From positions 345 to 64,344 of the forward strand of contig CAZJPL010000001.1 in the NCBI GenBank assembly GCA_964547945.1: a DNA stretch of 64,000 bases, written 5' to 3'. Shown here in pieces: positions 1 through 64,000 of the stretch. Within the stretch, counting starts at the first letter, position 1, and the number at the start of each line of letters is the position of its first letter. The position numbers were made by a program, and so were the translations under genes. The notes below the pieces were generated by a model. That model did not search any database and had not been told where the DNA came from. It was given only the letters and a program-made list of their open reading frames with translations. Source of the DNA: an uncultured Anaeroplasmataceae bacterium. GTDB taxonomy: Bacteria; Bacillota_I; Bacilli_A; Acholeplasmatales; Anaeroplasmataceae.

Positions 1-45
1 ACACTATCAATTTTTCTTAACTTATCATCTTCAGTTTTAAAAATC

Positions 46-1044
46 TCAATCATAGTTAACTCCTTTCCATTTTTTATAATCTTCTTTAGTTAGATAATAT
101 TCAAGAGATTTAACATTCTTTTTATCTACAGTTTTATCATTACTCATCTTATAATAAATAAATCCTTGTTTAAGTATTACATTTTTAGATGGTATATTAA
201 AATCAAAATGTCTAACACGTAACAAATCTAATTTAATATCAGTAAATATAAAAGGTATGTAAGTATTTAAAGCTTCTGTCATAATACCTTTTTTATGATA
301 ATCTTTACTTAAAACATAGCCTATTTCTCTATATTTTAAACCTTGAAATTCATGTATATATTTTTTATGTAAACCAATAGAACCTATTACTTTGTTATTT
401 TCTTTATAAACTATAGCTAAAACATCTTTTTCTTTAATAAAATTAGCTAATATCATTTTAGTTGTTTCAATAGTAGTGTGATGAGACCAACCTGCCATCT
501 CACCTACTCCTTCTACTCTAGCATATTCATAAAAATCATCTAGATCATCTTCTTTAAAAGGTCTTAATATTAATCTATCAGTTTCTAAATAAATATTTTC
601 TAAATTAATATCATATCTTAAATCTCTAAAGAAATTAGTAATAATAGAACTACATTCATCTTCTTTTAAATATTCATAATCTAACTTATGAGTAAATAAA
701 CTAAAGCTATTTACCTTAGATACTACAGCTCCATTTTTTTCATCTATAGCCCCAAAATAAACTTTTTTAATTCTACTATTAATAATAGCTCCAGCACACA
801 TTAAACAAGGCTCTAAAGTAACATATAATTCACAATCTTCAAGTCTCCAAGTATTAAGCTTTTTACTAGCTTTAGATATAGCTAATATTTCAGCATGACC
901 TAGGGGGTCTTGTTTCTTTTCTCTTAAATTATACGCTCTAGCTATAATTTTATTATTTTGAACTATTACAGCCCCTATAGGACATTCTCCTAAATCATAA
1001 GCTTTATAAGCCTCTTTTAAAGCAGCTTTAAGAAACTTATTCAT
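46..1044 (-). CDS. tadA: tRNA adenosine(34) deaminase TadA fused to a C-terminal GNAT (RimJ/RimL-type) N-acetyltransferase
   Basis: N-half has the deaminase zinc motifs HAEILAI and PCLMCAGA. C-half begins LETDRLILRPF..., typical of RimJ-like GNATs. Preferred start is ATG at 1044 (MNKFLK), overlapping the tdk stop in ATGAATAA. Stop is TGA at 46-48. Confidence 0.85.
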   Translation of the reverse strand: MNKFLKAALKEAYKAYDLGECPIGAVIVQNNKIIARAYNLREKKQDPLGHAEILAISKASKKLNTWRLEDCELYVTLEPCLMCAGAIINSRIKKVYFGAIDEKNGAVVSKVNSFSLFTHKLDYEYLKEDECSSIITNFFRDLRYDINLENIYLETDRLILRPFKEDDLDDFYEYARVEGVGEMAGWSHHTTIETTKMILANFIKEKDVLAIVYKENNKVIGSIGLHKKYIHEFQGLKYREIGYVLSKDYHKKGIMTEALNTYIPFIFTDIKLDLLRVRHFDFNIPSKNVILKQGFIYYKMSNDKTVDKKNVKSLEYYLTKEDYKKWKGVNYD

Positions 1045-1627
1045 GAACTCTAACCTCATGACACCGTCTACATCTAGCCTCATATGATTCAGTTGCTCCT
1101 ATTAAGACAGTAGGATCATCAATATAAGCAGGTTCATTATTTACCATTCTTTGAGTTTCAGTAGCTTCTTCCCCACATTTTACACAAATAGCAGTAAGTT
1201 TAGTTATTTCATCAGCAACTGCTAATAACTCTGGCATTATACCAAAAGGTTTACCTGTAAAATCTTTATCTAAACCAGCACATATTATTCTTAATCCTAT
1301 TTTAGAATATTCATTAACTAAATCTATAAAACTAGGATCATAAAATTGTACTTCATCAAATACTAAAGCATTAATATCATCTTTAATATATTTTTTTATC
1401 TCATTAGGATTATTAATATCTATATTAATAGCTTTAGTACTTTTTTTATTATGAGATACTACTTCATCATTTGCATATCTATTATCTATATTAGGTTTAA
1501 ATACTAAGTAATTCTTATGAGCATAATCCATTCTTTTTACTCTTCTTATCAACTCTTCAGTTTTTCCAGCAAACATAGGTCCGCATATTACTTCTATTTT
1601 ACCTATTTTATTCTCACTATAATACAT
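1037..1627 (-). CDS. tdk: thymidine kinase
   Basis: P-loop GPMFAGKTEELIRR and C-terminal zinc ribbon CVKCG...CRRCH; length typical of type II TK. Confidence 0.95.
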   Translation of the reverse strand: MYYSENKIGKIEVICGPMFAGKTEELIRRVKRMDYAHKNYLVFKPNIDNRYANDEVVSHNKKSTKAINIDINNPNEIKKYIKDDINALVFDEVQFYDPSFIDLVNEYSKIGLRIICAGLDKDFTGKPFGIMPELLAVADEITKLTAICVKCGEEATETQRMVNNEPAYIDDPTVLIGATESYEARCRRCHEVRVHE

Positions 1628-1761
1628 AATTTCAACCTTCTAAATACCAAAAATATCAATTTAATAATAAAACAAATATCTTCTAAATACAAGAAAAAAG
1701 AGTTTTAACTTTTAAATAATTTTTTTATTTAAAAATACAACAATTTTAATTAAATAAAAAA

Positions 1762-1840
1762 ATCTAATTATGGCTTAACTGCCTAATAATTTTAATTTAA
1801 AGATAAATTAACTGTCGAACTTTTTCAAATAATATAAAAT
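1762..1840. repeat. intergenic repeat copy A (about 80 nt, TGGCTTAACTGCCTAATAATT...ACTGTCGAACTTTT...AATATAAAA)
   Basis: Aligns by eye at roughly 80% identity with copy C at 2212-2290. Confidence 0.7.
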
Positions 1841-2111
1841 ATAGAATTTTACTAATAACATATATAAACTGATATCTCTCATATCAACATAATGTAGTGC
1901 TTAAAATCAAAAGCTTACTTATAGAAAAATATAACTATAATCACAAAAAATCATATTTTTGTATGTATTTTCAAGACAAACTTTTGTTACATAATACCTA
2001 TAAAAATAAATAATATTAATATAATTCACATTATTTTTGTATCATATAGCTGATTAAGATAAATTTAAAATAAAAATTTATATACTACTTTTTTTTATAG
2101 AAAATAAAACT

Positions 2112-2170
2112 CTATTTTTGGCTTAACTACCTTATTAATTAGAATTTATAAGCCAAACAAGTGTCTAAGA
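2112..2170. repeat. intergenic repeat copy B (diverged/truncated; TTGGCTTAACTACCTTATTAATT...TAAGCCAA)
   Basis: Shares the 5' half of copies A and C, then diverges. Contains the inverted repeat TTGGCTTA/TAAGCCAA. Confidence 0.5.
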
Positions 2171-2211
2171 ACTAGTAAAATAGATACTACATTTTTTAGA
2201 TACTAATTTTC

Positions 2212-2290
2212 ATCTAATTTTGGCTTAGTTACGTAATAATTAAAATTTATTAATCAATTGACTGTCGAACTTTTATAAGCAATATAAAAC
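2212..2290. repeat. intergenic repeat copy C
   Basis: ATCTAATTTTGGCTTAGTTACGTAATAATT...TTGACTGTCGAACTTTTATAAGCAATATAAAAC; abuts the rpmE terminator. Confidence 0.7.
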
Positions 2291-2317
2291 CCCTAAATTC
2301 ACTTAAGAATCTAGGGG
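2290..2317 (-). terminator. rho-independent terminator of rpmE
   Basis: Minus strand reads CCCCTAGATTC-TTAAGT-GAATTTAGGGG followed by TTTTATATT. Confidence 0.8.
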
Positions 2318-2328
2318 TATATAAACGA

Positions 2329-2538
2329 CTATTTCTTATCTAAGCCATAACGTTTATTGAAACGATCTACTCTACCATCAGCTTGAGTAAATGCTTGTTT
2401 ACCAGTATAGAATGGATGACAATTAGAACAAGTATCAACACGAATTTCGTTTAATACTGATCCTGTTTCAAAAACGCTACCGCAAGTTGTACAAGTTACC
2501 TTAACTTTTTTATAGTCTGGATGTATTCCTGTTTTCAC
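2329..2538 (-). CDS. rpmE: 50S ribosomal protein L31 (zinc-binding type A)
   Basis: MKTGIHPDY..., CxxC...CxxCH zinc motifs; GTG start with SD GGAAGGAG; extended -10 (TGGTAGAAT) upstream. Confidence 0.95.
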
Positions 2539-2625
2539 TTACTTCACTCCTTCCGCCATGGATTTAATCACCATAGTAAGACTTTGGTATTCTACCATAT
2601 TAATTAAAAATTAACAAGTATAAAA

Positions 2626-3351
2626 TTATTCTTCATCTTCAACAATGTTAGCATTATGATAAATTTCTTGAACATCATCTAATTCTCTTAACATATCTAA
2701 CATTCTTCTAAACTTTTCTTCATGTTCTTCATCTAAATCTACTTTATTACTTGGAATTAAAGTAATTTCATTAGAACTGAAGTCTAATTCAGTACCACAA
2801 TTATCTAAAGCTTGTTTAATAGAATTAAAATCTTTAGGATCAGCTAATATTACTGTTTCTCCATCTTCAGTTTTAATTTCTTCACAATCACAATCATTAT
2901 TCATTAATAATTCCATTGTTTCATCTTCAGATAAACCAGTAAATCTAAATATAGCTTTACGATTAAATAAGTATGTTACTGAAGTACCTATTTGACCACC
3001 AGTTTTATTAAAACAATTTCTTACTTCCGCAAATGTTCTATTATCATTATCTGTTAAACATTCTACTATAACAGCTACATTACCACTGCCATAACCTTCG
3101 TATGTTTTTTCTTTAGTAGCACCACTAATAGCACCTTTAGCTTTTTCGATAGCTCTTTTGATAACATCAGCTGTACATTGATCTTTTTTAGCTCTTTCAA
3201 TAACTCTTTTTAGAGTTTGATTCATATCAGGATCAGGTACACCAGCTTTAGCAGCTTGAAATATTTCCTTTCCCCATTTTGCATATTTTGCTGACTTCAT
3301 CGCAGCTGTTTTAGCCATTGAAGCAGCTCTAACTTCATGTGCTCTTCCCAT
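2626..3351 (-). CDS. yebC: YebC/PmpR family DNA-binding transcriptional regulator
   Basis: MGRAHEVRAASMAKTAAMKSAKYAKWGKEI... is the canonical YebC N-terminus; 241 aa. Confidence 0.93.
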   Translation of the reverse strand: MGRAHEVRAASMAKTAAMKSAKYAKWGKEIFQAAKAGVPDPDMNQTLKRVIERAKKDQCTADVIKRAIEKAKGAISGATKEKTYEGYGSGNVAVIVECLTDNDNRTFAEVRNCFNKTGGQIGTSVTYLFNRKAIFRFTGLSEDETMELLMNNDCDCEEIKTEDGETVILADPKDFNSIKQALDNCGTELDFSSNEITLIPSNKVDLDEEHEEKFRRMLDMLRELDDVQEIYHNANIVEDEE

Positions 3352-3535
3352 TACGATCTTCCTTTCTTCACATAGACAAATTATTATAAAAGTTTTTAGT
3401 TAAAATTTCAATATCCTTTAAAACTTAATCTAAGATAAAACGTATATTTTTTAATAAAAAATACAAAAAAAATAATTTAATTTGTCTAATATATAATGAC
3501 ACCAGATAAGGTGTTATTTCGGTTGGAGGTATTAT

Positions 3536-3577
3536 ATGAAACCAATACTAATTGGTAAAATTGGTGGAGGTTTTTGA
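3536..3577 (+). CDS. candidate 13-aa micro-ORF (MKPILIGKIGGGF)
   Basis: ATG 5 nt after GGAGGT, with a TATAAT-like -10 about 35 nt upstream. Ends on a TGA that is in frame with the next micro-ORF. Confidence 0.25.
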   Translation: MKPILIGKIGGGF

Positions 3578-3601
3578 TCTGAATTAGGAGGCGTACTCTT
3601 T

Positions 3602-3676
3602 ATGGAGTATCTTGTTATCCTAGCTTTGATAATGTTTATCATCATTATAGCAGGTAATAACAATGGTGATAAGTAA
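3602..3676 (+). CDS. candidate 24-aa hydrophobic peptide (MEYLVILALIMFIIIIAGNNNGDK)
   Basis: AGGAGG 10 nt upstream of the ATG. Single TM-like segment with a polar tail. A strong hairpin terminator follows about 50 nt downstream. Confidence 0.35.
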   Translation: MEYLVILALIMFIIIIAGNNNGDK

Positions 3677-3723
3677 GATTATTACCGCTAACTAAATAAT
3701 TAAAAACATTCTCCACCGAAATT

Positions 3724-3756
3724 GAAAAGGCTAGGACTCACGATCCTAGCCTTTTC
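3724..3756. terminator. bidirectional intrinsic terminator
   Basis: Perfect 13-bp stem GAAAAGGCTAGGA/TCCTAGCCTTTTC with a 7-nt loop; A/T runs on both sides. Confidence 0.8.
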
Positions 3757-3825
3757 CGTTTCCTAAATAAAATTCCAAACATTCTCCGAGAATTCCTTCT
3801 CTACAAGTATTTTAACATTTTTAAA
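3725..3825 (-). repeat. about 100-nt conserved module, copy 1 (promoter-like TGTTAAAAT + TAGAGAAGGAATTCT core + hairpin terminator)
   Basis: Homologous along its length to 6303-6402 (alignment by eye). Its 5' end overlaps the stop codon of the AEC transporter gene. Confidence 0.6.
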
Positions 3826-4861
3826 TCTGAATTGGAAGTATTCCTAGATTAATTAATAATATAATTATAACAAATAAAGATACTATCGATGCTAAGGAAG
3901 TCCAAACTACTAACTGTCCTGCGAGTTCACCATCTTGACCCATTTCTATACTCATCGGTACACTTGATACAGCTATTGGAGTTGCAAACAGGGCTATTAA
4001 TGAAGGGAAGTATATATAAACATCAGTAACTTGATATTTTAATATATAATAAAATGCAATTAAACATACCGTAGGTACAAACACTATTCTTATTAAAACA
4101 CCTAAAATAATTTGTTTTTTTAACTTTTTAACAGCTTCAAAAGTAAATCCGGCTCCTAGCATTATTAAGGCAAAAGGAGTTGCCATGTCACCAATTTGAG
4201 TAAGTGGTTTATAAAGTATTACAAAATCACTTAATCTCCAAGATATATTAGTTAAAACAAATATCTCTCTTATACATAAAGCAAGTATTCCGGCAAATAC
4301 TCCTATAATAAGGGGATTTTTTATTATATCAAGTAATATCTTTTTTATACTCACTTTATTATTTTCTTCCTTGTTATACATGCTTAAAGCTATTACCGCA
4401 AAAGAATTAAATAAAGGTATACTTATAGCTGAAACTAAACTAGCTATCCCAACTATATCTGAATCACTAGAATAACCCAAAGATGTAGCAATAAAAGTAG
4501 ATAAAGGTATACCTACAATAGCGTAATTAGATCTAAAAAAACATTGGTGTATTACACCTTTTTGTCTATCATCTTTAACAAATAGCTTAACTACTATAAT
4601 ACCTATTAAAAATAATATTACTATGGCTATAGCTACTTCTAAAATAAACAAACCATAATCACCTATTTTTTTAATATCTTCTATAGCATATATATTACAA
4701 AATAATAAGACAGATATTAATATCTTAAAACAAAACTTGTTCCCTTGTTTTTGAAAAGATTCAGTAATTAATCCTACTTTCTTTAATATATAACCCACTA
4801 ATACTAAAACAACTATTGGTAAAATTGCTTCGCAAGCGACAACAAATGACTGCCAAACCAT
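3821..4861 (-). CDS. AEC (auxin efflux carrier) family permease
   Basis: About 10 TM segments; N-terminus ...ILPIVVLVLVGYILKK.G... typical of the AEC/malate permease family. Confidence 0.8.
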   Translation of the reverse strand: MVWQSFVVACEAILPIVVLVLVGYILKKVGLITESFQKQGNKFCFKILISVLLFCNIYAIEDIKKIGDYGLFILEVAIAIVILFLIGIIVVKLFVKDDRQKGVIHQCFFRSNYAIVGIPLSTFIATSLGYSSDSDIVGIASLVSAISIPLFNSFAVIALSMYNKEENNKVSIKKILLDIIKNPLIIGVFAGILALCIREIFVLTNISWRLSDFVILYKPLTQIGDMATPFALIMLGAGFTFEAVKKLKKQIILGVLIRIVFVPTVCLIAFYYILKYQVTDVYIYFPSLIALFATPIAVSSVPMSIEMGQDGELAGQLVVWTSLASIVSLFVIIILLINLGILPIQI

Positions 4862-4874
4862 GTTTACTCCTTTC

Positions 4875-6206
4875 TCATTTCCCTAAACAAAACTTAGTGA
4901 ATAAAGCAGTTAATAATTCATCAGGATATGCCTCTCCTACAATTTCTCCTAATTTATCAAACGCAGTTTTAATATCTATTTCTACTAAAGATATATCTGT
5001 ATTATCTTTAGTACTGTTTAATGCATTTTTTAAAGCTTCTAAACTCTCTTCCATTAATCTTATTTGTCTAACATTATTTAAACTAGGATTACCTACATTA
5101 AACTCGTTTATCTTAAGTAATTGATATATCTTATCTTTTAATTCTAATAATCCTTCACTATTCTTAGCTGATATTATTACTATATCATCTATATTCCACA
5201 TTTGAGGTAAGTCACTCTTATTAGCTATTATTACATGTTTCTTATCTTTAACTAAATCTATTAATTTATAATCATCTTCTATTAAAGGTTTAGATATATC
5301 AAGTACTAATAATACTAAATCAGCTTCTTCTATACACTCTTTAGCTTTTTTTATACCTATACTCTCTATTATATCGCTATTTTCTCTAATACCAGCTGTA
5401 TCTAATAAATTAAGTGTTATATCACCAAGTCTTACTACACCTTCAACCACATCTCTAGTAGTTCCAGCTATATCAGATACTATAGCTTTATTTTCTCCTA
5501 ATAAAGTATTTAAAATAGTACTCTTGCCTACATTAGGTCTACCAACTATAGCTGTTTTAACCCCAGATATAATAACCTTAGATATCTTAGAATTAGCTAT
5601 AATTTCTTCCATTTTATTTATTAAGATATTTAGATGTTCTTCTAAATAAGGATGAGTAACATCAATCATATCATCATATTCAGGATAATCTATATTCACC
5701 TCTATTTGAGCTAAAATATTTAAAATATCTTCTCTTAAATTATTAATTAAATCTTTTAATTTATTATTTAAAGAATTAAGTGAACTAACTAAAGCTAATT
5801 TAGATTCAGCATTAACAACATCCATAACAGATTCAGCAGCTGTTAAATCCATTTTATGGTTTAAGAAAGCCCTTTTTGTGAATTCGCCTGGTTCAGCCAA
5901 TCTAAATCCTATCTTAAGCAAAGTTTCAAGTACTAGATTAGTAACAAATACTCCACCATGACAGTTAATCTCACAACAATTTTCCCCGTCATAAGAATGA
6001 GGACTTCTAAATATACTAACCATTACTTCATCTATTACTTCATTATTATATATAATATGCCCATAAATAATTCTATTACCTTTTACTTTAGTTAAATCTT
6101 TATCAAAAACCTTATTAACTAAGTTAATTGAATTATCCCCACTACATCTTATTATCGATATAGCTCCCTTGCCATAAGGGGTAGCGATAGCACATATTTC
6201 ATCCAT
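4875..6206 (-). CDS. mnmE: tRNA modification GTPase MnmE
   Basis: G-domain GRPNVGKSTILN, DTAGIR, NKSD; C-terminal FCLGK tetrapeptide motif; stop TGA. Confidence 0.96.
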   Translation of the reverse strand: MDEICAIATPYGKGAISIIRCSGDNSINLVNKVFDKDLTKVKGNRIIYGHIIYNNEVIDEVMVSIFRSPHSYDGENCCEINCHGGVFVTNLVLETLLKIGFRLAEPGEFTKRAFLNHKMDLTAAESVMDVVNAESKLALVSSLNSLNNKLKDLINNLREDILNILAQIEVNIDYPEYDDMIDVTHPYLEEHLNILINKMEEIIANSKISKVIISGVKTAIVGRPNVGKSTILNTLLGENKAIVSDIAGTTRDVVEGVVRLGDITLNLLDTAGIRENSDIIESIGIKKAKECIEEADLVLLVLDISKPLIEDDYKLIDLVKDKKHVIIANKSDLPQMWNIDDIVIISAKNSEGLLELKDKIYQLLKINEFNVGNPSLNNVRQIRLMEESLEALKNALNSTKDNTDISLVEIDIKTAFDKLGEIVGEAYPDELLTALFTKFCLGK

Positions 6207-6302
6207 CTAGCTCACTTCCTCAAAAATCAATTTACTTTTATATTCTACCCACCATAAATGACAAAGTCAATAATAGTATTTTTACTAAAATCAATAAAAA
6301 AA

Positions 6303-6402
6303 CGAAAAAGCTAGGGATATAATAGTCCCTAACATTTTCGCTATTAATTCAAACTTAATCTCTAAAGAATTCCTTCTCTAGCTATATTTAAACATTTTTA
6401 AA
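6303..6402 (-). repeat. about 100-nt conserved module, copy 2
   Basis: TTTAAAAATGTTTAAATATAGCTAGAGAAGGAATTCTTTAGAGATT...GTTTGAATT...CGAAAATGTTAGGGA-loop-TCCCTAGCTTTTTCG followed by a T-run. Confidence 0.6.
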
Positions 6403-6428
6403 CTTATTAGTCCAAATAACCTCGTATT

Positions 6429-6704
6429 TCATCGTTTTAATTCACTCAGTGCTTCTTCAACATCTGAATAATGTTTTACACTAGGGTCATGCGCAATCTT
6501 TTTAGCCTCTAACATCGCTGCAATAGTTTCTTGATTAGGTTTTTCTAATCTAACATCAAAAGGAAATCCACCAGCACGTAAAGACTGACGTAAGAAAACA
6601 TTTATAGCAGTCGTTAAATTTATTCCTAATTCTCCATAAAGCAACTCACATTGTTTTTTAATCTCATTATCTATACGGACACTAAAAGTTGTAGTAGCTG
6701 CCAT
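6429..6704 (-). CDS. RelB/DinJ family type II antitoxin (no adjacent toxin)
   Basis: MAATTTFSVRIDNEIKKQCELLYGELGINLTTAINVFLRQ..., a ribbon-helix-helix DinJ signature. Start ATG 6704 preceded by GGAGATGAAATA; the longer ORF start at 6791 is unlikely. Confidence 0.8.
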   Translation of the reverse strand: MAATTTFSVRIDNEIKKQCELLYGELGINLTTAINVFLRQSLRAGGFPFDVRLEKPNQETIAAMLEAKKIAHDPSVKHYSDVEEALSELKR

Positions 6705-6815
6705 TATTTCATCTCCTTTCTTATCTATTACACCTAGATTATATATTATATGTGTTGCAAAATCAATGCAATAGATATACATCAATAACAATTTTAACCC
6801 TAGTATAAATTATAT

Positions 6816-8144
6816 TTAATTACTATTTTTCTTTCTATAATATAAATAATATCCTAAACCTCCACCAACAAGTAAGAATACACATATAGCTATAGTTATA
6901 TATATTCCTATATTAGTATTAGTAGTATCTACTGTATCTATGTTTTCTAATACATTTATTGTAAATCTATAGGTTTTAGTAGTTCCATCTTCATAATCCA
7001 AACTTAAAGTAGCTACATGGCTACCTACTACATCTTGATATTCAAAATAATTAGTAGTTAATTTATAAGATACATAATTAGAATCTATTCTATTAGTACT
7101 TACTAATAATTTTAATATTTCTTCTTCACTTAATGGATTAGTAGTAGATATTTCTATAGGCATAACACTTATTACTGGAGCTTCATTATCTACTATTTTA
7201 ATATTTACTAAACAGCTACCTGTATTACCACTTGAATCAGTATATGATATAGTTATAGATTGAGTACCTAATAATTCTAAATTAATACTATTAGATACAT
7301 TCCATAAACTGTTACTAATACTTCCTTCATAATTATCAGTACAAGTTAACTCTTTATAAATATCATCTAAAGTAAAACTAGTACCATAATCTAATTCATA
7401 ACTTAATACTTCTTTACTAAATTTAGGGGCTGTAATATCTTTAACAATTATCTTATTAATAACAGTAGTTGTGTTATTAGATGAATCTGTTACACTAGCT
7501 GAAATATAATATTCAGTATCTATTTTAGCATCTTTAGGATCACTAGGATAATTAGATACAAATTCTATTTTACTAGTTATATCTCTATCGTAATTATCAT
7601 AGGCACTATATGTAGACTTAATTTGATCTAAAGTAATAAATTCATCATAATTTAAAACATGAACTTCATCTGAAGTTGCGATTACAGGGACTTTTTCATA
7701 ACTCAATCTATAAAAATCACTTTTGTCAGTAGATGTTTCAAGATCATCATATTCTACTCCCTCTTCAAGTAATAAAATTAAAGATGCAGCCCACCTTCTT
7801 GTTGATACTTGAGTTACTGTAGGTAAAAACTCTAATAATTCAGTACTAGCTGTGGCATTAAAATAAGTTAATAGTAATTCTTCTACATTATCTTCTGTAA
7901 AATAATTTTCATTAACCTTCCCATAACTCCTATAATAATTCATAGGTTGATCAAAGTTATATTCATCTATTGCCGGGTCTTGAAGAAGAAACCTGACAAT
8001 ATAATAACCTGGTTCTAAATAAGACCCTGATTCTACCTTTTCATACTCAGTAAACTTAATTTCAGGAAAACTAGCTTTTACTGAGCCAAAACTTAAACTT
8101 AGGAATATTATAACCCCTAACAAAATAAAACTAATTTTTTTCAT
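6816..8144 (-). CDS. surface-anchored protein with two Ig-like (DUF5011-type) repeats
   Basis: Signal peptide, C-terminal TM plus RKKNSN tail; repeat boundaries KDITAPKF and VDNEAPVI. Start ATG 8144 with SD GGAGG 6 nt upstream. Confidence 0.6.
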   Translation of the reverse strand: MKKISFILLGVIIFLSLSFGSVKASFPEIKFTEYEKVESGSYLEPGYYIVRFLLQDPAIDEYNFDQPMNYYRSYGKVNENYFTEDNVEELLLTYFNATASTELLEFLPTVTQVSTRRWAASLILLLEEGVEYDDLETSTDKSDFYRLSYEKVPVIATSDEVHVLNYDEFITLDQIKSTYSAYDNYDRDITSKIEFVSNYPSDPKDAKIDTEYYISASVTDSSNNTTTVINKIIVKDITAPKFSKEVLSYELDYGTSFTLDDIYKELTCTDNYEGSISNSLWNVSNSINLELLGTQSITISYTDSSGNTGSCLVNIKIVDNEAPVISVMPIEISTTNPLSEEEILKLLVSTNRIDSNYVSYKLTTNYFEYQDVVGSHVATLSLDYEDGTTKTYRFTINVLENIDTVDTTNTNIGIYITIAICVFLLVGGGLGYYLYYRKKNSN

Positions 8145-8264
8145 TTTTTTCCTCCTCATTATATATATAGACTAAAATAATTATTTTTTTATATCACTTT
8201 CTAATTATTTGTAAAAATTATTAAAAAAGGATATAATACTATTGTTTTGAAAGAAGGTTTTTAT

Positions 8265-9233
8265 ATGAAAAAACTAATAAATAAAATATTATTGGGATTA
8301 TTTGCAATATTTACTGTATTAATTATTTCTGCTTGTTCAAAAAGTGTAGATACTACTGAAGGTACTATATCTATACTAGCTCCTAGTGGGGCTCCTGCTT
8401 TATCACAAGTGATAATAGCTCATAACGCAAGTGTTGATGATAATTATGAAATAAGTGGTTATAATATTGATTTTACTGTAGCAAGTGATAGTGCTGCTGT
8501 CACAGCCGCCCTAACGAGTCAAACTTACGATATAATAATAGCTCCTGTTACTTCAGGAGCTACAGTATATAAATCAAATGGGGCCTATAAATACGCAGCT
8601 AACATAACAGATGGTAACCTATATTTCGCAGCTACTTTTGATTTTACTATAGAAGATTTAAAAACAGCTAATTTAGTATTTTTTGGAGAAAGTACTATTA
8701 ATCAAGTTGTCGTAGATAAAGTATTAGAATATTATGATGCTGTTAGAGATGATATAACTTATTTAGGTAGTACTTCTTTAACAATGCAAAATCTAGTTGC
8801 TGATGCAGAAGAAAATACTATATATCTAGTAGCTGAACCTGTATTATCTAGTGCAAGAGTTAATCTAGCTAGTCAAAATAAAGAAGTATATACACTAGAT
8901 GTTCAAGAAATGTTTAGTGAAGCTACTGATGGTATGACCTTCCTACAAGCCGGCGTATTTGTTAAAGCTGATTTAGATGAAGATTTTGTCAAAACTTATT
9001 TAGAAATATTAGAAGATAATATAGATTATATTAATAAGAACCCTGATATAGCTAGTACTTACGCTGAAGAACTAGATTTAGGACTACCTTCAGCTTCTAT
9101 TCTAACTAACGCCATTCCAGGATGTAACTTAAACTTTAGATCAGCTTCTTCAGCTAAAGAAAGTCTAGAAGCTCTAGTTAACTTAAATCCTGATTTATTT
9201 GGTGGCGAAATAACAGATGACTTCTATTTCTAA
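8265..9233 (+). CDS. putative ABC transporter substrate-binding lipoprotein
   Basis: Lipobox LIISAC|SK; size and alpha/beta pattern of periplasmic binding proteins; overlaps the downstream permease gene by 17 nt. Confidence 0.6.
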   Translation: MKKLINKILLGLFAIFTVLIISACSKSVDTTEGTISILAPSGAPALSQVIIAHNASVDDNYEISGYNIDFTVASDSAAVTAALTSQTYDIIIAPVTSGATVYKSNGAYKYAANITDGNLYFAATFDFTIEDLKTANLVFFGESTINQVVVDKVLEYYDAVRDDITYLGSTSLTMQNLVADAEENTIYLVAEPVLSSARVNLASQNKEVYTLDVQEMFSEATDGMTFLQAGVFVKADLDEDFVKTYLEILEDNIDYINKNPDIASTYAEELDLGLPSASILTNAIPGCNLNFRSASSAKESLEALVNLNPDLFGGEITDDFYF

Positions 9234-9996
9234 GAAATTAGCAATCTATATTATTTCTATAATATCTATCTTTTTAATCTTATATTTATTATGTTATATA
9301 ATTAATAATACTTTAATATTCCCTACTCCTTTATCTATCTTAATTAAACTAAAAGACTTACTATTAACATCTAATACCTATATTACTATAGGATATACTT
9401 TATTAAGATTAATAATCGCGATACTAATAAGTTTTATTATAGGAGCTACTCTTGGTATATTAGCTGGCAAAATAGAATTTATTCGTTTATTTTTAAAACC
9501 TTGGATAACTATATTTAGAAGTATACCTTTAGCTTCTATTATCATAATTATTATGGTAATTTCAGGCCTATCTAAATCACCATATATTATATCTATGTTA
9601 GTATTAATACCTATAATATATGAATCCTTCTTATCAGGAGTATTAAATATAGATAAAGAATTAATGGAAGTATGGAAATTAGAATCTAACTTTAATACTA
9701 AAGTACTAACTAAAATAATATTTCCTTTAGCTAGTCCTTTTATTAAAACTTCATTTATTCAAAGTGTAGGTTTAGGTATCAAAGTATTAATAATGGCTGA
9801 GTTTGTGTGTGGTACTAAAAACTCTATAGGTAAAGCCTTAACAAATTCAGCTAATTATTTTGAATATGATAGTGTATACGCTTGGAGTATAATAGCTATA
9901 ATACTTGTTATAATAGTTGAAAATATTCCTAAACTAATATCTTTTATATATAACTATATTAAAGATAAAAGAGAATTAAAAAACTTAATAAAATAA
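9217..9996 (+). CDS. ABC transporter permease (TauC/SsuC/NitT-like)
   Basis: Six predicted TM segments; translationally coupled to the binding protein gene. Confidence 0.75.
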   Translation: MTSISKKLAIYIISIISIFLILYLLCYIINNTLIFPTPLSILIKLKDLLLTSNTYITIGYTLLRLIIAILISFIIGATLGILAGKIEFIRLFLKPWITIFRSIPLASIIIIIMVISGLSKSPYIISMLVLIPIIYESFLSGVLNIDKELMEVWKLESNFNTKVLTKIIFPLASPFIKTSFIQSVGLGIKVLIMAEFVCGTKNSIGKALTNSANYFEYDSVYAWSIIAIILVIIVENIPKLISFIYNYIKDKRELKNLIK

Positions 9997-10038
9997 GGTA
10001 GTAAGAGTCTTATTCGTTTGTTTTCTTACTACCTTTTT
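9995..10038 (+). terminator. rho-independent terminator
   Basis: AAGGTAGTAAGA...TCTTACTACCTT stem followed by TTTTT. Confidence 0.8.
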
Positions 10039-10067
10039 ATATTATTAAAGATGAATAGTGATTAATT

Positions 10068-10111
10068 TTTCTTCACCGTTTCTTCACCATTTCTTCACCG
10101 TTTCTTCACCA
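10068..10111. repeat. 4 x 11-bp perfect-core tandem repeat (TTCTTCACC + 2 nt)
   Basis: Core TTCTTCACC at 10069, 10080, 10091 and 10102. The last unit runs into the CACGTG palindrome (10110-10115). Confidence 0.9.
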
Positions 10112-10141
10112 CGTGTATAAAATGCCTTTAATTTGATATTT

Positions 10142-11441
10142 TTAATCTTCTTCTATTTCCCAATACCCACCCCTATCAGGACCAACACGTTTTATTTTAG
10201 CACTATTTCTAATAATTCTTTCTATAACTCTAGTTGATATATTAAGATTATTGGCAATCATAGGTAAGGTGATTTTAGGATTATTTTTAATTAATAAAAT
10301 TATTGCTTCCTCATAATCTACTTCATCATGATTCTCATCATTTAAACTAGTATGTGCTAACATCACCTCAGGATCAAAAGGAATTGTTACATTAATATAA
10401 TTATCTTCAATTTCAAATATATCTTGATTATAATGTTGTAATATTTTTGGTACACCATATCCTGTTTGTTCAACATAATCAAGATCAGATAAAATACGCA
10501 TAAGTTCTTTATTTCTAGGAGTACTTATACCTTTAAAAAACATTTCTTTTGTTTCTCCTTTAGGAAGACCGCCTCGCGAAAGAATTTCTATTCTATCAGA
10601 AAAAATATACACAGTAGGTTCTATAATAAACCAATCATTATGAGCCATTGCGTTTATAAGTGCTTCTCTTAGACTGCCCATATCCATGAGTCTTTTATCA
10701 ATTCTTCTAGCACCAACAATTGTAGATTTAGCATAATTTTCAGCTTCTAATCTATTAATAACTCTATCAATAGCTACTAATAAACATTGATATCCGTATT
10801 CAGTTTTCTCTATTAAAAAAGATTTATCTTTCCCTTTAAATTTAGCTATTTTTATTGAAACGCGATTCGTATCTGACATAAGTTCAGCAAGATAATTGTA
10901 TTCTCCATCAGAAGTTTTTAAACATAAATTAGATTCAAAAGTTTCATCATTTATATGAAACCCTTTAGCAGAATAATATTGTTTCATTATTGCAAAAGAA
11001 AATGTTTTTTGTTTACTAACTATTTCTACCATACTTTCTTTCTTAGAATAGGTATTCTCAATTCTTCTTTCAATTTCAGCTTCACTCATAGGAGTAGAAG
11101 ATATTCCATCTCTATAAAAACAACCGGTCGCACTTCTACCTTCTTTTCTAATATAATAAAGTTTATCTCCCTTTTTAACATTAACACAAACAACAATCTT
11201 GTCATCATAAGTTAAAGAATTAATTTCGCATAAACCTTCAGTAGAAGGAAGAATTTGTTCACTAATAATATCTCTTATATCTCTCATTGTTTTATCAACA
11301 TCAGAAATGCCAACAACTTTTCCATCATCTTCTGATAACTCCATCCCTAGTATTTAAAAATGCCACTATCTCTTTGGTAAAATCTTTATTTAATATACGT
11401 TTAAGTTCTATTGTTTCAGTCTCTTTAAAAATCACTATCAA
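10142..11441 (-). pseudogene. AlbA_2/Schlafen-like putative DNA-binding ATPase (RecG-C-like, wHTH C-terminus), frameshifted near the N-terminus
   Basis: Main ORF is 10142-11344. An upstream fragment (11325-11441, ...VIFKETETIELKRILNKDFTKEIVAFLNTRDGVIRR*) carries the family N-terminal motif in another frame and overlaps the ATG of the main ORF. Confidence 0.55.
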
Positions 11442-11544
11442 AACCAACTTTCCTAATCAATTAAATCATAACCCAAAATGGCTATTTTTACAACTATATA
11501 GTAATGTGAAATAACCACAAAGGTAAACAACTAATTTAATAAAA

Positions 11545-11569
11545 AAGGCATATCGTAATGATACACCTT
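11545..11569 (-). terminator. terminator after tRNA-Gln
   Basis: AAGGTGTATC-ATTAC-GATATGCCTT followed by TTTTTTATT on the minus strand. Confidence 0.6.
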
Positions 11570-11582
11570 GAATATACTAGGA

Positions 11583-11657
11583 TGGCAGGACTAACTGGAT
11601 TCGAACCAGTGAATGAGGGAGTCAAAGTCCCTTGCCTTACCGCTTGGCTATAGTCCT
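11583..11657 (-). tRNA. tRNA-Gln (anticodon UUG), CCA encoded
   Basis: Cloverleaf folded by hand: acceptor AGGACTA/TAGTCCT, anticodon stem AGGGA/TCCCT with loop CTTTGAC, T-arm ACTGG-TTCGAAT-CCAGT, 3' GCCA. Confidence 0.9.
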
Positions 11658-11728
11658 ATATTGCCCCTTACGGGGCTTTGGGATGTTAATTTGAAAAAGA
11701 TATTTAGACACTTTTGTGTCCGCGTATT

Positions 11729-11757
11729 ATTCTACTAAAAAACAAAATTGATTTCAA
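11729..11757 (-). promoter_or_regulatory. sigma-A type promoter for tRNA-Gln
   Basis: TTGAAA, 17 nt, TAGAAT on the minus strand, about 70 nt upstream of the tRNA. Confidence 0.6.
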
Positions 11758-11812
11758 GTATTTTATTTAGTTTTTTTCTTGTAAAACTTATAAAAAAAGA
11801 ACCTTGAATCTT

Positions 11813-12766
11813 TTATTTAGAAATCAAGGTATTATATCTTTTTACTACTTTATTTGCATCTTTAATAAATTGTTTTAAATTGTCCCAACTTTCTAACTTA
11901 CAACCACTAGCTTTAGCATGTCCTCCGCCTTGATATAAGTTAGCTAATTTATCTACATCAGGTCCTCTAGATCTTAATCTTACTCTTATTTCATTAGGAT
12001 ATTCAATTATTAAAGCCCACATAGGATATCCTGGTATTGAAGATATTAAATTAACCTGATTAGCAGCATCTTCATATTTTATATTATATTTTTCTACTAT
12101 ATCTTTAGTTATAGTAATATATGCAAAACCTGGTTTAGTTAATTTAAAATGAGATAATACATAACCTTTAAATTTCAAAATATCTAAGGTTTCTACACTT
12201 AATTTATTATCTATTTCGGCTACACTTATACCATATTCTAATAATTTAGCGGCTACTATAAATGTTTCACTATTAACATTATCAAATCTAAATCTACCCG
12301 TATCTGTAACTATACCAGTATATAAGGCAAAAGCAGCTTCTTTATTTAATTTCAAGCCTAGATTATCAGCTAATTCAAAAATCATTTGAGCACAAGCAGG
12401 TTTTTCTTCTACTACCCATTCTAAATTTCCATATGAATCAACAGGTATATGATGATCTATTTTAATAATTTCTTTAGCTAATTTATATCTTTGATCAGAT
12501 AATCTTTCACTATTACCACAATCTACACAAATAGCTAAGGCATTTTCATATTTATCGTCAGTTATATTATCAACTTCACCTAAAAAATTAATATAATCTG
12601 ACATTTGACCAACTGCGTATATTTCTTTTTCCGGAAAGTTTAATTTTAGTATAGCTCTTAAGCCAAATTGTGAGCCTATACAATCGCCATCAGGGCGAAC
12701 ATGACCATGAATTATTATTGTATTGTATTCTTCTATTTTATTTAAAATATCTCTAAATATAGCCAT
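11813..12766 (-). CDS. DHH/DHHA1 family phosphoesterase (NrnA-like nanoRNase/pAp phosphatase), paralog 2
   Basis: HVRPDGDCIGS, IDHH and C-terminal GGGHAKASG motifs. Confidence 0.85.
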   Translation of the reverse strand: MAIFRDILNKIEEYNTIIIHGHVRPDGDCIGSQFGLRAILKLNFPEKEIYAVGQMSDYINFLGEVDNITDDKYENALAICVDCGNSERLSDQRYKLAKEIIKIDHHIPVDSYGNLEWVVEEKPACAQMIFELADNLGLKLNKEAAFALYTGIVTDTGRFRFDNVNSETFIVAAKLLEYGISVAEIDNKLSVETLDILKFKGYVLSHFKLTKPGFAYITITKDIVEKYNIKYEDAANQVNLISSIPGYPMWALIIEYPNEIRVRLRSRGPDVDKLANLYQGGGHAKASGCKLESWDNLKQFIKDANKVVKRYNTLISK

Positions 12767-13724
12767 TATTTACTCCTTTATAATTTCTAGCTAAATTATT
12801 AAAATCCTCTATTACCTTATCAGCAACTTCATAATTATCTAAGGTAGCACCACAGGCAAATGCGTGACCTCCGCCACCATATTTTTTAGCTATTTCTACT
12901 ATTTCTACGCCTCTACTTCTAAATTCTCCTACTACCTTATCATTTTCTTTATCATAGGTAAAATTACACCAAATAATGACTTCTTCCACCCCAGCCATTA
13001 AATTAACCATACCTCTTGATATATCAAAGAAAGAAACATCAGGAAATTTAGCTAATACTTCTTCTGTACATTTAAGATAAGCTACTCCGTCTTCTGTTAT
13101 TTTAAATAAAGAAGAAAAATAGTTTTTCATAAGTCTTTGTTCTAACGTTTCTACATATAAATGATCATAAATAAACTGAATATCAGCACCTTGATTAAGT
13201 AAGAAACTAGCTACTAAAAAAGTAGTTTTAGTTGTCCCAGAATATTGAAATCTACCACTATCAGTAACTATACCACCATATAAACAGGTAGCACCATAAG
13301 CTGTAGTTTCTTTATTTAGGCTTAATAACATGTCTCCTATAATCTCAGCACAAGCTACTTTAGTTGTATCAGTATATACTAAAGCTCTATCCATATCACA
13401 ACTATTTTTATGGTGATCAATGACTACTATTTCTTTAGCCTTATTATATCTGTCATCACTAACCATAGCTTTTACAGCTACATCACAAATTATAGCTAAA
13501 CTATTTTCTATAATATCATCACTTATTTCATCCATTTTACCTATAAATTCATAACGTTTAGACATATCTCCTACAACATATATTTCTTTATCAGGAAAGT
13601 TTTTATTAATAGCTTGAGCTAAACCTAATTGGCTACCTAAAGCATCTAAATCAGGTCTAGAATGTCTAAATATTACTATAGAATCATATTTAGAAAATAG
13701 ATTCCATAATTCTTCATAATTCAT
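12753..13724 (-). CDS. DHH/DHHA1 family phosphoesterase (NrnA-like), paralog 1
   Basis: HSRPDLDALGS, IDHH and GGGHAFACG motifs; 14-nt overlap with paralog 2. Confidence 0.85.
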   Translation of the reverse strand: MNYEELWNLFSKYDSIVIFRHSRPDLDALGSQLGLAQAINKNFPDKEIYVVGDMSKRYEFIGKMDEISDDIIENSLAIICDVAVKAMVSDDRYNKAKEIVVIDHHKNSCDMDRALVYTDTTKVACAEIIGDMLLSLNKETTAYGATCLYGGIVTDSGRFQYSGTTKTTFLVASFLLNQGADIQFIYDHLYVETLEQRLMKNYFSSLFKITEDGVAYLKCTEEVLAKFPDVSFFDISRGMVNLMAGVEEVIIWCNFTYDKENDKVVGEFRSRGVEIVEIAKKYGGGGHAFACGATLDNYEVADKVIEDFNNLARNYKGVNNGYI

Positions 13725-13789
13725 AAAAAGTCCTCCTTCGGTAAGAAGTATTTTATCATATTTTTATATATCTTGAAAGTAAAAACACT

Positions 13790-15259
13790 CTAACTAGGCC
13801 AAGTTCTTCTTGGGACAGCTATTACGCCATCACTATCAGCTGTAAAGTAATCTGATTTACCTTTTCTACTACAAATATAATTGCTAGAATCAACATATAC
13901 TGTTTCATTAAACCATTCAGTATCCTTTAATTTAGTAACATTATTACTAGCACTAACAGCTACATTCTTGCCATCACTAGAAACTATTATATTACCATTT
14001 AAAGACTTTCTAGTTAATTCTACTTCATCATAATAACTAGTTACATATATTTGATCAGTATATTTAGCTACTCTATCTATAAAGTCTTGAGTAGGGAAAG
14101 TATTTAGGTAATTAGCTGTATATTCACTACCACCCGCACAACAAGTTACACATACTATATCTGGTTTAATTATCTCAAGTAAACATTCATTAGTAGAAGT
14201 TTTAGAACCATGATGACCTGCCTTAAATAAATCAACTTCAGGCAAAGTCTTTTCTTCACTAGAACCATCATAATACTCTGCCATAGCTTCTTCACCTTCA
14301 AGCTCTAAATCCCCTGTAAACATGTAATAATGTTCATTATAACTAAACATAGTACATACTGAATAATTATTCTCATCACTTGAAGTATTAAAATAATAGT
14401 AATTATACAATATATCCATAGTAATATTTAATTCTTCATCTAATACATATGTTCTACTAGCTCCACTCGCATTATTATAACAATCAGCTGCGTAATATAC
14501 TGTAGTACCATTATCCTCACAATAAGATACAGCATCTAAGAAATTAGAATAAATAGTTGTTGTCTTAGTAGTTAACTCATTTAAAATAATAGTTCCTACT
14601 TCATATTGATATAAAATACCAGATTTATTACTTCCTACAAACCCAGCTATATGATCTTGATCACCATGAGTAGCTATAACATATTCTAATACACCATCAG
14701 TAACATAATTATCTAAATATGATTTAATAGTACTAGCACTACCAGTTCTACTACCAGCATCTATTAAGATATCTACATCACCAGCTTTAATATAAATAGA
14801 ATCCCCACTATAATCATTACCAAGTTCTAAAAAATGTATTTGAAAGTCATCATAAGTAATACCTACTAAAGTATCATTATTATAGGTATAATCTCCATCA
14901 CTACCATTATTTTCATTACTATTATTATCATCTTCATTTTCTTTACCAATATTTACAATAATATAATTTTCTATAAAATTAACTATACCTATATTTACTA
15001 CCTTAAAATAATCTAAACATATAATAACTATTAATAAAACTACTATAATAGATAAAAGTATTGCGATTACTTTAGGTAATTTATTTGATTTAGAACTCTT
15101 TACTACACTAGTTATACTAGATTCAGTTTTATATTCATATCCTTTATCTTTACAATAAGATATTGCTTCTTCTTTAGTATCAAATATTTTACTAGCTCTT
15201 TTGCTATTTTCTTTCTTAATTTGATATCTTCCATCAGTTCTTTTACTTATTATATACAT
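13790..15259 (-). CDS. membrane-anchored ComEC-type metallo-beta-lactamase fold hydrolase with N-terminal DUF2188-like domain
   Basis: N-terminus YIISKRTDGRYQIKKENSKRASKIFDTKEEAISYC (DUF2188-like), one TM segment, then MBL motifs ATHGDQDHIAG and KAGHHGSKTS. Confidence 0.75.
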   Translation of the reverse strand: MYIISKRTDGRYQIKKENSKRASKIFDTKEEAISYCKDKGYEYKTESSITSVVKSSKSNKLPKVIAILLSIIVVLLIVIICLDYFKVVNIGIVNFIENYIIVNIGKENEDDNNSNENNGSDGDYTYNNDTLVGITYDDFQIHFLELGNDYSGDSIYIKAGDVDILIDAGSRTGSASTIKSYLDNYVTDGVLEYVIATHGDQDHIAGFVGSNKSGILYQYEVGTIILNELTTKTTTIYSNFLDAVSYCEDNGTTVYYAADCYNNASGASRTYVLDEELNITMDILYNYYYFNTSSDENNYSVCTMFSYNEHYYMFTGDLELEGEEAMAEYYDGSSEEKTLPEVDLFKAGHHGSKTSTNECLLEIIKPDIVCVTCCAGGSEYTANYLNTFPTQDFIDRVAKYTDQIYVTSYYDEVELTRKSLNGNIIVSSDGKNVAVSASNNVTKLKDTEWFNETVYVDSSNYICSRKGKSDYFTADSDGVIAVPRRTWPS

Positions 15260-15307
15260 AAGTTATAAACCTCCTATAGTGCACATTATACCATTTTTAA
15301 ACCTATT

Positions 15308-15342
15308 AAAAAAGCCTAGCCTATTTCTTTAAATAAGCTAGG
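15308..15342 (-). terminator. terminator after the endonuclease I gene
   Basis: CCTAGC...GCTAGG stem followed by TTTTTT on the minus strand. Confidence 0.65.
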
Positions 15343-15362
15343 TTTTACTTTATTAATATACC

Positions 15363-17222
15363 TTAATTATCATATTTATAAATTAAAGTAAAGGTATTTA
15401 TAGTTACTCTTGGTTGAGTACCATAAACTACTATAGCAACATAACCCGTTTTAGTTTCATCAAAGGTATAACTAATAGTTCCGTAAGTATCAACAGTACT
15501 ATCTATACCTAATTCCGTTACTTTTTCATAGGTTATATCATCACTTGAATATAAAATAGCTGCCCCAGATATGTTAGCATAAACTCTACCTATATCTAGC
15601 TCTATGCTATATAAATCTTCAACCTTAAATACTAATACCGAGTACTTAGTCCAACTATCTACATTATACTTAATATCTACATCAGCATTATAATTGTTAT
15701 TATTAGCTCCTATTATAAAACCACTCATAGTACTATAGTTAGAAGCATAGAATTCAACTCCATCAATTGTTACAGTAGCCCCAGTACTTGAATAACTTGT
15801 TCCTGTAGATGGGAAGTTACTATATAAATCATAAGTAACACTTTCATAACCTAATAATTTATTATATTCAGCTATCTTACTAGTTAATAAATCATAGTTA
15901 GTAATCTTAGTCTTATCAGCAGCTGATAAAGCTTCATATCTAGCTGATAATTCATCTAATAAATCTTTATCATCTAAAGTAATAGTTTTATCTCTTAATG
16001 TTTCAATATCAGTAATTAAATCACTTACTGTAGTATCTACTTCAGTATCAACAGATTCAACTATAGATAATACATTTTCTTCAGTTACTCCTAGTTCTTC
16101 ACTTTCTTCTGTATATAAATAATATACAAATTCAGGATGATCTATATAAGGATTTCTATTACCTTGATATGAATAAACTACTTCATTACGATATATTTCT
16201 TCTTCAGATACAGGATCTTCATAATGCCATTTTACTAAAGTATCTAACATACCTAGTACTGGACTTCCACTACTATAATTACCTGAATTATCTAGAGTTA
16301 AAGTTAATTCACTATCACTATATCTAGTAACCATGTAAAATAACATTCTAGCTACATCACCTTTAACTTCATCTCTAGGTTCAAATACAATACTAGTCCA
16401 TGAATTACCATATGAATCAGTATTAGTAGGGTTATCTATTTCATCAAAATAACTATTACTTCTACTACTATTAATATTCTTTTCACTAGCTCTTAAATGA
16501 TGAGCATCTGAATAAGCTGTATATGATTCACTATCAAATCCATATGATTTAGCCCATACATGTTCTCTATTCCATACTACACTGCTACTTGAACTACCAT
16601 CTCTAGCATCCTTATCAATGGCAATACCTGTATAAAGACAAGTTATATGATCTTCATCATATGCATCAGATTCTTGTAGTACTGTCCATACTTCAGAATA
16701 TGATAATTCATAAGTATGAGTAGATACTATAATCTCGTTTAATACTTCGAAGAAATTATCAAAATTACCAGTTAAATCACTGTAATATCCAGTATATGTT
16801 ACTTCACTTGGAATAGTTGTATCTCCACTAGTAGTTGTCCCACCTTCATTACCTGAACTAGATGAAGATAAAGCTAATACAACAACATCAAAATCAGTAT
16901 ATCTATTATTGTTGTTATAAGTAATACTAGCTTCTAAAGATACACTTACAGCAGATTCAGTTTGTGTTACTTTAGCTGTACTACCACTAATAACAATAGC
17001 ACTATTATCACTTTCCCAAGTAACATCTACTGTATATGTTTCATAAGTAACTGATATTGTCAAAGTAAAGTCTTCACTAACCTCACTAGGTATATCAAAT
17101 TCCTCTACTAATTTAATTAATTCATCAGCTATTTCACTAGATGATATAACTTCAGTATTATTACATCCAGTTAAGCCAATAAATACTAATATAAATAAAA
17201 TAAATGTATAAATCTTTTTCAT
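15363..17222 (-). CDS. endonuclease I family extracellular nuclease lipoprotein
   Basis: Lipobox LTGC|NN; endonuclease I motifs NREHVWAKS, DAHHLRASEKNINSSRSNSYF, GDVARMLFYM, NRNPYIDHPE; extra N- and C-terminal beta-rich modules. Confidence 0.85.
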   Translation of the reverse strand: MKKIYTFILFILVFIGLTGCNNTEVISSSEIADELIKLVEEFDIPSEVSEDFTLTISVTYETYTVDVTWESDNSAIVISGSTAKVTQTESAVSVSLEASITYNNNNRYTDFDVVVLALSSSSSGNEGGTTTSGDTTIPSEVTYTGYYSDLTGNFDNFFEVLNEIIVSTHTYELSYSEVWTVLQESDAYDEDHITCLYTGIAIDKDARDGSSSSSVVWNREHVWAKSYGFDSESYTAYSDAHHLRASEKNINSSRSNSYFDEIDNPTNTDSYGNSWTSIVFEPRDEVKGDVARMLFYMVTRYSDSELTLTLDNSGNYSSGSPVLGMLDTLVKWHYEDPVSEEEIYRNEVVYSYQGNRNPYIDHPEFVYYLYTEESEELGVTEENVLSIVESVDTEVDTTVSDLITDIETLRDKTITLDDKDLLDELSARYEALSAADKTKITNYDLLTSKIAEYNKLLGYESVTYDLYSNFPSTGTSYSSTGATVTIDGVEFYASNYSTMSGFIIGANNNNYNADVDIKYNVDSWTKYSVLVFKVEDLYSIELDIGRVYANISGAAILYSSDDITYEKVTELGIDSTVDTYGTISYTFDETKTGYVAIVVYGTQPRVTINTFTLIYKYDN

Positions 17223-17245
17223 TTATAGCTCCTTATTATAAAAAC

Positions 17246-17277
17246 AAGGAAAGAGAGTTGTTTTTCTCCCTTTCCTT
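17246..17277 (-). terminator. terminator/attenuator after the 826-aa lipoprotein gene
   Basis: AAGGAAAGGGAG-loop-CTCTCTTTCCTT followed by GTTTTTAT on the minus strand. Confidence 0.7.
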
Positions 17278-17295
17278 TATTGTTTTTCTCAAATA

Positions 17296-19776
17296 TTATT
17301 CAGCAAAATAAACATTAATGCTTGTAATATAACAACGAGCATTTTCTGTACTTGCACATTGAATAGTAAATGAAGTAATTCCTTCAGCATATTCTATAGT
17401 GTATGTAGTAGGAGTATCAGAAGATGTTAGAAGTTCATCAGAACCAGTTACTGATAATGACGCTTCATAAGAAGTACTATGAGAATAGAAGGTAATTTCT
17501 ATACTAGCAATTGTTGCCCCCCCAGATACTGTAAAAGTCATTGAGGTACCATTACCATCAGAAACGTTTAAATTTGGATATAACCTTAATACTCCTTCTG
17601 TTGTAGCAAATACAGTTGAAGATCCAGAGTTTTGAGCTGTCGTAACAGTCCAAACTTCAGAGTCTAAATTAACTGAGCTAGCATAATTAACGCTTGCATC
17701 ACTTAAATTTCCGTTAGATGCAACGGTGGCTTTTATAACAGCATCTGCATCTGATACGTTTTCGTCTTCAGAACCTTCTTCGCTATCTCCAGGTTCAGCT
17801 TCAGCCACTAACACGATATCACTTTCTGAAAGTGGACAAATTTCATATATTTTGCTTGAATTATACCAAGTATAATAACCAGAAACAGTATAAGTATTTC
17901 CTACAACAAATAATTGACTAGGTGTGAAACTGCTATAAATTGTAGAATCTTTATATATAGTTATTTCATTATCGCCAACTGTAAGAACTACTGAAGAGCT
18001 AGAAACTGATTTTACAACACCAGTAACAGAAACATATCCACCTTGATATGTGTCAGTATCTACACCACTAGAAACTGCTTCTGTAATATCAGTAGCTGTT
18101 GGAAAATTATTTCCTACACTTACTACTGTAACAGTATCAATACTTGTAGGGACAATTTCATGTACATTATTATAAATAGCTTTTGTTCCGCTTATAGTTA
18201 ATTCGTTACCAACTACGAATTTACTTTCAAATTCTGTTTGATCAACTCCATACCAATATACATAGTAACCACCAACAGAATCGCTTGTTAAATAAGCATA
18301 ACAATATGAACTTCTACATCCTACTGCGTATACTATACCAGTAACAGTAATTGAATCGCCATCTTCAGCATTATAATATGTATCATATTCAGATGAATAT
18401 TCTTTAAGAGAGAATGTAAATTCAATAGTGTCTGTAGCTGTTCCTAAATCATCATCACTTACAGTAATAGTTGCTTTTAAAGTAACAACTACTTCATCTG
18501 ATGGATAATCTACTATAGTTAATACATTGCCTTCTGTGCTTACATATTCACTATCAGCTGACCATTCTACAGTTACTCTTGAATCATCAGATTGATATAA
18601 TGAAACTGCTTCATATTCACTAGTTTTTGTAATAACTGAAGGAATTGAAGTTGCAGAATTTAACTTCATTGTTTCAGTATAAAGAACAGATTCTGCTGTT
18701 TCTTCTACTTTAGTAATAGTAAGATCATCAGTATCTACTAATACAACTTGCCATGTACCATTATAGTTAGTTAAGTAACCTTTAACATCAATTATATCAT
18801 TGATTGTTAATTCATTAGATGTAAGATAATCACTTACTTCTTGGAAGTATGCTAATTTAGTTGCTGATGAAGTACTTTCAAATAAATATGAATTTAAAGC
18901 AACAGTAAATGTCTTACCACCTAATTCAGCAGTAATAATAGTTTGAGTTGAACCAGATACACTAACTCCTGATACACTTGTAACAGTCGCTCCTGTTAAT
19001 TCAACATACATACCTGTTTTATATAATAATATGTCGCCATAATCATCAGTATTATCATTTATAAAATCTTCATTTAAATTATAAGCACCTTGATCTACAT
19101 ATGCTGTTAAATCAGATTCTATAGTGATTGAAGCACCTGAACCAATTTGATGACCTTGATTATAAACATCTTTTGAACCAGAAATAGTAATAGCTGTACC
19201 AACTGATAATGAATCATATACATCTTGAGAAGCTGATGCTCTAAATGCATAGAAACCACCTAAATAATTTGAATCAGTCATATATAAACAGAAATTACTA
19301 TAGCTTGCACTATATTCACCTAAATAAGTAATATAACCAGTGATACTTACTGATGAACCTGATGCAGCATCATAGAAGTTAGTAACTACTTCTTGAGGAT
19401 CTACTGCAGCTGTTATTTTTACTCTAAATTGTTTAGTAGCTGTTTCTTTATTGTATGTCAATGTAGCTGTAAAATAAGCTCTTACATCATCTTCTTGACG
19501 ATTAACAACAGCTGTATAAGTTCCATCACTATTAGCAGTGAAAGATATATAATCTTCAGATCCTTCATCAGCTGCCCAAGTAACAGTAGCAGTAGCACTA
19601 CCTGCTGTTATAGAACCAGGAACAGTAAAGTTCGCTGCTACTTCTTGACCATCTTCAGTTAGTATTAATCTACTAATAAGATCTTCTGCTGTATAGTCAT
19701 CACTACATGATGCTAAAGTGAAAACCCCAAGTAATACCAAAGCTAAAGCTGTGAATAACTTTGTAATTTTTTTCAT
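17296..19776 (-). CDS. large surface lipoprotein with an internally duplicated Ig-like + OB-like module array (putative nucleic-acid binding)
   Basis: Lipobox LASC|SD. Two copies of the unit [Ig-like ...VTW..D...; barrel 1 ITGYITYLG...TISGSKDVYNQGHQI / VTGIVYAVG...TISGTKAIYNNVHEI; barrel 2 ...VKGYLTNYNGTWQVV / ...VSGYYTWYNSSKIYEI]. Confidence 0.6.
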   Translation of the reverse strand: MKKITKLFTALALVLLGVFTLASCSDDYTAEDLISRLILTEDGQEVAANFTVPGSITAGSATATVTWAADEGSEDYISFTANSDGTYTAVVNRQEDDVRAYFTATLTYNKETATKQFRVKITAAVDPQEVVTNFYDAASGSSVSITGYITYLGEYSASYSNFCLYMTDSNYLGGFYAFRASASQDVYDSLSVGTAITISGSKDVYNQGHQIGSGASITIESDLTAYVDQGAYNLNEDFINDNTDDYGDILLYKTGMYVELTGATVTSVSGVSVSGSTQTIITAELGGKTFTVALNSYLFESTSSATKLAYFQEVSDYLTSNELTINDIIDVKGYLTNYNGTWQVVLVDTDDLTITKVEETAESVLYTETMKLNSATSIPSVITKTSEYEAVSLYQSDDSRVTVEWSADSEYVSTEGNVLTIVDYPSDEVVVTLKATITVSDDDLGTATDTIEFTFSLKEYSSEYDTYYNAEDGDSITVTGIVYAVGCRSSYCYAYLTSDSVGGYYVYWYGVDQTEFESKFVVGNELTISGTKAIYNNVHEIVPTSIDTVTVVSVGNNFPTATDITEAVSSGVDTDTYQGGYVSVTGVVKSVSSSSVVLTVGDNEITIYKDSTIYSSFTPSQLFVVGNTYTVSGYYTWYNSSKIYEICPLSESDIVLVAEAEPGDSEEGSEDENVSDADAVIKATVASNGNLSDASVNYASSVNLDSEVWTVTTAQNSGSSTVFATTEGVLRLYPNLNVSDGNGTSMTFTVSGGATIASIEITFYSHSTSYEASLSVTGSDELLTSSDTPTTYTIEYAEGITSFTIQCASTENARCYITSINVYFAE

Positions 19777-19805
19777 TTTATTCTCCTTGTTTTTTGTATT
19801 TATGA

Positions 19806-21011
19806 TTAAGAAACTATCTTTAATTCACTAAAATTATTAACTACGAAACTAATCTCCATATCGCTAGAACTTGTTCCGTTTACATTAAATCCAAACACAG
19901 AAATTTCATGACCAATATAATCTTGGATATTAATTTCTTCTGTTATTTCAACAGTAAATGTAACATATACTATGCCAGCACTTTCTTGATTTATTCTATA
20001 AGTAGTACCAGTGAATGTATAAGTTGTTCCATCATTTGTAACATCTGTTACAGTAATATTTTCAAAAGCAAAACTAGGTTTAGAAACATTTGAACCCATA
20101 CCAAAGGTTAAATAATAACCTGCTGTTACTATTGATGATGAGTAGGTTACAGTTGAACCATATTGAACACCTGAAATTTGCCAATTACCATAATATTGCT
20201 GAACAGTTCCTACAACAATAACTCTATTACCTTGATTTTTCAAGATAGCTGCTGAGGTATTGTGTAAGTAAACAGTAATACTATAATATTCACCATCAAT
20301 ATAATCAGTTAAAGTTATATAGGAATTATCATAGTAATCAGAAATATAACCTTCTACAGAAACCATCATGTTAACTAGGTCTTCTATATTTTCAAGTAAA
20401 GATTTTACATCATAACTAGTTGGAGTGTCTGAGAATAATGGATCATCTTCATCAGACCAAATATGTAATGAATTATTTTTAGCATATGTTTGAGCTTCTG
20501 CAAAATAATCAGCATATTTTCCTTGACCAACTGCTGTACTTTCTGAATAACCATTTTGAACTAATTCAAGGTTAAGATTACGATATTCAGCATCTTCACT
20601 TGATTTATACCATACATAGCCTAAATAACGACCATAAGAATCTGTACGAGAACCACTTGCAGGTTCATATTCTAATACTATGCTAACAGCACTTTCTAAT
20701 TTTTCTTTAGTAAAATTAGAAGCTGCTAAACCCCATTTTTCAACATCGCCAGTAGATTCTGGGGTGTCAATACCATAGAATCTAAGTGTGACAGTCCCCG
20801 CAGAATCTGAAAATCTAGCTGTATCGCCATCAGTTACTGACAATAAAGTCACTTCACCGATGCCGTCATTTATAAAAGATAAACCTTCAAAATCACTTTC
20901 TAATTTTAAAGTACCTGTAACATCATCTGTTGTAGATGAACAACTTGTTAAACCTAATGCACCACTAAATAAAATGACAAGACAAACTAACCATTTTATT
21001 GTTTTTCTCAT
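19806..21011 (-). CDS. staphylococcal-nuclease (SNase/thermonuclease) domain lipoprotein with C-terminal OB-like module
   Basis: Lipobox LTSC|SS; SNase motifs VTDGDTARF, LRFYGIDTPES, DSYGRYLGYVWY, LNLELVQNGYS. Confidence 0.88.
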   Translation of the reverse strand: MRKTIKWLVCLVILFSGALGLTSCSSTTDDVTGTLKLESDFEGLSFINDGIGEVTLLSVTDGDTARFSDSAGTVTLRFYGIDTPESTGDVEKWGLAASNFTKEKLESAVSIVLEYEPASGSRTDSYGRYLGYVWYKSSEDAEYRNLNLELVQNGYSESTAVGQGKYADYFAEAQTYAKNNSLHIWSDEDDPLFSDTPTSYDVKSLLENIEDLVNMMVSVEGYISDYYDNSYITLTDYIDGEYYSITVYLHNTSAAILKNQGNRVIVVGTVQQYYGNWQISGVQYGSTVTYSSSIVTAGYYLTFGMGSNVSKPSFAFENITVTDVTNDGTTYTFTGTTYRINQESAGIVYVTFTVEITEEINIQDYIGHEISVFGFNVNGTSSSDMEISFVVNNFSELKIVS

Positions 21012-21017
21012 AATTAC

Positions 21018-22421
21018 CTAGAATGTACATTCATCGTATGCATCTTGTAATGCATCTTTTGGATCAGTTCCATTTAATACATACACTAAAGCATAACCGA
21101 TTTGTGTACGTGCAGTATTTGAACCACTGAATGCAGGAGATACGAAGTACATATCATAATTTTCTAATGCGAAATTAATTGTTTGAGCAATTAAATCATC
21201 TGATGATGATAACCATTCACTATAAGGAACTGCTACACCTTCAGAATCTTCTATAGTAACTGAAGTAACATCTTGAGCACTTAATCTAACAGGAATATAA
21301 CCAGATTGTGCTGAGAATTCAGCTTGGAATTCTGGTTCTAATAACATTTTTACAAATTCCCAAGTTGCTCTTTCTTTATCATCATCACCTTGGTCTAACA
21401 TAACAAGAGAAGGACCTTGGTTAATTGATTTAGGATTAGTAGGATCTACTTGTGGAATTGATGTAACTCCAACTTCAAAATCATCAGAATCTTGATAGCT
21501 TGCACCAGCTGAAGAACCAATTGAGAATACACATGATTCTATAGTATATACATAATCACTCGCTGATGAATTTGTAGTTTGTCTAGATACTGTAAATAAG
21601 TTAGATGTATAAGAACCATAAATATCTTGAACAGTATATAAACCTTGATCAAAATATTCTTTTAATGTAGTAAGTAAACCTGCAACATCATCATTATTGA
21701 ATAAATAATATGGTGATTCAGATGAAGTATAATCATAACCATATTGTTCACATAAAGTTATCATCCAGTTATCAACACTATCATAACCCATTGGAACCCA
21801 TTCTGAATAAACACTATTTTTAATTTTAGAGCATACATCCCAGAATGTTTCCCAAGTCCAGTTATCTATATCATCAACTGTTTCTTGATCTAAAACGCCT
21901 CTTTCTACTAAATCTTCTAATGCATCAATATTGTAATACATAACTTCTGTTGATTTAGAGAAAGGAACTGTATACATACCATCTTCAATTGAAGAACCAC
22001 CAAAAGCTTCATAACCTTCAGCCCAATAACCTTCAATAAAATCAGCTATTTCTTCATCAGTATAACCAATTTCATCATCAAGAATGAACTCACTTAAATC
22101 AACAACTACATTTGCTTCTAAATATTCAGCAACGTGATCTGGATAGCAATATGCTAAATCAGGTAAATTACCTGTAGCTAAATCAGCAATAACTGCTTCT
22201 TTAACGCCATCATAACCACCACTTATTACAGTTACATCAACTTGATAATCATCATGAGTTGAATTAAACTCTTCTGCTACTGCTTCAAGCAATGGTGATA
22301 AACTTGTACCTGCTGAAGTATAGAAGGTAATCGTATTATCTGATGAAGATCCACATGAAGCAAGTGAAAAAACTCCCAAACCAGCTAATACCAAAGAAGT
22401 AAACAATTTTGAATGTTTCAT
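21018..22421 (-). CDS. ABC transporter substrate-binding lipoprotein (solute-binding family 1, CUT1-type)
   Basis: Lipobox LASC|GSS; family-1 SBP pattern; directly downstream of the MalFG-type permease genes. Confidence 0.85.
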   Translation of the reverse strand: MKHSKLFTSLVLAGLGVFSLASCGSSSDNTITFYTSAGTSLSPLLEAVAEEFNSTHDDYQVDVTVISGGYDGVKEAVIADLATGNLPDLAYCYPDHVAEYLEANVVVDLSEFILDDEIGYTDEEIADFIEGYWAEGYEAFGGSSIEDGMYTVPFSKSTEVMYYNIDALEDLVERGVLDQETVDDIDNWTWETFWDVCSKIKNSVYSEWVPMGYDSVDNWMITLCEQYGYDYTSSESPYYLFNNDDVAGLLTTLKEYFDQGLYTVQDIYGSYTSNLFTVSRQTTNSSASDYVYTIESCVFSIGSSAGASYQDSDDFEVGVTSIPQVDPTNPKSINQGPSLVMLDQGDDDKERATWEFVKMLLEPEFQAEFSAQSGYIPVRLSAQDVTSVTIEDSEGVAVPYSEWLSSSDDLIAQTINFALENYDMYFVSPAFSGSNTARTQIGYALVYVLNGTDPKDALQDAYDECTF

Positions 22422-22478
22422 ATTTTCTCCTTTTATTTTTTGTTTAAATATATGTAATAAACTAGCTTATGCTAGATA

Positions 22479-23405
22479 TTACCCCTTAATACCACTTCTA
22501 GATACGCCACGCATAATATATTTTCTAAAACAGAAGAATAATATTAATAGTGGAATAGTTGTAATAACTGAAGCCGCCATTCTAATAGGGACAACAATAT
22601 TACTACTATCACCAGAAGCAGGATAACCACTTGAACTCATCCAGTTAGAAATAAGCTGATATGCTTTATTCTTATTAACTAATTGAGGCCAAATGTATGA
22701 GTTCCATACACCTATAATCTTTAATAATAAGATTGATATTAAAGTAGGTGAAGCTAAAGGAACCATAACTTTAAATAAATATTTAAAATCAGACACACCA
22801 TCTATTTTAGCTGCTTTATATAATTCATCAGGAACTTGTTTAAAAGTATTCCTTAATAAATAGATATAATAAACACTAATCATAAATGGTAAGATTAAAG
22901 CTGTTAAAGTATTTCTTAAATTCATATCTGATATAGTAACAAAGTTAGTGATTGTATATAATTCACCAGGAATCATCATTGTTGCTAATAACAAAGTGAA
23001 TAGTAAATTTTTTCCTTTAAACTCTAATCTAGCAAATGCATAAGCTGTAAATATTGTAACTAATAATCCAAGGCCTGTAGAAGTTATAGCAACTAATATT
23101 GTATTAACAATAGCTGTTGAAAATGAACCTCCACCAGAGCTTGTATAAGTAAACGCATCAACATAATTTGACCACTGCAATGTTTCAGGAATCATATCTG
23201 TTATTTCAGTAAATGTACGATATTCTAAATCAGTCATAAGCGATGATAAAATCATGAATATGAATGGGAATACTGAACAAATTGCACATATAGTCAAAAT
23301 TATATATAAAACTGTTTGAGCTGTAATATGTGCAGCTAAACTTTTACGTTTTGTTCTTTTGACTTGAGTTTGATAAGATGTTTGATTAACTGTCGCTTGC
23401 ATCAT
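22479..23405 (-). CDS. carbohydrate-type ABC transporter permease (MalG/UgpE-like)
   Basis: Six TM segments; EAA loop ELYKAAKIDGVSDFKYLFKVMVPLASP. Confidence 0.9.
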   Translation of the reverse strand: MMQATVNQTSYQTQVKRTKRKSLAAHITAQTVLYIILTICAICSVFPFIFMILSSLMTDLEYRTFTEITDMIPETLQWSNYVDAFTYTSSGGGSFSTAIVNTILVAITSTGLGLLVTIFTAYAFARLEFKGKNLLFTLLLATMMIPGELYTITNFVTISDMNLRNTLTALILPFMISVYYIYLLRNTFKQVPDELYKAAKIDGVSDFKYLFKVMVPLASPTLISILLLKIIGVWNSYIWPQLVNKNKAYQLISNWMSSSGYPASGDSSNIVVPIRMAASVITTIPLLILFFCFRKYIMRGVSRSGIKG

Positions 23406-23413
23406 ATCACCTC

Positions 23414-24421
23414 TTAATAATGAACTGTCTTCTTACTAATCCATTGATTAATAAGAGTAAAGACTAAAATAATTCCAAATAGTATTAAAGCACCAGCAGA
23501 TGCTAGACCTAATCTACTATCTTCTAACATATCGTAGATGAAACCAACTATAGTATTCATCTCACCATTTATTTGACCCATATTAGTACCAAAGATACCT
23601 ACGATTGATGTATATTCTTTAAATCCACCAATGAAACCTGTTACTACTAAATAAGATAAAATTGGTGAAATTAAAGGAACAGTAACATGCATCATAGTTC
23701 TAAATTGACTAGCTCCATCTATCTTAGCTGCTTCATAATATTGTTTATTAACACTTTGAAGAGCTGAGAAGATAATCAATATCTTAAATGGTAATGCTGC
23801 CCAAATAGAATATAAGATAACTACAGTACGAGCAGCCCAATCAGAAGCTGAAGTATTAACCCATACTATAGGGTCTATTCCAAAGAAACTTAATAATGTA
23901 TTAACAAAACCAATAGATGTAGCACCTTCAATAGTTCCACTCGAACTAACTACATTAAACATGGCCGAGAAAACAGCACCGATAGCTAAAGCGTTTGTTA
24001 AATATGGTAAGAAAAATACTGTTTGATATACTTTTTGTAACCATTTAATTGAATTTAGCCACACAGAAATTAACAAGGCTAAAATTGTTGAAATAGGTAC
24101 TGATATAAAAGCAAATAACAGTGTATTTATTAAGCATGTTTGAAAATTGCCATAAGAAATAACTTTAGTAAAGTTAGCAATTCCCCAACCATCAAATGCT
24201 TTAGTTGTAGATTTATAATCTTCCATAAATGCTGTAATACATGTTTTGATGATAGGATATACAGTAAATAATCCTATAAACACTAAAGCAGGAATTAAAT
24301 ATAAATAACCTTTATTATGTTCAAAAGCTTTTCTAATTCTAACTTTTAAAGGTTTTTTATCAAATGGACTTTTTTCAACCACTAAGGCTTCATCTTGAAC
24401 AACAATGTTTTCTTGTTCCAT
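23414..24421 (-). CDS. carbohydrate-type ABC transporter permease (MalF/UgpA-like)
   Basis: EAA loop YYEAAKIDGASQFRTMMHVTVPLISP. Confidence 0.9.
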   Translation of the reverse strand: MEQENIVVQDEALVVEKSPFDKKPLKVRIRKAFEHNKGYLYLIPALVFIGLFTVYPIIKTCITAFMEDYKSTTKAFDGWGIANFTKVISYGNFQTCLINTLLFAFISVPISTILALLISVWLNSIKWLQKVYQTVFFLPYLTNALAIGAVFSAMFNVVSSSGTIEGATSIGFVNTLLSFFGIDPIVWVNTSASDWAARTVVILYSIWAALPFKILIIFSALQSVNKQYYEAAKIDGASQFRTMMHVTVPLISPILSYLVVTGFIGGFKEYTSIVGIFGTNMGQINGEMNTIVGFIYDMLEDSRLGLASAGALILFGIILVFTLINQWISKKTVHY

Positions 24422-25488
24422 TATCTAAGCCTCTCTTCCGTTTCGGCATCAAATAGCAAGACTTTTTGAGGCCTTAAGTTGAATTTAATCTCTCCTTCTG
24501 ATGGCATATTTGTTAAAGAATCAACTATAGATCTAATAGTAGGTTTAGTACTTTCAGGATGTTTAGATACGATAGTAATATCTCTACCCATTACTTCTAA
24601 GTGATCAATATTAGTAGTAAATACACCATTAGGATCAACAACAAATCCTTCAGGACGAATGCCAACAAATATATCTCTATCTTCTAGATGAGTATCCATA
24701 ATTTTTTCTTCACCTATATATACTCCACCATCTTTAATTACACCTTTAAATATATTAATTGGAGGAGTTCCTAAGAAGTTAGCAACGAATAAATTAACTG
24801 GATCATCATATACTTCTTGAGGTTTACCAACTTGTTGCATAACACCTAATTTCATAACTACAATGAAATCAGAAATAGACATAGCTTCTTCTTGGTCATG
24901 AGTAACGAAAATAGTTGTTACTCCGGTTTCTCTTTGAATTCTCTTAATTTCTTCCCTTGTTTGTAGACGTAATCTAGCATCTAAGTTAGATAATGGTTCA
25001 TCTAATAATAAAACATTAGGGTCTTTTACTAAAGCTCTTGCGATAGCTACTCTTTGTTGTTGACCACCAGATAATTCACTAGGTTTACGATCCATCAATT
25101 GTTCGATTTGAACTATCTTAGCAGCTTGGAAAGCTTTAACAGCAGCTTCCTTTTTAGGAACTCTAGCACTTTCTAATGGGAATAAAATATTTTTCGCAAC
25201 TGTCATATGTGGATATAACGCATAGTTTTGGAAAACCATTCCTATTCCTCTTTTTTCAGCGGCTAAATCTGTTACATCAGCATCATCAAAATAAATATGA
25301 CCAGATGTAGGTTCTTGCAAACCAGCAATCATATATAGAGTAGTTGATTTACCACAACCTGAAGGTCCTAATAAACCAATTAATTGACCATCTGGAATTT
25401 CAATGGTCAAATCATCTACTGCTCTAACTTCGCTTTTTTGCTTTTTGTTAGTAAAAATCTTAGTTAAGTTTTCAAGTACAACTTTCAT
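24421..25488 (-). CDS. ABC transporter ATP-binding protein (MalK/UgpC/MsmX-like)
   Basis: GPSGCGKST, LSGGQQQRVAIARAL, LLLDEPLSNLD plus a MalK-type C-terminal regulatory domain. Start ATG 25488 after GGAGGA. Confidence 0.93.
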   Translation of the reverse strand: MKVVLENLTKIFTNKKQKSEVRAVDDLTIEIPDGQLIGLLGPSGCGKSTTLYMIAGLQEPTSGHIYFDDADVTDLAAEKRGIGMVFQNYALYPHMTVAKNILFPLESARVPKKEAAVKAFQAAKIVQIEQLMDRKPSELSGGQQQRVAIARALVKDPNVLLLDEPLSNLDARLRLQTREEIKRIQRETGVTTIFVTHDQEEAMSISDFIVVMKLGVMQQVGKPQEVYDDPVNLFVANFLGTPPINIFKGVIKDGGVYIGEEKIMDTHLEDRDIFVGIRPEGFVVDPNGVFTTNIDHLEVMGRDITIVSKHPESTKPTIRSIVDSLTNMPSEGEIKFNLRPQKVLLFDAETEERLR

Positions 25489-25585
25489 AAATCCTCCAAC
25501 TGAGTACAAAACTTATTCAAAATAATTTTATCATAAACAACTATTACAATAAAGTTTTTTATAAATCTTTACAAAAAATTTACAT

Positions 25586-26965
25586 TTAAAACTCTAGGTT
25601 TTTAGGGGTTCTTGGGAACGGAATTACATCTCTTATATTCTCTACTCCAGTGATATACATTAGTAATCTTTCAAAGCCCATTCCAAAACCACTATGAATG
25701 CACCCTCCGTATCTTCTAGTATCTAAATACCAATCCATAGATTCAGGTTCGATATGAAATTGTGCCATTCTCTTTAATAAAATATCCATTCTTTCTTCTC
25801 TTTGAGAACCACCACATAATTCTCCAGATCCCGGAACTAATAAATCGACTGCCGCCACCGTCTTTTTATCATCATTTAAACGCATGTAAAACGCCTTAAT
25901 TTGTTCAGGCCAATCTTTAACAAATACAGGTGATTTAAAATACGTTTCTGTAAGATATTTTTCGTGTTCTCTACCTAAATCTTTTCCATATTCAGGTTCT
26001 TCTTCAAATTTCAGTTTAGCTTCTTTTAATAAAGTAATGGCATCATGATGAGTAATTCTTACAAATTTCTTATCTAGGACATTTTTTAAACGTTCAATTA
26101 AACCTTTTTCAACAAATTTATCAAAAAAGTTCATCTCTTCTTTTGCATGATCTAATACATATTTAATTATATATTTAATCATTTCTTCCATAATATCCAT
26201 ATTATCATTTAAATCATAAAAAGCCATTTCTGGTTCGATCATCCAAAACTCACTAGCATGTCTTAAAGTATTTGAGTTTTCAGCTCTAAAAGCTGGCCCA
26301 AAAGTATAAACATTACTAAAAGCTAAGGCATAAGCTTCTGCCTCTAGTTGACCAGTAACAGTTAGGTTTGCTGGTTTACCAAAAAAATCTTTTGAATAAT
26401 CAATTTCTTTGCCTTGTAATTTATCTAGTTCTAAGGTAGTTACCTGAAACATTTGTCCAGCCCCTTCCCCGTCGTTTGAGGTAATTATAGGACTATGTAA
26501 ATAGACAAATCTTTTTTCTTCAAAAAAATGATGTGTTGCATGAGCACATATACTTCTTACTCTAAATACAGCACTAAATAAATTAGTTCTAGGTCTTAAA
26601 TGAGCATGTTCTCTTAAAAATTCTCTAGTATGTCTTTTAGGTTGAATTGGATAATCTTCACCACAAGTACCAAGAAGTTTATAACTACTTGCTTTAATTT
26701 CAAATGGCTGTTGATTATTTGGTGTTAATACTAAAATACCTTCAACCTCAATTGACATACCTGCTCTTGCTTTTCTAGCTTCTTCAATGCCAATAGTAGT
26801 ATCATCATAAACTATTTGAATGGATTCAAAAAAAGTTCCATCATTCAAAACAATAAAACCAAACGCTTTCTGATCTCTATTATTTCTAACCCAACCTCTA
26901 AGTAATACTTTTTTACCTTCATATTTTTTAGGGTCAGCAAATAATTGGTAGCTTAAATCTCTCAT
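25586..26965 (-). CDS. asnS: asparagine--tRNA ligase
   Basis: Class IIb aaRS: N-terminal OB, FRAENSNTLRHASEFWMIEPE, GFGMGFERL. Confidence 0.96.
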   Translation of the reverse strand: MRDLSYQLFADPKKYEGKKVLLRGWVRNNRDQKAFGFIVLNDGTFFESIQIVYDDTTIGIEEARKARAGMSIEVEGILVLTPNNQQPFEIKASSYKLLGTCGEDYPIQPKRHTREFLREHAHLRPRTNLFSAVFRVRSICAHATHHFFEEKRFVYLHSPIITSNDGEGAGQMFQVTTLELDKLQGKEIDYSKDFFGKPANLTVTGQLEAEAYALAFSNVYTFGPAFRAENSNTLRHASEFWMIEPEMAFYDLNDNMDIMEEMIKYIIKYVLDHAKEEMNFFDKFVEKGLIERLKNVLDKKFVRITHHDAITLLKEAKLKFEEEPEYGKDLGREHEKYLTETYFKSPVFVKDWPEQIKAFYMRLNDDKKTVAAVDLLVPGSGELCGGSQREERMDILLKRMAQFHIEPESMDWYLDTRRYGGCIHSGFGMGFERLLMYITGVENIRDVIPFPRTPKNLEF

Positions 26966-27215
26966 TCTAAATCTCCTCAGTTATATAAATTTCTATATAA
27001 GGACGAATCAAATCCGCGGTACCACCTTATTTCTAGATAGTTTATATATCTAGCTCTCAAATCTGTTAACGCCAGAAATCGGATAGTTCTACTTTGTTTA
27101 TTTTCCTCTACCAGTTATGAAGATGTTGTCCGATAATCTCTTTTGTTTGTTTTCACCAACCACAAACTCTCTTAAAAAATCAATTATCTTTCTTCTTCAC
27201 ATTACTTTATTATGC
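26966..27215 (-). promoter_or_regulatory. T-box leader (Asn specifier AAC) upstream of asnS
   Basis: Minus strand has the AG bulge AGAGAG, distal loop GGTTGGTGAAA, specifier context GGACAACATC (AAC at 27125-27127) and the T-box AAGGTGGTACCGCGG (core 27014-27026). Promoter TAGACA, 17 nt, TATCAT. Confidence 0.85.
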
Positions 27216-27346
27216 AAAAATATGATACACCAAAAGTATTTTTTTGTCTACAAAAAATATATTTTCGGGCGCTATTGCTAGATAATTAAATTTTTCTCAC
27301 AAAAATAAAAAGATATTAGAAAAACTAATACCTTTTTTATACTATG

Positions 27347-27853
27347 TTATTTAAGTTTAAATACTCTAAATAATGCTATTAAGGCAGCAACACCATAACA
27401 TGCTAAACCTAAATAAGAACCAATACCAGTAACGAAAGTTAGACTATCGCCTATTAATTCTGCAAAATCACTACCAAATACCATATAATTAGGAATATAG
27501 TAGAACATTATAGCTCCTACTACTAAAGCTACTATTCCTATTAAACATATTAATCTAGATGTAGTTATATTTAAAATAACACCTAATACTCCTAAAATTA
27601 AAGGTATTAAAGCAACAAAACTAAAAGCTAAAATAGTCATAGTTACAGTAATTAGAACAGTAACACTTTTACTATAACCAAATACTACTTCCATACCAGT
27701 AAAGCCACCTGATTCAACATATTCAGATAAAATACCAGTATCTAATGTTACAGCATCTAAAAATAAAAATAGACAGATACCTAATACTACAACAACAAAT
27801 ATTAAGATAGATAAATGAAGTGGATTAACTCCTCTTTTTTTCTTTTTTGCCAT
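27347..27853 (-). CDS. hypothetical integral membrane protein (about 5 TM)
   Basis: Long ORF with a good SD (AGGAGGAATAATTTCA ATG); KKKKR N-terminus then hydrophobic segments. No recognisable family. Confidence 0.5.
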   Translation of the reverse strand: MAKKKKRGVNPLHLSILIFVVVVLGICLFLFLDAVTLDTGILSEYVESGGFTGMEVVFGYSKSVTVLITVTMTILAFSFVALIPLILGVLGVILNITTSRLICLIGIVALVVGAIMFYYIPNYMVFGSDFAELIGDSLTFVTGIGSYLGLACYGVAALIALFRVFKLK

Positions 27854-27916
27854 TGAAATTATTCCTCCTGTAATCTAGTTATACTATAAAACAATTATTA
27901 AATCAATCTTGATTTA

Positions 27917-29689
27917 TTACATATGTTTAAATTGAATTTCGTATAAAGAATGATATAAACCTTTTTTCTTAAGTAACTCTTGATGATTTCCTTCTTCTAC
28001 TATTTCACCTTTTTTAAGAACTATTATCTTATCAGCATGTTGAATAGTAGATAATCTGTGAGCTACTATTAACATAGTACCTACATTCATCATCTTCTCT
28101 AAACTCTCTTGAATTAACACTTCTGTTTCAGTATCAATATTAGCAGTTGCCTCGTCTAATATAATAATATTAGGCTTATGAATTATTGTTCTAGCAAAAC
28201 TGATTAATTGTCTTTCTCCTGCTGAGAAGTTCGCTCCTCTTTCTAGAACCTTATGATCATATTCGTCAGGTAATTTACTTATAAACCTATCAGCATTCAC
28301 ATATTTAACAGCATCCATAACTTCTTCTCTAGTAAAACTAGGATCTCTTAAAGTAATATTTGTTTCAATAGTACCTGAGAATAAGAAAACATCTTGTAAC
28401 ATTTGACCGATATGTTTTCTTAAACTTTCTATTTTTATATCCATGATATCTATATCATCAATATAAATATGACCTCTTTGAATATCATAATTTCTAACTA
28501 TTAAAGCTAAAATAGTAGTCTTACCGGCTCCTGTAGCCCCAACAAAAGCTACAGTTTGTTTAGGCATAATAGTAAAAGATACATCTTTTAAAATCCAATT
28601 TTCATCATTATAGGCAAACCAAACATGATCAAATACTATTTTACCTTCAAAATGATCTATTTCAATAGCCCCTTCTTTATCTAGGACTACTTTAGGAGTA
28701 TCTAGTACAGTTAAAATCTTTTCAGTAGCTGCGAAAGCTTGTTGTAATTGATTAAATAACTCAGCTAATTGTTGAATAGGATTAAAGAAATAACTAATAT
28801 ATCCATAATAAGATACAAAAAGTGATACAGTTAAACTTCCACCTGCTATAAAATTAATACCAAAATAAATAACTATCATTTGGCATACTACATATAATAC
28901 ATAGATAGTTGGTTGGAAGATACCAAAGACTAATATTTCCTTTAATGAGCTGTTTTTTAAGGCTAGGTTCTTCTCTTTAAATTCTTGATATTTCTTATCT
29001 TCTTGATTAAATATTTGAGTAACCTTCATACCTGATATATTTTCAGATAAGAATGAATTAACTGCTGATACGTTTTGTCTTACTTCTCTATACGCTTTTC
29101 TTGATTTTCTTCTAAAGATAAACGTTACGACAAGCAAAACTGGAACTACACATAATAATATTAAAGTTAATTTCCAAGATATGACAAACATTATTATTAA
29201 AACTACAATAATAGTTAAAAAATAACTAAAGAAATTAACTAAAACATTACTAAAAAAATCATTTAGAGTAGCTGTATCTGATGTAACTCTAGTAACAAGT
29301 CTACCTACAGGTTGTTCATTTATTTGAGCTATTGATAGTGATTCTATATGGTCAAAAGTTTCATTTCTTATTGAATATAATATCTTTTGTCCTATATTTT
29401 GAAGTAATAAAGATGTTCTATACTTTAAAAAACCATATATTATTATCATAAGAACAAATAAACCAATAATTGTATAACAATACATCATAGCTCTATTTGT
29501 TGATAAGTTATCATCACCTAAAAAATTAACTATTAAACCCTGCATTAAAGGTGGTAATAAGTCAATGACAACTAATAATACAGTTAAAGTCAAACCGATA
29601 ATGAAATGTTTTTTATGAGGCTTAGCGAAACTAAGTAATCTTTTAATTATTTCTTTATCAGTATAATTTCTAGATATATCTTTAGTCAT
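27917..29689 (-). CDS. ABC exporter, fused TMD-NBD half transporter (canonical Walker B, degenerate signature FSAGE)
   Basis: GATGAGKTT, FSAGERQL, IIILDEATANID, AHRLST. Confidence 0.9.
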   Translation of the reverse strand: MTKDISRNYTDKEIIKRLLSFAKPHKKHFIIGLTLTVLLVVIDLLPPLMQGLIVNFLGDDNLSTNRAMMYCYTIIGLFVLMIIIYGFLKYRTSLLLQNIGQKILYSIRNETFDHIESLSIAQINEQPVGRLVTRVTSDTATLNDFFSNVLVNFFSYFLTIIVVLIIMFVISWKLTLILLCVVPVLLVVTFIFRRKSRKAYREVRQNVSAVNSFLSENISGMKVTQIFNQEDKKYQEFKEKNLALKNSSLKEILVFGIFQPTIYVLYVVCQMIVIYFGINFIAGGSLTVSLFVSYYGYISYFFNPIQQLAELFNQLQQAFAATEKILTVLDTPKVVLDKEGAIEIDHFEGKIVFDHVWFAYNDENWILKDVSFTIMPKQTVAFVGATGAGKTTILALIVRNYDIQRGHIYIDDIDIMDIKIESLRKHIGQMLQDVFLFSGTIETNITLRDPSFTREEVMDAVKYVNADRFISKLPDEYDHKVLERGANFSAGERQLISFARTIIHKPNIIILDEATANIDTETEVLIQESLEKMMNVGTMLIVAHRLSTIQHADKIIVLKKGEIVEEGNHQELLKKKGLYHSLYEIQFKHM

Positions 29690-31440
29690 TAACTATTCAC
29701 CTCCTCTTCTAAGGTTTGGAGTCTAACCATTTCTTGATATAATTTATTAGTTTTTAATAAACTATCATTATTACCTATACCTACTACCTTACCTTCATCA
29801 AGTAAGATAATAACATCTAAATCTTTAACTGTAGATATTCTATGACTTACCATAATAGTAGTCTTACCTTTTCTTAAATCTCTTAAATTAGTTAAGATTT
29901 TTTCTTCTGTCTTAGTATCTACAGCTGATACTGAATCATCAAAAATCATAATAGGTGGATTTTTTATTAAGGCTCTTGCGATAGATACTCTTTGTTTTTG
30001 ACCACCAGATAAAGTAACTCCTCTTTCACCTAATATTGTTTGATAACCTTCTTTAAATTCAATTATATTATCATGAACATCAGACATAGTAGCTGATCTA
30101 ACTATATCATCATCTGCTACATCCCCGCTAAAAGCGAAAGCTATATTATTTCTTACAGTATCTGAAAATAAGAAATTATCTTGAGGAACATAACCTATAC
30201 TTTCTCTTACCTTTTTATAAGGTAATTTCATAATATCTATATCATCTAATAATAAAGCCTCACTATCTAGGTTATACATTCTTAAAAGTAAGTCTACTAA
30301 AGTAGATTTACCACTACCAGTTTTACCAAGTATTCCTACCATTTGACCTTTTTCAATAGTAAAAGTTATATCTTTTAAAATAGGCGTATCGGCATCATTA
30401 TACTGAAATGTTAAATGATTAAAGGTAATTTTACCTTCAATTTGACTTTCTACTATACCTTCATCTACTATTTCAGGTTTTTCATCTAATAATTCTGATA
30501 CTCTAGTTAAACTAGCTTTAGCTTGTGATCTTAAATTAATTAATTGTCCTATAGCCATCATAGGCCAAGTAAGAGAATTAAAATAAGAAACAAAGGCAGT
30601 TAAATTACCAATAGTAAAATTAATATCCGTTCCAGCTATTAAATAAACACCACCAGCAAATAATACTGAAATAATTAAATTAAGTATTACGGTAATAAAG
30701 ACATTTAATATCATATAATAGCGTAAGAAAGACATATTTTTCTCATAATTATCTTCATTAATTCTTAAGAATTCTCTTCTTTCTTCACTTTCTTTTACGA
30801 ATGCTTTAATAACACTAATACCAGTAAAATTTTCTTGAGTAAAATCAGATAAATCCTCATAAGCCATTTGTCTTACTTTAAACTTATCTTCCATTCTTTT
30901 ACCTAAGAAAAATGAAGCTATTCCTATACCAATAGCTGGTACTAAAATAATACAAGTCAACATCCAGTTAAGTAAAAACATCTTTATTAAGGCAATAGAG
31001 CCTAAAAAGATAAAATCAATTAACATAATAGTTCCTTGACCAAAAAAAGATCTAATAGTTTGAAGATCATTAGTATATAAGGCCATGAGGGCACCAGTTT
31101 TATGTTTTTTATAAAAACTATAGCTTAAGGTTTCACTATGTAAAAACATTTCATCACGCATATCAGATTCAATTCTTACACCAACACCAAATATGCATAT
31201 ACGCCAAGTAAAACGACCAATAAACATAACTATAGCTATTAAACCAATATATAAAACTGAAGTCGTTAAAATACTCATATCTTCAAATATAGATCCATCA
31301 GATATTCCGTCTACTAAATCTCCAAATATTTGAGGAATTAATAATTGAAAAAAATCTACTAATATTAGAGCTAATACCCCGAAGAAAAAGAACCAAAAAT
31401 ATTTTTTATAATATTTATTAACATACTTACCAAATAACAT
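29689..31440 (-). CDS. ABC exporter, fused TMD-NBD half transporter (Walker B IFDDS, canonical signature)
   Basis: GKTGSGKST, LSGGQKQR, IMIFDDSVSAVD, SHRIST; start/stop-coupled to the partner gene. Confidence 0.9.
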   Translation of the reverse strand: MLFGKYVNKYYKKYFWFFFFGVLALILVDFFQLLIPQIFGDLVDGISDGSIFEDMSILTTSVLYIGLIAIVMFIGRFTWRICIFGVGVRIESDMRDEMFLHSETLSYSFYKKHKTGALMALYTNDLQTIRSFFGQGTIMLIDFIFLGSIALIKMFLLNWMLTCIILVPAIGIGIASFFLGKRMEDKFKVRQMAYEDLSDFTQENFTGISVIKAFVKESEERREFLRINEDNYEKNMSFLRYYMILNVFITVILNLIISVLFAGGVYLIAGTDINFTIGNLTAFVSYFNSLTWPMMAIGQLINLRSQAKASLTRVSELLDEKPEIVDEGIVESQIEGKITFNHLTFQYNDADTPILKDITFTIEKGQMVGILGKTGSGKSTLVDLLLRMYNLDSEALLLDDIDIMKLPYKKVRESIGYVPQDNFLFSDTVRNNIAFAFSGDVADDDIVRSATMSDVHDNIIEFKEGYQTILGERGVTLSGGQKQRVSIARALIKNPPIMIFDDSVSAVDTKTEEKILTNLRDLRKGKTTIMVSHRISTVKDLDVIILLDEGKVVGIGNNDSLLKTNKLYQEMVRLQTLEEEVNS

Positions 31441-31448
31441 AAACTCAC

Positions 31449-32288
31449 CTACACAGTTATAATACTAGTTAAAAATAAGATTATTAAAATAATACCTAAG
31501 GCTATTCTATAATAACCAAATACTTTAAAGTCATGTTTCTTAATATATTTCATTAATAATTTAATAACTAACATACTTACTATAAAAGCTACTAACATTC
31601 CTACTAATAAAAATATTATTTGATTAGTAGTTATTGAATTATTTAAGAAAAATTTAACCCCTCTTAACAAACTAGCTCCTAGCATAACTGGTATAGATAA
31701 AAAGAAACTAAATTCAGCTGCCACAGTTCTATTACAACCTAATAACATCGCACCTAAAATGGTTGCCCCACTTCTACTAGTGCCAGGTATTAAAGCTAAC
31801 AACTGTATTAAACCAATAATTAAAGCTGTCCTAATAGACAATTCTTTCATGTCCCGAATTTTGAATTCCCTTTTTTTATTAAATATTTCAATCACTATAA
31901 ATAAAATACCATATAATATTAAAGTAATACTTACGGTAATAGAATTATATAGATGTTCATTTAACCAATCATCCAAAAAAATACCTATTATAGCAGCTGG
32001 CAGGCAAGCAATTATTACTTTTAACCAAGTATGCCAAGTAGCTTTTTTTACTTCTACTGGTTTATCTTTGCCAAATGGCCATAATTTATTAAAAAAACAA
32101 ATTATTACAGCTATAATAGCTCCTAATTGAATAGCTACTAAAAAGAAATCCCAAAATTCTGAACCATAAGAGGTTTTTACATCTAACAAACTCTCTAATA
32201 TAATCATATGTCCAGTTGAACTAACTGGTAACCATTCTGTTATTCCTTCTACTATACCAAACAATATACTCTTTAATATATCTATCAT
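31449..32288 (-). CDS. uppP: undecaprenyl-diphosphate phosphatase
   Basis: GIVEGITEWLPVSSTGHMII and PGTSRSGATI motifs of BacA/UppP. Confidence 0.93.
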   Translation of the reverse strand: MIDILKSILFGIVEGITEWLPVSSTGHMIILESLLDVKTSYGSEFWDFFLVAIQLGAIIAVIICFFNKLWPFGKDKPVEVKKATWHTWLKVIIACLPAAIIGIFLDDWLNEHLYNSITVSITLILYGILFIVIEIFNKKREFKIRDMKELSIRTALIIGLIQLLALIPGTSRSGATILGAMLLGCNRTVAAEFSFFLSIPVMLGASLLRGVKFFLNNSITTNQIIFLLVGMLVAFIVSMLVIKLLMKYIKKHDFKVFGYYRIALGIILIILFLTSIITV

Positions 32289-32297
32289 AATTTTCTC

Positions 32298-33827
32298 CTA
32301 TAACATTGGGGCAAACAAACGTAATAAAAAGGCTAAAATTTTAGAGAATATATTTCTCTTATTCCAATCTTCTATAGTATAATTTTCACTCTTATCTATA
32401 GTATCAATAAAATCAGTAGACATCTTTTTAATTTCACTATTTTCTAATAACACTACACCGCATTCAAAATGTAAAAATAAACTCCTATAATCCATGTTGA
32501 TAGTTCCACAAAAAGCATATTTATCATCTACTATAATATTTTTAGCATGATTAAATCCTGGAGTAAATTCATATATCTTAACCCCACTTTTAAGTAATTT
32601 ATAGTAGTGGGCTCTAGTCATCATAAATACTGTTTTCTTATCAGGTATTTTAGGTACTAATATCCTAACATCAACCCCGCATTTAGCCTGTAAGGCTATA
32701 GCGTTAATCATTTCATCATCAATAATTAAATAAGGTGTTGAAATATATAGAGTCTTATTAGCTTCTTGAATTAAACTTTTAAATACATCATAAGCTGTAT
32801 GAGAATCAGTATAAGGACCATCACCAAATGGTAAAATATATCCATCAGTCTCACTTTCATAATCATATAAATAATCAGTTATATTTAGTTTTTCTTTAGT
32901 TGAAGAGTACCACATATCAATAAACATAGTGACAAAGGTTCTAGTAGCTCTACCATCTAATAAAACCGCATTATCTCGCCAATATCCAAATCTATCTTTT
33001 TTATGAATATATTCATCAGCTAAATTATCTCCCCCACAATAACTATATTTACCATCAATTACACATATCTTTCTATGATCTCTATAGTTAACAGCTGGGT
33101 TAATATTTAAACCTAGAGGTCCGTAAACAGCTATTTTTAAATTAGGTATAGAAACAAATTTCTTCATTATCTTATTAGATAAAGCTCTTTTAGAACCTAT
33201 ATCATCATAAATTATTTTTATTTCTACACCTTTATTACCAAGTTCAGTTAATACTTCTAATAATTCTTCTAATAAATAACCTTCAGATAAAATAAAATAT
33301 TCTAAAAAAACATATTTTTCTGCCTGTTTCATCTTTTCTAACATATCTTTATGTTTAAGGCTTGCATCTTCAAAAAATTTAACATTAGTTCTATCATATA
33401 AAGGAAATAAATCATCATTATAAACTAATTTACTTATCTTTTTAGTATAATTATCTTCTCCTTCATATTCACTATAATTAATACTTATTCTAGATTTAGC
33501 TAAAGCAATTAACTTTCTTCTTTTTCTTCTAGGTAAATATTTAGCATTATAATTAGCTACATATAAGAAAGTAAAGAAATAAGGTAAAATAGCTATTAAA
33601 ACTATCCAAGTCATTTTATAACTTATAGAAGAATCACTATTTAATATAAAGATAGCAGCTATAATAAATAAGCAGTTACCAGCAATATATAATACCTGAC
33701 TACCAGCAAAACTTCCTACAATAGCGTAATAATATACAGTAACTTGTACAGCAAACAAAACTACCATCAAAATAAAATATAATATTTTCTTCCAAATAGG
33801 AGTAGTTATACGTTCATTTTGTAACAT
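32298..33827 (-). CDS. cls: cardiolipin synthase
   Basis: N-terminal TM segments plus two PLD HKD motifs (HRKICVIDG..., HAKNIIVDD...). Confidence 0.92.
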   Translation of the reverse strand: MLQNERITTPIWKKILYFILMVVLFAVQVTVYYYAIVGSFAGSQVLYIAGNCLFIIAAIFILNSDSSISYKMTWIVLIAILPYFFTFLYVANYNAKYLPRRKRRKLIALAKSRISINYSEYEGEDNYTKKISKLVYNDDLFPLYDRTNVKFFEDASLKHKDMLEKMKQAEKYVFLEYFILSEGYLLEELLEVLTELGNKGVEIKIIYDDIGSKRALSNKIMKKFVSIPNLKIAVYGPLGLNINPAVNYRDHRKICVIDGKYSYCGGDNLADEYIHKKDRFGYWRDNAVLLDGRATRTFVTMFIDMWYSSTKEKLNITDYLYDYESETDGYILPFGDGPYTDSHTAYDVFKSLIQEANKTLYISTPYLIIDDEMINAIALQAKCGVDVRILVPKIPDKKTVFMMTRAHYYKLLKSGVKIYEFTPGFNHAKNIIVDDKYAFCGTINMDYRSLFLHFECGVVLLENSEIKKMSTDFIDTIDKSENYTIEDWNKRNIFSKILAFLLRLFAPML

Positions 33828-33867
33828 TTGTTTCCTCCATCTATAAAAATAAAAGGGCTAATGCCCT

Positions 33868-34575
33868 TTATTCGCTTAAACCATTAACTATAGTAGCACT
33901 AGTATCTAATCTAATTATTTCATATGCTTGTTGTAATGGGTTATCACTAGTTAATTCTAAACTAGTATCTTCTCCTTCACTATAATTTATTTCATAATAA
34001 ATAGGAATTAAACTGTAAGTAGTAAGAGTATGAGAAGCATTTGTTCCTGCAGATAATGAAGTATATCCATTTACTAACACTGGTAAATATAAGATAATTA
34101 ATGATCTATTTAATCCTTCTTCATAATCTAAATCTAGTTCATCTGAACTAATAGTTGTAGTACTATCAGCTGATATACTAATTTCAATATCAGTAAAAGC
34201 TTCAGCTATATTATCTTCAATTAATAAAATTGGTTCAATAACTGAATCATAATCAATTTCATATAAAGTTAAATAAGTAAAACTTAAACTTTGAAATAAC
34301 TCTGCATCATATACTGAATCTTCTAGATTAGTAATTGTATATCTAACAGCACTTGTTAGATCCTTAGGTAAAGTTACAGTATAACAAGAACTAGTAGTAT
34401 CCACTCTATCTATAATAGGCTCATCTTCAAATTCAATAGTTCCAAACCATTCTGCATTTATATTTTCATCACCTAAAACCTTTTTTAAAGGATCTCCATT
34501 TTCTTCTGTTGTTGTACATGAAGATAAACCAACTATAAAAACAGCAATAAATATCATAACTAATATTTTTTTCAT
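33868..34575 (-). CDS. hypothetical lipoprotein
   Basis: Lipobox GLSSC|TT; acidic, beta-rich; terminator AAAGGGC-ATTA-GCCCTTT at 33852-33869. Confidence 0.6.
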   Translation of the reverse strand: MKKILVMIFIAVFIVGLSSCTTTEENGDPLKKVLGDENINAEWFGTIEFEDEPIIDRVDTTSSCYTVTLPKDLTSAVRYTITNLEDSVYDAELFQSLSFTYLTLYEIDYDSVIEPILLIEDNIAEAFTDIEISISADSTTTISSDELDLDYEEGLNRSLIILYLPVLVNGYTSLSAGTNASHTLTTYSLIPIYYEINYSEGEDTSLELTSDNPLQQAYEIIRLDTSATIVNGLSE

Positions 34576-34654
34576 ATTAGATCATTTCCTTTCAAAAACT
34601 CCTATAATTTTAGCATATTTAAAGCTATATTAAAAGCTAAAATCTAAATTATTT

Positions 34655-36032
34655 AGGATAAACGCACGAAATTGTAAAGTTATTCTTTATTTTCAAGTAG
34701 CATAGTTATGTCTTTGGTATTTAATAGTTTGAAAATAGTCTCTATTTCTTTTTCAAAATCTATAGATAATAAAAATCTTATTTTATTTAAGCTTAAATTG
34801 TAATATGTTTGAACGAATTTTAAAACTGCTAAACATATTCTTTTTAATATACCTAGATTTCTAGCTCCATTTTTCTCTAATGTTCTATTAGCATCTTCTT
34901 TAAAAACTATATCTAAAGGTGCATGTAAATTGTTCTCTACTCCCCAATGCTTTCTAACTGCATCTGCAAATGAATAAACATCATCTTTAAAACTGATTAT
35001 GAAATATCTGTTTTCTTCAGTTATTTCACCAGTTTGAATTGATTCTATTGTTTTCTTTTCTACCCCTATAGATTTTAACTTATCCCATTTATCTTTATTA
35101 TCAAGCCAAGATATATTACTTGTCATATAATATTTTCTTGTTATTATTTTACTATGTGATTTCTCTTTTTCTTCAAAATAAGCCGTTTTTTCAATTTTAT
35201 TTAATACTGTTTCATCATCTAAATATGTTTTTATATCTTCATAAAATGTCTTTTGATTCTTTTTTAAAGCTAATACATAATCACCCTTAGCTTCTTTAAT
35301 TGCTGTCACAGTTTCTTTTTGTGTATTTAAAGCATCAGCTGTTAATATACAATTAGTTAAATCTAATTTTTTAATTAGTTCAGGACCCATAGGTATTTCA
35401 TTTGATTTATCATCTATAAAGTCCTGTACTAATGATACTCCGTAATTATGAGAGTAGATACTCATAGTATTTAAAGCTTTTATCTCATCAGTGTATTCTT
35501 TATTTCTAGCACTACCTTTAGTAACTTTACCATCCATAGATAATACATCTTTAGATGATTCTTTTGTTGATAAATCATCTATTTTCTCTATTAAAAACTT
35601 AATACAACTACTATATAAAGTAGCAGGATTTAAAAGTGAAATGACTCTTTGAATAGTATCATGTGATGGTATTCCATTTGGTAATTCTAGAAAGTTTGTT
35701 AGCCATTCTTTCTTAGATTTGGCAAACATCCCTATTTCAGCCCAACCATCACATCTAGCAAGTATACCTAAAAAGGCAATCATTATTATATCTGACATCA
35801 AGTGTTTTACTTTACCTTGCATTCTCGTATCATCTTGTTTTCTAAAGATTTGCATAATATTTCTCATTTCTTTAGTATCAATTTTATCTAAATCTATATC
35901 ATTATCATCAAAAAGCATTTTAATTTCTTCAAGTTTTTTACATTTCTTTGCCATAATACACCAACTTTATTTCTTTTTTTAATATTATAGCAAAAAACGC
36001 ATGACTTTAAAAAAATTTCATGCGTTTATCCT
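34655..36032 (-). mobile_element. ISAs1-family insertion sequence, apparently intact
   Basis: Terminal inverted repeats AGGATAAACGCACGAAATT (left) and AGGATAAACGCATGAAATT (right, reverse complement). 9-bp direct repeat TAAATTATT at 34645-34653 and 36034-36042, one base outside each IR. Confidence 0.85.
34680..35954 (-). CDS. ISAs1 family transposase
   Basis: N-terminal H-repeat/DDE_Tnp_1_assoc signature (KVKHLMSDIIMIAFLGILARCDGWAEIGMF) and HWGVENNLHAPLDIVFKEDANR. Confidence 0.9.
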   Translation of the reverse strand: MAKKCKKLEEIKMLFDDNDIDLDKIDTKEMRNIMQIFRKQDDTRMQGKVKHLMSDIIMIAFLGILARCDGWAEIGMFAKSKKEWLTNFLELPNGIPSHDTIQRVISLLNPATLYSSCIKFLIEKIDDLSTKESSKDVLSMDGKVTKGSARNKEYTDEIKALNTMSIYSHNYGVSLVQDFIDDKSNEIPMGPELIKKLDLTNCILTADALNTQKETVTAIKEAKGDYVLALKKNQKTFYEDIKTYLDDETVLNKIEKTAYFEEKEKSHSKIITRKYYMTSNISWLDNKDKWDKLKSIGVEKKTIESIQTGEITEENRYFIISFKDDVYSFADAVRKHWGVENNLHAPLDIVFKEDANRTLEKNGARNLGILKRICLAVLKFVQTYYNLSLNKIRFLLSIDFEKEIETIFKLLNTKDITMLLENKE

Positions 36033-36037
36033 GTAAA

Positions 36038-36958
36038 TTATTCTTCTTTTTTAGCCCTAGGATGAGCTATTTGATATTCCTTTTTTAAATTCTCATAACT
36101 CACATGAGTATATATTTGAGTAGTAGATAAATTCTCATGACCTAATAATTCTTGAACAGAACGTAAATCAGCACCATTATTTAATAAACTAGTAGCAAAA
36201 CTATGTCTTAACATGTGAGGAGATATTTTAAAGGTTTCTCCACAATTATTTATTACCTTATTCAAAATTACCCTTACTCCTCTAGTAGTTAAACTAGTAC
36301 CTTTATTATTTAAAAATAAAGATCTATTATTTTCATTATTAGATTTAGCTAATAAAGCTATTCTCTCATAATTTAGATAATGTTTAATATCATCTCTTAA
36401 TTCATCATATATCAAAACTATTCTTTCTTTACTACCCTTACCTAAAACTTTAACTTCTAAATTAACTAAATCTAAATCACTAGTTTTTAGACTACATAAT
36501 TCAGATACTCTAAGTCCAGTAGAATATAAAAATTCTATTAATAAATAATCTCTAAAACCTAAAATAGAACTTTTATCACAACTATCTAGCATTAATATAA
36601 TTTCTTTTTCTCTTATTATTTTTGGTAATCTTTTAGGTCCTTTTAAACTTTCAACCTTAAAAAAATAATTATTTTTAACTATATCTTCTGATACTAAATA
36701 ATTATAAAAAGAGCGTAATGAAGCTATTTTTCGATTTACTGAGTTTATACTTTCTCCTTTTTGATTTAAACTAGATATAAAGGCTTTACAAACTCTATCA
36801 TTTCTTATAGTAAGAATATCTCTAGCAAACCTTTCTGATACAACAAAGTTTTTAAACTCTAATATATCATTTTGATATGCAATAATAGTATTATTAGAAT
36901 AATTTAAAACACTATTTAAATATTCAAGATACTTTTTAATAGCTTCGTTTTCGCTCAT
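36038..36958 (-). CDS. xerC: tyrosine recombinase XerC/CodV
   Basis: HMLRHSFATSLL...LGHENLSTTQIYTHV; conserved trmFO-codV synteny. Confidence 0.9.
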   Translation of the reverse strand: MSENEAIKKYLEYLNSVLNYSNNTIIAYQNDILEFKNFVVSERFARDILTIRNDRVCKAFISSLNQKGESINSVNRKIASLRSFYNYLVSEDIVKNNYFFKVESLKGPKRLPKIIREKEIILMLDSCDKSSILGFRDYLLIEFLYSTGLRVSELCSLKTSDLDLVNLEVKVLGKGSKERIVLIYDELRDDIKHYLNYERIALLAKSNNENNRSLFLNNKGTSLTTRGVRVILNKVINNCGETFKISPHMLRHSFATSLLNNGADLRSVQELLGHENLSTTQIYTHVSYENLKKEYQIAHPRAKKEE

Positions 36959-38243
36959 ATTCTTCTTTTACCTCTTTTATCTTAGTTAAAGCCCTAATAC
37001 CATATTCCTTTTTTCTTTCTTTTTTACCTACTTGTTTATCTAATGGAGGTAAAATACCAAAATTAGCATTCATAGGTAAAAAGTTTTCTTGAGGAGTAGC
37101 TATATAATTAAGTAGAGAACCTATTACTGTTTCTGTAGGAAATGTAATCATTTCTTTATTATTAATATATAAATCTAAATTAATAGCAGCCACAAGTCCA
37201 CTAGCAAAACTCTCAACATATCCTTCAACCCCACTTAATTGTCCAGCAAAGAATAATTTAGGATATAGTTTAGTTTGTAAGGTAGAATTAATTATTTTAG
37301 GAGCATTAATATATGTATTTTTATGCATTCTACCATATTTAGCAAACCTTACATTTTCTAAACCAGGTATTAAACTAAATACTCTTTTTTGTTCAGGAAA
37401 TTTTAAATGAGTTTGAAAACCTACTATATTATACATAGTCCTTGAAACATCATCTTGTCTTAATTGTACTACTGCGTAAGGAAAAATACCTTCAGGTGTT
37501 CTTAAACCTACTGGTTTCATAGGGCCAAAAGTTAAAGTTTGAGGTCCTCTTTTAGCCATAATTTCAATAGGCATACAAGCCTCAAAAACCTTTATTTCAT
37601 AATCTCTAACTTCAACTTCTTCAGCACTTATTAATTCATTATAAAATATATCAAACTCTTCTTTAGTAAAAGGACAGTTTAGATAATCAGCTTCTCCTTT
37701 ATCATATCTAGATTTAAAATAAACCTTATCATAGTTTATACTATCAGCATATATTATTGGAGCCTGTGCATCAAAAAAATAAAAATCGTCTAAACCAAAT
37801 AATCTTTTTATCTCTAAACTTAAACTATCACTAGTTAAAGGACCTGTCGCAATTATAGTATATTCATCAGGGTTGATAATAGTAACTTCTTCTTCAATTA
37901 TCTTAATATTAGGAATATTTTTGATAATATTTGTTACCATCTCACTATACTTTTCTCTATCAACAGCTAAAGAAGCTCCAGCAGGTACTTTATTTTCTTT
38001 TGCACATCTAAGAATTAATGAATCAAATTCTTCCATCTCAGCCTTTAATATACCACAGGCATTTTCTAATGAATCTGATTTTAAACTATTTGAACAAACA
38101 AGTTCTGCAAGTTTATCAGTTTTGTGAGCAGGAGTATATTTTTTAGGACGCATCTCATATAATAATACTTCATGACCTAATTTAGCTAACTGATAACTTG
38201 CCTCAGCCCCAGCTAACCCGCCACCTATAACTTTTATTCGCAT
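36936..38243 (-). CDS. trmFO: methylenetetrahydrofolate--tRNA-(uracil54-C5)-methyltransferase TrmFO
   Basis: VIGGGLAGAEAS..., ELVCSNSLKS; 435 aa. Confidence 0.95.
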   Translation of the reverse strand: MRIKVIGGGLAGAEASYQLAKLGHEVLLYEMRPKKYTPAHKTDKLAELVCSNSLKSDSLENACGILKAEMEEFDSLILRCAKENKVPAGASLAVDREKYSEMVTNIIKNIPNIKIIEEEVTIINPDEYTIIATGPLTSDSLSLEIKRLFGLDDFYFFDAQAPIIYADSINYDKVYFKSRYDKGEADYLNCPFTKEEFDIFYNELISAEEVEVRDYEIKVFEACMPIEIMAKRGPQTLTFGPMKPVGLRTPEGIFPYAVVQLRQDDVSRTMYNIVGFQTHLKFPEQKRVFSLIPGLENVRFAKYGRMHKNTYINAPKIINSTLQTKLYPKLFFAGQLSGVEGYVESFASGLVAAINLDLYINNKEMITFPTETVIGSLLNYIATPQENFLPMNANFGILPPLDKQVGKKERKKEYGIRALTKIKEVKEEYERKRSY

Positions 38244-38917
38244 TTCTCATACTCCCTTTTAACCCAAATAATTGGGTCTATATTATTTTTAATTAGAAAA
38301 TCATTAGTTTTACTAAAAGGTCTACTTCCAAAAAAACCTTGATAAGCAGATAATGGCGAAGGATGAGGACTTTTTAATATCAAATGTTTAGGATTTGATA
38401 GAAAACTTGCCTTTTTAATAGCGAAGTTGCCCCATAAAATAAAGACTATTGGTCTATCTATTTTATTAATCATTTTAATAATATTATCAGTTAAAATATT
38501 TGAACCAAAACTGACATGACTATTAGCCTTACCTTCTTCTACTGTTAAGGTACTATTTAAGAGTAGTACTCCTTGTCTAGCTAAATAAGATAGATCTCCA
38601 TCTTGATTAACTTCTAAATTTAAGTCACTAGACATTTCTTTATAAATATTAATTAAACTAGGTGGTAATTTTTTAGCATTCGTACTAAAGGCAAGACCAT
38701 TTGCCTGACCATATTCATGGTAAGGATCTTGACCTAAAATAACCACTTTAATATCATCTATTTCTGTCAAATCTAAAGCTTTTAAAATATCTTCTTTAGG
38801 AGGATAACAAGTTCTATTTTGATAGGCTTCTTCGGTCAGAGTTATCAATTTATTAAAATAATCATTTGTCTTTTCTTTTTCTAGAAACTCTATCCACTTC
38901 ATAAAAGCCACCTTCAA
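38234..38917 (-). CDS. ung: uracil-DNA glycosylase
   Basis: GQDPYH and HPSPLSA motifs; an alternative start at 38902 is possible. Confidence 0.93.
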   Translation of the reverse strand: MKVAFMKWIEFLEKEKTNDYFNKLITLTEEAYQNRTCYPPKEDILKALDLTEIDDIKVVILGQDPYHEYGQANGLAFSTNAKKLPPSLINIYKEMSSDLNLEVNQDGDLSYLARQGVLLLNSTLTVEEGKANSHVSFGSNILTDNIIKMINKIDRPIVFILWGNFAIKKASFLSNPKHLILKSPHPSPLSAYQGFFGSRPFSKTNDFLIKNNIDPIIWVKREYEKCE

Positions 38918-39782
38918 AATGTAATTTCCTTGTTTCTATTCTAGCTCTAATTACCATACTTAATCCTATCAATATACAAATACTTACCATAATATAATTA
39001 GTTATGGAGATTATATTATTATCAAAAGTTTGATTTCCTGTTCCAAATAAAGTTATTAAAGTAGTCTCTAAGTTTAATAATGATACTAAAGCTTCAGTTA
39101 GATTAATATTCCTCAAAGATCTAGTTATTAAGTCTCTTTTCTTTCTTGCCTTAAACCAGTTATAACTTCCCATTATTAATTTATAAAAGGTAATTAAAGC
39201 CATGACATAAGCATGAATATTAGTATTAATATCTATATCTTGTTCTGGCATTTGAATATACATAGTAATCATTAAAATAGGCAAACATAAAAGTAATAAC
39301 CCAGATCTTCTATATGTTTGAATAATTTTCTTTGGTTTATTCTTATTATTAACATAATCATATAAAGACATTTCTCTTATCATGAATAAGATAAAATAAT
39401 AAGCCGATAATGTTAAATACCAATAAGAAAAGTTAAATATAGTAAATCCAAAATAATAACAAATAAAAGCCAAATTTAATATTAAAGAAAAAGATGAAAG
39501 AAAAGCTGTCCTAAAATTATAATCAGTGACAAATCTTCTTGTATATTTAAACTTGCATAATAAATTATAAAAATATTCTTTTATTCTTTTATAATTATAA
39601 ATAGAAAAGATTATCAAATATATTAATGATATAAAAGCTAAAGCATATATAATTATATCAATAAAATTATTTACTATAATTCTTTCAGTTACAGTTAATA
39701 TGGAAAGGATAATAAATATAATGGCTAATATAAAACTTAAAAAAGCAACAAATAAAGGTTGTTTTTTTATTAAATTACGCAT
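38862..39782 (-). CDS. hypothetical polytopic membrane protein
   Basis: 306 aa, 7-8 hydrophobic segments, basic C-terminal tail; no family recognised. Confidence 0.5.
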   Translation of the reverse strand: MRNLIKKQPLFVAFLSFILAIIFIILSILTVTERIIVNNFIDIIIYALAFISLIYLIIFSIYNYKRIKEYFYNLLCKFKYTRRFVTDYNFRTAFLSSFSLILNLAFICYYFGFTIFNFSYWYLTLSAYYFILFMIREMSLYDYVNNKNKPKKIIQTYRRSGLLLLCLPILMITMYIQMPEQDIDINTNIHAYVMALITFYKLIMGSYNWFKARKKRDLITRSLRNINLTEALVSLLNLETTLITLFGTGNQTFDNNIISITNYIMVSICILIGLSMVIRARIETRKLHFEGGFYEVDRVSRKRKDK

Positions 39783-39846
39783 TACATCACTTCCTTATCT
39801 CAAGTATTATATCAAAATTGATATACTATTTAAAGAATAAAAAAAG

Positions 39847-41142
39847 CTATAAAAACATAGCCATGTATAGTGGTAATGTTAAAATATTATTTGAATACCC
39901 GACATTACCATATACTAATTTAATACCTTCCATATCTTTATTTTCTTTTAATATGGTAGATAGTGATTTGGCTTTATTATTAGCTTTTACTTCAATTGGC
40001 GTTATTTTTCCATTTTTAGATAATACAAAATTTAATTCTAATGTATTCTTTCTATTATAAAAATATAATTTATTACCTTGAGAATATAATACTTGAGCTA
40101 TTATATTTTCAAATATAGCTCCTTTATATATTCCTAAGTTACCTTCTATAATTTGAACATTAGTTCCTTCATCAAGCATAGCGACTAATAACCCAGTATC
40201 TGCTATATATAATTTAAAATAATCGTCTTCCTTATATCCTATTAAAGGTAATTCTAAATTAGATACATTATTACATATATTAACTATTCCAGCATCAATT
40301 AACCAATTAATACTACCAGCATACTTATCTCTTCTGCCATTCTTATCAAACTGCTTATACATAAATTTCTTATTATCTTTAGCTAATTGAGCTGGTATAC
40401 TTTCAAAACAAGCTCTAGCCTTTACTTTTTTTGTAGATATAGCATATTTAGCTATATCATTTTTATAATCAATCAATATATTTTTTTGAATATTTAATAC
40501 TTCTTCATAATTATGATTATTTATAAAGGTATTAACTACATTAGGCATACCACCAATTACTATATATTGTTTAAAATATTCTAATATTTTATTATTCATA
40601 GCTTCATTTACTAATTTTTTATTAAGATAACATTCTCTTAGTATAGAAATAACATTATCATCAATATGATTAGCCCATAAAAACTCTTTGAAACTAAGTG
40701 GATGCATATCTAAAAATTCTACATATCCAGTAGGATATGAAGATACTTCTTCATAATTTATTCCTAAAAGAGAACCAGAAGCTATTACATCATATCTTTT
40801 ATCTATCGCAAAAAACTTTAAAGCAGTTCTAGCATTAGGGCATAACTGTATTTCATCAAGAAATATAAGTGTTTTATAAGGTACTAAAGATAATGATTCC
40901 TTAGGGACATATAAAGATATATTAGCTAAAATAGTATTAATATCTAAATCACCATCAAATATCTTTTTAGCAGTAGGATTTTCTACAAAATTAATACTTA
41001 TAAAATTTTCATAATTTTCCCTACCAAATTTCTCTACTATATAAGTTTTACCTACTTGTCTCGCACCGCTTATAATAAGACATTTTTTATCACTTTTACT
41101 TTTCCATTCTATTAATTTATCTTCTATTTCTCTTTTTAACAT
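39847..41142 (-). CDS. AAA+ ATPase of the AAA_14/DUF4143 family
   Basis: Walker A ISGARQVGKTY, Walker B IFLDEIQ, DUF4143-like C-terminal half. Start ATG 41142 after GAGGTG. Confidence 0.85.
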   Translation of the reverse strand: MLKREIEDKLIEWKSKSDKKCLIISGARQVGKTYIVEKFGRENYENFISINFVENPTAKKIFDGDLDINTILANISLYVPKESLSLVPYKTLIFLDEIQLCPNARTALKFFAIDKRYDVIASGSLLGINYEEVSSYPTGYVEFLDMHPLSFKEFLWANHIDDNVISILRECYLNKKLVNEAMNNKILEYFKQYIVIGGMPNVVNTFINNHNYEEVLNIQKNILIDYKNDIAKYAISTKKVKARACFESIPAQLAKDNKKFMYKQFDKNGRRDKYAGSINWLIDAGIVNICNNVSNLELPLIGYKEDDYFKLYIADTGLLVAMLDEGTNVQIIEGNLGIYKGAIFENIIAQVLYSQGNKLYFYNRKNTLELNFVLSKNGKITPIEVKANNKAKSLSTILKENKDMEGIKLVYGNVGYSNNILTLPLYMAMFL

Positions 41143-41303
41143 ACGATCACCTCGCATCTTAATTTTACTAATAAAAATAGATAAGTCAATATAAATCGCA
41201 TTTTTTCGTATGAATTATAATACTTTTATAACACTTTCTCCTATGAATGTTATTATAGTAATGACACTTTTTGTTATTTTATATAAAATTATTTAAAATA
41301 AAA

Positions 41304-41331
41304 ACAGATAGCAAGATGACTTACTACCTGT
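41304..41331 (-). terminator. terminator after the pfl genes
   Basis: ACAGGTAG...CTATCTGT followed by TTTTTATTTT on the minus strand. Confidence 0.7.
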
Positions 41332-41346
41332 TAATTTATTATTTAA

Positions 41347-41577
41347 TTACATTGATTCATGGATTGTTCTACTGATAACATCATCTTGTTGTTCTTTTGT
41401 TAATTTGATGAAGTTAACAGCATAACCTGATACTCTTATAGTTAATTGAGGATATTTTTCTGGATGTTTTTGAGCATCTAATAAGGTATCACGGTTAAAT
41501 ACATTAACATTTAAATGATATCCTCCATCGCCTACATAGGCATCTAACATTTGAACTAAATTATCTACTCTTGACAT
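41347..41577 (-). CDS. stand-alone glycyl-radical domain (C-terminal module of pyruvate formate-lyase, GrcA/YfiD-like)
   Basis: ...[36 protein letters not shown]..., which carries the glycyl radical motif RVSGYAV. Own ATG with GGAGGAG 3 nt (GGAGG core 5 nt) upstream. Confidence 0.9.
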
Positions 41578-41586
41578 ATTCTCCTC

Positions 41587-43620
41587 CTATTCGTCATCTT
41601 TACCAAGAGATTGTGGTGTTACAGAGAAAGTATTAGAAATACCATCTCTTGAATATTCATATGGCAATTTAGCTACTGATTCTAATGAAGCTAAGGCACC
41701 ATGTGTATCACGACCATGCATTGGGTTAGCACCTGGAGCTAAAGGTTCACCAGCTTTTCTACCATCTGGTGTATTACCTGTCTTTTTACCATAAACTACA
41801 TTTGAAGTAATAGTTAAAATAGACATTGTAGCTTCAGATTCACGATAAGTATAATGTTTTTTAATCTTATTCATGAATGTTTTTACTAACCATACAGCTA
41901 TTTCATCTACTCTATCATCATTATTACCATATTTAGGGAAGTCTCCTTCAGTTTTAAAATCAGTAATTAAACCAAATTCATTTCTAATAGGATAAACCTT
42001 AGCATATTTAATAGCTGATAATGAGTCAACAGCACAAGATAGACCTGCAATACCAGTAGCAAAGAATCTATGAACATTAGTATCATGTAAAGCCATTTCT
42101 AAAGCTTCATATGAATATTTATCATGCATATAATGGATTAAGTTTAATGTATTAACATATAAACCTGCTAACCATTCCATCATTTGTTCATATTTTTCTA
42201 CTACTTCTTCATAAACTAAAACATCATCACTAGTGATACTTTCATATTTAGGTGATACTTGAAGAGGTTTTTTAGTAACTTTATCTAAAGTTAACTCATC
42301 TCTACCACCATTTAAAGCATATAATAAACATTTAGCTAAGTTAGCTCTTGCTCCAAAGAATTGCATATCTTTACCAACACGCATTGAAGATACACAACAA
42401 GCTATACAGTAATCATCCCCCATTTCAGGACGCATTAAATCATCTGATTCATATTGGATAGCTGATGTTTTAATAGACATCTTTGCACAATATCTTTTAA
42501 AGTTCATTGGTAAGTTTTTAGACCATAAAACAGTTAAGTTTGGTTCTGGAGCTGGTCCTAGATTATCTAGAGTATGAAGTATTCTAAAAGATGTTTTTGT
42601 TACTAAACTTCTACCATCAACACCCATACCACCAATAGATTCAGTTACCCAAGTAGGATCTCCTGAAAATAATTCATTGTATTCTTTAATACGCATGAAT
42701 TTAACTATTCTTAATTTCATTACGAAATGATCTATTAATTCTTGAGCTTCTTCTTCAGTAATAATACCAGCTTTAAGATCACGTTCAATATAGATATCTA
42801 AGAATGTAGTATTTCTACCTATAGACATCGCTGCCCCGTTTTGATCTTTAACAGCGGCTAAATAACCAAAATATAAAGCTTGAATAGCTTCTTTAGCGTT
42901 AGTTGCAGGTTCTGAAATATCACAACCATATGAACTAGCCATTTCTTTTAATTGTTTTAAAGCTTTAATTTGTTCAGCTAATTCTTCTCTATCTCTAATG
43001 CGATCAGGACGCATTTCACCATCAATTAAACTCTTATCTAATTCTTTATGTCTAATTAAATAATCTACGCCATATAAGGCAACTCTACGGTAATCTCCAA
43101 CTATTCTACCTCTACCATAAGTATCAGGTAAACCAGTTAAGATATGAGCTGTTCTCGCTCTTCTCATTTCAGGAGTATATGCATCATAAACACCATCATT
43201 ATGGGTTTTACGATATTTAGTAAATATTTCTTTTACTCTATCAGTAACTTGATAGTCATACATTCCAGCTGCCTGAACAGCCATTTTAATACCACCAAAT
43301 GGTTGTAAGCTTCTTTTAAATGGTTTATCTGTTTGTAAACCAACTATTTTTTCTAGTTTTTTATCTAAATATCCTGGCGCATGACTAGTAATAGTAGATA
43401 CGATATCAGTATCAGCATCTAATACACCGCCAGCTTCTCTTTCTTTTTTAGATAGGTCTAATACTATATCCCATAATTTAGTAGTAGCGGTTGTTGGTCC
43501 TACTAAAAAAGATTCATCTCCATCATATGGATTATAATTTCTTTGGATGAAATCTCTAACATTAATTTCATCATTACTCCATTTACCGGGAACAAATCCT
43601 TCCCATCCCTTATATGTCAT
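41587..43620 (-). CDS. pflB: pyruvate formate-lyase, catalytic core (lacks the glycyl-radical C-terminus)
   Basis: Active-site CIACCVS (Cys-Cys) and collinear PflB-like sequence by eye, ending ...SLGKDDE then TAG. Confidence 0.93.
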
Positions 43621-43684
43621 ATTTTCACTTCTTTCTTTAAAATCGTTATGATAATATCAAATTGTCTATATCTTTTCAAGTTTT

Positions 43685-44131
43685 TTACTCATTTTCTAAG
43701 ATATCTAATAATTTATCAATTTCGTTTTCAGAAAAACAAATTATATTATTTTCTCTTAATAATCTAGTAGTTATACCACTACCTTTTATAACTTTACTAG
43801 AAAATGAGCCATCATATATAATATTTATCCCACAAGAAGGACTTTTTTCTTTTAATATTGCGTATTTAATATTATTTTCTTTAGCTATATTTAAGGCTTT
43901 ATTTGCCCCTAAATAAAAGTTATTTGTAAGATCTATATTATCTTTATTAACAACTTTATTACCTCTTATTTCACTAGGAGATCTAGGTATACTTAAATTA
44001 CCCATAACTTCAGGACAAATAGGTATAAGCTCATATTTTTCTTTTAGTTTTAAAACTAAATTATTTAAATTATTTTTACCATTATATTTAACATTATTAC
44101 CTAGTAGACAAGAACTAACTAATATCTTCAT
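43685..44131 (-). CDS. DUF523 (TudS-like) family protein
   Basis: MKILVSSCLLG..V.Y.G....; CPEV...PR.P.E pattern. Confidence 0.75.
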   Translation of the reverse strand: MKILVSSCLLGNNVKYNGKNNLNNLVLKLKEKYELIPICPEVMGNLSIPRSPSEIRGNKVVNKDNIDLTNNFYLGANKALNIAKENNIKYAILKEKSPSCGINIIYDGSFSSKVIKGSGITTRLLRENNIICFSENEIDKLLDILENE

Positions 44132-44132
44132 T

Positions 44133-45410
44133 TTAAAATATATCTTTTCTAATAATAGTTTCTGTTCTTTCAGGGCCTACTGATATTATATCTACTGGTA
44201 TCTTAGTATATTCTTCTATAGTTTCTATATATTTTTTAGTTTCTTCAGGTAGCTCTTCATATGATTTTATCTTAGATATATCACTATTCCATCCCTTTAA
44301 AGTAATATAATTAGGAATACATCTAGAATATTCATTTAAAGTAGCTGGAATAGTATTTATAACTTTATTATCTAAAGTATAAGATACACATATCTTTATT
44401 TCATCTAGGCCAGTTAATACATCAAATAACATTAAAGCTAGAGAATCTACTCCAGATATTCTTTTAGCATAATTTATTACTACTAAATCTAGATATCCTA
44501 CTCTTCTAGGACGTTTAGTAACTGTACCGTATTCATGACCACGTTCTCTTATAGTATTAGCTATTTCATCATGTAATTCAGTAGGGAAAGGACCTTCACC
44601 TACTCTTGTGGTATAAGCCTTACAAATACCTATACAATGATCGATATATTTAGGAGCTATACCTGTGTTTAAAGGAATAGAGGCAGCAGTTGGGCTTGAT
44701 GAAGTAACATAAGGATAAGTACCATGATCAAGACATAACATGTTACCTTGGGCTCCTTCAAATAAAATATTTGTATCTTTTTCTATTTCTTTTTCTAATA
44801 ATAAAGAAGTATCACATACATATGGTTTTAATCTCTTACCATATTCTAGATATTCATTATATAAAGAATTGAAATCTAAAGGTTCTATATTAAACATTTC
44901 TAATTCTTTATTTTTAATTACTAAGGTATTTTTTAATACTTCTTTAAAACTTTCTTCATCTATTAGGTCGCCCATTCTTATACCAATACGATTTACTTTA
45001 TCAGCATAACAAGGTCCTATACCTTTTTTAGTAGTACCTATTTTTTTATCACCTTTAAAACTCTCATAAGCACCATCTAATAAAATATGATAAGGCATGA
45101 CAACATGAGCTCTATTTGATATATATAATTTAAAATCTTTAATACCTCTAGATATTAAACCATCTAATTCTCTTAAAGCTTCTTTAGGATTAATAACCAT
45201 TCCATTAGCTAAAACATTTTTAATATTAGGATTAAATATACCTGAAGGAATAGTTTGAAGGGCATATTTTTCTTTACCTATTAAGATGGTATGACCTGCG
45301 TTATTACCACCTTGACTTCTAACAACAACATCAGCTTTTTGACTTAAAAAATCAGTTAATTTACCCTTTCCTTCGTCTCCCCACTGACATCCTACAACAG
45401 CTAAACGCAT
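44133..45410 (-). CDS. purA: adenylosuccinate synthase
   Basis: GCQWGDEGKGK, GTTKKGIGP. Confidence 0.96.
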   Translation of the reverse strand: MRLAVVGCQWGDEGKGKLTDFLSQKADVVVRSQGGNNAGHTILIGKEKYALQTIPSGIFNPNIKNVLANGMVINPKEALRELDGLISRGIKDFKLYISNRAHVVMPYHILLDGAYESFKGDKKIGTTKKGIGPCYADKVNRIGIRMGDLIDEESFKEVLKNTLVIKNKELEMFNIEPLDFNSLYNEYLEYGKRLKPYVCDTSLLLEKEIEKDTNILFEGAQGNMLCLDHGTYPYVTSSSPTAASIPLNTGIAPKYIDHCIGICKAYTTRVGEGPFPTELHDEIANTIRERGHEYGTVTKRPRRVGYLDLVVINYAKRISGVDSLALMLFDVLTGLDEIKICVSYTLDNKVINTIPATLNEYSRCIPNYITLKGWNSDISKIKSYEELPEETKKYIETIEEYTKIPVDIISVGPERTETIIRKDIF

Positions 45411-45412
45411 AA

Positions 45413-46822
45413 TTATTCACCTAACCTAGTTATAATATTTCTAGCAACCCAGACACCATTAGCTCCAGCTTGAGCTAGACCTCTAGTTAAACCAGCTCCG
45501 TCGCCACCTACATAAAATCCTGAAATCTTAGTTTCAAAATATTCATTTACTACTGGTCTTGCTGAATAGAATTTAGCTTCTACTCCGTAAAATAAAGTAT
45601 GTTCATTAGCGATACCAGGAGTTACATGATCTAAAGCTTCTACCATTTCAATAATTGATTTCATAGTATTATAAGGTAAAACCAAACCTAAATCGCCAGG
45701 AACAGCTTCTTTTAAAGTAGGTCTTACAAAACCTTCTTCTAATCTCTTATAAGTTGTTCTTCTACCTTTTTTAATATCTCCATATCTTTGAACTATTACT
45801 GAACCACAAGATAATTGATTAGCTAAACGAGATACTTCATGAGCGTATTCATTTGGTTTATTAAATGGTTCAGAAAATTTATGAGATACAAGTAAGGCAA
45901 AGTTAGTATTAGTACTACCTAATTTAGGATCTCTATAAGCATGTCCATTAGCCAAAATAGTACCACTATGATTTTCAACTACGACATATCCACTAGGATT
46001 TGAACAGAAAGTTCTTACTTCAGTACCTACTGAAGTACGATACATGAACTTGCCTTCATATAAATTCTTATTTATTTCTTCCATTATAATATCGTTAGTT
46101 TCTACTCTAACACCAATATCTACTTGGTTATGAGTAAGATTAATGTCATGTTCTTCACATATAGATTGAAGCCATCTAGCCCCATCTCTACCAGCAGCCA
46201 AAAAGACATATTTAGCATCTATAACTTCTTCACCTATTTTAATACCTTTAGCTTTATCATTTTCGATAATAACATCAGTAACTTCAGATTTAAAACGCAT
46301 ATCTATTTTAGTTATTAAGAAATCATAAATAGCTTTCATTATTTGTAGGTTAACCTCAGTGCCTAAATGTCTAACTTCAGCTCTTAGCAATTTTAAGCCA
46401 ACAGCGTAGCCTCTTTTTTCAATTTCTGTAACTTTATCAGTTCTAGGATCTGTCAAACCTACATTAGCTCCGTATTTTAAATTTATAGAATCAACATATC
46501 TAATTAAATCTAGAACAGTCTCAGCCGAAAGATAATCAGTCATCCAACCACCAAATTCACTAGTTATGTTAAATTTACCATCACTATACGCACCTGCTCC
46601 ACCAAAACCATTGGTCATAGAACAAGCAGGATAACATCCAGCATATCCTTTTTTATTCATAGGACATTTAGCTAATTTATGTTCTAAGACAGGACAATGT
46701 CTACTATAAATATCTACACCTTTATCAACTAATAAAACCTTTAAATCTGGCTTTTTAGTTATTAATTCATAAGCACAATAAATACCTGCAGGACCTGCCC
46801 CAACTATTGCTACATCATACAT
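45413..46822 (-). CDS. FAD-dependent oxidoreductase (COG2509-like)
   Basis: N-terminal dinucleotide fold YDVAIVGAGPAG and C-terminal GGDGAG. Confidence 0.75.
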   Translation of the reverse strand: MYDVAIVGAGPAGIYCAYELITKKPDLKVLLVDKGVDIYSRHCPVLEHKLAKCPMNKKGYAGCYPACSMTNGFGGAGAYSDGKFNITSEFGGWMTDYLSAETVLDLIRYVDSINLKYGANVGLTDPRTDKVTEIEKRGYAVGLKLLRAEVRHLGTEVNLQIMKAIYDFLITKIDMRFKSEVTDVIIENDKAKGIKIGEEVIDAKYVFLAAGRDGARWLQSICEEHDINLTHNQVDIGVRVETNDIIMEEINKNLYEGKFMYRTSVGTEVRTFCSNPSGYVVVENHSGTILANGHAYRDPKLGSTNTNFALLVSHKFSEPFNKPNEYAHEVSRLANQLSCGSVIVQRYGDIKKGRRTTYKRLEEGFVRPTLKEAVPGDLGLVLPYNTMKSIIEMVEALDHVTPGIANEHTLFYGVEAKFYSARPVVNEYFETKISGFYVGGDGAGLTRGLAQAGANGVWVARNIITRLGE

Positions 46823-46855
46823 TTTATCACCCCGTATATTATACTTGATATGGCC

Positions 46856-49800
46856 TTATTTTTCTATGATATTTTTTATATCAGATAGATAATTTATAAT
46901 ATCTTTTATAGCACTTAATATTTTATCTTCTTTACGAGTTTGAAGTAAAATATTAGGATTAATGTATTTTAAAATTATATTCTTATGATTCTTTAATAAA
47001 CTAAACCAAAGATCACCTTGTATCTTATTGCTGGCATCTTTATTCATCTTAAGAGATATAATGTTATTTGATAATATTTCTATATCTTCAAAATTAAATT
47101 CTTTAGCTAGATTTTTAAATAATTTTTCTTGCATATAATTATATGTATCTTCATCAATATCCCCAAATCTATCAATTAATTCGGATTCTAGATTATTAAA
47201 CTCTTCTTTAGATTTTAAATTCTCTATCTTGCGATGAACTTCTATTCTTATATCTTCATTATTAATATAAGATTCACTAACAGTAAGAGATATTAGTGGT
47301 TTAGAGCTTACTGGGTTTGTTGATATAGTTTCTGGCTTAATATTATGAACTTCTTCATTTAATATCTTTAAATACATGTCTATACCTACTGATTCAACAA
47401 AACCAGACTGTTCTGCCCCTAAGATATCACCTGAACCTCTAATAGATAAATCTCTCATCGCTATTTTAAAGCCTGAACCTAACTCATTAAATTCTTTTAT
47501 CGCATCTAATCTCTTCTCGGCTTCTTTAGTTAGTATTTTACTAGGTTCATAAAATAAATAAGCATAAGCTATTTTATTAGATCTACCTACTCTACCTCTT
47601 ATTTGATAAAGTTGTGCTAAACCTAGTTTATCAGCATCATTTATAATTAAAGTATTAGTTTCAGGTATATCTATACCAGTTTCAATAATAGTAGTACATA
47701 CTAACACATCATATTTTTTATTTATAAAATCATATATTCTTTTTTCTAATTCTGTACTTTTTAACCTACCATGAGCAAACACAATTCTCGCATTAGGACA
47801 TAACTTAGATATTTCAATAGTCTTATTCTCTATAGTATCTATTCTATTATATAAATAAAATACCTGTCCTTTACGCGATAATTCTCTTTCTATCGCATCT
47901 CTTATAATAGCGTCATTTTGTTCAATTACATAAGTTTGAATCGGATATCTATTCTTAGGAGGAGTTTCTATCATAGACATATCTTTAATACCTATCATAG
48001 ACATCTGCAAGGTTCTAGGAATAGGAGTTGCAGATAAGGTTATACAATCTACATTTACTTTTAATTCTTTTATTCTTTCCTTATGAACTACACCAAATCT
48101 TTGTTCCTCATCTACTATTAAAAGTCCTAAATCTTTATAATTAATATCTTTATTTAATAATTTATGAGTCCCTATTACAACATCTACACTTCCGCTTAAA
48201 AGTCCTTCAAAAACTTCTTTTTGACGAGACGTAGAAACAAATCTATTTAATAATTCAACCTTAATTCCGTATTTATCCATTCTATCAAAAAAAGTATGAT
48301 AATGTTGATTAGATAAAATAGTAGTAGGACAAAGTAAGGCAACCTGTTTACCAGCTAAAACAGCTTTAAAGGCCGCTCTTAAGGCAACCTCAGTCTTCCC
48401 ATAACCTACATCCCCACAAATTAATCTATCCATAGGAATAGGTCGTTCCATGTCATGTTTAACATCATCAACAGCTCTTTGTTGATCTTCAGTTAATTCA
48501 TAAGGAAAATCAGCTTCAAAAGATACCTGCATATCATCATCTTTAGGGAAGGCAAAACCACTAGCTTTTTCTCTTTTTGAATATAAATTAATTAATCTAT
48601 CAGATATATCTCTTAATTTCTTTCTTACTCTTTCTTTAGTTCTAGACCAAGAAGGACTTCCTATTTCATTTAATTCAACATTTAAAATATCACCTGAGGC
48701 ATACTTCATTAAATTATTAATATTTTCAACAGGTATATATAAACTAGAATTATTAGCGTATTCACAGTAAATATAATCTCTTTTAATATTATTATTAAGC
48801 AGGGTCTTAATCCCTAAATATCTACCTACACCATAATCATAATGAACTATATAATCTCCTTGTTTTAATTCATCATAACGATTAATTTTAATAGAATTTT
48901 TATAAATTGATTTATATCTAGGTGTCTTTTTAGACTCTATAGATAAACTCATTAAACTATTTTCATTAATAATAAAGATATCTTGATATTTTAATTTAAC
49001 ACTAGGTAAGTTTATCTTAGTAAAGAATATTTTAGACTTATCATGAGGTTTTGTAAGACTACCTTCATTATAAAAAATATTATGTTCAAATAAACTTCTT
49101 TTAACTTTATCTATTACTTCATCTCTTTCTATAGATAATAATATATTTCTATATGATTGGTATTTAGCTAATTCTTTATTTATTAAAGCTTCATTTCCTT
49201 TAAAATAAGGAACATCTTCATAACCTATATTAATATCAGCATCAAATAAAGTTCTTATACCTTCTATTTCTACATTAGCTTTAAAAAAAGATATATTAAA
49301 GAAAGATTCTAACCTAGACATGAAATGTCCTCCTAATCTTCCTTCATATTCATTTAAATCTAATATCATATTCTTATATATATCTTCTATTTTACCTGGA
49401 TCTATAAAATATATTTTCTTATTTTCTTTAAAATCAACAATACTACAAGATTCATTATAAAAAAAGGCTATATAACGCATTAATTTAGAAGTATTCTCTC
49501 TTAAAGATAAATCATTAATATCCTTATCTATCATATTCTTTTCTATATCAGATAAAAGAGTATTTTCTTTAAAATTCAATATACCTTGAATAGCTCTTTT
49601 TAAATCAGTATCAGTATATAACATCTCTATTACTGGTTTAATACTTATACTATCTATTTCTTTATAAGATCTTTGAGTATCAGGATTATAATATTTAATG
49701 GTTTCTATTTCATCATCAAAGAAATCTAATCTTATTGGATTTTCTTCCCCAAAAGGATAGATATCTATAATAGAACCTCTCTTAGAAAAATCACCCGTTT

Positions 49801-50290
49801 TTAAACTAGTATAACTAAATTTATAACCCATTATTACTAATTTATTAATTAGATTATCTCTATTAATAATATCTCCTTTTTTAATATTAAAGATATTATC
49901 AATAAATACTTCTTTAGGAACTTCTTTTTTAATTAGGCCATTAGTATTAGTTATAACTATATAAGAATCATTATTTAATAAAGAATATATAGTTTGAAGT
50001 CTTTCATATAAGAAATCTCCCGAACTAGATAACATCTCAGATGTTAAAAGTTCATCAGCAGGAAAAAATAATACTTTATCAAAAGGTAAATATTTTACTA
50101 AATTATCATAATAATTTTGAGCTTCTGATATAGTAGGTAAAACAACAAAAATACTCTTATTATTTTTATAAAAATCTAAAATAATAAGAAGGATATTAAT
50201 ATCTATATTAGTCTTAGCTACTTTTATAAAATCAGCTTCTATTATCTCTTTAAAGGGAGATAAATTAGCTAAATATAATCTTTCATCCAT
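46856..50290 (-). CDS. mfd: transcription-repair coupling factor
   Basis: 1144 aa; CarD-like RID; SF2 helicase motifs GDVGYGKTE, DEEQRFG; TRG motif region. Confidence 0.96.
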   Translation of the reverse strand: MDERLYLANLSPFKEIIEADFIKVAKTNIDINILLIILDFYKNNKSIFVVLPTISEAQNYYDNLVKYLPFDKVLFFPADELLTSEMLSSSGDFLYERLQTIYSLLNNDSYIVITNTNGLIKKEVPKEVFIDNIFNIKKGDIINRDNLINKLVIMGYKFSYTSLKTGDFSKRGSIIDIYPFGEENPIRLDFFDDEIETIKYYNPDTQRSYKEIDSISIKPVIEMLYTDTDLKRAIQGILNFKENTLLSDIEKNMIDKDINDLSLRENTSKLMRYIAFFYNESCSIVDFKENKKIYFIDPGKIEDIYKNMILDLNEYEGRLGGHFMSRLESFFNISFFKANVEIEGIRTLFDADINIGYEDVPYFKGNEALINKELAKYQSYRNILLSIERDEVIDKVKRSLFEHNIFYNEGSLTKPHDKSKIFFTKINLPSVKLKYQDIFIINENSLMSLSIESKKTPRYKSIYKNSIKINRYDELKQGDYIVHYDYGVGRYLGIKTLLNNNIKRDYIYCEYANNSSLYIPVENINNLMKYASGDILNVELNEIGSPSWSRTKERVRKKLRDISDRLINLYSKREKASGFAFPKDDDMQVSFEADFPYELTEDQQRAVDDVKHDMERPIPMDRLICGDVGYGKTEVALRAAFKAVLAGKQVALLCPTTILSNQHYHTFFDRMDKYGIKVELLNRFVSTSRQKEVFEGLLSGSVDVVIGTHKLLNKDINYKDLGLLIVDEEQRFGVVHKERIKELKVNVDCITLSATPIPRTLQMSMIGIKDMSMIETPPKNRYPIQTYVIEQNDAIIRDAIERELSRKGQVFYLYNRIDTIENKTIEISKLCPNARIVFAHGRLKSTELEKRIYDFINKKYDVLVCTTIIETGIDIPETNTLIINDADKLGLAQLYQIRGRVGRSNKIAYAYLFYEPSKILTKEAEKRLDAIKEFNELGSGFKIAMRDLSIRGSGDILGAEQSGFVESVGIDMYLKILNEEVHNIKPETISTNPVSSKPLISLTVSESYINNEDIRIEVHRKIENLKSKEEFNNLESELIDRFGDIDEDTYNYMQEKLFKNLAKEFNFEDIEILSNNIISLKMNKDASNKIQGDLWFSLLKNHKNIILKYINPNILLQTRKEDKILSAIKDIINYLSDIKNIIEK

Positions 50291-50325
50291 AATATCACCT
50301 AAACACTAAAAAGTGAGTAAATTAC

Positions 50326-50892
50326 TCACTTTTTACTATATTTTGAAGCTAATTTATAGAAAGGAACATCTAAACTAAATTCAGTTATTATCTCTTCTAC
50401 ACTCTTTATTGCTTCTTCTATTAAAGGTTCTTCTTCATTTGTAAATTTAGATAAAACATAATCAGCTGTCTTCATTAAAGGATTTCTTCCTATACCTACT
50501 TTAATGCGTTTAAATTCTTCAGAACCTAGATTAGCTATGATGCTTTTAAGCCCGTTATGTCCACCACTAGAACCATTTTGTCTTAACCTTATTCTAGCTG
50601 TATGACTATCTAGGTCATCACATATAACTAAGATATCTAAAATAGATATTTTATAATAATTTTTAACAGTTAATACCGCATCTCCAGATAAATTCATGTA
50701 AGTAGTAGGTTTAATAATTATTATTTTTTCACCTTGAACGGTAAAAGAAGTTAAATAACACTTTAACTTCTTCTCTTCTTTAAATTCTAGATTATGTTTT
50801 TCTGCAAAATAATCGACACACATGAAACCTAGGTTATGTCTAGTTTTAGTATAGGTAGATCCGATATTACCTAAACCAACAATTAATTTCAT
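50326..50892 (-). CDS. pth: peptidyl-tRNA hydrolase
   Basis: MKLIVGLGNIG..Y..TRHN.GF; GGHNGLKSI. Confidence 0.96.
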   Translation of the reverse strand: MKLIVGLGNIGSTYTKTRHNLGFMCVDYFAEKHNLEFKEEKKLKCYLTSFTVQGEKIIIIKPTTYMNLSGDAVLTVKNYYKISILDILVICDDLDSHTARIRLRQNGSSGGHNGLKSIIANLGSEEFKRIKVGIGRNPLMKTADYVLSKFTNEEEPLIEEAIKSVEEIITEFSLDVPFYKLASKYSKK

Positions 50893-51882
50893 TTATAACA
50901 ACTCTCTTTTAGACTTATCATACGAATATATAAATAGGCCAGATAATGGTTCATTAGATAATATTCTAAGTATACCATGACCTAATAATGAACCAACTGA
51001 TAATACCTTTATTTTAGGTATTCTTTTTTCTTCTGGTAAATATATAGTATTAGTTATTACTAATTCTTTTAAAGCTGAATTCTTAACTCTTTCAATAGCT
51101 GGGTCAGATAATACACCATGTGTACAAGCAGCAAATACTTCTTTAGCACCTTTAGCTTTTAAAGCATCGGCAGCCACAGTTAATGTGCCAGCTGTATCAA
51201 CTATATCATCAACTATGATACAAGTCTTACCTTCTACATCACCTAAGATATTCATAACCTCAGCCTTATTAGGTTCAGGTCTTCTCTTATCAATAATAGC
51301 TATTGGACATTCTAATACTTTAGCGAATTCTCTCGCTCTAACAACTCCACCATGATCAGGAGAAACAACAATAACGTCTTTACCATTAATATGATTATCA
51401 ATAAAATAATTTACTAATATAGGTAATCCTAAGAAGTTATCAATAGGAATATTAAAGAAACCTTGAATTTGAGCCGCATGTAAATCCATCGCAATAACTC
51501 TATTAGCCCCAGCTGTTTGAAGTAAATCAGCCACAAGTTTCGCACTAATAGGTTGACGAGATTTAGCTTTACGATCTTGTCTAGAATAACCATAATAAGG
51601 CATGATTATATTAATAGTTTTCGCTGAAGCTCTCTTTAAGGCATCACACATAATAAGTAATTCCATTAAATGTTCATTAACTGGAGAACTCGTAGGTTGA
51701 ACAACAAAAACATCATGACCTCTAACAGTCTCATTAATATTAACATTTATTTCTCCATCAGCGAATCTTAATACTTCACAACTAGCTAATTCTATACCTA
51801 TAGATTTAGCTATATCTTCTGCTAGTTCTTTATTAGCTGATAAACTAAATAACTTAACTTTCTTACCTAATAATTCCGACAT
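50893..51882 (-). CDS. prs: ribose-phosphate diphosphokinase
   Basis: PRPP-binding loop [12 protein letters not shown]; [10 protein letters not shown]. Confidence 0.96.
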
Positions 51883-51936
51883 AATTTCCTCCTAAAACAC
51901 AAGAAGTATTATAACAAAATTTGTTATATTTTTCAT

Positions 51937-53535
51937 CTAATTTATTATTTTTGTTTGGATAATTAATAAATTATTCATTTTTTCTTTTAATACATCTTTT
52001 TTATCTATCTCAAAACTATATCTAGTAGGTCCACTACCACTTTGATAAGTTTTTATATTTAAATCTTTTAAACTATTATAAAAAGCTAAATATTTCTCAT
52101 CTTTTAAAGCTGGTTTTTCTAAATCATTAAAGATATATTCTTCTAATTTAATTATATTATTGACTTTTAAAGCTTCTAAAATATCTATTGTAGTATCTAT
52201 CTTATCTTCAAATAAATAATTATCATAAACACTTTTTGTACTTAAACCAAAATTAGGATTAATAATTAAAATAGGTATATCAAGTTTTATATCTATTAAA
52301 TCTATTATTTCTCCTCTACCTTTACAAGTAGCTAAATTTTGATATAAAGTATAAACATTATCAGATCCTAAAACTTTAGCTAAATCTTCTAGCTCACTTA
52401 ATTTTTTATTTAGACAAAATAATCTATTTAAACCTCTAAGAGTAGCCGATGAATCACTACTACCACCGGCTAATCCAGCAGATAAAGGTATATTTTTCTT
52501 TAAATAGATAGTTACTCCTTCACGAATTTTATACTTTTCTTTGAATAATTTAATAGTCTTTAAAATAACATTATCTTCTATATCTATATTAGATATAACT
52601 TTATCTTCTTTTGATTTAATAAATACTAATTCATCAGATAAGTCTATTTTAGCCATTAGACTATTTATATCATGATATCCAGTATTTTTATCTAAAACTC
52701 TTAAACTTAAATTTATTTTAGCATAAGCTTTCTCATAAATATTACTTAGCTTAAATAATTCATCCGATAAATCTATTATATCTTTAATGCTTAACTCTTC
52801 CGCTCTAGCTGTTAATTTTAATCCTAAATTATTAAAGGCAGTATTTATAATATTACTTTCAAAATTATCTTTAATATTATTAATAATAGTCTTTCTTTTT
52901 TGTTTAAATATTAATTTATTAATATAATAAAAATAATCTTCTGATATAGGTTTATATAATATATCTTTTTTAGTTAGACTAATAACCGCACTTGTTACTT
53001 TAGGAACAGGATCAAAAGAAGTATTTTTAACTATAAAACATTTCTTAGTATTAAATAAATAATTTAGATATACTGTTAAAGAATTATATTCTTTATTATT
53101 AGATAAACTAGTATATCTATCAGCTACTTCTTCTTGAACCATGAAGACATACTTATTAATATCTAATTTTTCTTCTATTAACTTAATTAAAATAGCTGTT
53201 GTTATATAATAAGGTAAGTTACCTATTATATAGACATTACTTACTTGATATTTAGCTATATCAGATTTAATATTAGCTTCTAAAATATCTGATTCTACTA
53301 CTTCAAAATTAGGAGTTTTTATATTTTCTCTTAGACTCGCCACACAGTCTCTATCTATTTCATAAGCTAAGACATGTTTAGCCTTTAAAACTAACTCCTT
53401 AGTTAAAGCTCCATATCCCGGACCTATTTCTATAACTAGTGAATCTTCAAGTAAATCTAGTTCATCTACTATTTTATTTATAATATTCTTATCAATTAAA
53501 AAATTTTGACCAAATCTTTTTTTAGCTTTTATCAT
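51937..53535 (-). CDS. rsmA: fusion protein: 16S rRNA (adenine1518/1519-N6)-dimethyltransferase RsmA/KsgA + 4-diphosphocytidyl-2-C-methyl-D-erythritol kinase IspE
   Basis: N-half: FGQNFL..., EIGPGYGALT (SAM site), NLPY. C-half from about aa 268: YAKINLSLRVL..., GHMP motif PLSAGLAGGSSDSSA. Single 532-aa ORF. Confidence 0.88.
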   Translation of the reverse strand: MIKAKKRFGQNFLIDKNIINKIVDELDLLEDSLVIEIGPGYGALTKELVLKAKHVLAYEIDRDCVASLRENIKTPNFEVVESDILEANIKSDIAKYQVSNVYIIGNLPYYITTAILIKLIEEKLDINKYVFMVQEEVADRYTSLSNNKEYNSLTVYLNYLFNTKKCFIVKNTSFDPVPKVTSAVISLTKKDILYKPISEDYFYYINKLIFKQKRKTIINNIKDNFESNIINTAFNNLGLKLTARAEELSIKDIIDLSDELFKLSNIYEKAYAKINLSLRVLDKNTGYHDINSLMAKIDLSDELVFIKSKEDKVISNIDIEDNVILKTIKLFKEKYKIREGVTIYLKKNIPLSAGLAGGSSDSSATLRGLNRLFCLNKKLSELEDLAKVLGSDNVYTLYQNLATCKGRGEIIDLIDIKLDIPILIINPNFGLSTKSVYDNYLFEDKIDTTIDILEALKVNNIIKLEEYIFNDLEKPALKDEKYLAFYNSLKDLNIKTYQSGSGPTRYSFEIDKKDVLKEKMNNLLIIQTKIIN

Positions 53536-54070
53536 ATTCTTCTACCAATTTTAAAACTGTATTATATCCTATATTAAAACTATTTAATCTATTGATTAAA
53601 GTCTTAGTATTAGGACTTCCTATATTTAATTTATTTGAGATATATTCTCTTCTTGATTTAGAATTTATATCACTGCTTAATTTTAACTCTATTAATTTAT
53701 TTAAATCCCAAAACTTATTATTTTGTGTAGGTTCTAAAATATCCTTTAATAAAGCCTTTAAATCTTCTATATCAGCGTGTTCTACTCCTACTTTTTTATT
53801 GTTTTTAGATTTACAAAATTCATTTTTTATAAAGATATGATTTGCGTTAGGACATACTTCAGTTATCTTTTTCCTTATTCTTTCACCTGGATAATCAGGA
53901 TCAGTAAATACTATTATTCTATTATTTTTACTATATTCCTTTAATAAATTAAGAGTCTTATCACTTATTTCACTACCATTAGTAGTAATAATTAAACCAG
54001 AAAATATATCTTTTAATCTAGCATAATCATGTCTACCTTCAACTACTAATATATCCATATTAGCCCTCAA
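53522..54070 (-). CDS. rnmV: ribonuclease M5 (Toprim)
   Basis: ILVVEGRHDYARL, VFTDPDYPGERIR; conserved position upstream of ksgA. Confidence 0.9.
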   Translation of the reverse strand: MRANMDILVVEGRHDYARLKDIFSGLIITTNGSEISDKTLNLLKEYSKNNRIIVFTDPDYPGERIRKKITEVCPNANHIFIKNEFCKSKNNKKVGVEHADIEDLKALLKDILEPTQNNKFWDLNKLIELKLSSDINSKSRREYISNKLNIGSPNTKTLINRLNSFNIGYNTVLKLVEEYDKS

Positions 54071-55247
54071 AATAATATATCCTTCTTACTTCTTTATAAG
54101 ATGATTGAGCTAAGGTATTAATAAGTTTAGAATAATCTTCTAAATTAATTATTTTATTATTAGGTAATAATATCTTAATACTATCATCACCCTTACTTAT
54201 TAAATAAGCTACAGCTGATACACTAGATTCATAATAGTAATATCTATTTTTATTTATTTTTAGTTTATTAATATCAACAAATCCATCTAATTCTACATAA
54301 TTAAATAAACGTCTTTCTTCTAAGGCATTAGAAAATTTATTTAATATTTCGTCATCACTTTTAACTAATTGTTTAATAAACCCATTTACATAAGAATCAT
54401 CTATTTCTATGTAACTTTCTATATCATTAGAATCTTTTATAACATTTAAAAAGTCTTCTATATTAGCTTTTATTTTAACATTTTCTTTAACTAAATCCTT
54501 TATTCTTAAATAAATAGTTTCAAGTAAAAGTTCATAAGCTCTAGCTGCAGGATGATAATATACCTGAAAATACATGTGATATCTACTCATCAAATATGAC
54601 TCAACTGAATGAAGACCAGAAGCTCTAATAAGTACACCATCTTTTGTCACTATTAAAGATCTTAATAATCTATATCTATCAATAGTTCCATAAGTAGCTC
54701 CTGTAAAATAAGCATCTCTAGTTAAATAATCTAGTCTATCAACATCTAATTGACTAGATATTAGCTTTTCTATTATTTTATATTTTGATTTTTTTCTAAT
54801 AATATTAGCTATATCTGTAGGTTTTATTTGATATTCTACTAAAATATTATAAATATCACCATAAGGATAAGTAATAATTCTCGCTGTCATTTCTTCATGA
54901 CTTACATCTAATATATTTTCAAAAGCATGTGAATACGGACCATGTCCTACATCATGTAATAAGGCTGATATTAAAAAAAGTACTTGTTCATATTCGTTTA
55001 AATTTTCTTTTGCTCCCTCAACTTCATCTAATACCATCTTAGCCATTTGATAAGTTCCTAAAGCGTGACAAAAACGAGAATGTTCAGCTGTTTGAAACAC
55101 CATACAAACACCACTTAATTGTCTAATTCTTCTCAATCTTTGAACTTCTTTACTATCTATTAACTTAGCTATTACTTCTAATTCTACTTCTATATACCCA
55201 TATAAAGGATCTCTAAAAACTTTTTTTCTTGGTAGTTTATTAAACAT
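54060..55247 (-). CDS. HD domain phosphohydrolase (YwfO/dNTPase-like)
   Basis: RFCHALGT...LLHDVGHGPYSH...DVDRLDYL.RD motifs. Confidence 0.8.
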   Translation of the reverse strand: MFNKLPRKKVFRDPLYGYIEVELEVIAKLIDSKEVQRLRRIRQLSGVCMVFQTAEHSRFCHALGTYQMAKMVLDEVEGAKENLNEYEQVLFLISALLHDVGHGPYSHAFENILDVSHEEMTARIITYPYGDIYNILVEYQIKPTDIANIIRKKSKYKIIEKLISSQLDVDRLDYLTRDAYFTGATYGTIDRYRLLRSLIVTKDGVLIRASGLHSVESYLMSRYHMYFQVYYHPAARAYELLLETIYLRIKDLVKENVKIKANIEDFLNVIKDSNDIESYIEIDDSYVNGFIKQLVKSDDEILNKFSNALEERRLFNYVELDGFVDINKLKINKNRYYYYESSVSAVAYLISKGDDSIKILLPNNKIINLEDYSKLINTLAQSSYKEVRRIYYFEG

Positions 55248-55395
55248 TTTCTATTTCCTTTCATTCGTTTTAATTATACCTTAACACACTAAAACTTACA
55301 ATGTAATATAAATAATTAAAAACTTAGATAGTTATTTAATAAACAAATTGAAAAATTATGATTGTTAATCTATATTTTTATATATCTATTTCTTG

Positions 55396-55440
55396 ATTTC
55401 CTCCAAATAGTTTTGTAAAATAAAGGTAATTGGAGGAAAT
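55396..55440 (+). promoter_or_regulatory. perfect 11-bp inverted repeat spanning the abiEi promoter/SD (putative operator or SD-sequestering hairpin)
   Basis: ATTTCCTCCAA (55396-55406), 23 nt, TTGGAGGAAAT (55430-55440). The spacer contains TTGTAAAAT; the right arm contains the SD. Confidence 0.5.
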
Positions 55441-55441
55441 T

Positions 55442-56035
55442 ATGATTTTAACTATAGACCATTTAGCTTTAATTTATAAAGATTATACTGATTTAGCTGG
55501 TAAAATAAGAAGAGAAATTAAAAATGGCAATCTAATTAAAATATCAAGAGGAATATATGAAAATAATAAAAATACTGATGGTAAATACTTAGCTTCATAT
55601 ATTTATGGCCCTTCTTATCTATCTTTTGATTATGTATTATCCTTATATAACTTAATACCAGAAAGTGTTCGTATCTATACTTCTGCCACCTACGCTAAAA
55701 ATAGAACTAAAAAGTATAAAAATTATTTTGGTACTTATTTATATAGAGATATTCCTAAAACAGTATATAGTTTAGGAGTAAATATTTATATAGAAAACGG
55801 ATATTCTTATCAATTAGCTAGTCCGGAAAAAGCCTTGTGTGATAAGTTATATATTATGAGTCCTGTAACTTCTATCAAAGATATAAAAGATATGTTATTT
55901 GAAGATTTAAGAATATATGATGAAAGTTTTTGGAAATTAGATACTAATTTCATTTGTCAAATTGCTGATTTATATCATTCTAATAATTTAAAATATTTAA
56001 AAAAGTATATATTATCTGTAAGAGGTGAATCATGA
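55442..56035 (+). CDS. abiEi: AbiEi-family type IV antitoxin/transcriptional regulator
   Basis: N-terminal ...GNLIKISRGIYE motif of AbiEi_4; 4-nt overlap (ATGA) with the downstream toxin gene. Confidence 0.8.
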   Translation: MILTIDHLALIYKDYTDLAGKIRREIKNGNLIKISRGIYENNKNTDGKYLASYIYGPSYLSFDYVLSLYNLIPESVRIYTSATYAKNRTKKYKNYFGTYLYRDIPKTVYSLGVNIYIENGYSYQLASPEKALCDKLYIMSPVTSIKDIKDMLFEDLRIYDESFWKLDTNFICQIADLYHSNNLKYLKKYILSVRGES

Positions 56036-56889
56036 ATTCAATATTAACCCAAATGATATCTAAATATAACACTACTTCTTTAACAGACAAACGTAATGTT
56101 TTAAAAGAAGTTGTCCAAGAAATAGCCTTGTGTGGTTTAGCTAGGACTGATTTTTTTAAAGAAGCTGCTTTTTATGGTGGGACAGCTTTAAGAATATTTC
56201 ATAGTTTAGATAGATTTTCTGAAGATTTGGATTTTTCATTAAAAGAGCCTAATACCAACTTTGATTTAAGTAAGTATTTTTATTCTATTGAAAAAGAACT
56301 ATCTTATCTTGGATTAAATTTTTCAGTAAAAGAAAAAGAAAAAACATCTGATTCAAATATTAAATCTGCTTTTTTAAAAGGTAATACTAAAGAACATATA
56401 TTAAATATATACGGAGATATACAAAATACCATACATCCAAATGAAATTATAACTATTAAATTCGAATTAGATGTAAATCCTCCAAAAGATGCTAACTTTG
56501 AAAGAAAATTTGGACTTCTTCCATCTCCATATGAAGTTTGTCTATATGACCTGCCAAGCTTATTTGCTGGTAAAATACATGCTGTTTTATGTCGTTCTTG
56601 GAAAAATAGAATAAAAGGTAGAGATTTATATGACTATATATTTTATATATCTCGTAATATAAAAGTTAATCTATCTCATTTAAAAGCTAGATTAGTAGAT
56701 TCTAATGCTATAGATAAAGATTTTGATTTAAATAGAGATAGTTTAATAAATTTATTAAATACTAGATTTCTAAATATAGATTATGAATTAGCTAAGAAAG
56801 ATGTATTACCTTATATTAATGAAAATTATCCTTTAAATTTATGGAGAGCAGAGTTCTTCATTGAAATAACTAAAAATCTAAATATTTAG
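56032..56889 (+). CDS. abiEii: AbiEii/AbiGii-family nucleotidyltransferase toxin (DUF1814)
   Basis: FYGGTALRIFHSLDRFSEDLDFSL nucleotidyltransferase motif; later KI.A...R....RDLYD. Confidence 0.88.
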   Translation: MNSILTQMISKYNTTSLTDKRNVLKEVVQEIALCGLARTDFFKEAAFYGGTALRIFHSLDRFSEDLDFSLKEPNTNFDLSKYFYSIEKELSYLGLNFSVKEKEKTSDSNIKSAFLKGNTKEHILNIYGDIQNTIHPNEIITIKFELDVNPPKDANFERKFGLLPSPYEVCLYDLPSLFAGKIHAVLCRSWKNRIKGRDLYDYIFYISRNIKVNLSHLKARLVDSNAIDKDFDLNRDSLINLLNTRFLNIDYELAKKDVLPYINENYPLNLWRAEFFIEITKNLNI

Positions 56890-56966
56890 CTAAAAATAAT
56901 CTTAAAATTATTTCATATATTACTTAAAAAGTGATATAATAAAGTCGAAAAGTGAGGAAAAAAGAT

Positions 56967-57539
56967 ATGAAAAAAATTTTAATTGAAACAAGTGCTAGAC
57001 ACGTTCATGTTACTAGTGAAACATTAAAAGTATTATTTGGACCTGAAGGTACATTAGAAGTTAAGAAAATGTTATCTCAACCAGGACAATTCGCAAGTGA
57101 TAAAAAAGTTAAAGTAGTTGGTCCTAAAGGTGAATTAAATTGTTCTATTTTAGGTCCTGAAAGAAAACAAGATCAAGTAGAATTATCATTCACTGATTGC
57201 CGTACTATCGGTGTTACTGCCCCAGTTAGAGAATCAGGAGATGTAGCTGGTAGTGCTCCTTGTAAATTAGTTGGTCCTTGTGGAGAAGTTGAATTAACTG
57301 AAGGCGTAATAGTTGCTAAAAGACATATCCATATGACACCTGAAGATGCTGAGGAATTCGGCGTTAAAAATGGTGATATAGTTGGTGTAAAAGTATTAAA
57401 TGAAACTGGTAGAAAACTAGTATTTGAAGACACAGTAGTTAGAGTATCTAGTAGTTATGCTTTAGCTATGCACATTGATACTGATGAATCTAATGCTGGT
57501 TGTTTAGCTGGTGAAATTTGGGGCGAATTAATCAAATAA
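56967..57539 (+). CDS. pduL: phosphate acyl(propanoyl/acetyl)transferase PduL
   Basis: Duplicated PduL motifs SARHVHV and KRHIHM; extended -10 TGATATAAT upstream. Confidence 0.9.
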   Translation: MKKILIETSARHVHVTSETLKVLFGPEGTLEVKKMLSQPGQFASDKKVKVVGPKGELNCSILGPERKQDQVELSFTDCRTIGVTAPVRESGDVAGSAPCKLVGPCGEVELTEGVIVAKRHIHMTPEDAEEFGVKNGDIVGVKVLNETGRKLVFEDTVVRVSSSYALAMHIDTDESNAGCLAGEIWGELIK

Positions 57540-57546
57540 TTTATAT

Positions 57547-57577
57547 AAAAAAACGGCTATTTCTAGCCGTTTTTTTT
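57547..57577. terminator. bidirectional terminator between pduL and the histidine kinase gene
   Basis: AAAAAACGGCTA-TTTC-TAGCCGTTTTTT. Confidence 0.85.
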
Positions 57578-58886
57578 ATTTCTCTTTAGATATTACAAAT
57601 GATACTCCACCTTGTGGTTCATTAAAAATTTTTAATGTTAAGTCAAAGAAATCTAAAGTTTTCTTAACTATACTCATACCTAAACCAAACTCACCTTTAG
57701 AACCTTTTTCATATGGTTTAAAATTAGAATTTAAGAATTTTTCTTCTATTGGTTCACCATCATTATAAATAGTAAGTTTGTTTTCTTTAGTTTCAATATA
57801 AATAACACTTTTAGCATATCTTAAAGCATTATCAATAATATTTTCTATTACTGTAATATAATTTTCTTTATAGCCTTGGAATACACAAGGTTCTAATTTT
57901 AAATCGAATTTAATTGTTGTTTTAACTTTATGTAATTGTACTATATCTTTACATAAAACATCTATTTCAACATCTTCAAATGGTCTATCTTTAGTTAAAT
58001 ATTCTAATTTATTATATTCTAATAATTGACTAACTTTATCCTTTAAGATATCCGTTTGTTTACTTATAACAATAGCCTCTTTAGGATCTATTACATTATC
58101 AATTATAGCTTCAGCGTAATTCTTAATAACTGAAATAGGAGTTTTAAAGTCATGACTTACATTTTGCAACATTTCACGTTTAGTAGTTTCAGAATTTTTA
58201 ATTTCTTCTCTCATAATCTCTATCGACTCAGATAACTCTCTAATCTCGTCATCCCCGTCATCTAGATATTCTACTTCATACTTTTCTTTATTCATATTAG
58301 AGATATGATCTTGTAATTTTCTTAATCTCTTAGTTAATCTATATACCCAAATAGTCATAATAACAGCTAGTAATAATAAAACTATGACAACTACTAAAAT
58401 TATACTTAAAAATATTCTTCTAATAAAATAATCATTATATGTATTATCTACTAAAACTATTATAAAGTTACCAGTATCTAAATCTATATCATAAGAATAA
58501 TAAATAGTTTCCCCTAATTCCGTTTCATATTCACCATCTGCTTCATCTACCATTTTAAGAAGATTAATTATATCTGTTTCAGATAATTCTATAGATTCTA
58601 TACTTTGATATGTTATAGTAATTTGATTTTTATCATAATAACCTTGAATAACACCAAAGTTTTCCATATTAGAATTTGTTAAATTTATTTGAACTCCTTG
58701 TTTCCATTCAAATGAAGTTAAATTGATATAATTTTGGAGACGGTAATAAGTTTCCTCTGTTCCTAAAACATTTAAAGAATAACTTGTTGTTATGGCCATG
58801 AAGGAAAATAATATAATTACACAAGAAAAGAATAACAAAAACATCTTAGATGTTATGCTTCTTTTTAATTTATTAGTTTTTACCAT
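57576..58886 (-). CDS. sensor histidine kinase
   Basis: Two TM segments flanking an extracellular domain; H-box SHDFKTPIS; N/G boxes near the C-terminus. Confidence 0.88.
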   Translation of the reverse strand: MVKTNKLKRSITSKMFLLFFSCVIILFSFMAITTSYSLNVLGTEETYYRLQNYINLTSFEWKQGVQINLTNSNMENFGVIQGYYDKNQITITYQSIESIELSETDIINLLKMVDEADGEYETELGETIYYSYDIDLDTGNFIIVLVDNTYNDYFIRRIFLSIILVVVIVLLLLAVIMTIWVYRLTKRLRKLQDHISNMNKEKYEVEYLDDGDDEIRELSESIEIMREEIKNSETTKREMLQNVSHDFKTPISVIKNYAEAIIDNVIDPKEAIVISKQTDILKDKVSQLLEYNKLEYLTKDRPFEDVEIDVLCKDIVQLHKVKTTIKFDLKLEPCVFQGYKENYITVIENIIDNALRYAKSVIYIETKENKLTIYNDGEPIEEKFLNSNFKPYEKGSKGEFGLGMSIVKKTLDFFDLTLKIFNEPQGGVSFVISKEK

Positions 58887-59554
58887 AATAAGCGATAACC
58901 ATAACCATAAATAGTTTCAACATTAATTTTAGGCATTTTAGCTCTTAATCTTCTTAATAAATCATCAACTACTCTATCAGAACCAAAATATTCATTGCCC
59001 CAAACATGTTCAATTATTTGTTCTCTAGATAAAGCTTTATTTTTATTATTTATTAAAAAACATAATAAATCATATTCTTTAGATGTTAATACTACAACAT
59101 CATCACCTTCAGCAAATACTCTTCTTTTTTCTAAATCTATTTCATAATCTTCATATTTAATTATATTAGTAGAACGATCATGATAACATCTTTCAAGTAT
59201 TTTCTTAACTCTTAACATTAATTCTCTCATGTTATATGGTTTAGATAAGTAATCATCAGAACCTAATTCTAAACCCATAATCTTATCAATATCTTGATCT
59301 CTAGCTGATGTAAATATTACAGGAACATCTGCATTTACATCTTTTATTTTTCTTATTAAATCATATCCTGATACCTCACCAGGTAACATGATATCTAATA
59401 TCCATAAATGAAAATCTTCTTCAGCATTATCAAGTGATTCTATAGCTTCTTCACCACTACTAAATATTTTATATTTATATCCTTCTGTTTCTAAATATTT
59501 AGTTATTAAGTTTGCTAAATTTTGTTCATCTTCTACAATAGCTATATAATACAT
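58880..59554 (-). CDS. OmpR/PhoB-family response regulator
   Basis: Receiver domain (D at LDIMLPG, K in SKPY) plus a winged-helix C-terminus (...IYGYGYRL). Confidence 0.93.
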   Translation of the reverse strand: MYYIAIVEDEQNLANLITKYLETEGYKYKIFSSGEEAIESLDNAEEDFHLWILDIMLPGEVSGYDLIRKIKDVNADVPVIFTSARDQDIDKIMGLELGSDDYLSKPYNMRELMLRVKKILERCYHDRSTNIIKYEDYEIDLEKRRVFAEGDDVVVLTSKEYDLLCFLINNKNKALSREQIIEHVWGNEYFGSDRVVDDLLRRLRAKMPKINVETIYGYGYRLLW

Positions 59555-59599
59555 AAGACCTCCTTATATCGCTTTTTTATCTATATTATACTCTATAAT

Positions 59600-59735
59600 A
59601 GTGATAAAGGACAACTTAAAAAGTTGTCCTTTATCTGGGAGAGTTATAGTTTGCTTATGAAAAAGATATCTATCATTATATTAAGGGAGAGTGATAGATA
59701 ATGTAATCTAACCGATTACAACACGTATTCTAACA
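59600..59735 (-). ncRNA. candidate small RNA or structured rpoE 3' UTR with two CUCUCCC motifs
   Basis: Extended -10 TGTTAGAAT (59727-59735). Hairpins TGTAATC/GATTACA and ATCTATCA/TGATAGAT; the loop of the second carries CTCTCCC. A second CTCTCCC is single-stranded, then a 12-bp terminator stem (59606-59632). Confidence 0.3.
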
Positions 59736-59784
59736 TATAAATTACGCTAAATTATGGGATTTTTGTGGGAAATTATGTAAAAAT

Positions 59785-60300
59785 TTAATTATCGTCATAC
59801 ATGTCTTCGAAATCATCCATGTAATCATTATACTTGTCTTCATCGAAGTCATCATCTTCTTCATGATAAGAACCAATTAATTCCTCATCACTATCTTCTA
59901 TATCATCGTCTTCTTCGTAATCTTCTTCATTATCATAATCGATATCATATACATCATATTCATCTGAAGATTCAGTATCTTCTTCAAGATCTTCTTCAAA
60001 TTTAAGACCTTCGTAATCTTCTTCAACTTCATCTTCAGTACTATTATATTCAGCACCATCACGATCAAATAATTCTAATGATTGTCTTTCTTTTAAGTCC
60101 CATTCTTCATCGCCTAAATAAACAAATAAAGAGCTAGTTGTTATATCTAAATATAATTGCGTTTTATAATCAATATCTTCAGTAGATATTGATTTTGCAG
60201 CTAAGGTTTGATTCATTAAATCTTGGATTTTCATCTTACCTTGTTCTTTTAAAATAGCAACCGCAATATCTAACATTGACAAGTTTTGGTAATTTTGCAT
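59785..60300 (-). CDS. rpoE: DNA-directed RNA polymerase subunit delta
   Basis: N-terminal HARE-HTH-like domain (SMLDIAVAILKE...) followed by a long D/E-rich tail. Confidence 0.88.
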   Translation of the reverse strand: MQNYQNLSMLDIAVAILKEQGKMKIQDLMNQTLAAKSISTEDIDYKTQLYLDITTSSLFVYLGDEEWDLKERQSLELFDRDGAEYNSTEDEVEEDYEGLKFEEDLEEDTESSDEYDVYDIDYDNEEDYEEDDDIEDSDEELIGSYHEEDDDFDEDKYNDYMDDFEDMYDDN

Positions 60301-60328
60301 TATTATCCCTCCGATAATCTATGGTATT

Positions 60329-60682
60329 TTACTCCTTTTTACTTAATTTATCAAGAAAATTTATATAAATTTTATGTTTAGATATCTCTTCATTATCTAA
60401 ATATAATATATATTTTATATATATTCTCTTATCATCTATAACTAGTTTTTCAGTATATATATTAAAATTATAAATTATCTTATATTCATCTTCTAATATA
60501 GCACTAGTTTTAGTATTTATTATAAAATTAAGTTCCTGTTTTATATCTTTCCTGATACATTTAATACCATTATCAATAATAAATATTAGTTTATCAGTAA
60601 TTATTTTATTATCTTCTTTTATATACTCTAATATTTCTTTATTAATTATATCATCTACTACACTAGTAAACTCTAATTTCAT
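60329..60682 (-). CDS. hypothetical protein
   Basis: 117-aa ORF with a 4-nt overlap with the recR stop; I/K/N-rich, no motif recognised. Confidence 0.45.
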   Translation of the reverse strand: MKLEFTSVVDDIINKEILEYIKEDNKIITDKLIFIIDNGIKCIRKDIKQELNFIINTKTSAILEDEYKIIYNFNIYTEKLVIDDKRIYIKYILYLDNEEISKHKIYINFLDKLSKKE

Positions 60683-61287
60683 TTATATTCTCTTCTACCT
60701 TCTAAAGCTCTAGATAAGGTCATTTGATCAGCATACAATAAATCACTACCTACAGGAAGTCCATAAGCTATTCTAGATATTTTAATATCTTTAATACTAT
60801 TAATTAATTCTCTTAGATATTTAGCTGTAGTTTCTCCTTCTAAAGTGGCGTTTGTGGCTAAAATAACTTCAGATATATCTTCTTGTTCTATTCTTTTTAA
60901 TAAATTATCTATATTTAAATCTTTAGCACTTATTCCTCTTGAGAAAGAAATAGATCCACCAAGTACATGATATAATCCTTGATATTCATTTAATTTTTCA
61001 ATACTTAAGACATCTCTAACTGATTCAACTACTAAAATAACTTTTTTATCTCTTTGTTCATCTGAACAAATAGAACAGGTATCAGTCTCAGATATATTAC
61101 CACATATGTTGCAATGTCTTACATTCTTTTTAACTTCCTCTAAGTTATGTGTAAATTCTTCAACATCTTCTATTTTCATATTATCTAGCACATAGAAAGC
61201 TAAACGTTCAGCACTCTTTCTTCCTATACCTGGTAATAAAGAAAAAGATTCAATTAGATTTAATACACTTTGAGGATATTTAATCAT
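60679..61287 (-). CDS. recR: recombination protein RecR
   Basis: LPGIGRKSAERLAF, C4 zinc finger CNICG...CSIC, Toprim domain. Confidence 0.96.
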   Translation of the reverse strand: MIKYPQSVLNLIESFSLLPGIGRKSAERLAFYVLDNMKIEDVEEFTHNLEEVKKNVRHCNICGNISETDTCSICSDEQRDKKVILVVESVRDVLSIEKLNEYQGLYHVLGGSISFSRGISAKDLNIDNLLKRIEQEDISEVILATNATLEGETTAKYLRELINSIKDIKISRIAYGLPVGSDLLYADQMTLSRALEGRREYK

Positions 61288-61586
61288 TATAATACGCCAC
61301 CAAGCATGCTAGCATAAGGACCCATTAATTTAGCTGTGGCATCCTCAATTTGTTTATTTGCATCATTATATGCAGCTACTAAAGCATCTTCAATCATTTC
61401 GATATCATCTTGAGATTCAAAAGATTCTCTATCAATAGTAACTTTTACTACTTCATGAGATCCTTTTACTTCTACTTCACAAATACCACCAGATTTACCA
61501 ACAAATACTGTTTCTTGAATTCTTTGTTGACCTTCTTGTAGTTCTTTTTGCATTTGTTTAATTTTTTTCATCATCATTGGATTCAT
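61287..61586 (-). CDS. ybaB: YbaB/EbfC family nucleoid-associated protein
   Basis: 99 aa, ...MQKELQEGQQRIQ...VEVKGSHEVVKVTID...; dnaX-ybaB-recR synteny. Confidence 0.93.
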   Translation of the reverse strand: MNPMMMKKIKQMQKELQEGQQRIQETVFVGKSGGICEVEVKGSHEVVKVTIDRESFESQDDIEMIEDALVAAYNDANKQIEDATAKLMGPYASMLGGVL

Positions 61587-61590
61587 AGTT

Positions 61591-63297
61591 TTACTCCTTA
61601 ATTTCTAATTTGTCTCCAAAAACTTCAGTTAGTTTTTCTATTAGAGGATTTTTTTCATTCTCTTTTTTAACTGGTTTTTTAACATTAATTATTATATTGT
61701 TTAAAATTGGTTTTTCAATACCAGATTCATATTTTTGTTTAAAATCAGCTGTTATACTCTTCCATATTTTTTGAGGTATTGCATATATATCTTCTATAGT
61801 AGGTATTTGTTTCTTTATTATTTCTTGAAGTTGAATATAATTTTCATACTTCATAACTCTATTACAAAATCCTTCATCTTGTAAGGTAAAGATAATAGCT
61901 TTTTCAGATACAGCTGATATCTTGCCATGTTGTAAGATAGATATAGCTAAAATATCTTGATATTTAGCGATTAAAAGTGGCCATTCTTTTTGAAATTTTT
62001 CTCTTGTTTCTTTAGATGCGTTATTTAATACATCATTTATTTCTTCAATAGTAATATTTAAAGAATTATCTTGTTCTATTTTCTTTAAAGTTTCTACTTT
62101 AGTAGGTATAACCTTAATTTCTTCTCTAATTGGAGTTTTAGCCAATTCAGCCTGAATACTTGTAATAGTAGCTTCTAAATATTTTATTTGATCTAATATA
62201 CTATTTTCTTTTTGAGTTTTACTATCACACATCTTTAAGATACATAAATCTAGATACGATCTTTTTTGATTAGAAAATTTCATTTGATTAATACAATTAT
62301 TAATTAATTCTAGCCAAGAAAATATTAAACTTTTACCTAGATTTTCAACTAATTTTTTAAAATTATCTTGTTTAAATATTTTTTTATTAGTGTCAAATAT
62401 GCCACTTTTATAAAGTAAGATATCTCTTAAAAATATCATTAAATCTTCAGCTATCTTATCATATTCTTTGCCATCATTATATAGTTTAGATATGAAATCT
62501 ATAGCTTTTTCTGATTCATTATTATAAACATATTCAAGTAAGGTAAACAAATCTGTATTAGATACATTACCTGATACTTCATATACATCATTTAAACTTA
62601 TTTCGTTATTTGGAACATATGATATAACTTGATCAAGTAAAGATAAAGCGTCACGCATACCACCTTCAGCTAAATTAGTTATTTCTTCTATAGCTTCTTC
62701 TGAGATAGTTATATTTTCTTCTTTAACTACTTCTTTTAATCTATTAAAAATACCTTCTTCTGAGATGGCTTTAAAATCAAATCTTTGACAACGAGAAAGT
62801 ATAGTTTCAGGTATTTTATAAGGTTCTGTAGTACATAAAATAAATACTACATATTTAGGTGGTTCTTCTAAAGTTTTAAGTAAAGCATTGAAAGCAGCAT
62901 TACTTAGCATATGAACCTCATCTATAATATATACCTTATATTTAGACATAGATGGCATAAACTTAACACTATCTCTTAAAGCTCTTATATCATCAGCACC
63001 ATTATTAGATGCCGCATCTATCTCTATTACATCAGGATTCGTTCCTTGTAAGATACTTTTACAAAGTTCACATTCTTGACAAGGTGTTATAGTTGGACCA
63101 TTTTCACAATTTAAGGCTTTAGCAAATATCTTAGCTAAAGTAGTTTTACCAGTACCTCTAGGACCACAAAACAAATAAGCATGGGCTACTTTATTATTTA
63201 AAATGGCGTTTTCAAGTGTTTTAACCACAGCTTTTTGATCTACAACTTCACTAAATAGTTGTGGTCTATACGCCCTATATAAAGCTACATATGCCAT
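61591..63297 (-). CDS. dnaX: DNA polymerase III subunit gamma/tau
   Basis: GPRGTGKTT, zinc module CQECELC, IIDEVHMLS, SRCQRF. Confidence 0.95.
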   Translation of the reverse strand: MAYVALYRAYRPQLFSEVVDQKAVVKTLENAILNNKVAHAYLFCGPRGTGKTTLAKIFAKALNCENGPTITPCQECELCKSILQGTNPDVIEIDAASNNGADDIRALRDSVKFMPSMSKYKVYIIDEVHMLSNAAFNALLKTLEEPPKYVVFILCTTEPYKIPETILSRCQRFDFKAISEEGIFNRLKEVVKEENITISEEAIEEITNLAEGGMRDALSLLDQVISYVPNNEISLNDVYEVSGNVSNTDLFTLLEYVYNNESEKAIDFISKLYNDGKEYDKIAEDLMIFLRDILLYKSGIFDTNKKIFKQDNFKKLVENLGKSLIFSWLELINNCINQMKFSNQKRSYLDLCILKMCDSKTQKENSILDQIKYLEATITSIQAELAKTPIREEIKVIPTKVETLKKIEQDNSLNITIEEINDVLNNASKETREKFQKEWPLLIAKYQDILAISILQHGKISAVSEKAIIFTLQDEGFCNRVMKYENYIQLQEIIKKQIPTIEDIYAIPQKIWKSITADFKQKYESGIEKPILNNIIINVKKPVKKENEKNPLIEKLTEVFGDKLEIKE

Positions 63298-63312
63298 TAA
63301 AGTATCACCTCG

Positions 63313-64000
63313 TTACACTAATGCATAATTATATCTAACCCCATTTTCATCTATTCTTGAATAGAATACTAAATAAACATCTGGGCTAGCCATTATATCT
63401 AAAACAGTGGTTGCTACACCATCATAATTTAAATTAACACCTACATATTCATAAGCTACCTTTATTAAATCAGAACAATATCTAGTATTTTTTTGATTAA
63501 ATATAAAGGTATAATTATATGATTGACCATAATAGCTCATTGCATTAATAAATGCTTTAAATCTATTTTCGGCACTTGTTTTAACTCTATATACAAAAAA
63601 TTCAGGATAATGAGTAGTAAAATAACTATAAGAACTTCTTTTAGTAGATGTAATATCACTACCTACACCTGTTATTTCAAAAGTATTAGATTCATTAAAA
63701 GATACTTCAGTAGAATAATAATCATAACCTAATAAGGCAGCATGTCCTCCAACATAAAAACTAATTCCTTGTTGGATAAAAGGTATTTCAATATCAGATG
63801 TTCTAGTTAAGATTATATCTCCAGGAGCCCCTGCTACCATTCTATTATTGTAATAATGATAACTTGGAGCATCTAATTCTATATCTGATTTTACTTCATA
63901 ATATTTAATTTGAGATGTACTTTCGCTTTCTATTAAAGTAGCTTTACTAATAAAATCTTGTAATGTAAGCTCTATTTTTATATGTTCTTCTACTGATCCA
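63313..64000 (-). CDS. YiiX/C92-like permuted papain-fold protein (partial; reading frame stays open to the window edge)
   Basis: GDIILTRTSD..., ...HAALL..., RYCSDLIKVAYE resemble the YiiX (DUF830) family. The frame upstream of the ATG at 63840 has no stop up to 64000. Confidence 0.5.
   Translation of the reverse strand, partial: GSVEEHIKIELTLQDFISKATLIESESTSQIKYYEVKSDIELDAPSYHYYNNRMVAGAPGDIILTRTSDIEIPFIQQGISFYVGGHAALLGYDYYSTEVSFNESNTFEITGVGSDITSTKRSSYSYFTTHYPEFFVYRVKTSAENRFKAFINAMSYYGQSYNYTFIFNQKNTRYCSDLIKVAYEYVGVNLNYDGVATTVLDIMASPDVYLVFYSRIDENGVRYNYALV

Follow-up and report, generated by a model that had tools for sequence, protein, structure and literature searches.

We propose that ten consecutive minus-strand genes from an uncultured Anaeroplasmataceae bacterium encode a cell-surface nucleic-acid scavenging system, in which a conserved four-part core is accompanied by flanking accessory units. 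The genes lie in the 64,000-nucleotide stretch of DNA analysed here (the window), and we estimate the probability of this reading at roughly two in three. It builds on directly observed gene content and domains, on catalytic and ligand residues that are kept intact, on predicted terminators and on neighbourhoods conserved among related loci. The gene set itself is real: to judge from their sequences, surface nucleases and a nucleic-acid-binding protein are encoded beside an ABC importer and two cytoplasmic enzymes degrading short oligonucleotides. At least about 600 bacterial species carry the core.

Gene block and its transcription units

The ten open reading frames have exactly the coordinates given in the first-pass annotation, and Pfam and NCBIfam profiles returned the domains it had named. 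Neighbouring frames are joined by overlaps or gaps of 6-103 nt. A suspicion that the part between 17.3 and 25.5 kb might be foreign found no support in codon usage. GC3 is 0.124 inside the block and 0.120 outside, the higher total GC of the block is traced to codon positions 1 and 2, and the block is thus compositionally native.

The block was initially regarded as a single operon of attenuated sub-operons. It is not one operon: it is interrupted by two strong terminators and by a promoter of the extended -10 type. Both hairpins on which the earlier view was based (17246-17277 and 15308-15342) proved to be genuine; both resemble terminators and have a U run behind them. The first (17277-17246, minus strand; 12-bp stem, -19.3 kcal/mol in context, z -4.9) follows the OB gene and abuts the ribosome-binding site of the endonuclease I gene; in another Anaeroplasmataceae MAG (locus L010) a terminator occupies the equivalent position after the OB gene. 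The second (15342-15315, minus strand; 12-bp stem, -18.2 kcal/mol in context, z -3.1) comes after the endonuclease I gene. Between it and the MBL gene's ribosome-binding site, AGGAGG, we read an extended -10 promoter-like element, TGGTATAAT (15285..15293, minus strand; predicted). Further, relatives at ~40% identity have a HipBA/TetR insert (toxin-antitoxin/TetR), including an opposite-strand gene, between endonuclease I and MBL-DHH-DHH. The block is thus divided into three predicted units: ABC-SBP-SNase-OB, endonuclease I, and MBL-DHH-DHH.

Putative surface lipoproteins

The SNase lipoprotein (19806..21011, minus strand; lipobox LTSC) carries its nuclease domain at residues 75-187 (PF00565, E=1e-17), and its C-terminal half is uncharacterised. 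When aligned to S. aureus nuclease, the domain keeps DGDT, R35, D40-T41-P-E43 and R87; judged by this alignment, every catalytic residue of the nuclease is intact.

The adjacent 826-aa lipoprotein (17296..19776, minus strand; lipobox LASC) contains two aBig_2 domains and an OB fold (PF01336). Its description as a duplicated OB-like array held up: residues ~64-211 and ~402-541 are 30% identical (E=6e-12), and the protein consists of an [aBig_2 + OB-fold] module present twice and a beta-sandwich C-terminal domain. The OB-fold call is marginal (27.6 bits against a cutoff of 27). Local Foldseek matches of its AF2 model (pLDDT 73.8) are the HIN tandem OB, the anticodon-binding OB of aminoacyl-tRNA synthetases and the RPA OB. 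We presume that it is a nucleic-acid capture protein.

The third lipoprotein (15363..17222, minus strand; lipobox LTGC) matches the whole endonuclease I profile (PF04231, E=2e-43) and possesses an aBig_2 domain and a C-terminal extension. The domain belongs to the Vvn/EndA/Bsn family. The clear lipoboxes reported at first were present in all three proteins as well as in the solute-binding protein. The N-proximal Ig-like module said to unite the three is common to the OB and endonuclease I proteins (aBig_2; E=1.3e-4 to each other), but none was detected in the SNase lipoprotein. The beta-rich C-terminal modules, also described as shared, display no detectable sequence similarity among the three.

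MBL hydrolase and DHH pair

The MBL hydrolase (13790..15259, minus strand) combines DUF2188 (PF09954) with Lactamase_B (PF00753). ComEC is its best NCBIfam match and its only sequence match in the PDB, and the ComEC beta-lactamase-like domain 9ic4 is the best fold match (E=1e-14, TM 0.79) of its AF2 model (pLDDT 87.2). The protein would comprise a cytoplasmic DUF2188, one transmembrane helix and a presumably extracellular ComEC-type domain with phosphodiesterase or nuclease activity.

Two genes with DHH and DHHA1 domains (PF01368 and PF02272) follow on the minus strand, overlapping by 14 nt; their products are 37% identical. DHH2 (11813..12766) is the closer NrnA homologue (E=4e-75 to B. subtilis NrnA; NCBIfam NrnA 265 bits, cutoff 350). 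DHH1 (12753..13724) is a diverged paralogue; its best PDB relative is likewise B. subtilis NrnA (E=2.5e-47; NCBIfam NrnA 250 bits, cutoff 350). NrnA-type enzymes prefer di- and trinucleotides (PMC11229311).

Conservation of the neighbourhood

Scanning one genome per species with a profile of the binding protein yielded at least 598 confirmed loci. Neighbourhood counts below refer to the best 80 of these; many come from related Clostridia, so the counts are not independent. The ATPase is the conserved first core gene in 75 of 80 loci and both permeases keep their position. In 76 of the 77 loci with room for it, the order is ATPase-permease-permease-binding protein-SNase, the SNase lipoprotein gene directly following that of the binding protein (76/77). 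A homologous OB-fold surface protein comes after SNase in 71/80 loci, and all four proteins sampled from the position directly after SNase reached the PF01336 cutoff. Endonuclease I is found beside the core in 13/80 loci, on either side. The MBL hydrolase occurs in 1/80. Endonuclease I and the ComEC-like hydrolase are accessories of some lineages only, not core. Of the complete outside-to-inside pipeline proposed in the first-pass annotation, the functional reading fits the conserved neighbourhoods across many lineages and the phosphate-binding residues discussed below, but these two components do not belong to its conserved part.

A DHH gene is located within 10 kb in 40/80 loci, as a DHH-DHH(-SurE) unit (31 convergent, 7 downstream on the same strand, 2 upstream; median distance 5.1 kb). 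Of the 48 loci whose downstream sequence extends for at least 9 kb, 34 have a DHH gene and 29 have both. In a genome of ~2 Mb, such proximity would be expected by chance with a probability of about 1% for any single locus. The DHH1-DHH2 order is kept across loci. Other recurrent neighbours are RDD membrane protein (50 of the best 80 loci), SurE (32), NT5C and guanylate kinase (18), a large Metallophos and 5'-nucleotidase protein (16), HD hydrolase (8) and nucleoside phosphorylase (5). All non-shadow recurrent neighbours with identified domains are nucleotide enzymes or small membrane proteins.

The strongest competitor of the scavenging system, to which we assign a minor share of the probability, is a mosaic of neighbouring but independent units. 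Only ABC-SBP-SNase-OB would then form a system, endonuclease I would be a free-standing secreted RNase or DNase, the MBL protein an unrelated surface phosphodiesterase, and the DHH pair a housekeeping nanoRNase and a c-di-AMP/pApA phosphodiesterase. The terminators, the promoter and the insert with its opposite-strand gene in relatives all agree with this. In addition, MBL homologues turn up in unrelated contexts, half of the 80 loci have no DHH gene within reach, and DHH1 is relatively nearer to cyclic-dinucleotide phosphodiesterases than DHH2. M. pneumoniae possesses NrnA and the c-di-AMP phosphodiesterase PdeM as standalone DHH paralogues with housekeeping roles (PMC5508000). Against independence, the DHH pair of several bacterial orders remains no more than 10 kb from the core, though side and strand change, and in L010 it comes directly after the OB gene. 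MBL-DHH adjacency is retained in L001, L003, L005, L009 and L089; the last, from an Erysipelotrichaceae MAG, links the same binding-protein family to two MBL hydrolases and a DHH gene, with SNase absent from the locus. In Christensenellales-type loci, endonuclease I, too, is found repeatedly, flanking the core on one side or the other.

The importer and its presumed cargo

The importer comprises an ATPase of UgpC/MalK type (24421..25509, minus strand; PF00005, E=2e-38; NCBIfam UgpC 362 bits, cutoff 432) and two CUT1-type permeases, UgpA/MalF-like (23414..24421, minus strand; PF00528, E=1e-15; best NCBIfam match UgpA) and UgpE/MalG-like (22479..23405, minus strand; PF00528, E=1e-18; best NCBIfam match UgpE). 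The ATPase was originally started at TTG 25509; its true start is most likely ATG 25488, because GGAGG, a ribosome-binding site, stands before that ATG. The solute-binding lipoprotein (21018..22421, minus strand; SBP_bac_1/8, SBP_bac_8 E=5e-37; lipobox LASC) is the part of the importer that determines its cargo.

Among solved structures, UgpB and the T. thermophilus 7c0f series are most closely related to the binding protein. In UgpB, Tyr64, Ser143, Ser266 and Tyr342 hold the phosphate, a set reportedly common to the relatives that bind glycerophosphocholine (GPC) and the dinucleotide UpG (PMC12718374). Here they correspond to Y70, S157, S303 and Y375; among 90 family members, the first is Tyr in 76 and Trp in 14, and the other three are kept in all 90. 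UgpB Gly303 and Arg393 are also retained (G336, R438). All six positions match UgpB ligands of phosphate or hydroxyl groups, and they vary little or not at all in the family. The glycerol-binding Glu88 of UgpB is never Glu in the 90 members (P94 here), and the Trp188/191 glycerol clamp is conserved in none of them. The family has invariant residues of its own instead, namely D95, H96, D214, N218 and Q335. These sequences suggest that the protein belongs to a phosphate-ligand branch of CUT1. Since the phosphate-holding Tyr and Ser residues are kept and the glycerol clamp is absent, a phosphorylated nucleotide or short oligonucleotide appears to be the likeliest cargo. The phosphate residues alone would fit glycerophosphodiesters equally well.

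An ordinary Ugp-type importer of glycerol-3-phosphate (G3P) or glycerophosphodiesters, with nucleases that are unrelated or an "SNase" that cuts another phosphodiester polymer, is hence an explanation to be weighed, and we find it rather unlikely. Each ABC component has a Ugp (glycerol-3-phosphate) model as its best NCBIfam match (UgpC, UgpA, UgpE, UgpB), UgpB and the GPC-binding protein have the same phosphate-binding set, and the MBL domain has Pce, a teichoic-acid phosphorylcholine esterase, as its second-best fold match. The homologous ABC system of M. pneumoniae, MPN134-136, is annotated as a putative G3P transporter, and mutation of its SNase lipoprotein MPN133 impairs growth on glycerol (PMC3178575, PMC4766277). 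All Ugp scores are, however, far under the curated cutoffs (UgpB 73 bits against 411), and the missing clamp and the family-specific residues speak against a glycerol ligand, as does the complete catalytic set of SNase against another substrate. Neither GlpQ, GlpK nor GlpD is among the recurrent neighbour families scanned; those identified are nucleotide enzymes and OB-fold proteins.

We regard as similarly improbable that nucleic acids are scavenged, but enter as unphosphorylated nucleosides or sugars such as deoxyribose, released by nucleases and surface nucleotidases, with DHH enzymes not needed for the imports. Sugars are the typical CUT1 cargo, the Metallophos and 5'-nucleotidase protein of 16 loci could dephosphorylate outside the cell, and nucleoside phosphorylase genes lie near some loci. 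The block in the window, nevertheless, lacks a surface nucleotidase, and the four phosphate-coordinating residues are (near-)invariant across the family. The persistent linkage to NrnA-like di-/oligonucleotidases and SurE (a 3'/5'-nucleotidase) fits only entry of phosphorylated species.

Proposed mechanism

Where the parts of the scavenging system sit, in what order they act, what is carried and what each enzyme does is inferred, as follows. The core, one predicted transcription unit from 25.5 to 17.3 kb, would consist of the CUT1/Ugp-like importer, the binding protein, a Ca2+-type SNase and the OB-fold lipoprotein. DNA or RNA would be held at the membrane by the OB array and cleaved by SNase, yielding mono-, di- and short oligonucleotides with a 3' phosphate; the endonuclease I lipoprotein and the membrane-anchored ComEC-like phosphodiesterase may help with cutting in this lineage. 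The phosphorylated products would be caught by the binding protein and imported by the ABC transporter. In the cytoplasm, the two NrnA-like DHH/DHHA1 enzymes would break down short oligonucleotides as well as 3'-phosphorylated species, giving mononucleotides for salvage, a step to which other lineages might add SurE, NT5C-guanylate kinase, HD hydrolases and nucleoside phosphorylase.

A competence-like machinery that takes up DNA for transformation is very hard to reconcile with these genes. The MBL domain is of ComEC type and endonuclease I relatives include EndA-type nucleases, but the MBL protein lacks the channel domain of ComEC and has a single transmembrane helix, ComEA, ComF and pilus genes were not found in the block, SNase and NrnA-like enzymes would destroy DNA, and long DNA is beyond an ABC importer whose binding protein takes small molecules.

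Relation to known systems

The scavenging concept is already known, and both SNase-ABC operons and "nucleic-acid degradation loci" have been described before; the initial claim that this is not a described operon type was too strong. In M. agalactiae, an operon of the P80 binding protein, SNase and ABC genes was shown to be co-transcribed, and the same scavenging model was put forward (PMC3585158; reviewed in PMC9740415). In Xianfuyuplasma/Izemoplasma and Hujiaoplasma, thermonuclease or extracellular ribonuclease, NrnA and ABC transporters make up nucleic-acid degradation loci, and related loci are induced by DNA or RNA in Izemoplasma and Hujiaoplasma (PMC8397711, PMC10470597). Compared with the mycoplasma SNase-ABC operon, the block may be seen as an elaborate version of this long-proposed system, orthology not being implied. 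Its value is that it represents a testable candidate for a nucleotide importer.

Gene content and predicted transcription units

Ten minus-strand genes occupy 25509-11813, with ORFs at exactly the positions given by the first-pass annotation, and Pfam and NCBIfam agree with the domains it assigned to each of them. Read in the direction of transcription, they encode a UgpC/MalK-type ATPase, two BPD_transp_1 permeases, an SBP_bac_1/8 binding protein (SBP, 21018-22421), an SNase protein, the 826-aa OB protein (17296-19776; two aBig_2 domains and a marginal OB-fold match), an endonuclease I protein (15363-17222; aBig_2 and Endonuclease_1), an MBL protein (13790-15259; DUF2188 and metallo-beta-lactamase, with ComEC as top NCBIfam match) and two DHH/DHHA1 proteins, DHH1 (12753-13724) and DHH2 (11813-12766). 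The ATPase gene, thought to start at 25509, probably starts at the ATG at 25488. Window G+C is about 27%, and translation of the ORFs reads through in the standard code. The Pfam content of the transporter (SBP_bac_1/8, two BPD_transp_1 permeases and a MalK/UgpC-type ATPase) is that of a CUT1 importer; the C-terminal OB_MalK match of the ATPase is weak (21 bits, cutoff 27).

Reading of the sequences shows clear lipoboxes in all four lipoproteins, and the presumed duplication of the 826-aa protein appears as an internal repeat (E=6e-12). Of the Ig-like module believed to be shared by the lipoproteins, a common aBig_2 domain was found in the OB and endonuclease I proteins, and in those two only. 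The C-terminal modules, supposed to be common to three lipoproteins, have no mutual similarity at sequence level.

The two hairpins proposed at 17246-17277 and 15308-15342 both carry U runs and have energies of intrinsic terminators. The one 3´ of the OB gene (17277-17246, minus strand) reaches -19.3 kcal/mol (z -4.9) and the one 3´ of the endonuclease I gene (15342-15315, minus strand) -18.2 kcal/mol (z -3.1). Because the former abuts the ribosome-binding site of the endonuclease I gene, expression of endonuclease I needs either read-through or a promoter within the OB gene. An extended -10 box, TGGTATAAT, is predicted at 15293-15285 (minus strand), 3´ of the second hairpin and 5´ of the MBL gene. 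From the ATPase to the SNase the genes lie on the same strand, with gaps between ATPase, permeases, binding protein and SNase of at most 57 nt. No strong terminator was found between 25.5 and 17.3 kb, the first strong predicted one being that 3´ of the OB gene. Given the two terminator-like hairpins and the -10 box, the block most likely consists of three predicted units, ABC-SBP-SNase-OB, endonuclease I and MBL-DHH1-DHH2, and its reading as a single operon is not retained. In a related locus from an Anaeroplasmataceae MAG (L010), DHH1-DHH2 come directly after the OB gene; a terminator occupies the equivalent site there and is followed by a promoter-like site ahead of the DHH pair.

A foreign origin of the 17.3-25.5 kb segment had been considered and is rejected: GC3 is 0.124 within the block, compared with 0.120 outside, which gives no sign of recent foreign origin, and asnS synteny is kept in relatives.

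The asnS gene (25586-26965, minus strand), preceded by a T-box leader (26996-27211, minus strand, 110 bits), lies directly 5´ of the ABC core, and the 76-nt gap between them holds no predicted terminator. This adjacency is kept in six related Acholeplasmatales-type loci. Because of the gap and of the conserved adjacency, it is possible that the tRNA-Asn-sensing leader reads through into the scavenging operon. At the other end, a tRNA-Gln (UUG) gene (11583-11657, minus strand) lies 155 nt 3´ of DHH2 and ahead of a terminator at 11569-11545, and may be co-transcribed with the DHH pair.

The core and its neighbourhood in related genomes

At E<1e-5, the binding-protein family has over 4,600 members. 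In a profile scan of one genome per species, 598 of the 600 matches listed were confirmed as relatives, giving a total of at least 598. The best-scoring 80 of these loci belong to Acholeplasmatales, Anaeroplasmataceae, Christensenellales-type genomes, Oscillospiraceae, Acutalibacteraceae, Faecousia and some bins labelled Sphaerochaetaceae, and include one cultured carrier, Anaeroplasma bactoclasticum ATCC 27112. ORFs of these 80 loci were labelled by their likeness to the window proteins.

One check put forward by the first-pass annotation was whether SNase, endonuclease I and OB lipoproteins recur together next to CUT1 transporters. Two of them do: the order ATPase-permease-permease-SBP-SNase is kept in 76 of the 77 loci with room for it, and a member of the single-linkage family that includes the window OB protein lies directly downstream in 71 of 80. 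Endonuclease I-like proteins flank the core in 13 of the best 80 loci. In sampled Clostridia versions of the OB protein, the OB fold was confirmed by Pfam. A DHH gene is present in half of the best loci (40/80), convergent in 31, downstream on the same strand in 7 and upstream in 2, at a median distance of 5.1 kb, and SurE in 32 to 33, depending on the count used. The further recurrent neighbours that Pfam identified in sampled proteins are nucleotide enzymes or small membrane proteins. In 50 of the same 80 loci an RDD membrane protein is encoded ahead of the ATPase; a fusion of NT5C and guanylate kinase occurs in 18, a Metallophos-5´-nucleotidase in 16, an HD hydrolase in 8 and a nucleoside phosphorylase in 5. 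We searched the window for homologues of SurE, nucleoside phosphorylase, NT5C, 5´-nucleotidase, RDD and U402 and found none.

The arrangement changes with distance from the window. Metagenomic contigs whose OB homologues are about 40% identical carry asnS-ABC-SBP-SNase-OB-EndoI, then a 3-kb insert (an unknown lipoprotein, HipBA and an opposite-strand TetR), then MBL-DHH-DHH; a 31% identical relative has an additional aBig_2 lipoprotein in place of the insert. Relatives at 23-27% identity, including "Candidatus Fimimonas"-type genomes, combine ABC-SBP-SNase and a 1,400-aa OB protein with convergent SurE-DHH-DHH, and contain neither endonuclease I nor MBL. In a locus from an Erysipelotrichaceae MAG (L089), a binding protein of the same family (30% identity, motifs kept) is followed by a Listeria-Bacteroides-repeat protein, a GDSL esterase, two MBL hydrolases and a DHH protein, with no SNase beside it (1-12055). 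Since this locus pairs the binding-protein family with two extracellular MBL hydrolases and lacks SNase, it suggests that the extracellular hydrolase is exchanged in a modular fashion. In our reading, ABC-SBP-SNase-OB forms the core, the DHH pair is a persistent satellite, and the accessory hydrolases, endonuclease I and MBL, can stand in for one another. The observation of the block stands; for the core the functional interpretation has support, and for the satellites it is plausible.

Several features of these loci deserve separate mention. Lineages with giant OB proteins (L007, L008, L011, L013, L014, L016 and others) have two genes without a Pfam family directly upstream of the ATPase, one for a hydrophobic, membrane-like protein of about 90 aa and one for a protein of about 400 aa. 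The pair occurs in 19 of 80 loci, 18 of which also have an OB-array match; in other Clostridia (50 loci) the RDD-family membrane protein takes its place, and both the pair and the RDD protein are absent from the window. Five loci (L047, L048, L052, L056, L081) come from bins labelled Sphaerochaetaceae or Spirochaetales, with a layout nearly identical to that of Clostridia loci, owing either to horizontal transfer or to mis-binning. "Candidatus Fimimonas" is filed under Myxococcaceae in NCBI taxonomy, a poor fit with its Firmicute-like locus.

The binding protein and its presumed cargo

Among solved structures, those nearest to the binding protein by family profile are UgpB and the T. thermophilus 7c0f series (E~1e-34 to 1e-33). 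The latter we take, partly from a citation in PMC12718374, to be the UpG dinucleotide-binding protein. According to PMC12718374, two Tyr and two Ser hold the phosphate in UgpB, in the M. tuberculosis GPC-binding protein and in the T. thermophilus protein, the ligand of the last being the dinucleotide uridylyl-3´-5´-guanosine. Glycerol is contacted in UgpB by Trp188/191, Glu88, Gly303 and Arg393 (PMC12718374).

We mapped these residues (9LFF numbering) onto the window protein by a HMMER alignment and an independent MAFFT alignment with 90 family members. The phosphate-coordinating residues are all present: Tyr64 corresponds to Y70 (76 Y and 14 W among the 90), while Ser143, Ser266 and Tyr342 correspond to S157, S303 and Y375, each found in 90/90. 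Gly303 (G336) and Arg393 (R438) are likewise kept in 90/90. The glycerol clamp of Trp188/Trp191 and Glu88 is absent. Glu88 is replaced by P94 (72 Pro, 17 Ala, 1 Gln and Glu in 0/90), Trp188 by Y213 (88 Y and 2 I among 90), and Trp191 has no counterpart in the window protein. The family has invariant polar residues of its own (D95, H96, D214, N218, Q335) as well as private invariant motifs, among them YCYPDHVA, GYDS..NW and QGPS. With 73 bits, the protein falls below the 411-bit cutoff of the NCBIfam UgpB equivalog; in its residues 6-184 it matches an NCBIfam family of mycoplasma lipoproteins, P68 (E=2e-15).

The protein thus shares fold, transporter class, the four Tyr/Ser, Gly303 and Arg393 with UgpBAEC-type CUT1 relatives that bind phosphorylated ligands, namely E. 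coli and marine UgpB, the M. tuberculosis GPC-binding UgpB and the T. thermophilus UpG-binding protein (PMC12718374). Because the UgpB phosphate residues are kept, the glycerol clamp is missing and the family has invariant residues of its own, the sequence places it in the phosphate-ligand branch of CUT1 and not among glycerol-phosphate binders. The conserved residues predict a phosphorylated ligand other than glycerol phosphate.

We think that the cargo is a phosphorylated nucleotide or a short oligonucleotide, since SNase produces 3´-phosphorylated mono- and dinucleotides, since the importer is paired in its genome context with NrnA-type enzymes and with SurE, a 3´/5´-nucleotidase, and since there is already an example of a CUT1 binding protein that takes a dinucleotide. 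NrnA-type enzymes favour di- and trinucleotides (PMC11229311). The main rival cargo is glycerol 3-phosphate (G3P), after the M. pneumoniae annotation: the homologous transporter of that species carries the annotation of a putative G3P system, and growth on glycerol is poorer in an MPN133 mutant (PMC3178575, PMC4766277). Unlike UgpB, the family of the window protein lacks the glycerol clamp, has its own motifs and is linked to nucleases instead of glycerol metabolism.

The DHH pair

That the two DHH proteins are NrnA-like agrees with their DHH and DHHA1 domains and with the motifs IDHH and GGGH, present in both. They are 37% identical to each other, and the closest solved relative of both is B. 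subtilis NrnA (E=4e-75 for DHH2, E=2.5e-47 for DHH1); both score below the NCBIfam NrnA equivalog cutoff of 350 bits (265 and 250 bits). As DHH1 is relatively nearer than DHH2 to cyclic-dinucleotide phosphodiesterases, a split of roles analogous to that of NrnA and PdeM in M. pneumoniae (PMC5508000) is possible. Like NrnA (B. subtilis YtqI, M. pneumoniae MPN140), the window proteins are standalone DHH/DHHA1 proteins with intact motifs, and as in M. pneumoniae there are two paralogues per genome (PMC5508000). Unlike NrnA and PdeM, they are encoded in tandem by overlapping genes and are genomically tied to the nuclease-importer core. By locus-tag numbering, only a few genes separate MPN140 from the SNase-ABC cluster MPN133-136 (PMC6609329, PMC5508000, PMC3178575). 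Going by these gene numbers, the proximity of nuclease, importer and NrnA may extend to mycoplasmas.

Predicted extracellular nucleases, OB protein and MBL protein

The SNase is a lipoprotein (lipobox LTSC; PF00565, E=1e-17) that keeps all catalytic and Ca2+ ligands in alignment to S. aureus nuclease, with equivalents of D21, R35, D40, T41, E43 and R87. Endonuclease I, of the Vvn/EndA/Bsn type, matches PF04231 over its whole length (E=1.7e-43, profile positions 9-235 of 235). It has no match among PDB sequences at E<=1e-3; the motifs EHVW and NSSRSN were read in the sequence by eye.

The OB protein reaches PF01336 marginally (27.6 bits, cutoff 27). Full-length Foldseek comparison of its AF2 model (pLDDT 74) gave mostly meaningless strings of Ig and beta-sandwich matches, so that only short local matches of probability 1.0 were used. 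These are to the tandem OB folds of HIN (TM 0.45), to aminoacyl-tRNA synthetase OB folds (LysRS/AspRS, rmsd 3.1 A) and to RPA OB folds (rmsd 3-4 A); the C-terminal sandwich is carbohydrate-binding-like by local match. An OB fold is recognised in the protein by a marginal profile match and by predicted structure; nucleic-acid binding is putative.

The ComEC-type character claimed for the MBL protein is borne out by NCBIfam, where ComEC_Rec2 is the top match, and by the PDB, where ComEC proteins are its sole sequence matches. In sequence and fold, its MBL domain is closest to 9vc6 and 9ic4, with HxDxDH-type and HHGS motifs conserved; the domain model (pLDDT 87) best fits the ComEC beta-lactamase-like domain 9ic4 (E=1e-14, TM 0.79), followed by pneumococcal phosphorylcholine esterase, other phosphodiesterases and RNase J. 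The protein has a basic cytoplasmic DUF2188 head and a single predicted transmembrane helix (residues ~63-84), and neither Pfam nor the model gives a Competence or DUF4131 domain or a polytopic channel. With the basic head cytoplasmic by the positive-inside rule, the hydrolase domain probably faces outward. Compared with ComEC, the protein has no DNA channel, and a single anchor with cytoplasmic DUF2188 stands in place of the polytopic body. A competence role for the block is rejected, the ComEC channel domain being missing. The MBL protein as a universal partner of the system is rejected as well, three of four distant homologues being in unrelated contexts.

Comparison with known systems

The first-pass annotation held that this combination is not a described operon type, yet SNase-ABC operons and degradation loci have already been described (PMC3585158, PMC8397711, PMC10470597). 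The precedent it named, SNase lipoproteins in mycoplasma ABC operons, is well described (PMC3585158, PMC9740415). The genes for the P80 binding protein, for the SNase MAG_5040 and for the ABC components are transcribed together in M. agalactiae, and a model in which the nuclease feeds the importer was proposed for them (PMC3585158). Mycoplasma nuclease genes usually lie within ABC operons, according to reviews (PMC9740415), and the cargo of these systems is still hypothesis only (PMC3585158, PMC9740415). We compared the block with the operons of M. hyopneumoniae (mhp379), M. agalactiae (MAG_5030-5070), M. pneumoniae (MPN133-136), M. hominis (MHO_0730) and M. bovis (MBOV_RS02825). As there, a surface SNase lipoprotein adjoins a lipoprotein binding protein (P80 in mycoplasmas) and the two permeases and ATPase of a Ugp/sugar-type ABC transporter. 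The order differs, being ATPase-permeases-binding protein-SNase in the window and binding protein-SNase-ATPase-permeases in mycoplasmas; the window also adds the OB-array lipoprotein, endonuclease I, the ComEC-like MBL hydrolase and the tandem DHH pair, and its Acholeplasmatales-like host uses the standard genetic code. This likeness is drawn from published descriptions, the P68-lipoprotein match of the binding protein being its sole sequence hint.

The inducible "degradation loci" of Izemoplasma and Hujiaoplasma reportedly encode a thermonuclease, a DNase/RNase endonuclease or an extracellular ribonuclease, along with phosphohydrolases, NrnA and ABC transporters; Xianfuyuplasma coldseepsis zrk13 and Hujiaoplasma nucleasis zrk29 grow on DNA, and their loci are induced by DNA/RNA (PMC8397711, PMC10470597). 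Likened purely by description, the window shares with them a host related to wall-less Bacilli and the content of nuclease, NrnA and ABC transporter. The reports on both strains offer annotation lists, in which binding-protein family, OB partner and cargo are left unanalysed.

B. subtilis YhcR is a Ca2+-dependent, sugar-nonspecific nuclease of the cell surface that makes 3´-nucleotides. It fuses OB folds, SNase and 5´-nucleotidase in one sortase-anchored protein and is not known to have a dedicated adjoining importer, whereas in the window the modules are separate lipoproteins inside a transporter operon. In a literature search of limited scope we found no account of the invariant OB partner, of the DHH-DHH-SurE link, of the phosphate-binding residues of the binding-protein family or of its wide distribution in gut Clostridia, nor any description there of a system that joins SBP-SNase-OB to DHH-SurE.

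Other features of the window

Pyruvate formate-lyase is split in frame (41347-43620, minus strand). A 677-aa ORF ends with TAG at 41587 and is followed by 9 nt, TAGGAGGAGAAT, with a perfect AGGAGG ribosome-binding site, and then by a 76-aa ORF bearing the glycyl-radical motif RVSGYAV. The latter has the look of a GrcA-type "spare part", a radical-bearing subunit translated on its own, more than of a sequencing error. A single 532-aa ORF (51937-53535, minus strand) joins rRNA adenine dimethylase (KsgA) and an IspE-like GHMP-kinase N-terminal domain, through either gene fusion or a missed stop. An AbiEii-type toxin gene (55430-56889, plus strand) has upstream a 201-aa ORF that may be its antitoxin, and a protein with Schlafen AlbA_2 and HATPase_c_4 domains (10142-11344, minus strand) adjoins the DHH genes; both kinds of genes are typical of defence or mobile islands. 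At 34680-36958 (minus strand), an IS4-type DDE transposase lies beside a XerC-like tyrosine recombinase.

Proposed role and significance

We tentatively propose, with a probability of roughly 0.4, that the binding-protein family is the receptor of a dedicated ABC importer for 3´-NMPs and di- to pentanucleotides, and that this importer is the system, long looked for, by which Mollicutes take up nucleotides, and is found as well in at least about 600 gut species of Clostridia and Bacilli. On this view its substrate would be captured by the OB protein as an obligate partner, and DHH1-DHH2 would be, with SurE where present, a dedicated cytoplasmic processing arm. Uptake of intact nucleotides by mollicutes (M. 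mycoides) was reported in the 1980s, with no gene assigned (PMC6609329).

With this locus, the question of which bacterial importer takes up nucleotides or oligonucleotides can be put to a direct test: the ligand of one soluble, easily expressed protein, the binding protein encoded at 21018-22421, would settle the question of cargo. Genomes that carry the core number at least about 600 at species level, among gut Clostridia, Bacilli and Acholeplasmatales. Should the cargo be confirmed, the finding would add a new class of substrates for CUT1 transporters, and it would account for the feeding of many reduced-genome gut bacteria on dietary, host and microbial nucleic acids.

Follow-up and report, generated by a model that had tools for sequence, protein, structure and literature searches.

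A two-gene locus for a probable heteromeric pyruvate formate-lyase in an uncultured Anaeroplasmataceae bacterium

Introduction

Among glycyl radical enzymes pyruvate formate-lyase (PFL) is the textbook example, and it provides a main route by which gut fermenters turn pyruvate into acetyl-CoA and formate. A 2026 review (PMC13450708) treats it as a single-chain enzyme and mentions trans-acting radical domains only as the spare parts of Escherichia coli and phage T4. These spare parts, GrcA/YfiD and Y06I, are small stand-alone proteins with the glycyl-radical loop and the C-terminal helix. YfiD need not be docked to receive its radical from the activating enzyme, PFL-AE (PMC8683613; PMC13450708), and the N-terminal 60 residues of YfiD serve in the recognition of damaged PFL in E. 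coli (PMC8683613). Complementation in trans of a PFL that lacks the radical domain has been achieved by engineering: truncated E. coli PFL, tPFL(1-695), together with YfiD has wild-type activity once activated, and it has also been established that truncated E. coli PFL binds YfiD weakly and is activated more poorly (Andorfer et al., 2021; PMC8683613). Our literature searches brought up no account of a PFL that is split in nature; the paper on Ca. Mycoplasma girerdii simply lists PFL, activase and an 'autonomous glycyl radical cofactor' as co-occurring (PMC5476646). Here we describe a locus of a Mollicutes-like gut bacterium, an uncultured member of the Anaeroplasmataceae (GenBank assembly GCA_964547945.1, contig CAZJPL010000001.1) at which the core of PFL and its glycyl-radical module are encoded by separate genes.

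Results

Anatomy of the locus

The window is the whole 64,000-nucleotide (64-kb) stretch of DNA that was analysed. The features of the PFL locus, from upstream to downstream, are as follows.

43651-43679, minus strand: promoter-like site, TTGAAA, 17 nt, TG-TATTAT (putative operon promoter, consensus scan)
43620-41587, minus strand: PFL catalytic core gene, 677 aa, stop codon TAG at 41589-41587
41578-41589, minus strand: junction, TAG plus 9-nt spacer GAGGAGAAT
41577-41347, minus strand: glycyl-radical subunit ORF, 76 aa, ATG at 41577-41575, TAA at 41349-41347
41303-41332, minus strand: hairpin of 13 pairs with a T-run behind it, resembling an intrinsic terminator (where the bicistronic operon putatively ends)
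41157-39847, minus strand: downstream gene, AAA_14 plus DUF4143 (Pfam)

The 76-aa ORF contains the glycyl-radical motif RVSGYAV and lies in the reading frame of the core. Its Shine–Dalgarno sequence is TAGGAGGAG, which overlaps the stop codon of the core, suggesting that translation of the small gene is coupled to that of the core. A preliminary description of this DNA, made from the letters alone, had set out the core, TAG, 9-nt spacer, ATG and 76-aa ORF with RVSGYAV in these terms and each of its sequence statements was verified, including the near-perfect Shine–Dalgarno (AGGAGG inside TAGGAGGAG, its GGAGG separated from the ATG by 5 nt). The promoter-like site, which precedes the core ATG by 30 nt, has 10/12 matches and an extended −10, but it is weak evidence for a promoter, since shuffled sequence is expected to yield at least as many such sites as the region contains. 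The hairpin starts 15 nt past the stop of the small ORF and is the sole terminator-like site in 41100-43900.

The TAG is real in this window. The preliminary description had called for a check of the TAG in the reads; support at the level of assembly comes from an independently assembled contig (Logan contig L081, run SRR7039263), which has the same TAG, with no sense codon in its place, and the same spacer and ATG. Its alignment to the window covers 1175 nt at 99.7% identity, the only difference being a single gap of 3 nt, with 0 mismatches. TAG is also an ordinary stop codon in the genes of the window (n=54; TAA 38, TAG 9, TGA 7).

The core and small ORF together match single-chain PflB

Taken together, the core and small protein are collinear with E. 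coli PflB, to which they are 65.5% identical in an alignment of 743 columns, and the cut falls between E. coli PflB E679 and V680 with no residues lost. At this point the E. coli K-12 pflB translation is uninterrupted (...LGKDDEVRKTNLAGLMDGYF...), as had been claimed for single-chain PflB at the outset. In Pfam searches the core matched PFL-like (E 1.8e-211), and Gly_radical was shared out between the two proteins, its first half (profile 2-50) falling on the core and its second (profile 53-106, E 1.2e-22) on the small ORF. Against TIGR01255 (formate C-acetyltransferase) the core alone scored 1099.6 bits (cutoff 994.2) over profile positions 2-664 of 744 and the small ORF covered positions 666-744. 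The core corresponds to mature residues ~10-679 of E. coli PflB (residues 10-679 of PDB 1h16 aligned) and carries the thiyl pair Cys408-Cys409 (E. coli C418/C419) and the pyruvate-site residues Arg172, Trp324, Phe422 and Arg425 (E. coli R176, W333, F432 and R435). The radical glycine is absent from the core and is found on the small subunit as Gly51 (Gly734), in the RVSGYAV loop 25 residues before the end of the protein. The small subunit itself corresponds to E. coli PflB 680-759, that is a helix, strand beta10, the RVSG51YAV loop and the C-terminal helix, with residues 684-759 of 1h16 aligned to it. Compared with single-chain PflB (E. coli; PDB 1H16/2PFL; TIGR01255) the Cys-Cys pair, pyruvate-site residues and RVSGYAV loop are alike, whereas here a second polypeptide of 76 aa, made from a ribosome-binding site of its own, carries the radical glycine together with the last strand of the barrel, and pflA is not adjacent in this window. 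With a separate stop and start, the locus does not encode the single chain of ~760 aa that would carry both barrel and radical domain. An AlphaFold2 model of the core, built on an alignment of 18 sequences (87-100% identity), had a pLDDT of 46 and was unusable; a Foldseek search with this poor model recovered E. coli PFL by sequence only.

The split is conserved among relatives

The best 120 matches to the small ORF were all separate proteins of 75-112 aa (110/120 were 76-78 aa), mostly from Mollicutes-type gut MAGs, and the best 120 matches to the core were also all separate, at 675-730 aa (118/120 were 675-685 aa), with 87-94% identity in addition to the window's own protein. For one homologue of the small ORF (P0077) the index of the assembly collection lists 4097 blocks. 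Loci were collected via the small ORF in species-representative genomes, and the split state was found in 59 of 63 loci with a near-complete core and in 68 of 72 with the core 3' end. The split architecture takes at least two forms: in type A the cut is clean, as in the window, and in type B the core has a Cys-rich tail, or there is a third ORF, ~70 aa long, whose product resembles the radical subunit in its first half; many loci of type B have a third small ORF separating the core from the small gene. The 68 non-redundant split loci, from many species, have TAA, TGA or TAG as the stop codon, spacers of 2-982 nt and the small ORF in any frame; for the type-A loci (n=22) the stops are TAA 15, TGA 4 and TAG 3, the spacers 2-296 nt and the frames 7/5/10. 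A Shine–Dalgarno-like motif lies upstream of the small ORF in 22/22 type-A and 43/46 type-B loci, and the small gene is linked to the core gene in 68/68 split loci, in direct contact in type A. The syntenic sister species is also split, its TAG being followed by GAGGTAATATAAT and then ATG, which gives a 13-nt spacer and frame +1. Against this sister species (L088) the core had a dN/dS of 0.053 and the small ORF one of 0.014, at a dS of ~1 or more; synonymous sites are saturated in comparisons with more distant relatives, and the sister-species pair and a few mid-distance pairs were used. These ratios show strong purifying selection on both parts.

The alignment of orthologues suggested in the preliminary description thus shows the split, the Shine–Dalgarno sequence and the ATG kept in relatives while the stop codon varies, and uninterrupted genes in close relatives, which would have spoken against a two-piece enzyme, did not appear: the gene is split in every close relative, the syntenic sister species included. 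That the two ORFs share a reading frame, as was also pointed out there, is true in the window and has no meaning, since the frame is +1 in the sister species and 7/5/10 in type A. The comparative sequence data show that selection maintains the two-gene layout in many anaerobes of the gut, and that it is neither a mutation nor an error.

Family membership of the small protein

The small ORF was scored against the NCBI models for stand-alone radical proteins. With NCBIfam NF038360, a 78-position model named 'rad_fix_GrcA3' (autonomous glycyl radical cofactor GrcA3), it gave 156.8 bits over profile positions 4-78 of 78, against a cutoff of 158. Type-B small subunits score 162-168, above the cutoff, and type-A ones about 155-158 (relatives 154.8-168.4). 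By any reasonable reading of a score 1.2 bits under the cutoff, the small protein would belong to the NCBI curated GrcA3 family or lie at its edge. The family name implies a repair part and does not convey the tie to a truncated PFL gene. With TIGR04365 (GrcA/YfiD) the small ORF fails, scoring 94.4 bits against a cutoff of 170, and only profile positions 66-126 were matched. E. coli GrcA/YfiD has a 127-aa architecture with a disordered N-terminal half of ~60 residues which the 76-aa protein does not have; where YfiD has this half, the small subunit carries the PFL helix 680-692, and its residues 17-76 align to YfiD 68-127 (PDB 6OWR). The term 'GrcA-like' used in the preliminary description therefore holds in so far as the protein matches the NCBI GrcA3 model, but not in the sense of an E. 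coli-type GrcA. Nor does the locus look like that of a spare part for oxygen-cleaved full-length PFL, the adjacent PFL being natively truncated at the point where the small protein starts.

Neighbouring genes

Most type-A relatives have pflA directly upstream of the core, in the order pflA-core-small. No pflA was found in the 64-kb window, either as an ORF of at least 100 aa with CxxxCxxC or in tblastn searches with 51 PflA sequences from related loci (one seeming match came from a query that was in fact a PFL fragment), which extends the earlier remark that none lies adjacent, and no activase gene was found within 10 kb of the sister-species locus. The DUF4143 ATPase reported to follow the PFL genes was confirmed as the AAA_14 plus DUF4143 gene at 41157-39847 and is a lineage-specific insertion. 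This gene and the missing adjacent pflA are local rearrangements of the lineage and not part of the system.

Discussion

A proposed two-subunit enzyme and its alternatives

The reading that we favour, with a probability of roughly 85%, is that the locus is a two-gene operon encoding a heteromeric PFL, the activase being assumed to be encoded elsewhere. The operon would run from the promoter-like site through the core and the small ORF to the terminator. The barrel would come from the 677-aa core, along with the thiyl pair Cys408/Cys409 and the sites for pyruvate and CoA; the 76-aa subunit would add the final strand of the barrel, the Gly51 finger loop and the C-terminal helix, its synthesis being coupled to that of the core, as we would expect, by its own Shine–Dalgarno sequence overlapping the core stop. 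A PFL activase from elsewhere in the genome would abstract H from Gly51 while the subunit is free or loosely docked, and the subunit would then insert into the core and place the Gly radical beside Cys409, with catalysis as in ordinary PFL. Oxygen cleavage at the radical glycine would mean that only the 76-aa piece needs replacing, and such cheap replacement could be a selective advantage for gut anaerobes under transient oxygen. The enzyme is very probably functional; assembly of the subunits, activation in trans and replaceability we infer by analogy with E. coli YfiD/GrcA and the engineered truncated PFL (PMC8683613). Like GrcA/YfiD, the small subunit would be expected to be activated by PFL-AE and then to dock into a PFL body without an intact radical domain; unlike GrcA/YfiD, it is encoded right after a PFL gene without a radical domain, and its role would be that of an obligate subunit and not of a spare for repair. 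As in tPFL(1-695) plus YfiD, a radical-less PFL body would be complemented in trans, but that pair is artificial, cut 16 residues further downstream and poor in binding and activation, whereas the split in the window is natural and conserved and involves a putatively co-transcribed partner with an extra helix. As truncated E. coli PFL binds YfiD weakly and is activated less readily, the analogy does not ensure that the natural pair assembles efficiently.

The preliminary description had left the choice between a genuine two-piece PFL and a recent nonsense mutation, and the comparative data support the former (relatives are split, both parts are under strong purifying selection) and refute the latter. 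A nonsense mutation would have turned a single-chain pflB into a pseudogene, with the Shine–Dalgarno sequence and ATG fortuitous, and the shared frame of stop and small ORF in the window speaks for it, as does the uninterrupted single-chain PFL at this point. Against this, all close relatives and the 68 non-redundant loci are split with differing stops, spacers and frames, dN/dS since divergence from the sister species is 0.05 (core) and 0.014 (small) at a dS of ~1 or more, and the independent assembly has an identical junction, so that this explanation has next to no probability left; the variable junction sequences also exclude a shared systematic assembly artefact. Only slightly better placed, and still highly improbable, is the idea that the TAG is read through or recoded (by suppression, pyrrolysine-type or other reassignment) to give one chain of 757 aa. 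Seen in the window alone it would yield a full-length in-frame PFL with a four-residue insert (X-E-E-N) before the retained Met. However, the small ORF of the sister species is in frame +1 after a 13-nt spacer, type-A frames are random and the stops mostly TAA, 9/54 genes of the window end in TAG with all three stops in use, and the Shine–Dalgarno sequence and ATG ahead of the small ORF are conserved. Because stops, spacers and frames vary among split loci the in-frame layout here is a coincidence, and readthrough is therefore excluded for practical purposes; pyrrolysine or other-code recoding of TAG was rejected on stop-codon usage and the frames in relatives.

The possibility that the 76-aa protein is a GrcA-like spare for a full-length PFL elsewhere, the core being inactive or having another role, is the one suggested by the NCBI family name ('autonomous glycyl radical cofactor GrcA/GrcA3', 'rad_fix'), and we consider it unlikely, if less so than the two explanations above. 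The core keeps every catalytic residue at a dN/dS of 0.05 and cannot work without a radical domain in trans, and the small gene is beside the core gene in 68/68 split loci. Furthermore, the small protein begins exactly where the core ends, without overlap or loss, and has no counterpart of the N-terminal 60 residues that YfiD uses on damaged PFL (PMC8683613).

Wider distribution and implications

Beyond this locus, we lean towards the view that split PFL, far from being peculiar to one genome, is a major natural architecture of what is the most widespread glycyl radical enzyme of gut anaerobes, with the radical finger as an obligate, separately made and exchangeable subunit, in effect an inbuilt spare; the lineages concerned would be Mollicutes-like lineages, Clostridia, Coriobacteriia, Gastranaerophilales and spirochaetes. 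Single-chain forms are nested inside split clades, which would imply repeated splitting or re-fusion. If this view is correct, proteins annotated 'GrcA' in many anaerobes would be subunits and not repair parts. A natural pair of core and radical subunit would allow study of how the activase gains access to the buried glycine and of the docking and exchange of the radical domain, and it would make it possible to test directly whether selection favours cheap replacement of the oxygen-sensitive part in anaerobes exposed to transient oxygen. For annotation, a 'GrcA' beside a 'formate C-acetyltransferase' ~75 residues shorter than E. coli PflB would indicate half an enzyme in each; neither gene should be called a pseudogene, and metabolic reconstructions should treat the pair as one PFL.

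Two PDB chains named 'Formate acetyltransferase', 38la_A (687 aa) and 38lb_A (739 aa), also belong to the PFL family and have no glycyl-radical domain. The Foldseek PDB library ending 2026-04-08 does not contain them, which makes a release later in 2026 probable, and we found no paper on them; the 76-aa query had no match to a small-subunit chain in either entry. Both come from other organisms and are about 73-78% identical to type-B loci, the best identity to any locus collected here being only 74-78%. The 38la chain, which may be a natural product or an engineered truncation, ends ...SLGKED at the position homologous to the end of the window core, and 38lb has a Cys-rich tail, resembling the cores of type B.

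A probable two-gene pyruvate formate-lyase (PFL)

The preliminary description placed a 677-aa ORF and a 76-aa ORF carrying RVSGYAV in the same frame, and all of its sequence statements match the minus strand at 41200-43800 and the ORF list. The features of the region are as follows.

43620..41587, minus strand: PFL core ORF, 677 aa (sequence and ORF list)
ATG at 41577, TAA at 41349-41347, minus strand: small ORF, 76 aa, contains RVSGYAV (sequence and ORF list)
43679-43651, minus strand: promoter-like site, extended -10 (consensus match only)
41332-41303, minus strand: terminator-like hairpin directly after the small ORF, the sole one of the region (consensus match only)
39847-41157, minus strand: AAA_14/DUF4143 ATPase gene, downstream neighbour of the small ORF (Pfam)

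The core stop codon is followed by a spacer of nine bases (GAGGAGAAT), and the Shine-Dalgarno (SD) sequence claimed for the small ORF is present as AGGAGG within TAGGAGGAG, with 5 nt from GGAGG to the ATG. The promoter-like site and the hairpin, both consensus matches only, point to one bicistronic unit. TAG serves as a normal stop codon in this genome (the 54 genes in the window end in TAA 38 times, TAG nine times and TGA seven times). TAG, spacer and ATG are identical in an independent contig (L081) from the Logan assembly of run SRR7039263 (1175 nt matched, no mismatches, one 3-nt gap, 99.7% over the alignment).

Pfam assigns to the large ORF a PFL-like domain and the first half of Gly_radical (model positions 2-50 of 106) and to the small ORF the second half (53-106), so that the cut falls inside one Pfam domain. 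On NCBIfam TIGR01255 (formate C-acetyltransferase) the core alone scores 1099.6 against a cutoff of 994.2 (profile 2-664), and the small ORF occupies profile positions 666-744. When concatenated, the two are collinear with E. coli K-12 PflB at 65.5% identity; relative to PflB the window carries one additional residue at the junction (the initiator Met) and, beyond it, a deletion of five residues. By mature E. coli numbering, which PDB 1H16 also uses, the last core residue corresponds to E679 and Ser2 of the small subunit to V680. A PDB sequence search matched the core with residues 10-679 of 1h16, and the small subunit with residues 684-759 of that chain and 68-127 of YfiD, the E. coli GrcA. 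According to the topology in PMC8683613 the small subunit contains PFL helix 680-692, strand beta10, the glycine finger loop and the C-terminal helix.

Residues of E. coli PFL and their counterparts in the window, from the alignment to PflB
R176: core R172
W333: core W324
C418 / C419: core C408 / C409
F432: core F422
R435: core R425
G734: small-subunit G51

Conservation of the split

The 120 best database matches of the small protein are all free-standing (75-112 aa, 110 of them 76-78 aa) at 79-96% identity, all but one at 89% or more. Most are labelled as gut MAGs of Anaeroplasmataceae, Acholeplasmatales or Ca. Pelethenecus, all of them Mollicutes; one small-ORF match, P0077, occurs in 4097 indexed blocks of the assembly collection. 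The 120 best matches of the core (the window's own protein and others at 87-94% identity) range from 675 to 730 aa, with 118 at 675-685 aa, and none has the single-chain length of about 755 aa. GTDB species-representative genomes were scanned with the small protein and the best 80 loci kept. A near-complete core is present at 63 of the non-redundant loci, a set that takes in the window, single loci of the sister species and of P0077, and the outgroup E. coli pflB; 59 of these are split and four single-chain. Among all loci showing the core 3' end, 68 are split and four, all from relatives, are single-chain (L028, L047, L063 and L070).

Twenty-two split loci, designated type A, have the clean cut seen in the window, with a core ending ...LGK[DE][DE][DE]. 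In these the SD-like motif (22/22) and ATG are kept, whereas the stop codon (TAA 15, TGA 4, TAG 3), the spacer (2-296 nt, median 22) and the frame of the small ORF relative to the core (0/1/2 in 7/5/10 loci) vary. The frame shared by the two ORFs in the window is thus a matter of chance, and the mixed frames and stops together with the SD-like motifs exclude programmed readthrough. The sister species (L088-L091) is syntenic with the window (purA - desulfurase - ... - core - small - 305-aa membrane protein - UDG - TrmFO - XerC) and its core is 94% identical. Its junction, GACGAATAG|GAGGTAATATAAT|ATG, has TAG as in the window and a spacer of 13 nt, which places the small ORF in frame +1. Between the two species dN/dS (Nei-Gojobori, dS about 1 or more) is 0.053 for the core and 0.014 for the small ORF, indicating that both have been kept as coding sequences since divergence.

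The preliminary description had offered two explanations for the in-frame TAG, a recent nonsense mutation or a genuine two-piece PFL. The first, which would make the locus a pseudogene, is rejected, as the split is common to relatives whose stops, spacers and frames vary and which carry SD-like motifs, and both parts show low dN/dS; the same recurrence with varying junctions excludes a sequencing error. The second is borne out genetically by the conserved split, the variable junctions and the low dN/dS of both parts. With this strong genetic support, we put the probability that the two ORFs encode a functional heteromeric two-subunit PFL at roughly 85%.

Type A, type B and single-chain forms

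The split loci form two clades that did not mix in 200 NJ bootstraps. Type A, to which the window belongs, comes from Mollicutes-like MAGs, Christensenellales-type MAGs and MAGs labelled only 'Clostridia'. Type B is found in Ruminococcus, Lachnospiraceae, Oscillospiraceae, Collinsella and other Coriobacteriaceae, Gastranaerophilales and a spirochaete MAG; its core has an extra tail of 10-36 aa (VFxGDLDID...), often with Cys motifs, and in many loci (L019, L021, L023, L024, L026, L030-L032, L036, L038-L043, L051-L053, L057, L059-L061, L065, L067, L076 and L079) a third ORF of 57-84 aa lies between the core and small genes. The first half of this ORF (VDDIVxMLDxxMxxGxGHxNV) resembles that of the radical subunit (NCBIfam GrcA3 profile 2-27, E 9e-4); the glycine loop is missing, and its second half carries a Cys motif, C...AC.(V/Q)PT/N.... 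Other type-B loci have a comparable Cys-rich segment as a fusion to the core C-terminus. The third ORF, covered by no Pfam or NCBIfam family, may serve as a placeholder, as a chaperone, or as a metal- or redox-binding partner.

Single-chain genes branch inside type A (L047 and L070, 200/200 NJ bootstraps) and inside type B (L063, NJ tree), which implies repeated splitting or re-fusion. The junction codons of the four single-chain genes are SD-like purine runs (e.g. TCC GAG GAG GAC, S-E-E-D, in L047), perhaps left over from re-fusion, perhaps only a consequence of the acidic linker. At one further locus, L007 in a complete MAG genome (CP091735.1), the core ends ...LGKR-TGA owing to one extra A in an A-run (GGAAAAAGATGAAGACTAA as against GGAAAAGATGAAGACTAA in relatives), probably a homopolymer error of long-read assembly rather than biology.

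Proposed supply of the radical in trans

As the core is conserved yet unable to generate or hold a glycyl radical, the small subunit would supply it in trans. Work with E. coli makes this plausible: the activase PFL-AE loads free YfiD with the radical, YfiD complements oxygen-cleaved PFL, and engineered PFL(1-695) with YfiD has wild-type activity once activated, but binding and activation are weak (PMC8683613, PMC13450708). Compared with PFL(1-695) the natural cut is 16 residues further upstream and helix 680-692 stays on the small subunit, where it may be the source of the affinity that the artificial pair is without. Because the SD overlaps the core stop codon, translation of the two may be coupled and yield near-equimolar amounts. 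Since cleavage by oxygen takes place at the radical glycine of PFL, a split enzyme would need to remake only 76 residues; this would be the most attractive selective rationale, and by analogy with YfiD the earlier idea of a replaceable radical module is plausible.

Relation to known families and structures

The comparison of the module with GrcA applies in part. The curated NCBI family for these small proteins is NF038360 (rad_fix_GrcA3, 'autonomous glycyl radical cofactor GrcA3'), on which the window's protein scores 156.8 bits, just under the cutoff of 158, and type-B proteins 162-168 bits. The window's protein is not a GrcA of the E. coli type, scoring 94 bits on TIGR04365 (cutoff 170) and missing the GrcA N-terminal half. 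Two PDB entries, 38la and 38lb, are 'Formate acetyltransferase' chains without a radical domain; 38la_A ends ...SLGKED, at the position exactly homologous to the end of the window's core, and 38lb_A has a Cys-rich tail. The PDB sequence search with the small protein found no small-subunit chain accompanying them. Both chains are in the 2026 PDB sequence copy and absent from a structure library ending 2026-04-08, and are therefore probably very recent. A full-text literature search found no description of a natural split PFL, and a 2026 review of glycyl radical enzymes gives YfiD/Y06I (the latter from phage T4) as the only trans-acting radical domains (PMC13450708). The split has thus come to the notice of annotators and, evidently, of at least one structural group, and the architecture is common in databases and appears to be under study already; within the literature searched, its description as an obligate two-subunit enzyme has no precedent. 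A two-subunit PFL bears on glycyl-radical enzymology and on the annotation of gut-anaerobe metabolism.

Neighbouring genes and other features

The reported absence of pflA beside the PFL genes extends to the whole 64 kb: no ORF of 100 aa or more contains CxxxCxxC, and tblastn with 51 PflA queries from related loci gave no matches. In most type-A relatives pflA is immediately upstream of the core (pflA-core-small; e.g. L082, 2-nt spacer) and in type B usually after the small gene; none lies within 10 kb in the sister species, suggesting that pflA moved in the window's lineage. Upstream of the core is a 2-thiouracil desulfurase family gene (Pfam). The neighbouring DUF4143 ATPase, likewise correctly described, is absent from the corresponding position in the sister. 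The sister has two other genes inserted immediately upstream of its core, for an Antibiotic_NAT acetyltransferase and an AlbA_2/Fic-like_C protein (L088, 8511-9926), and both flanks of the operon are thus insertion-prone. These genes are variable insertions with no relation to PFL. Neither the absence of pflA nor the DUF4143 gene belongs to the split-PFL system; both are features of the local context.

Elsewhere in the window there is a tRNA gene (11586-11657, minus strand) and a T-box leader (26996-27211, minus strand; Rfam RF00230, 110 bits) upstream of a 459-aa gene (26965-25586) that, judged by its N-terminal sequence, looks like an asparaginyl- or aspartyl-tRNA synthetase. The stretch 15363-25509 (minus strand) holds a putative ABC transporter operon (one ATPase-like and two permease-like genes) and then a run of large lipoprotein-like genes, whose products (401-826 aa) have signal peptides with a lipobox-like Cys, assigned from the N-terminal sequence only. 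Such runs are typical of wall-less or Mollicutes-like gut bacteria.
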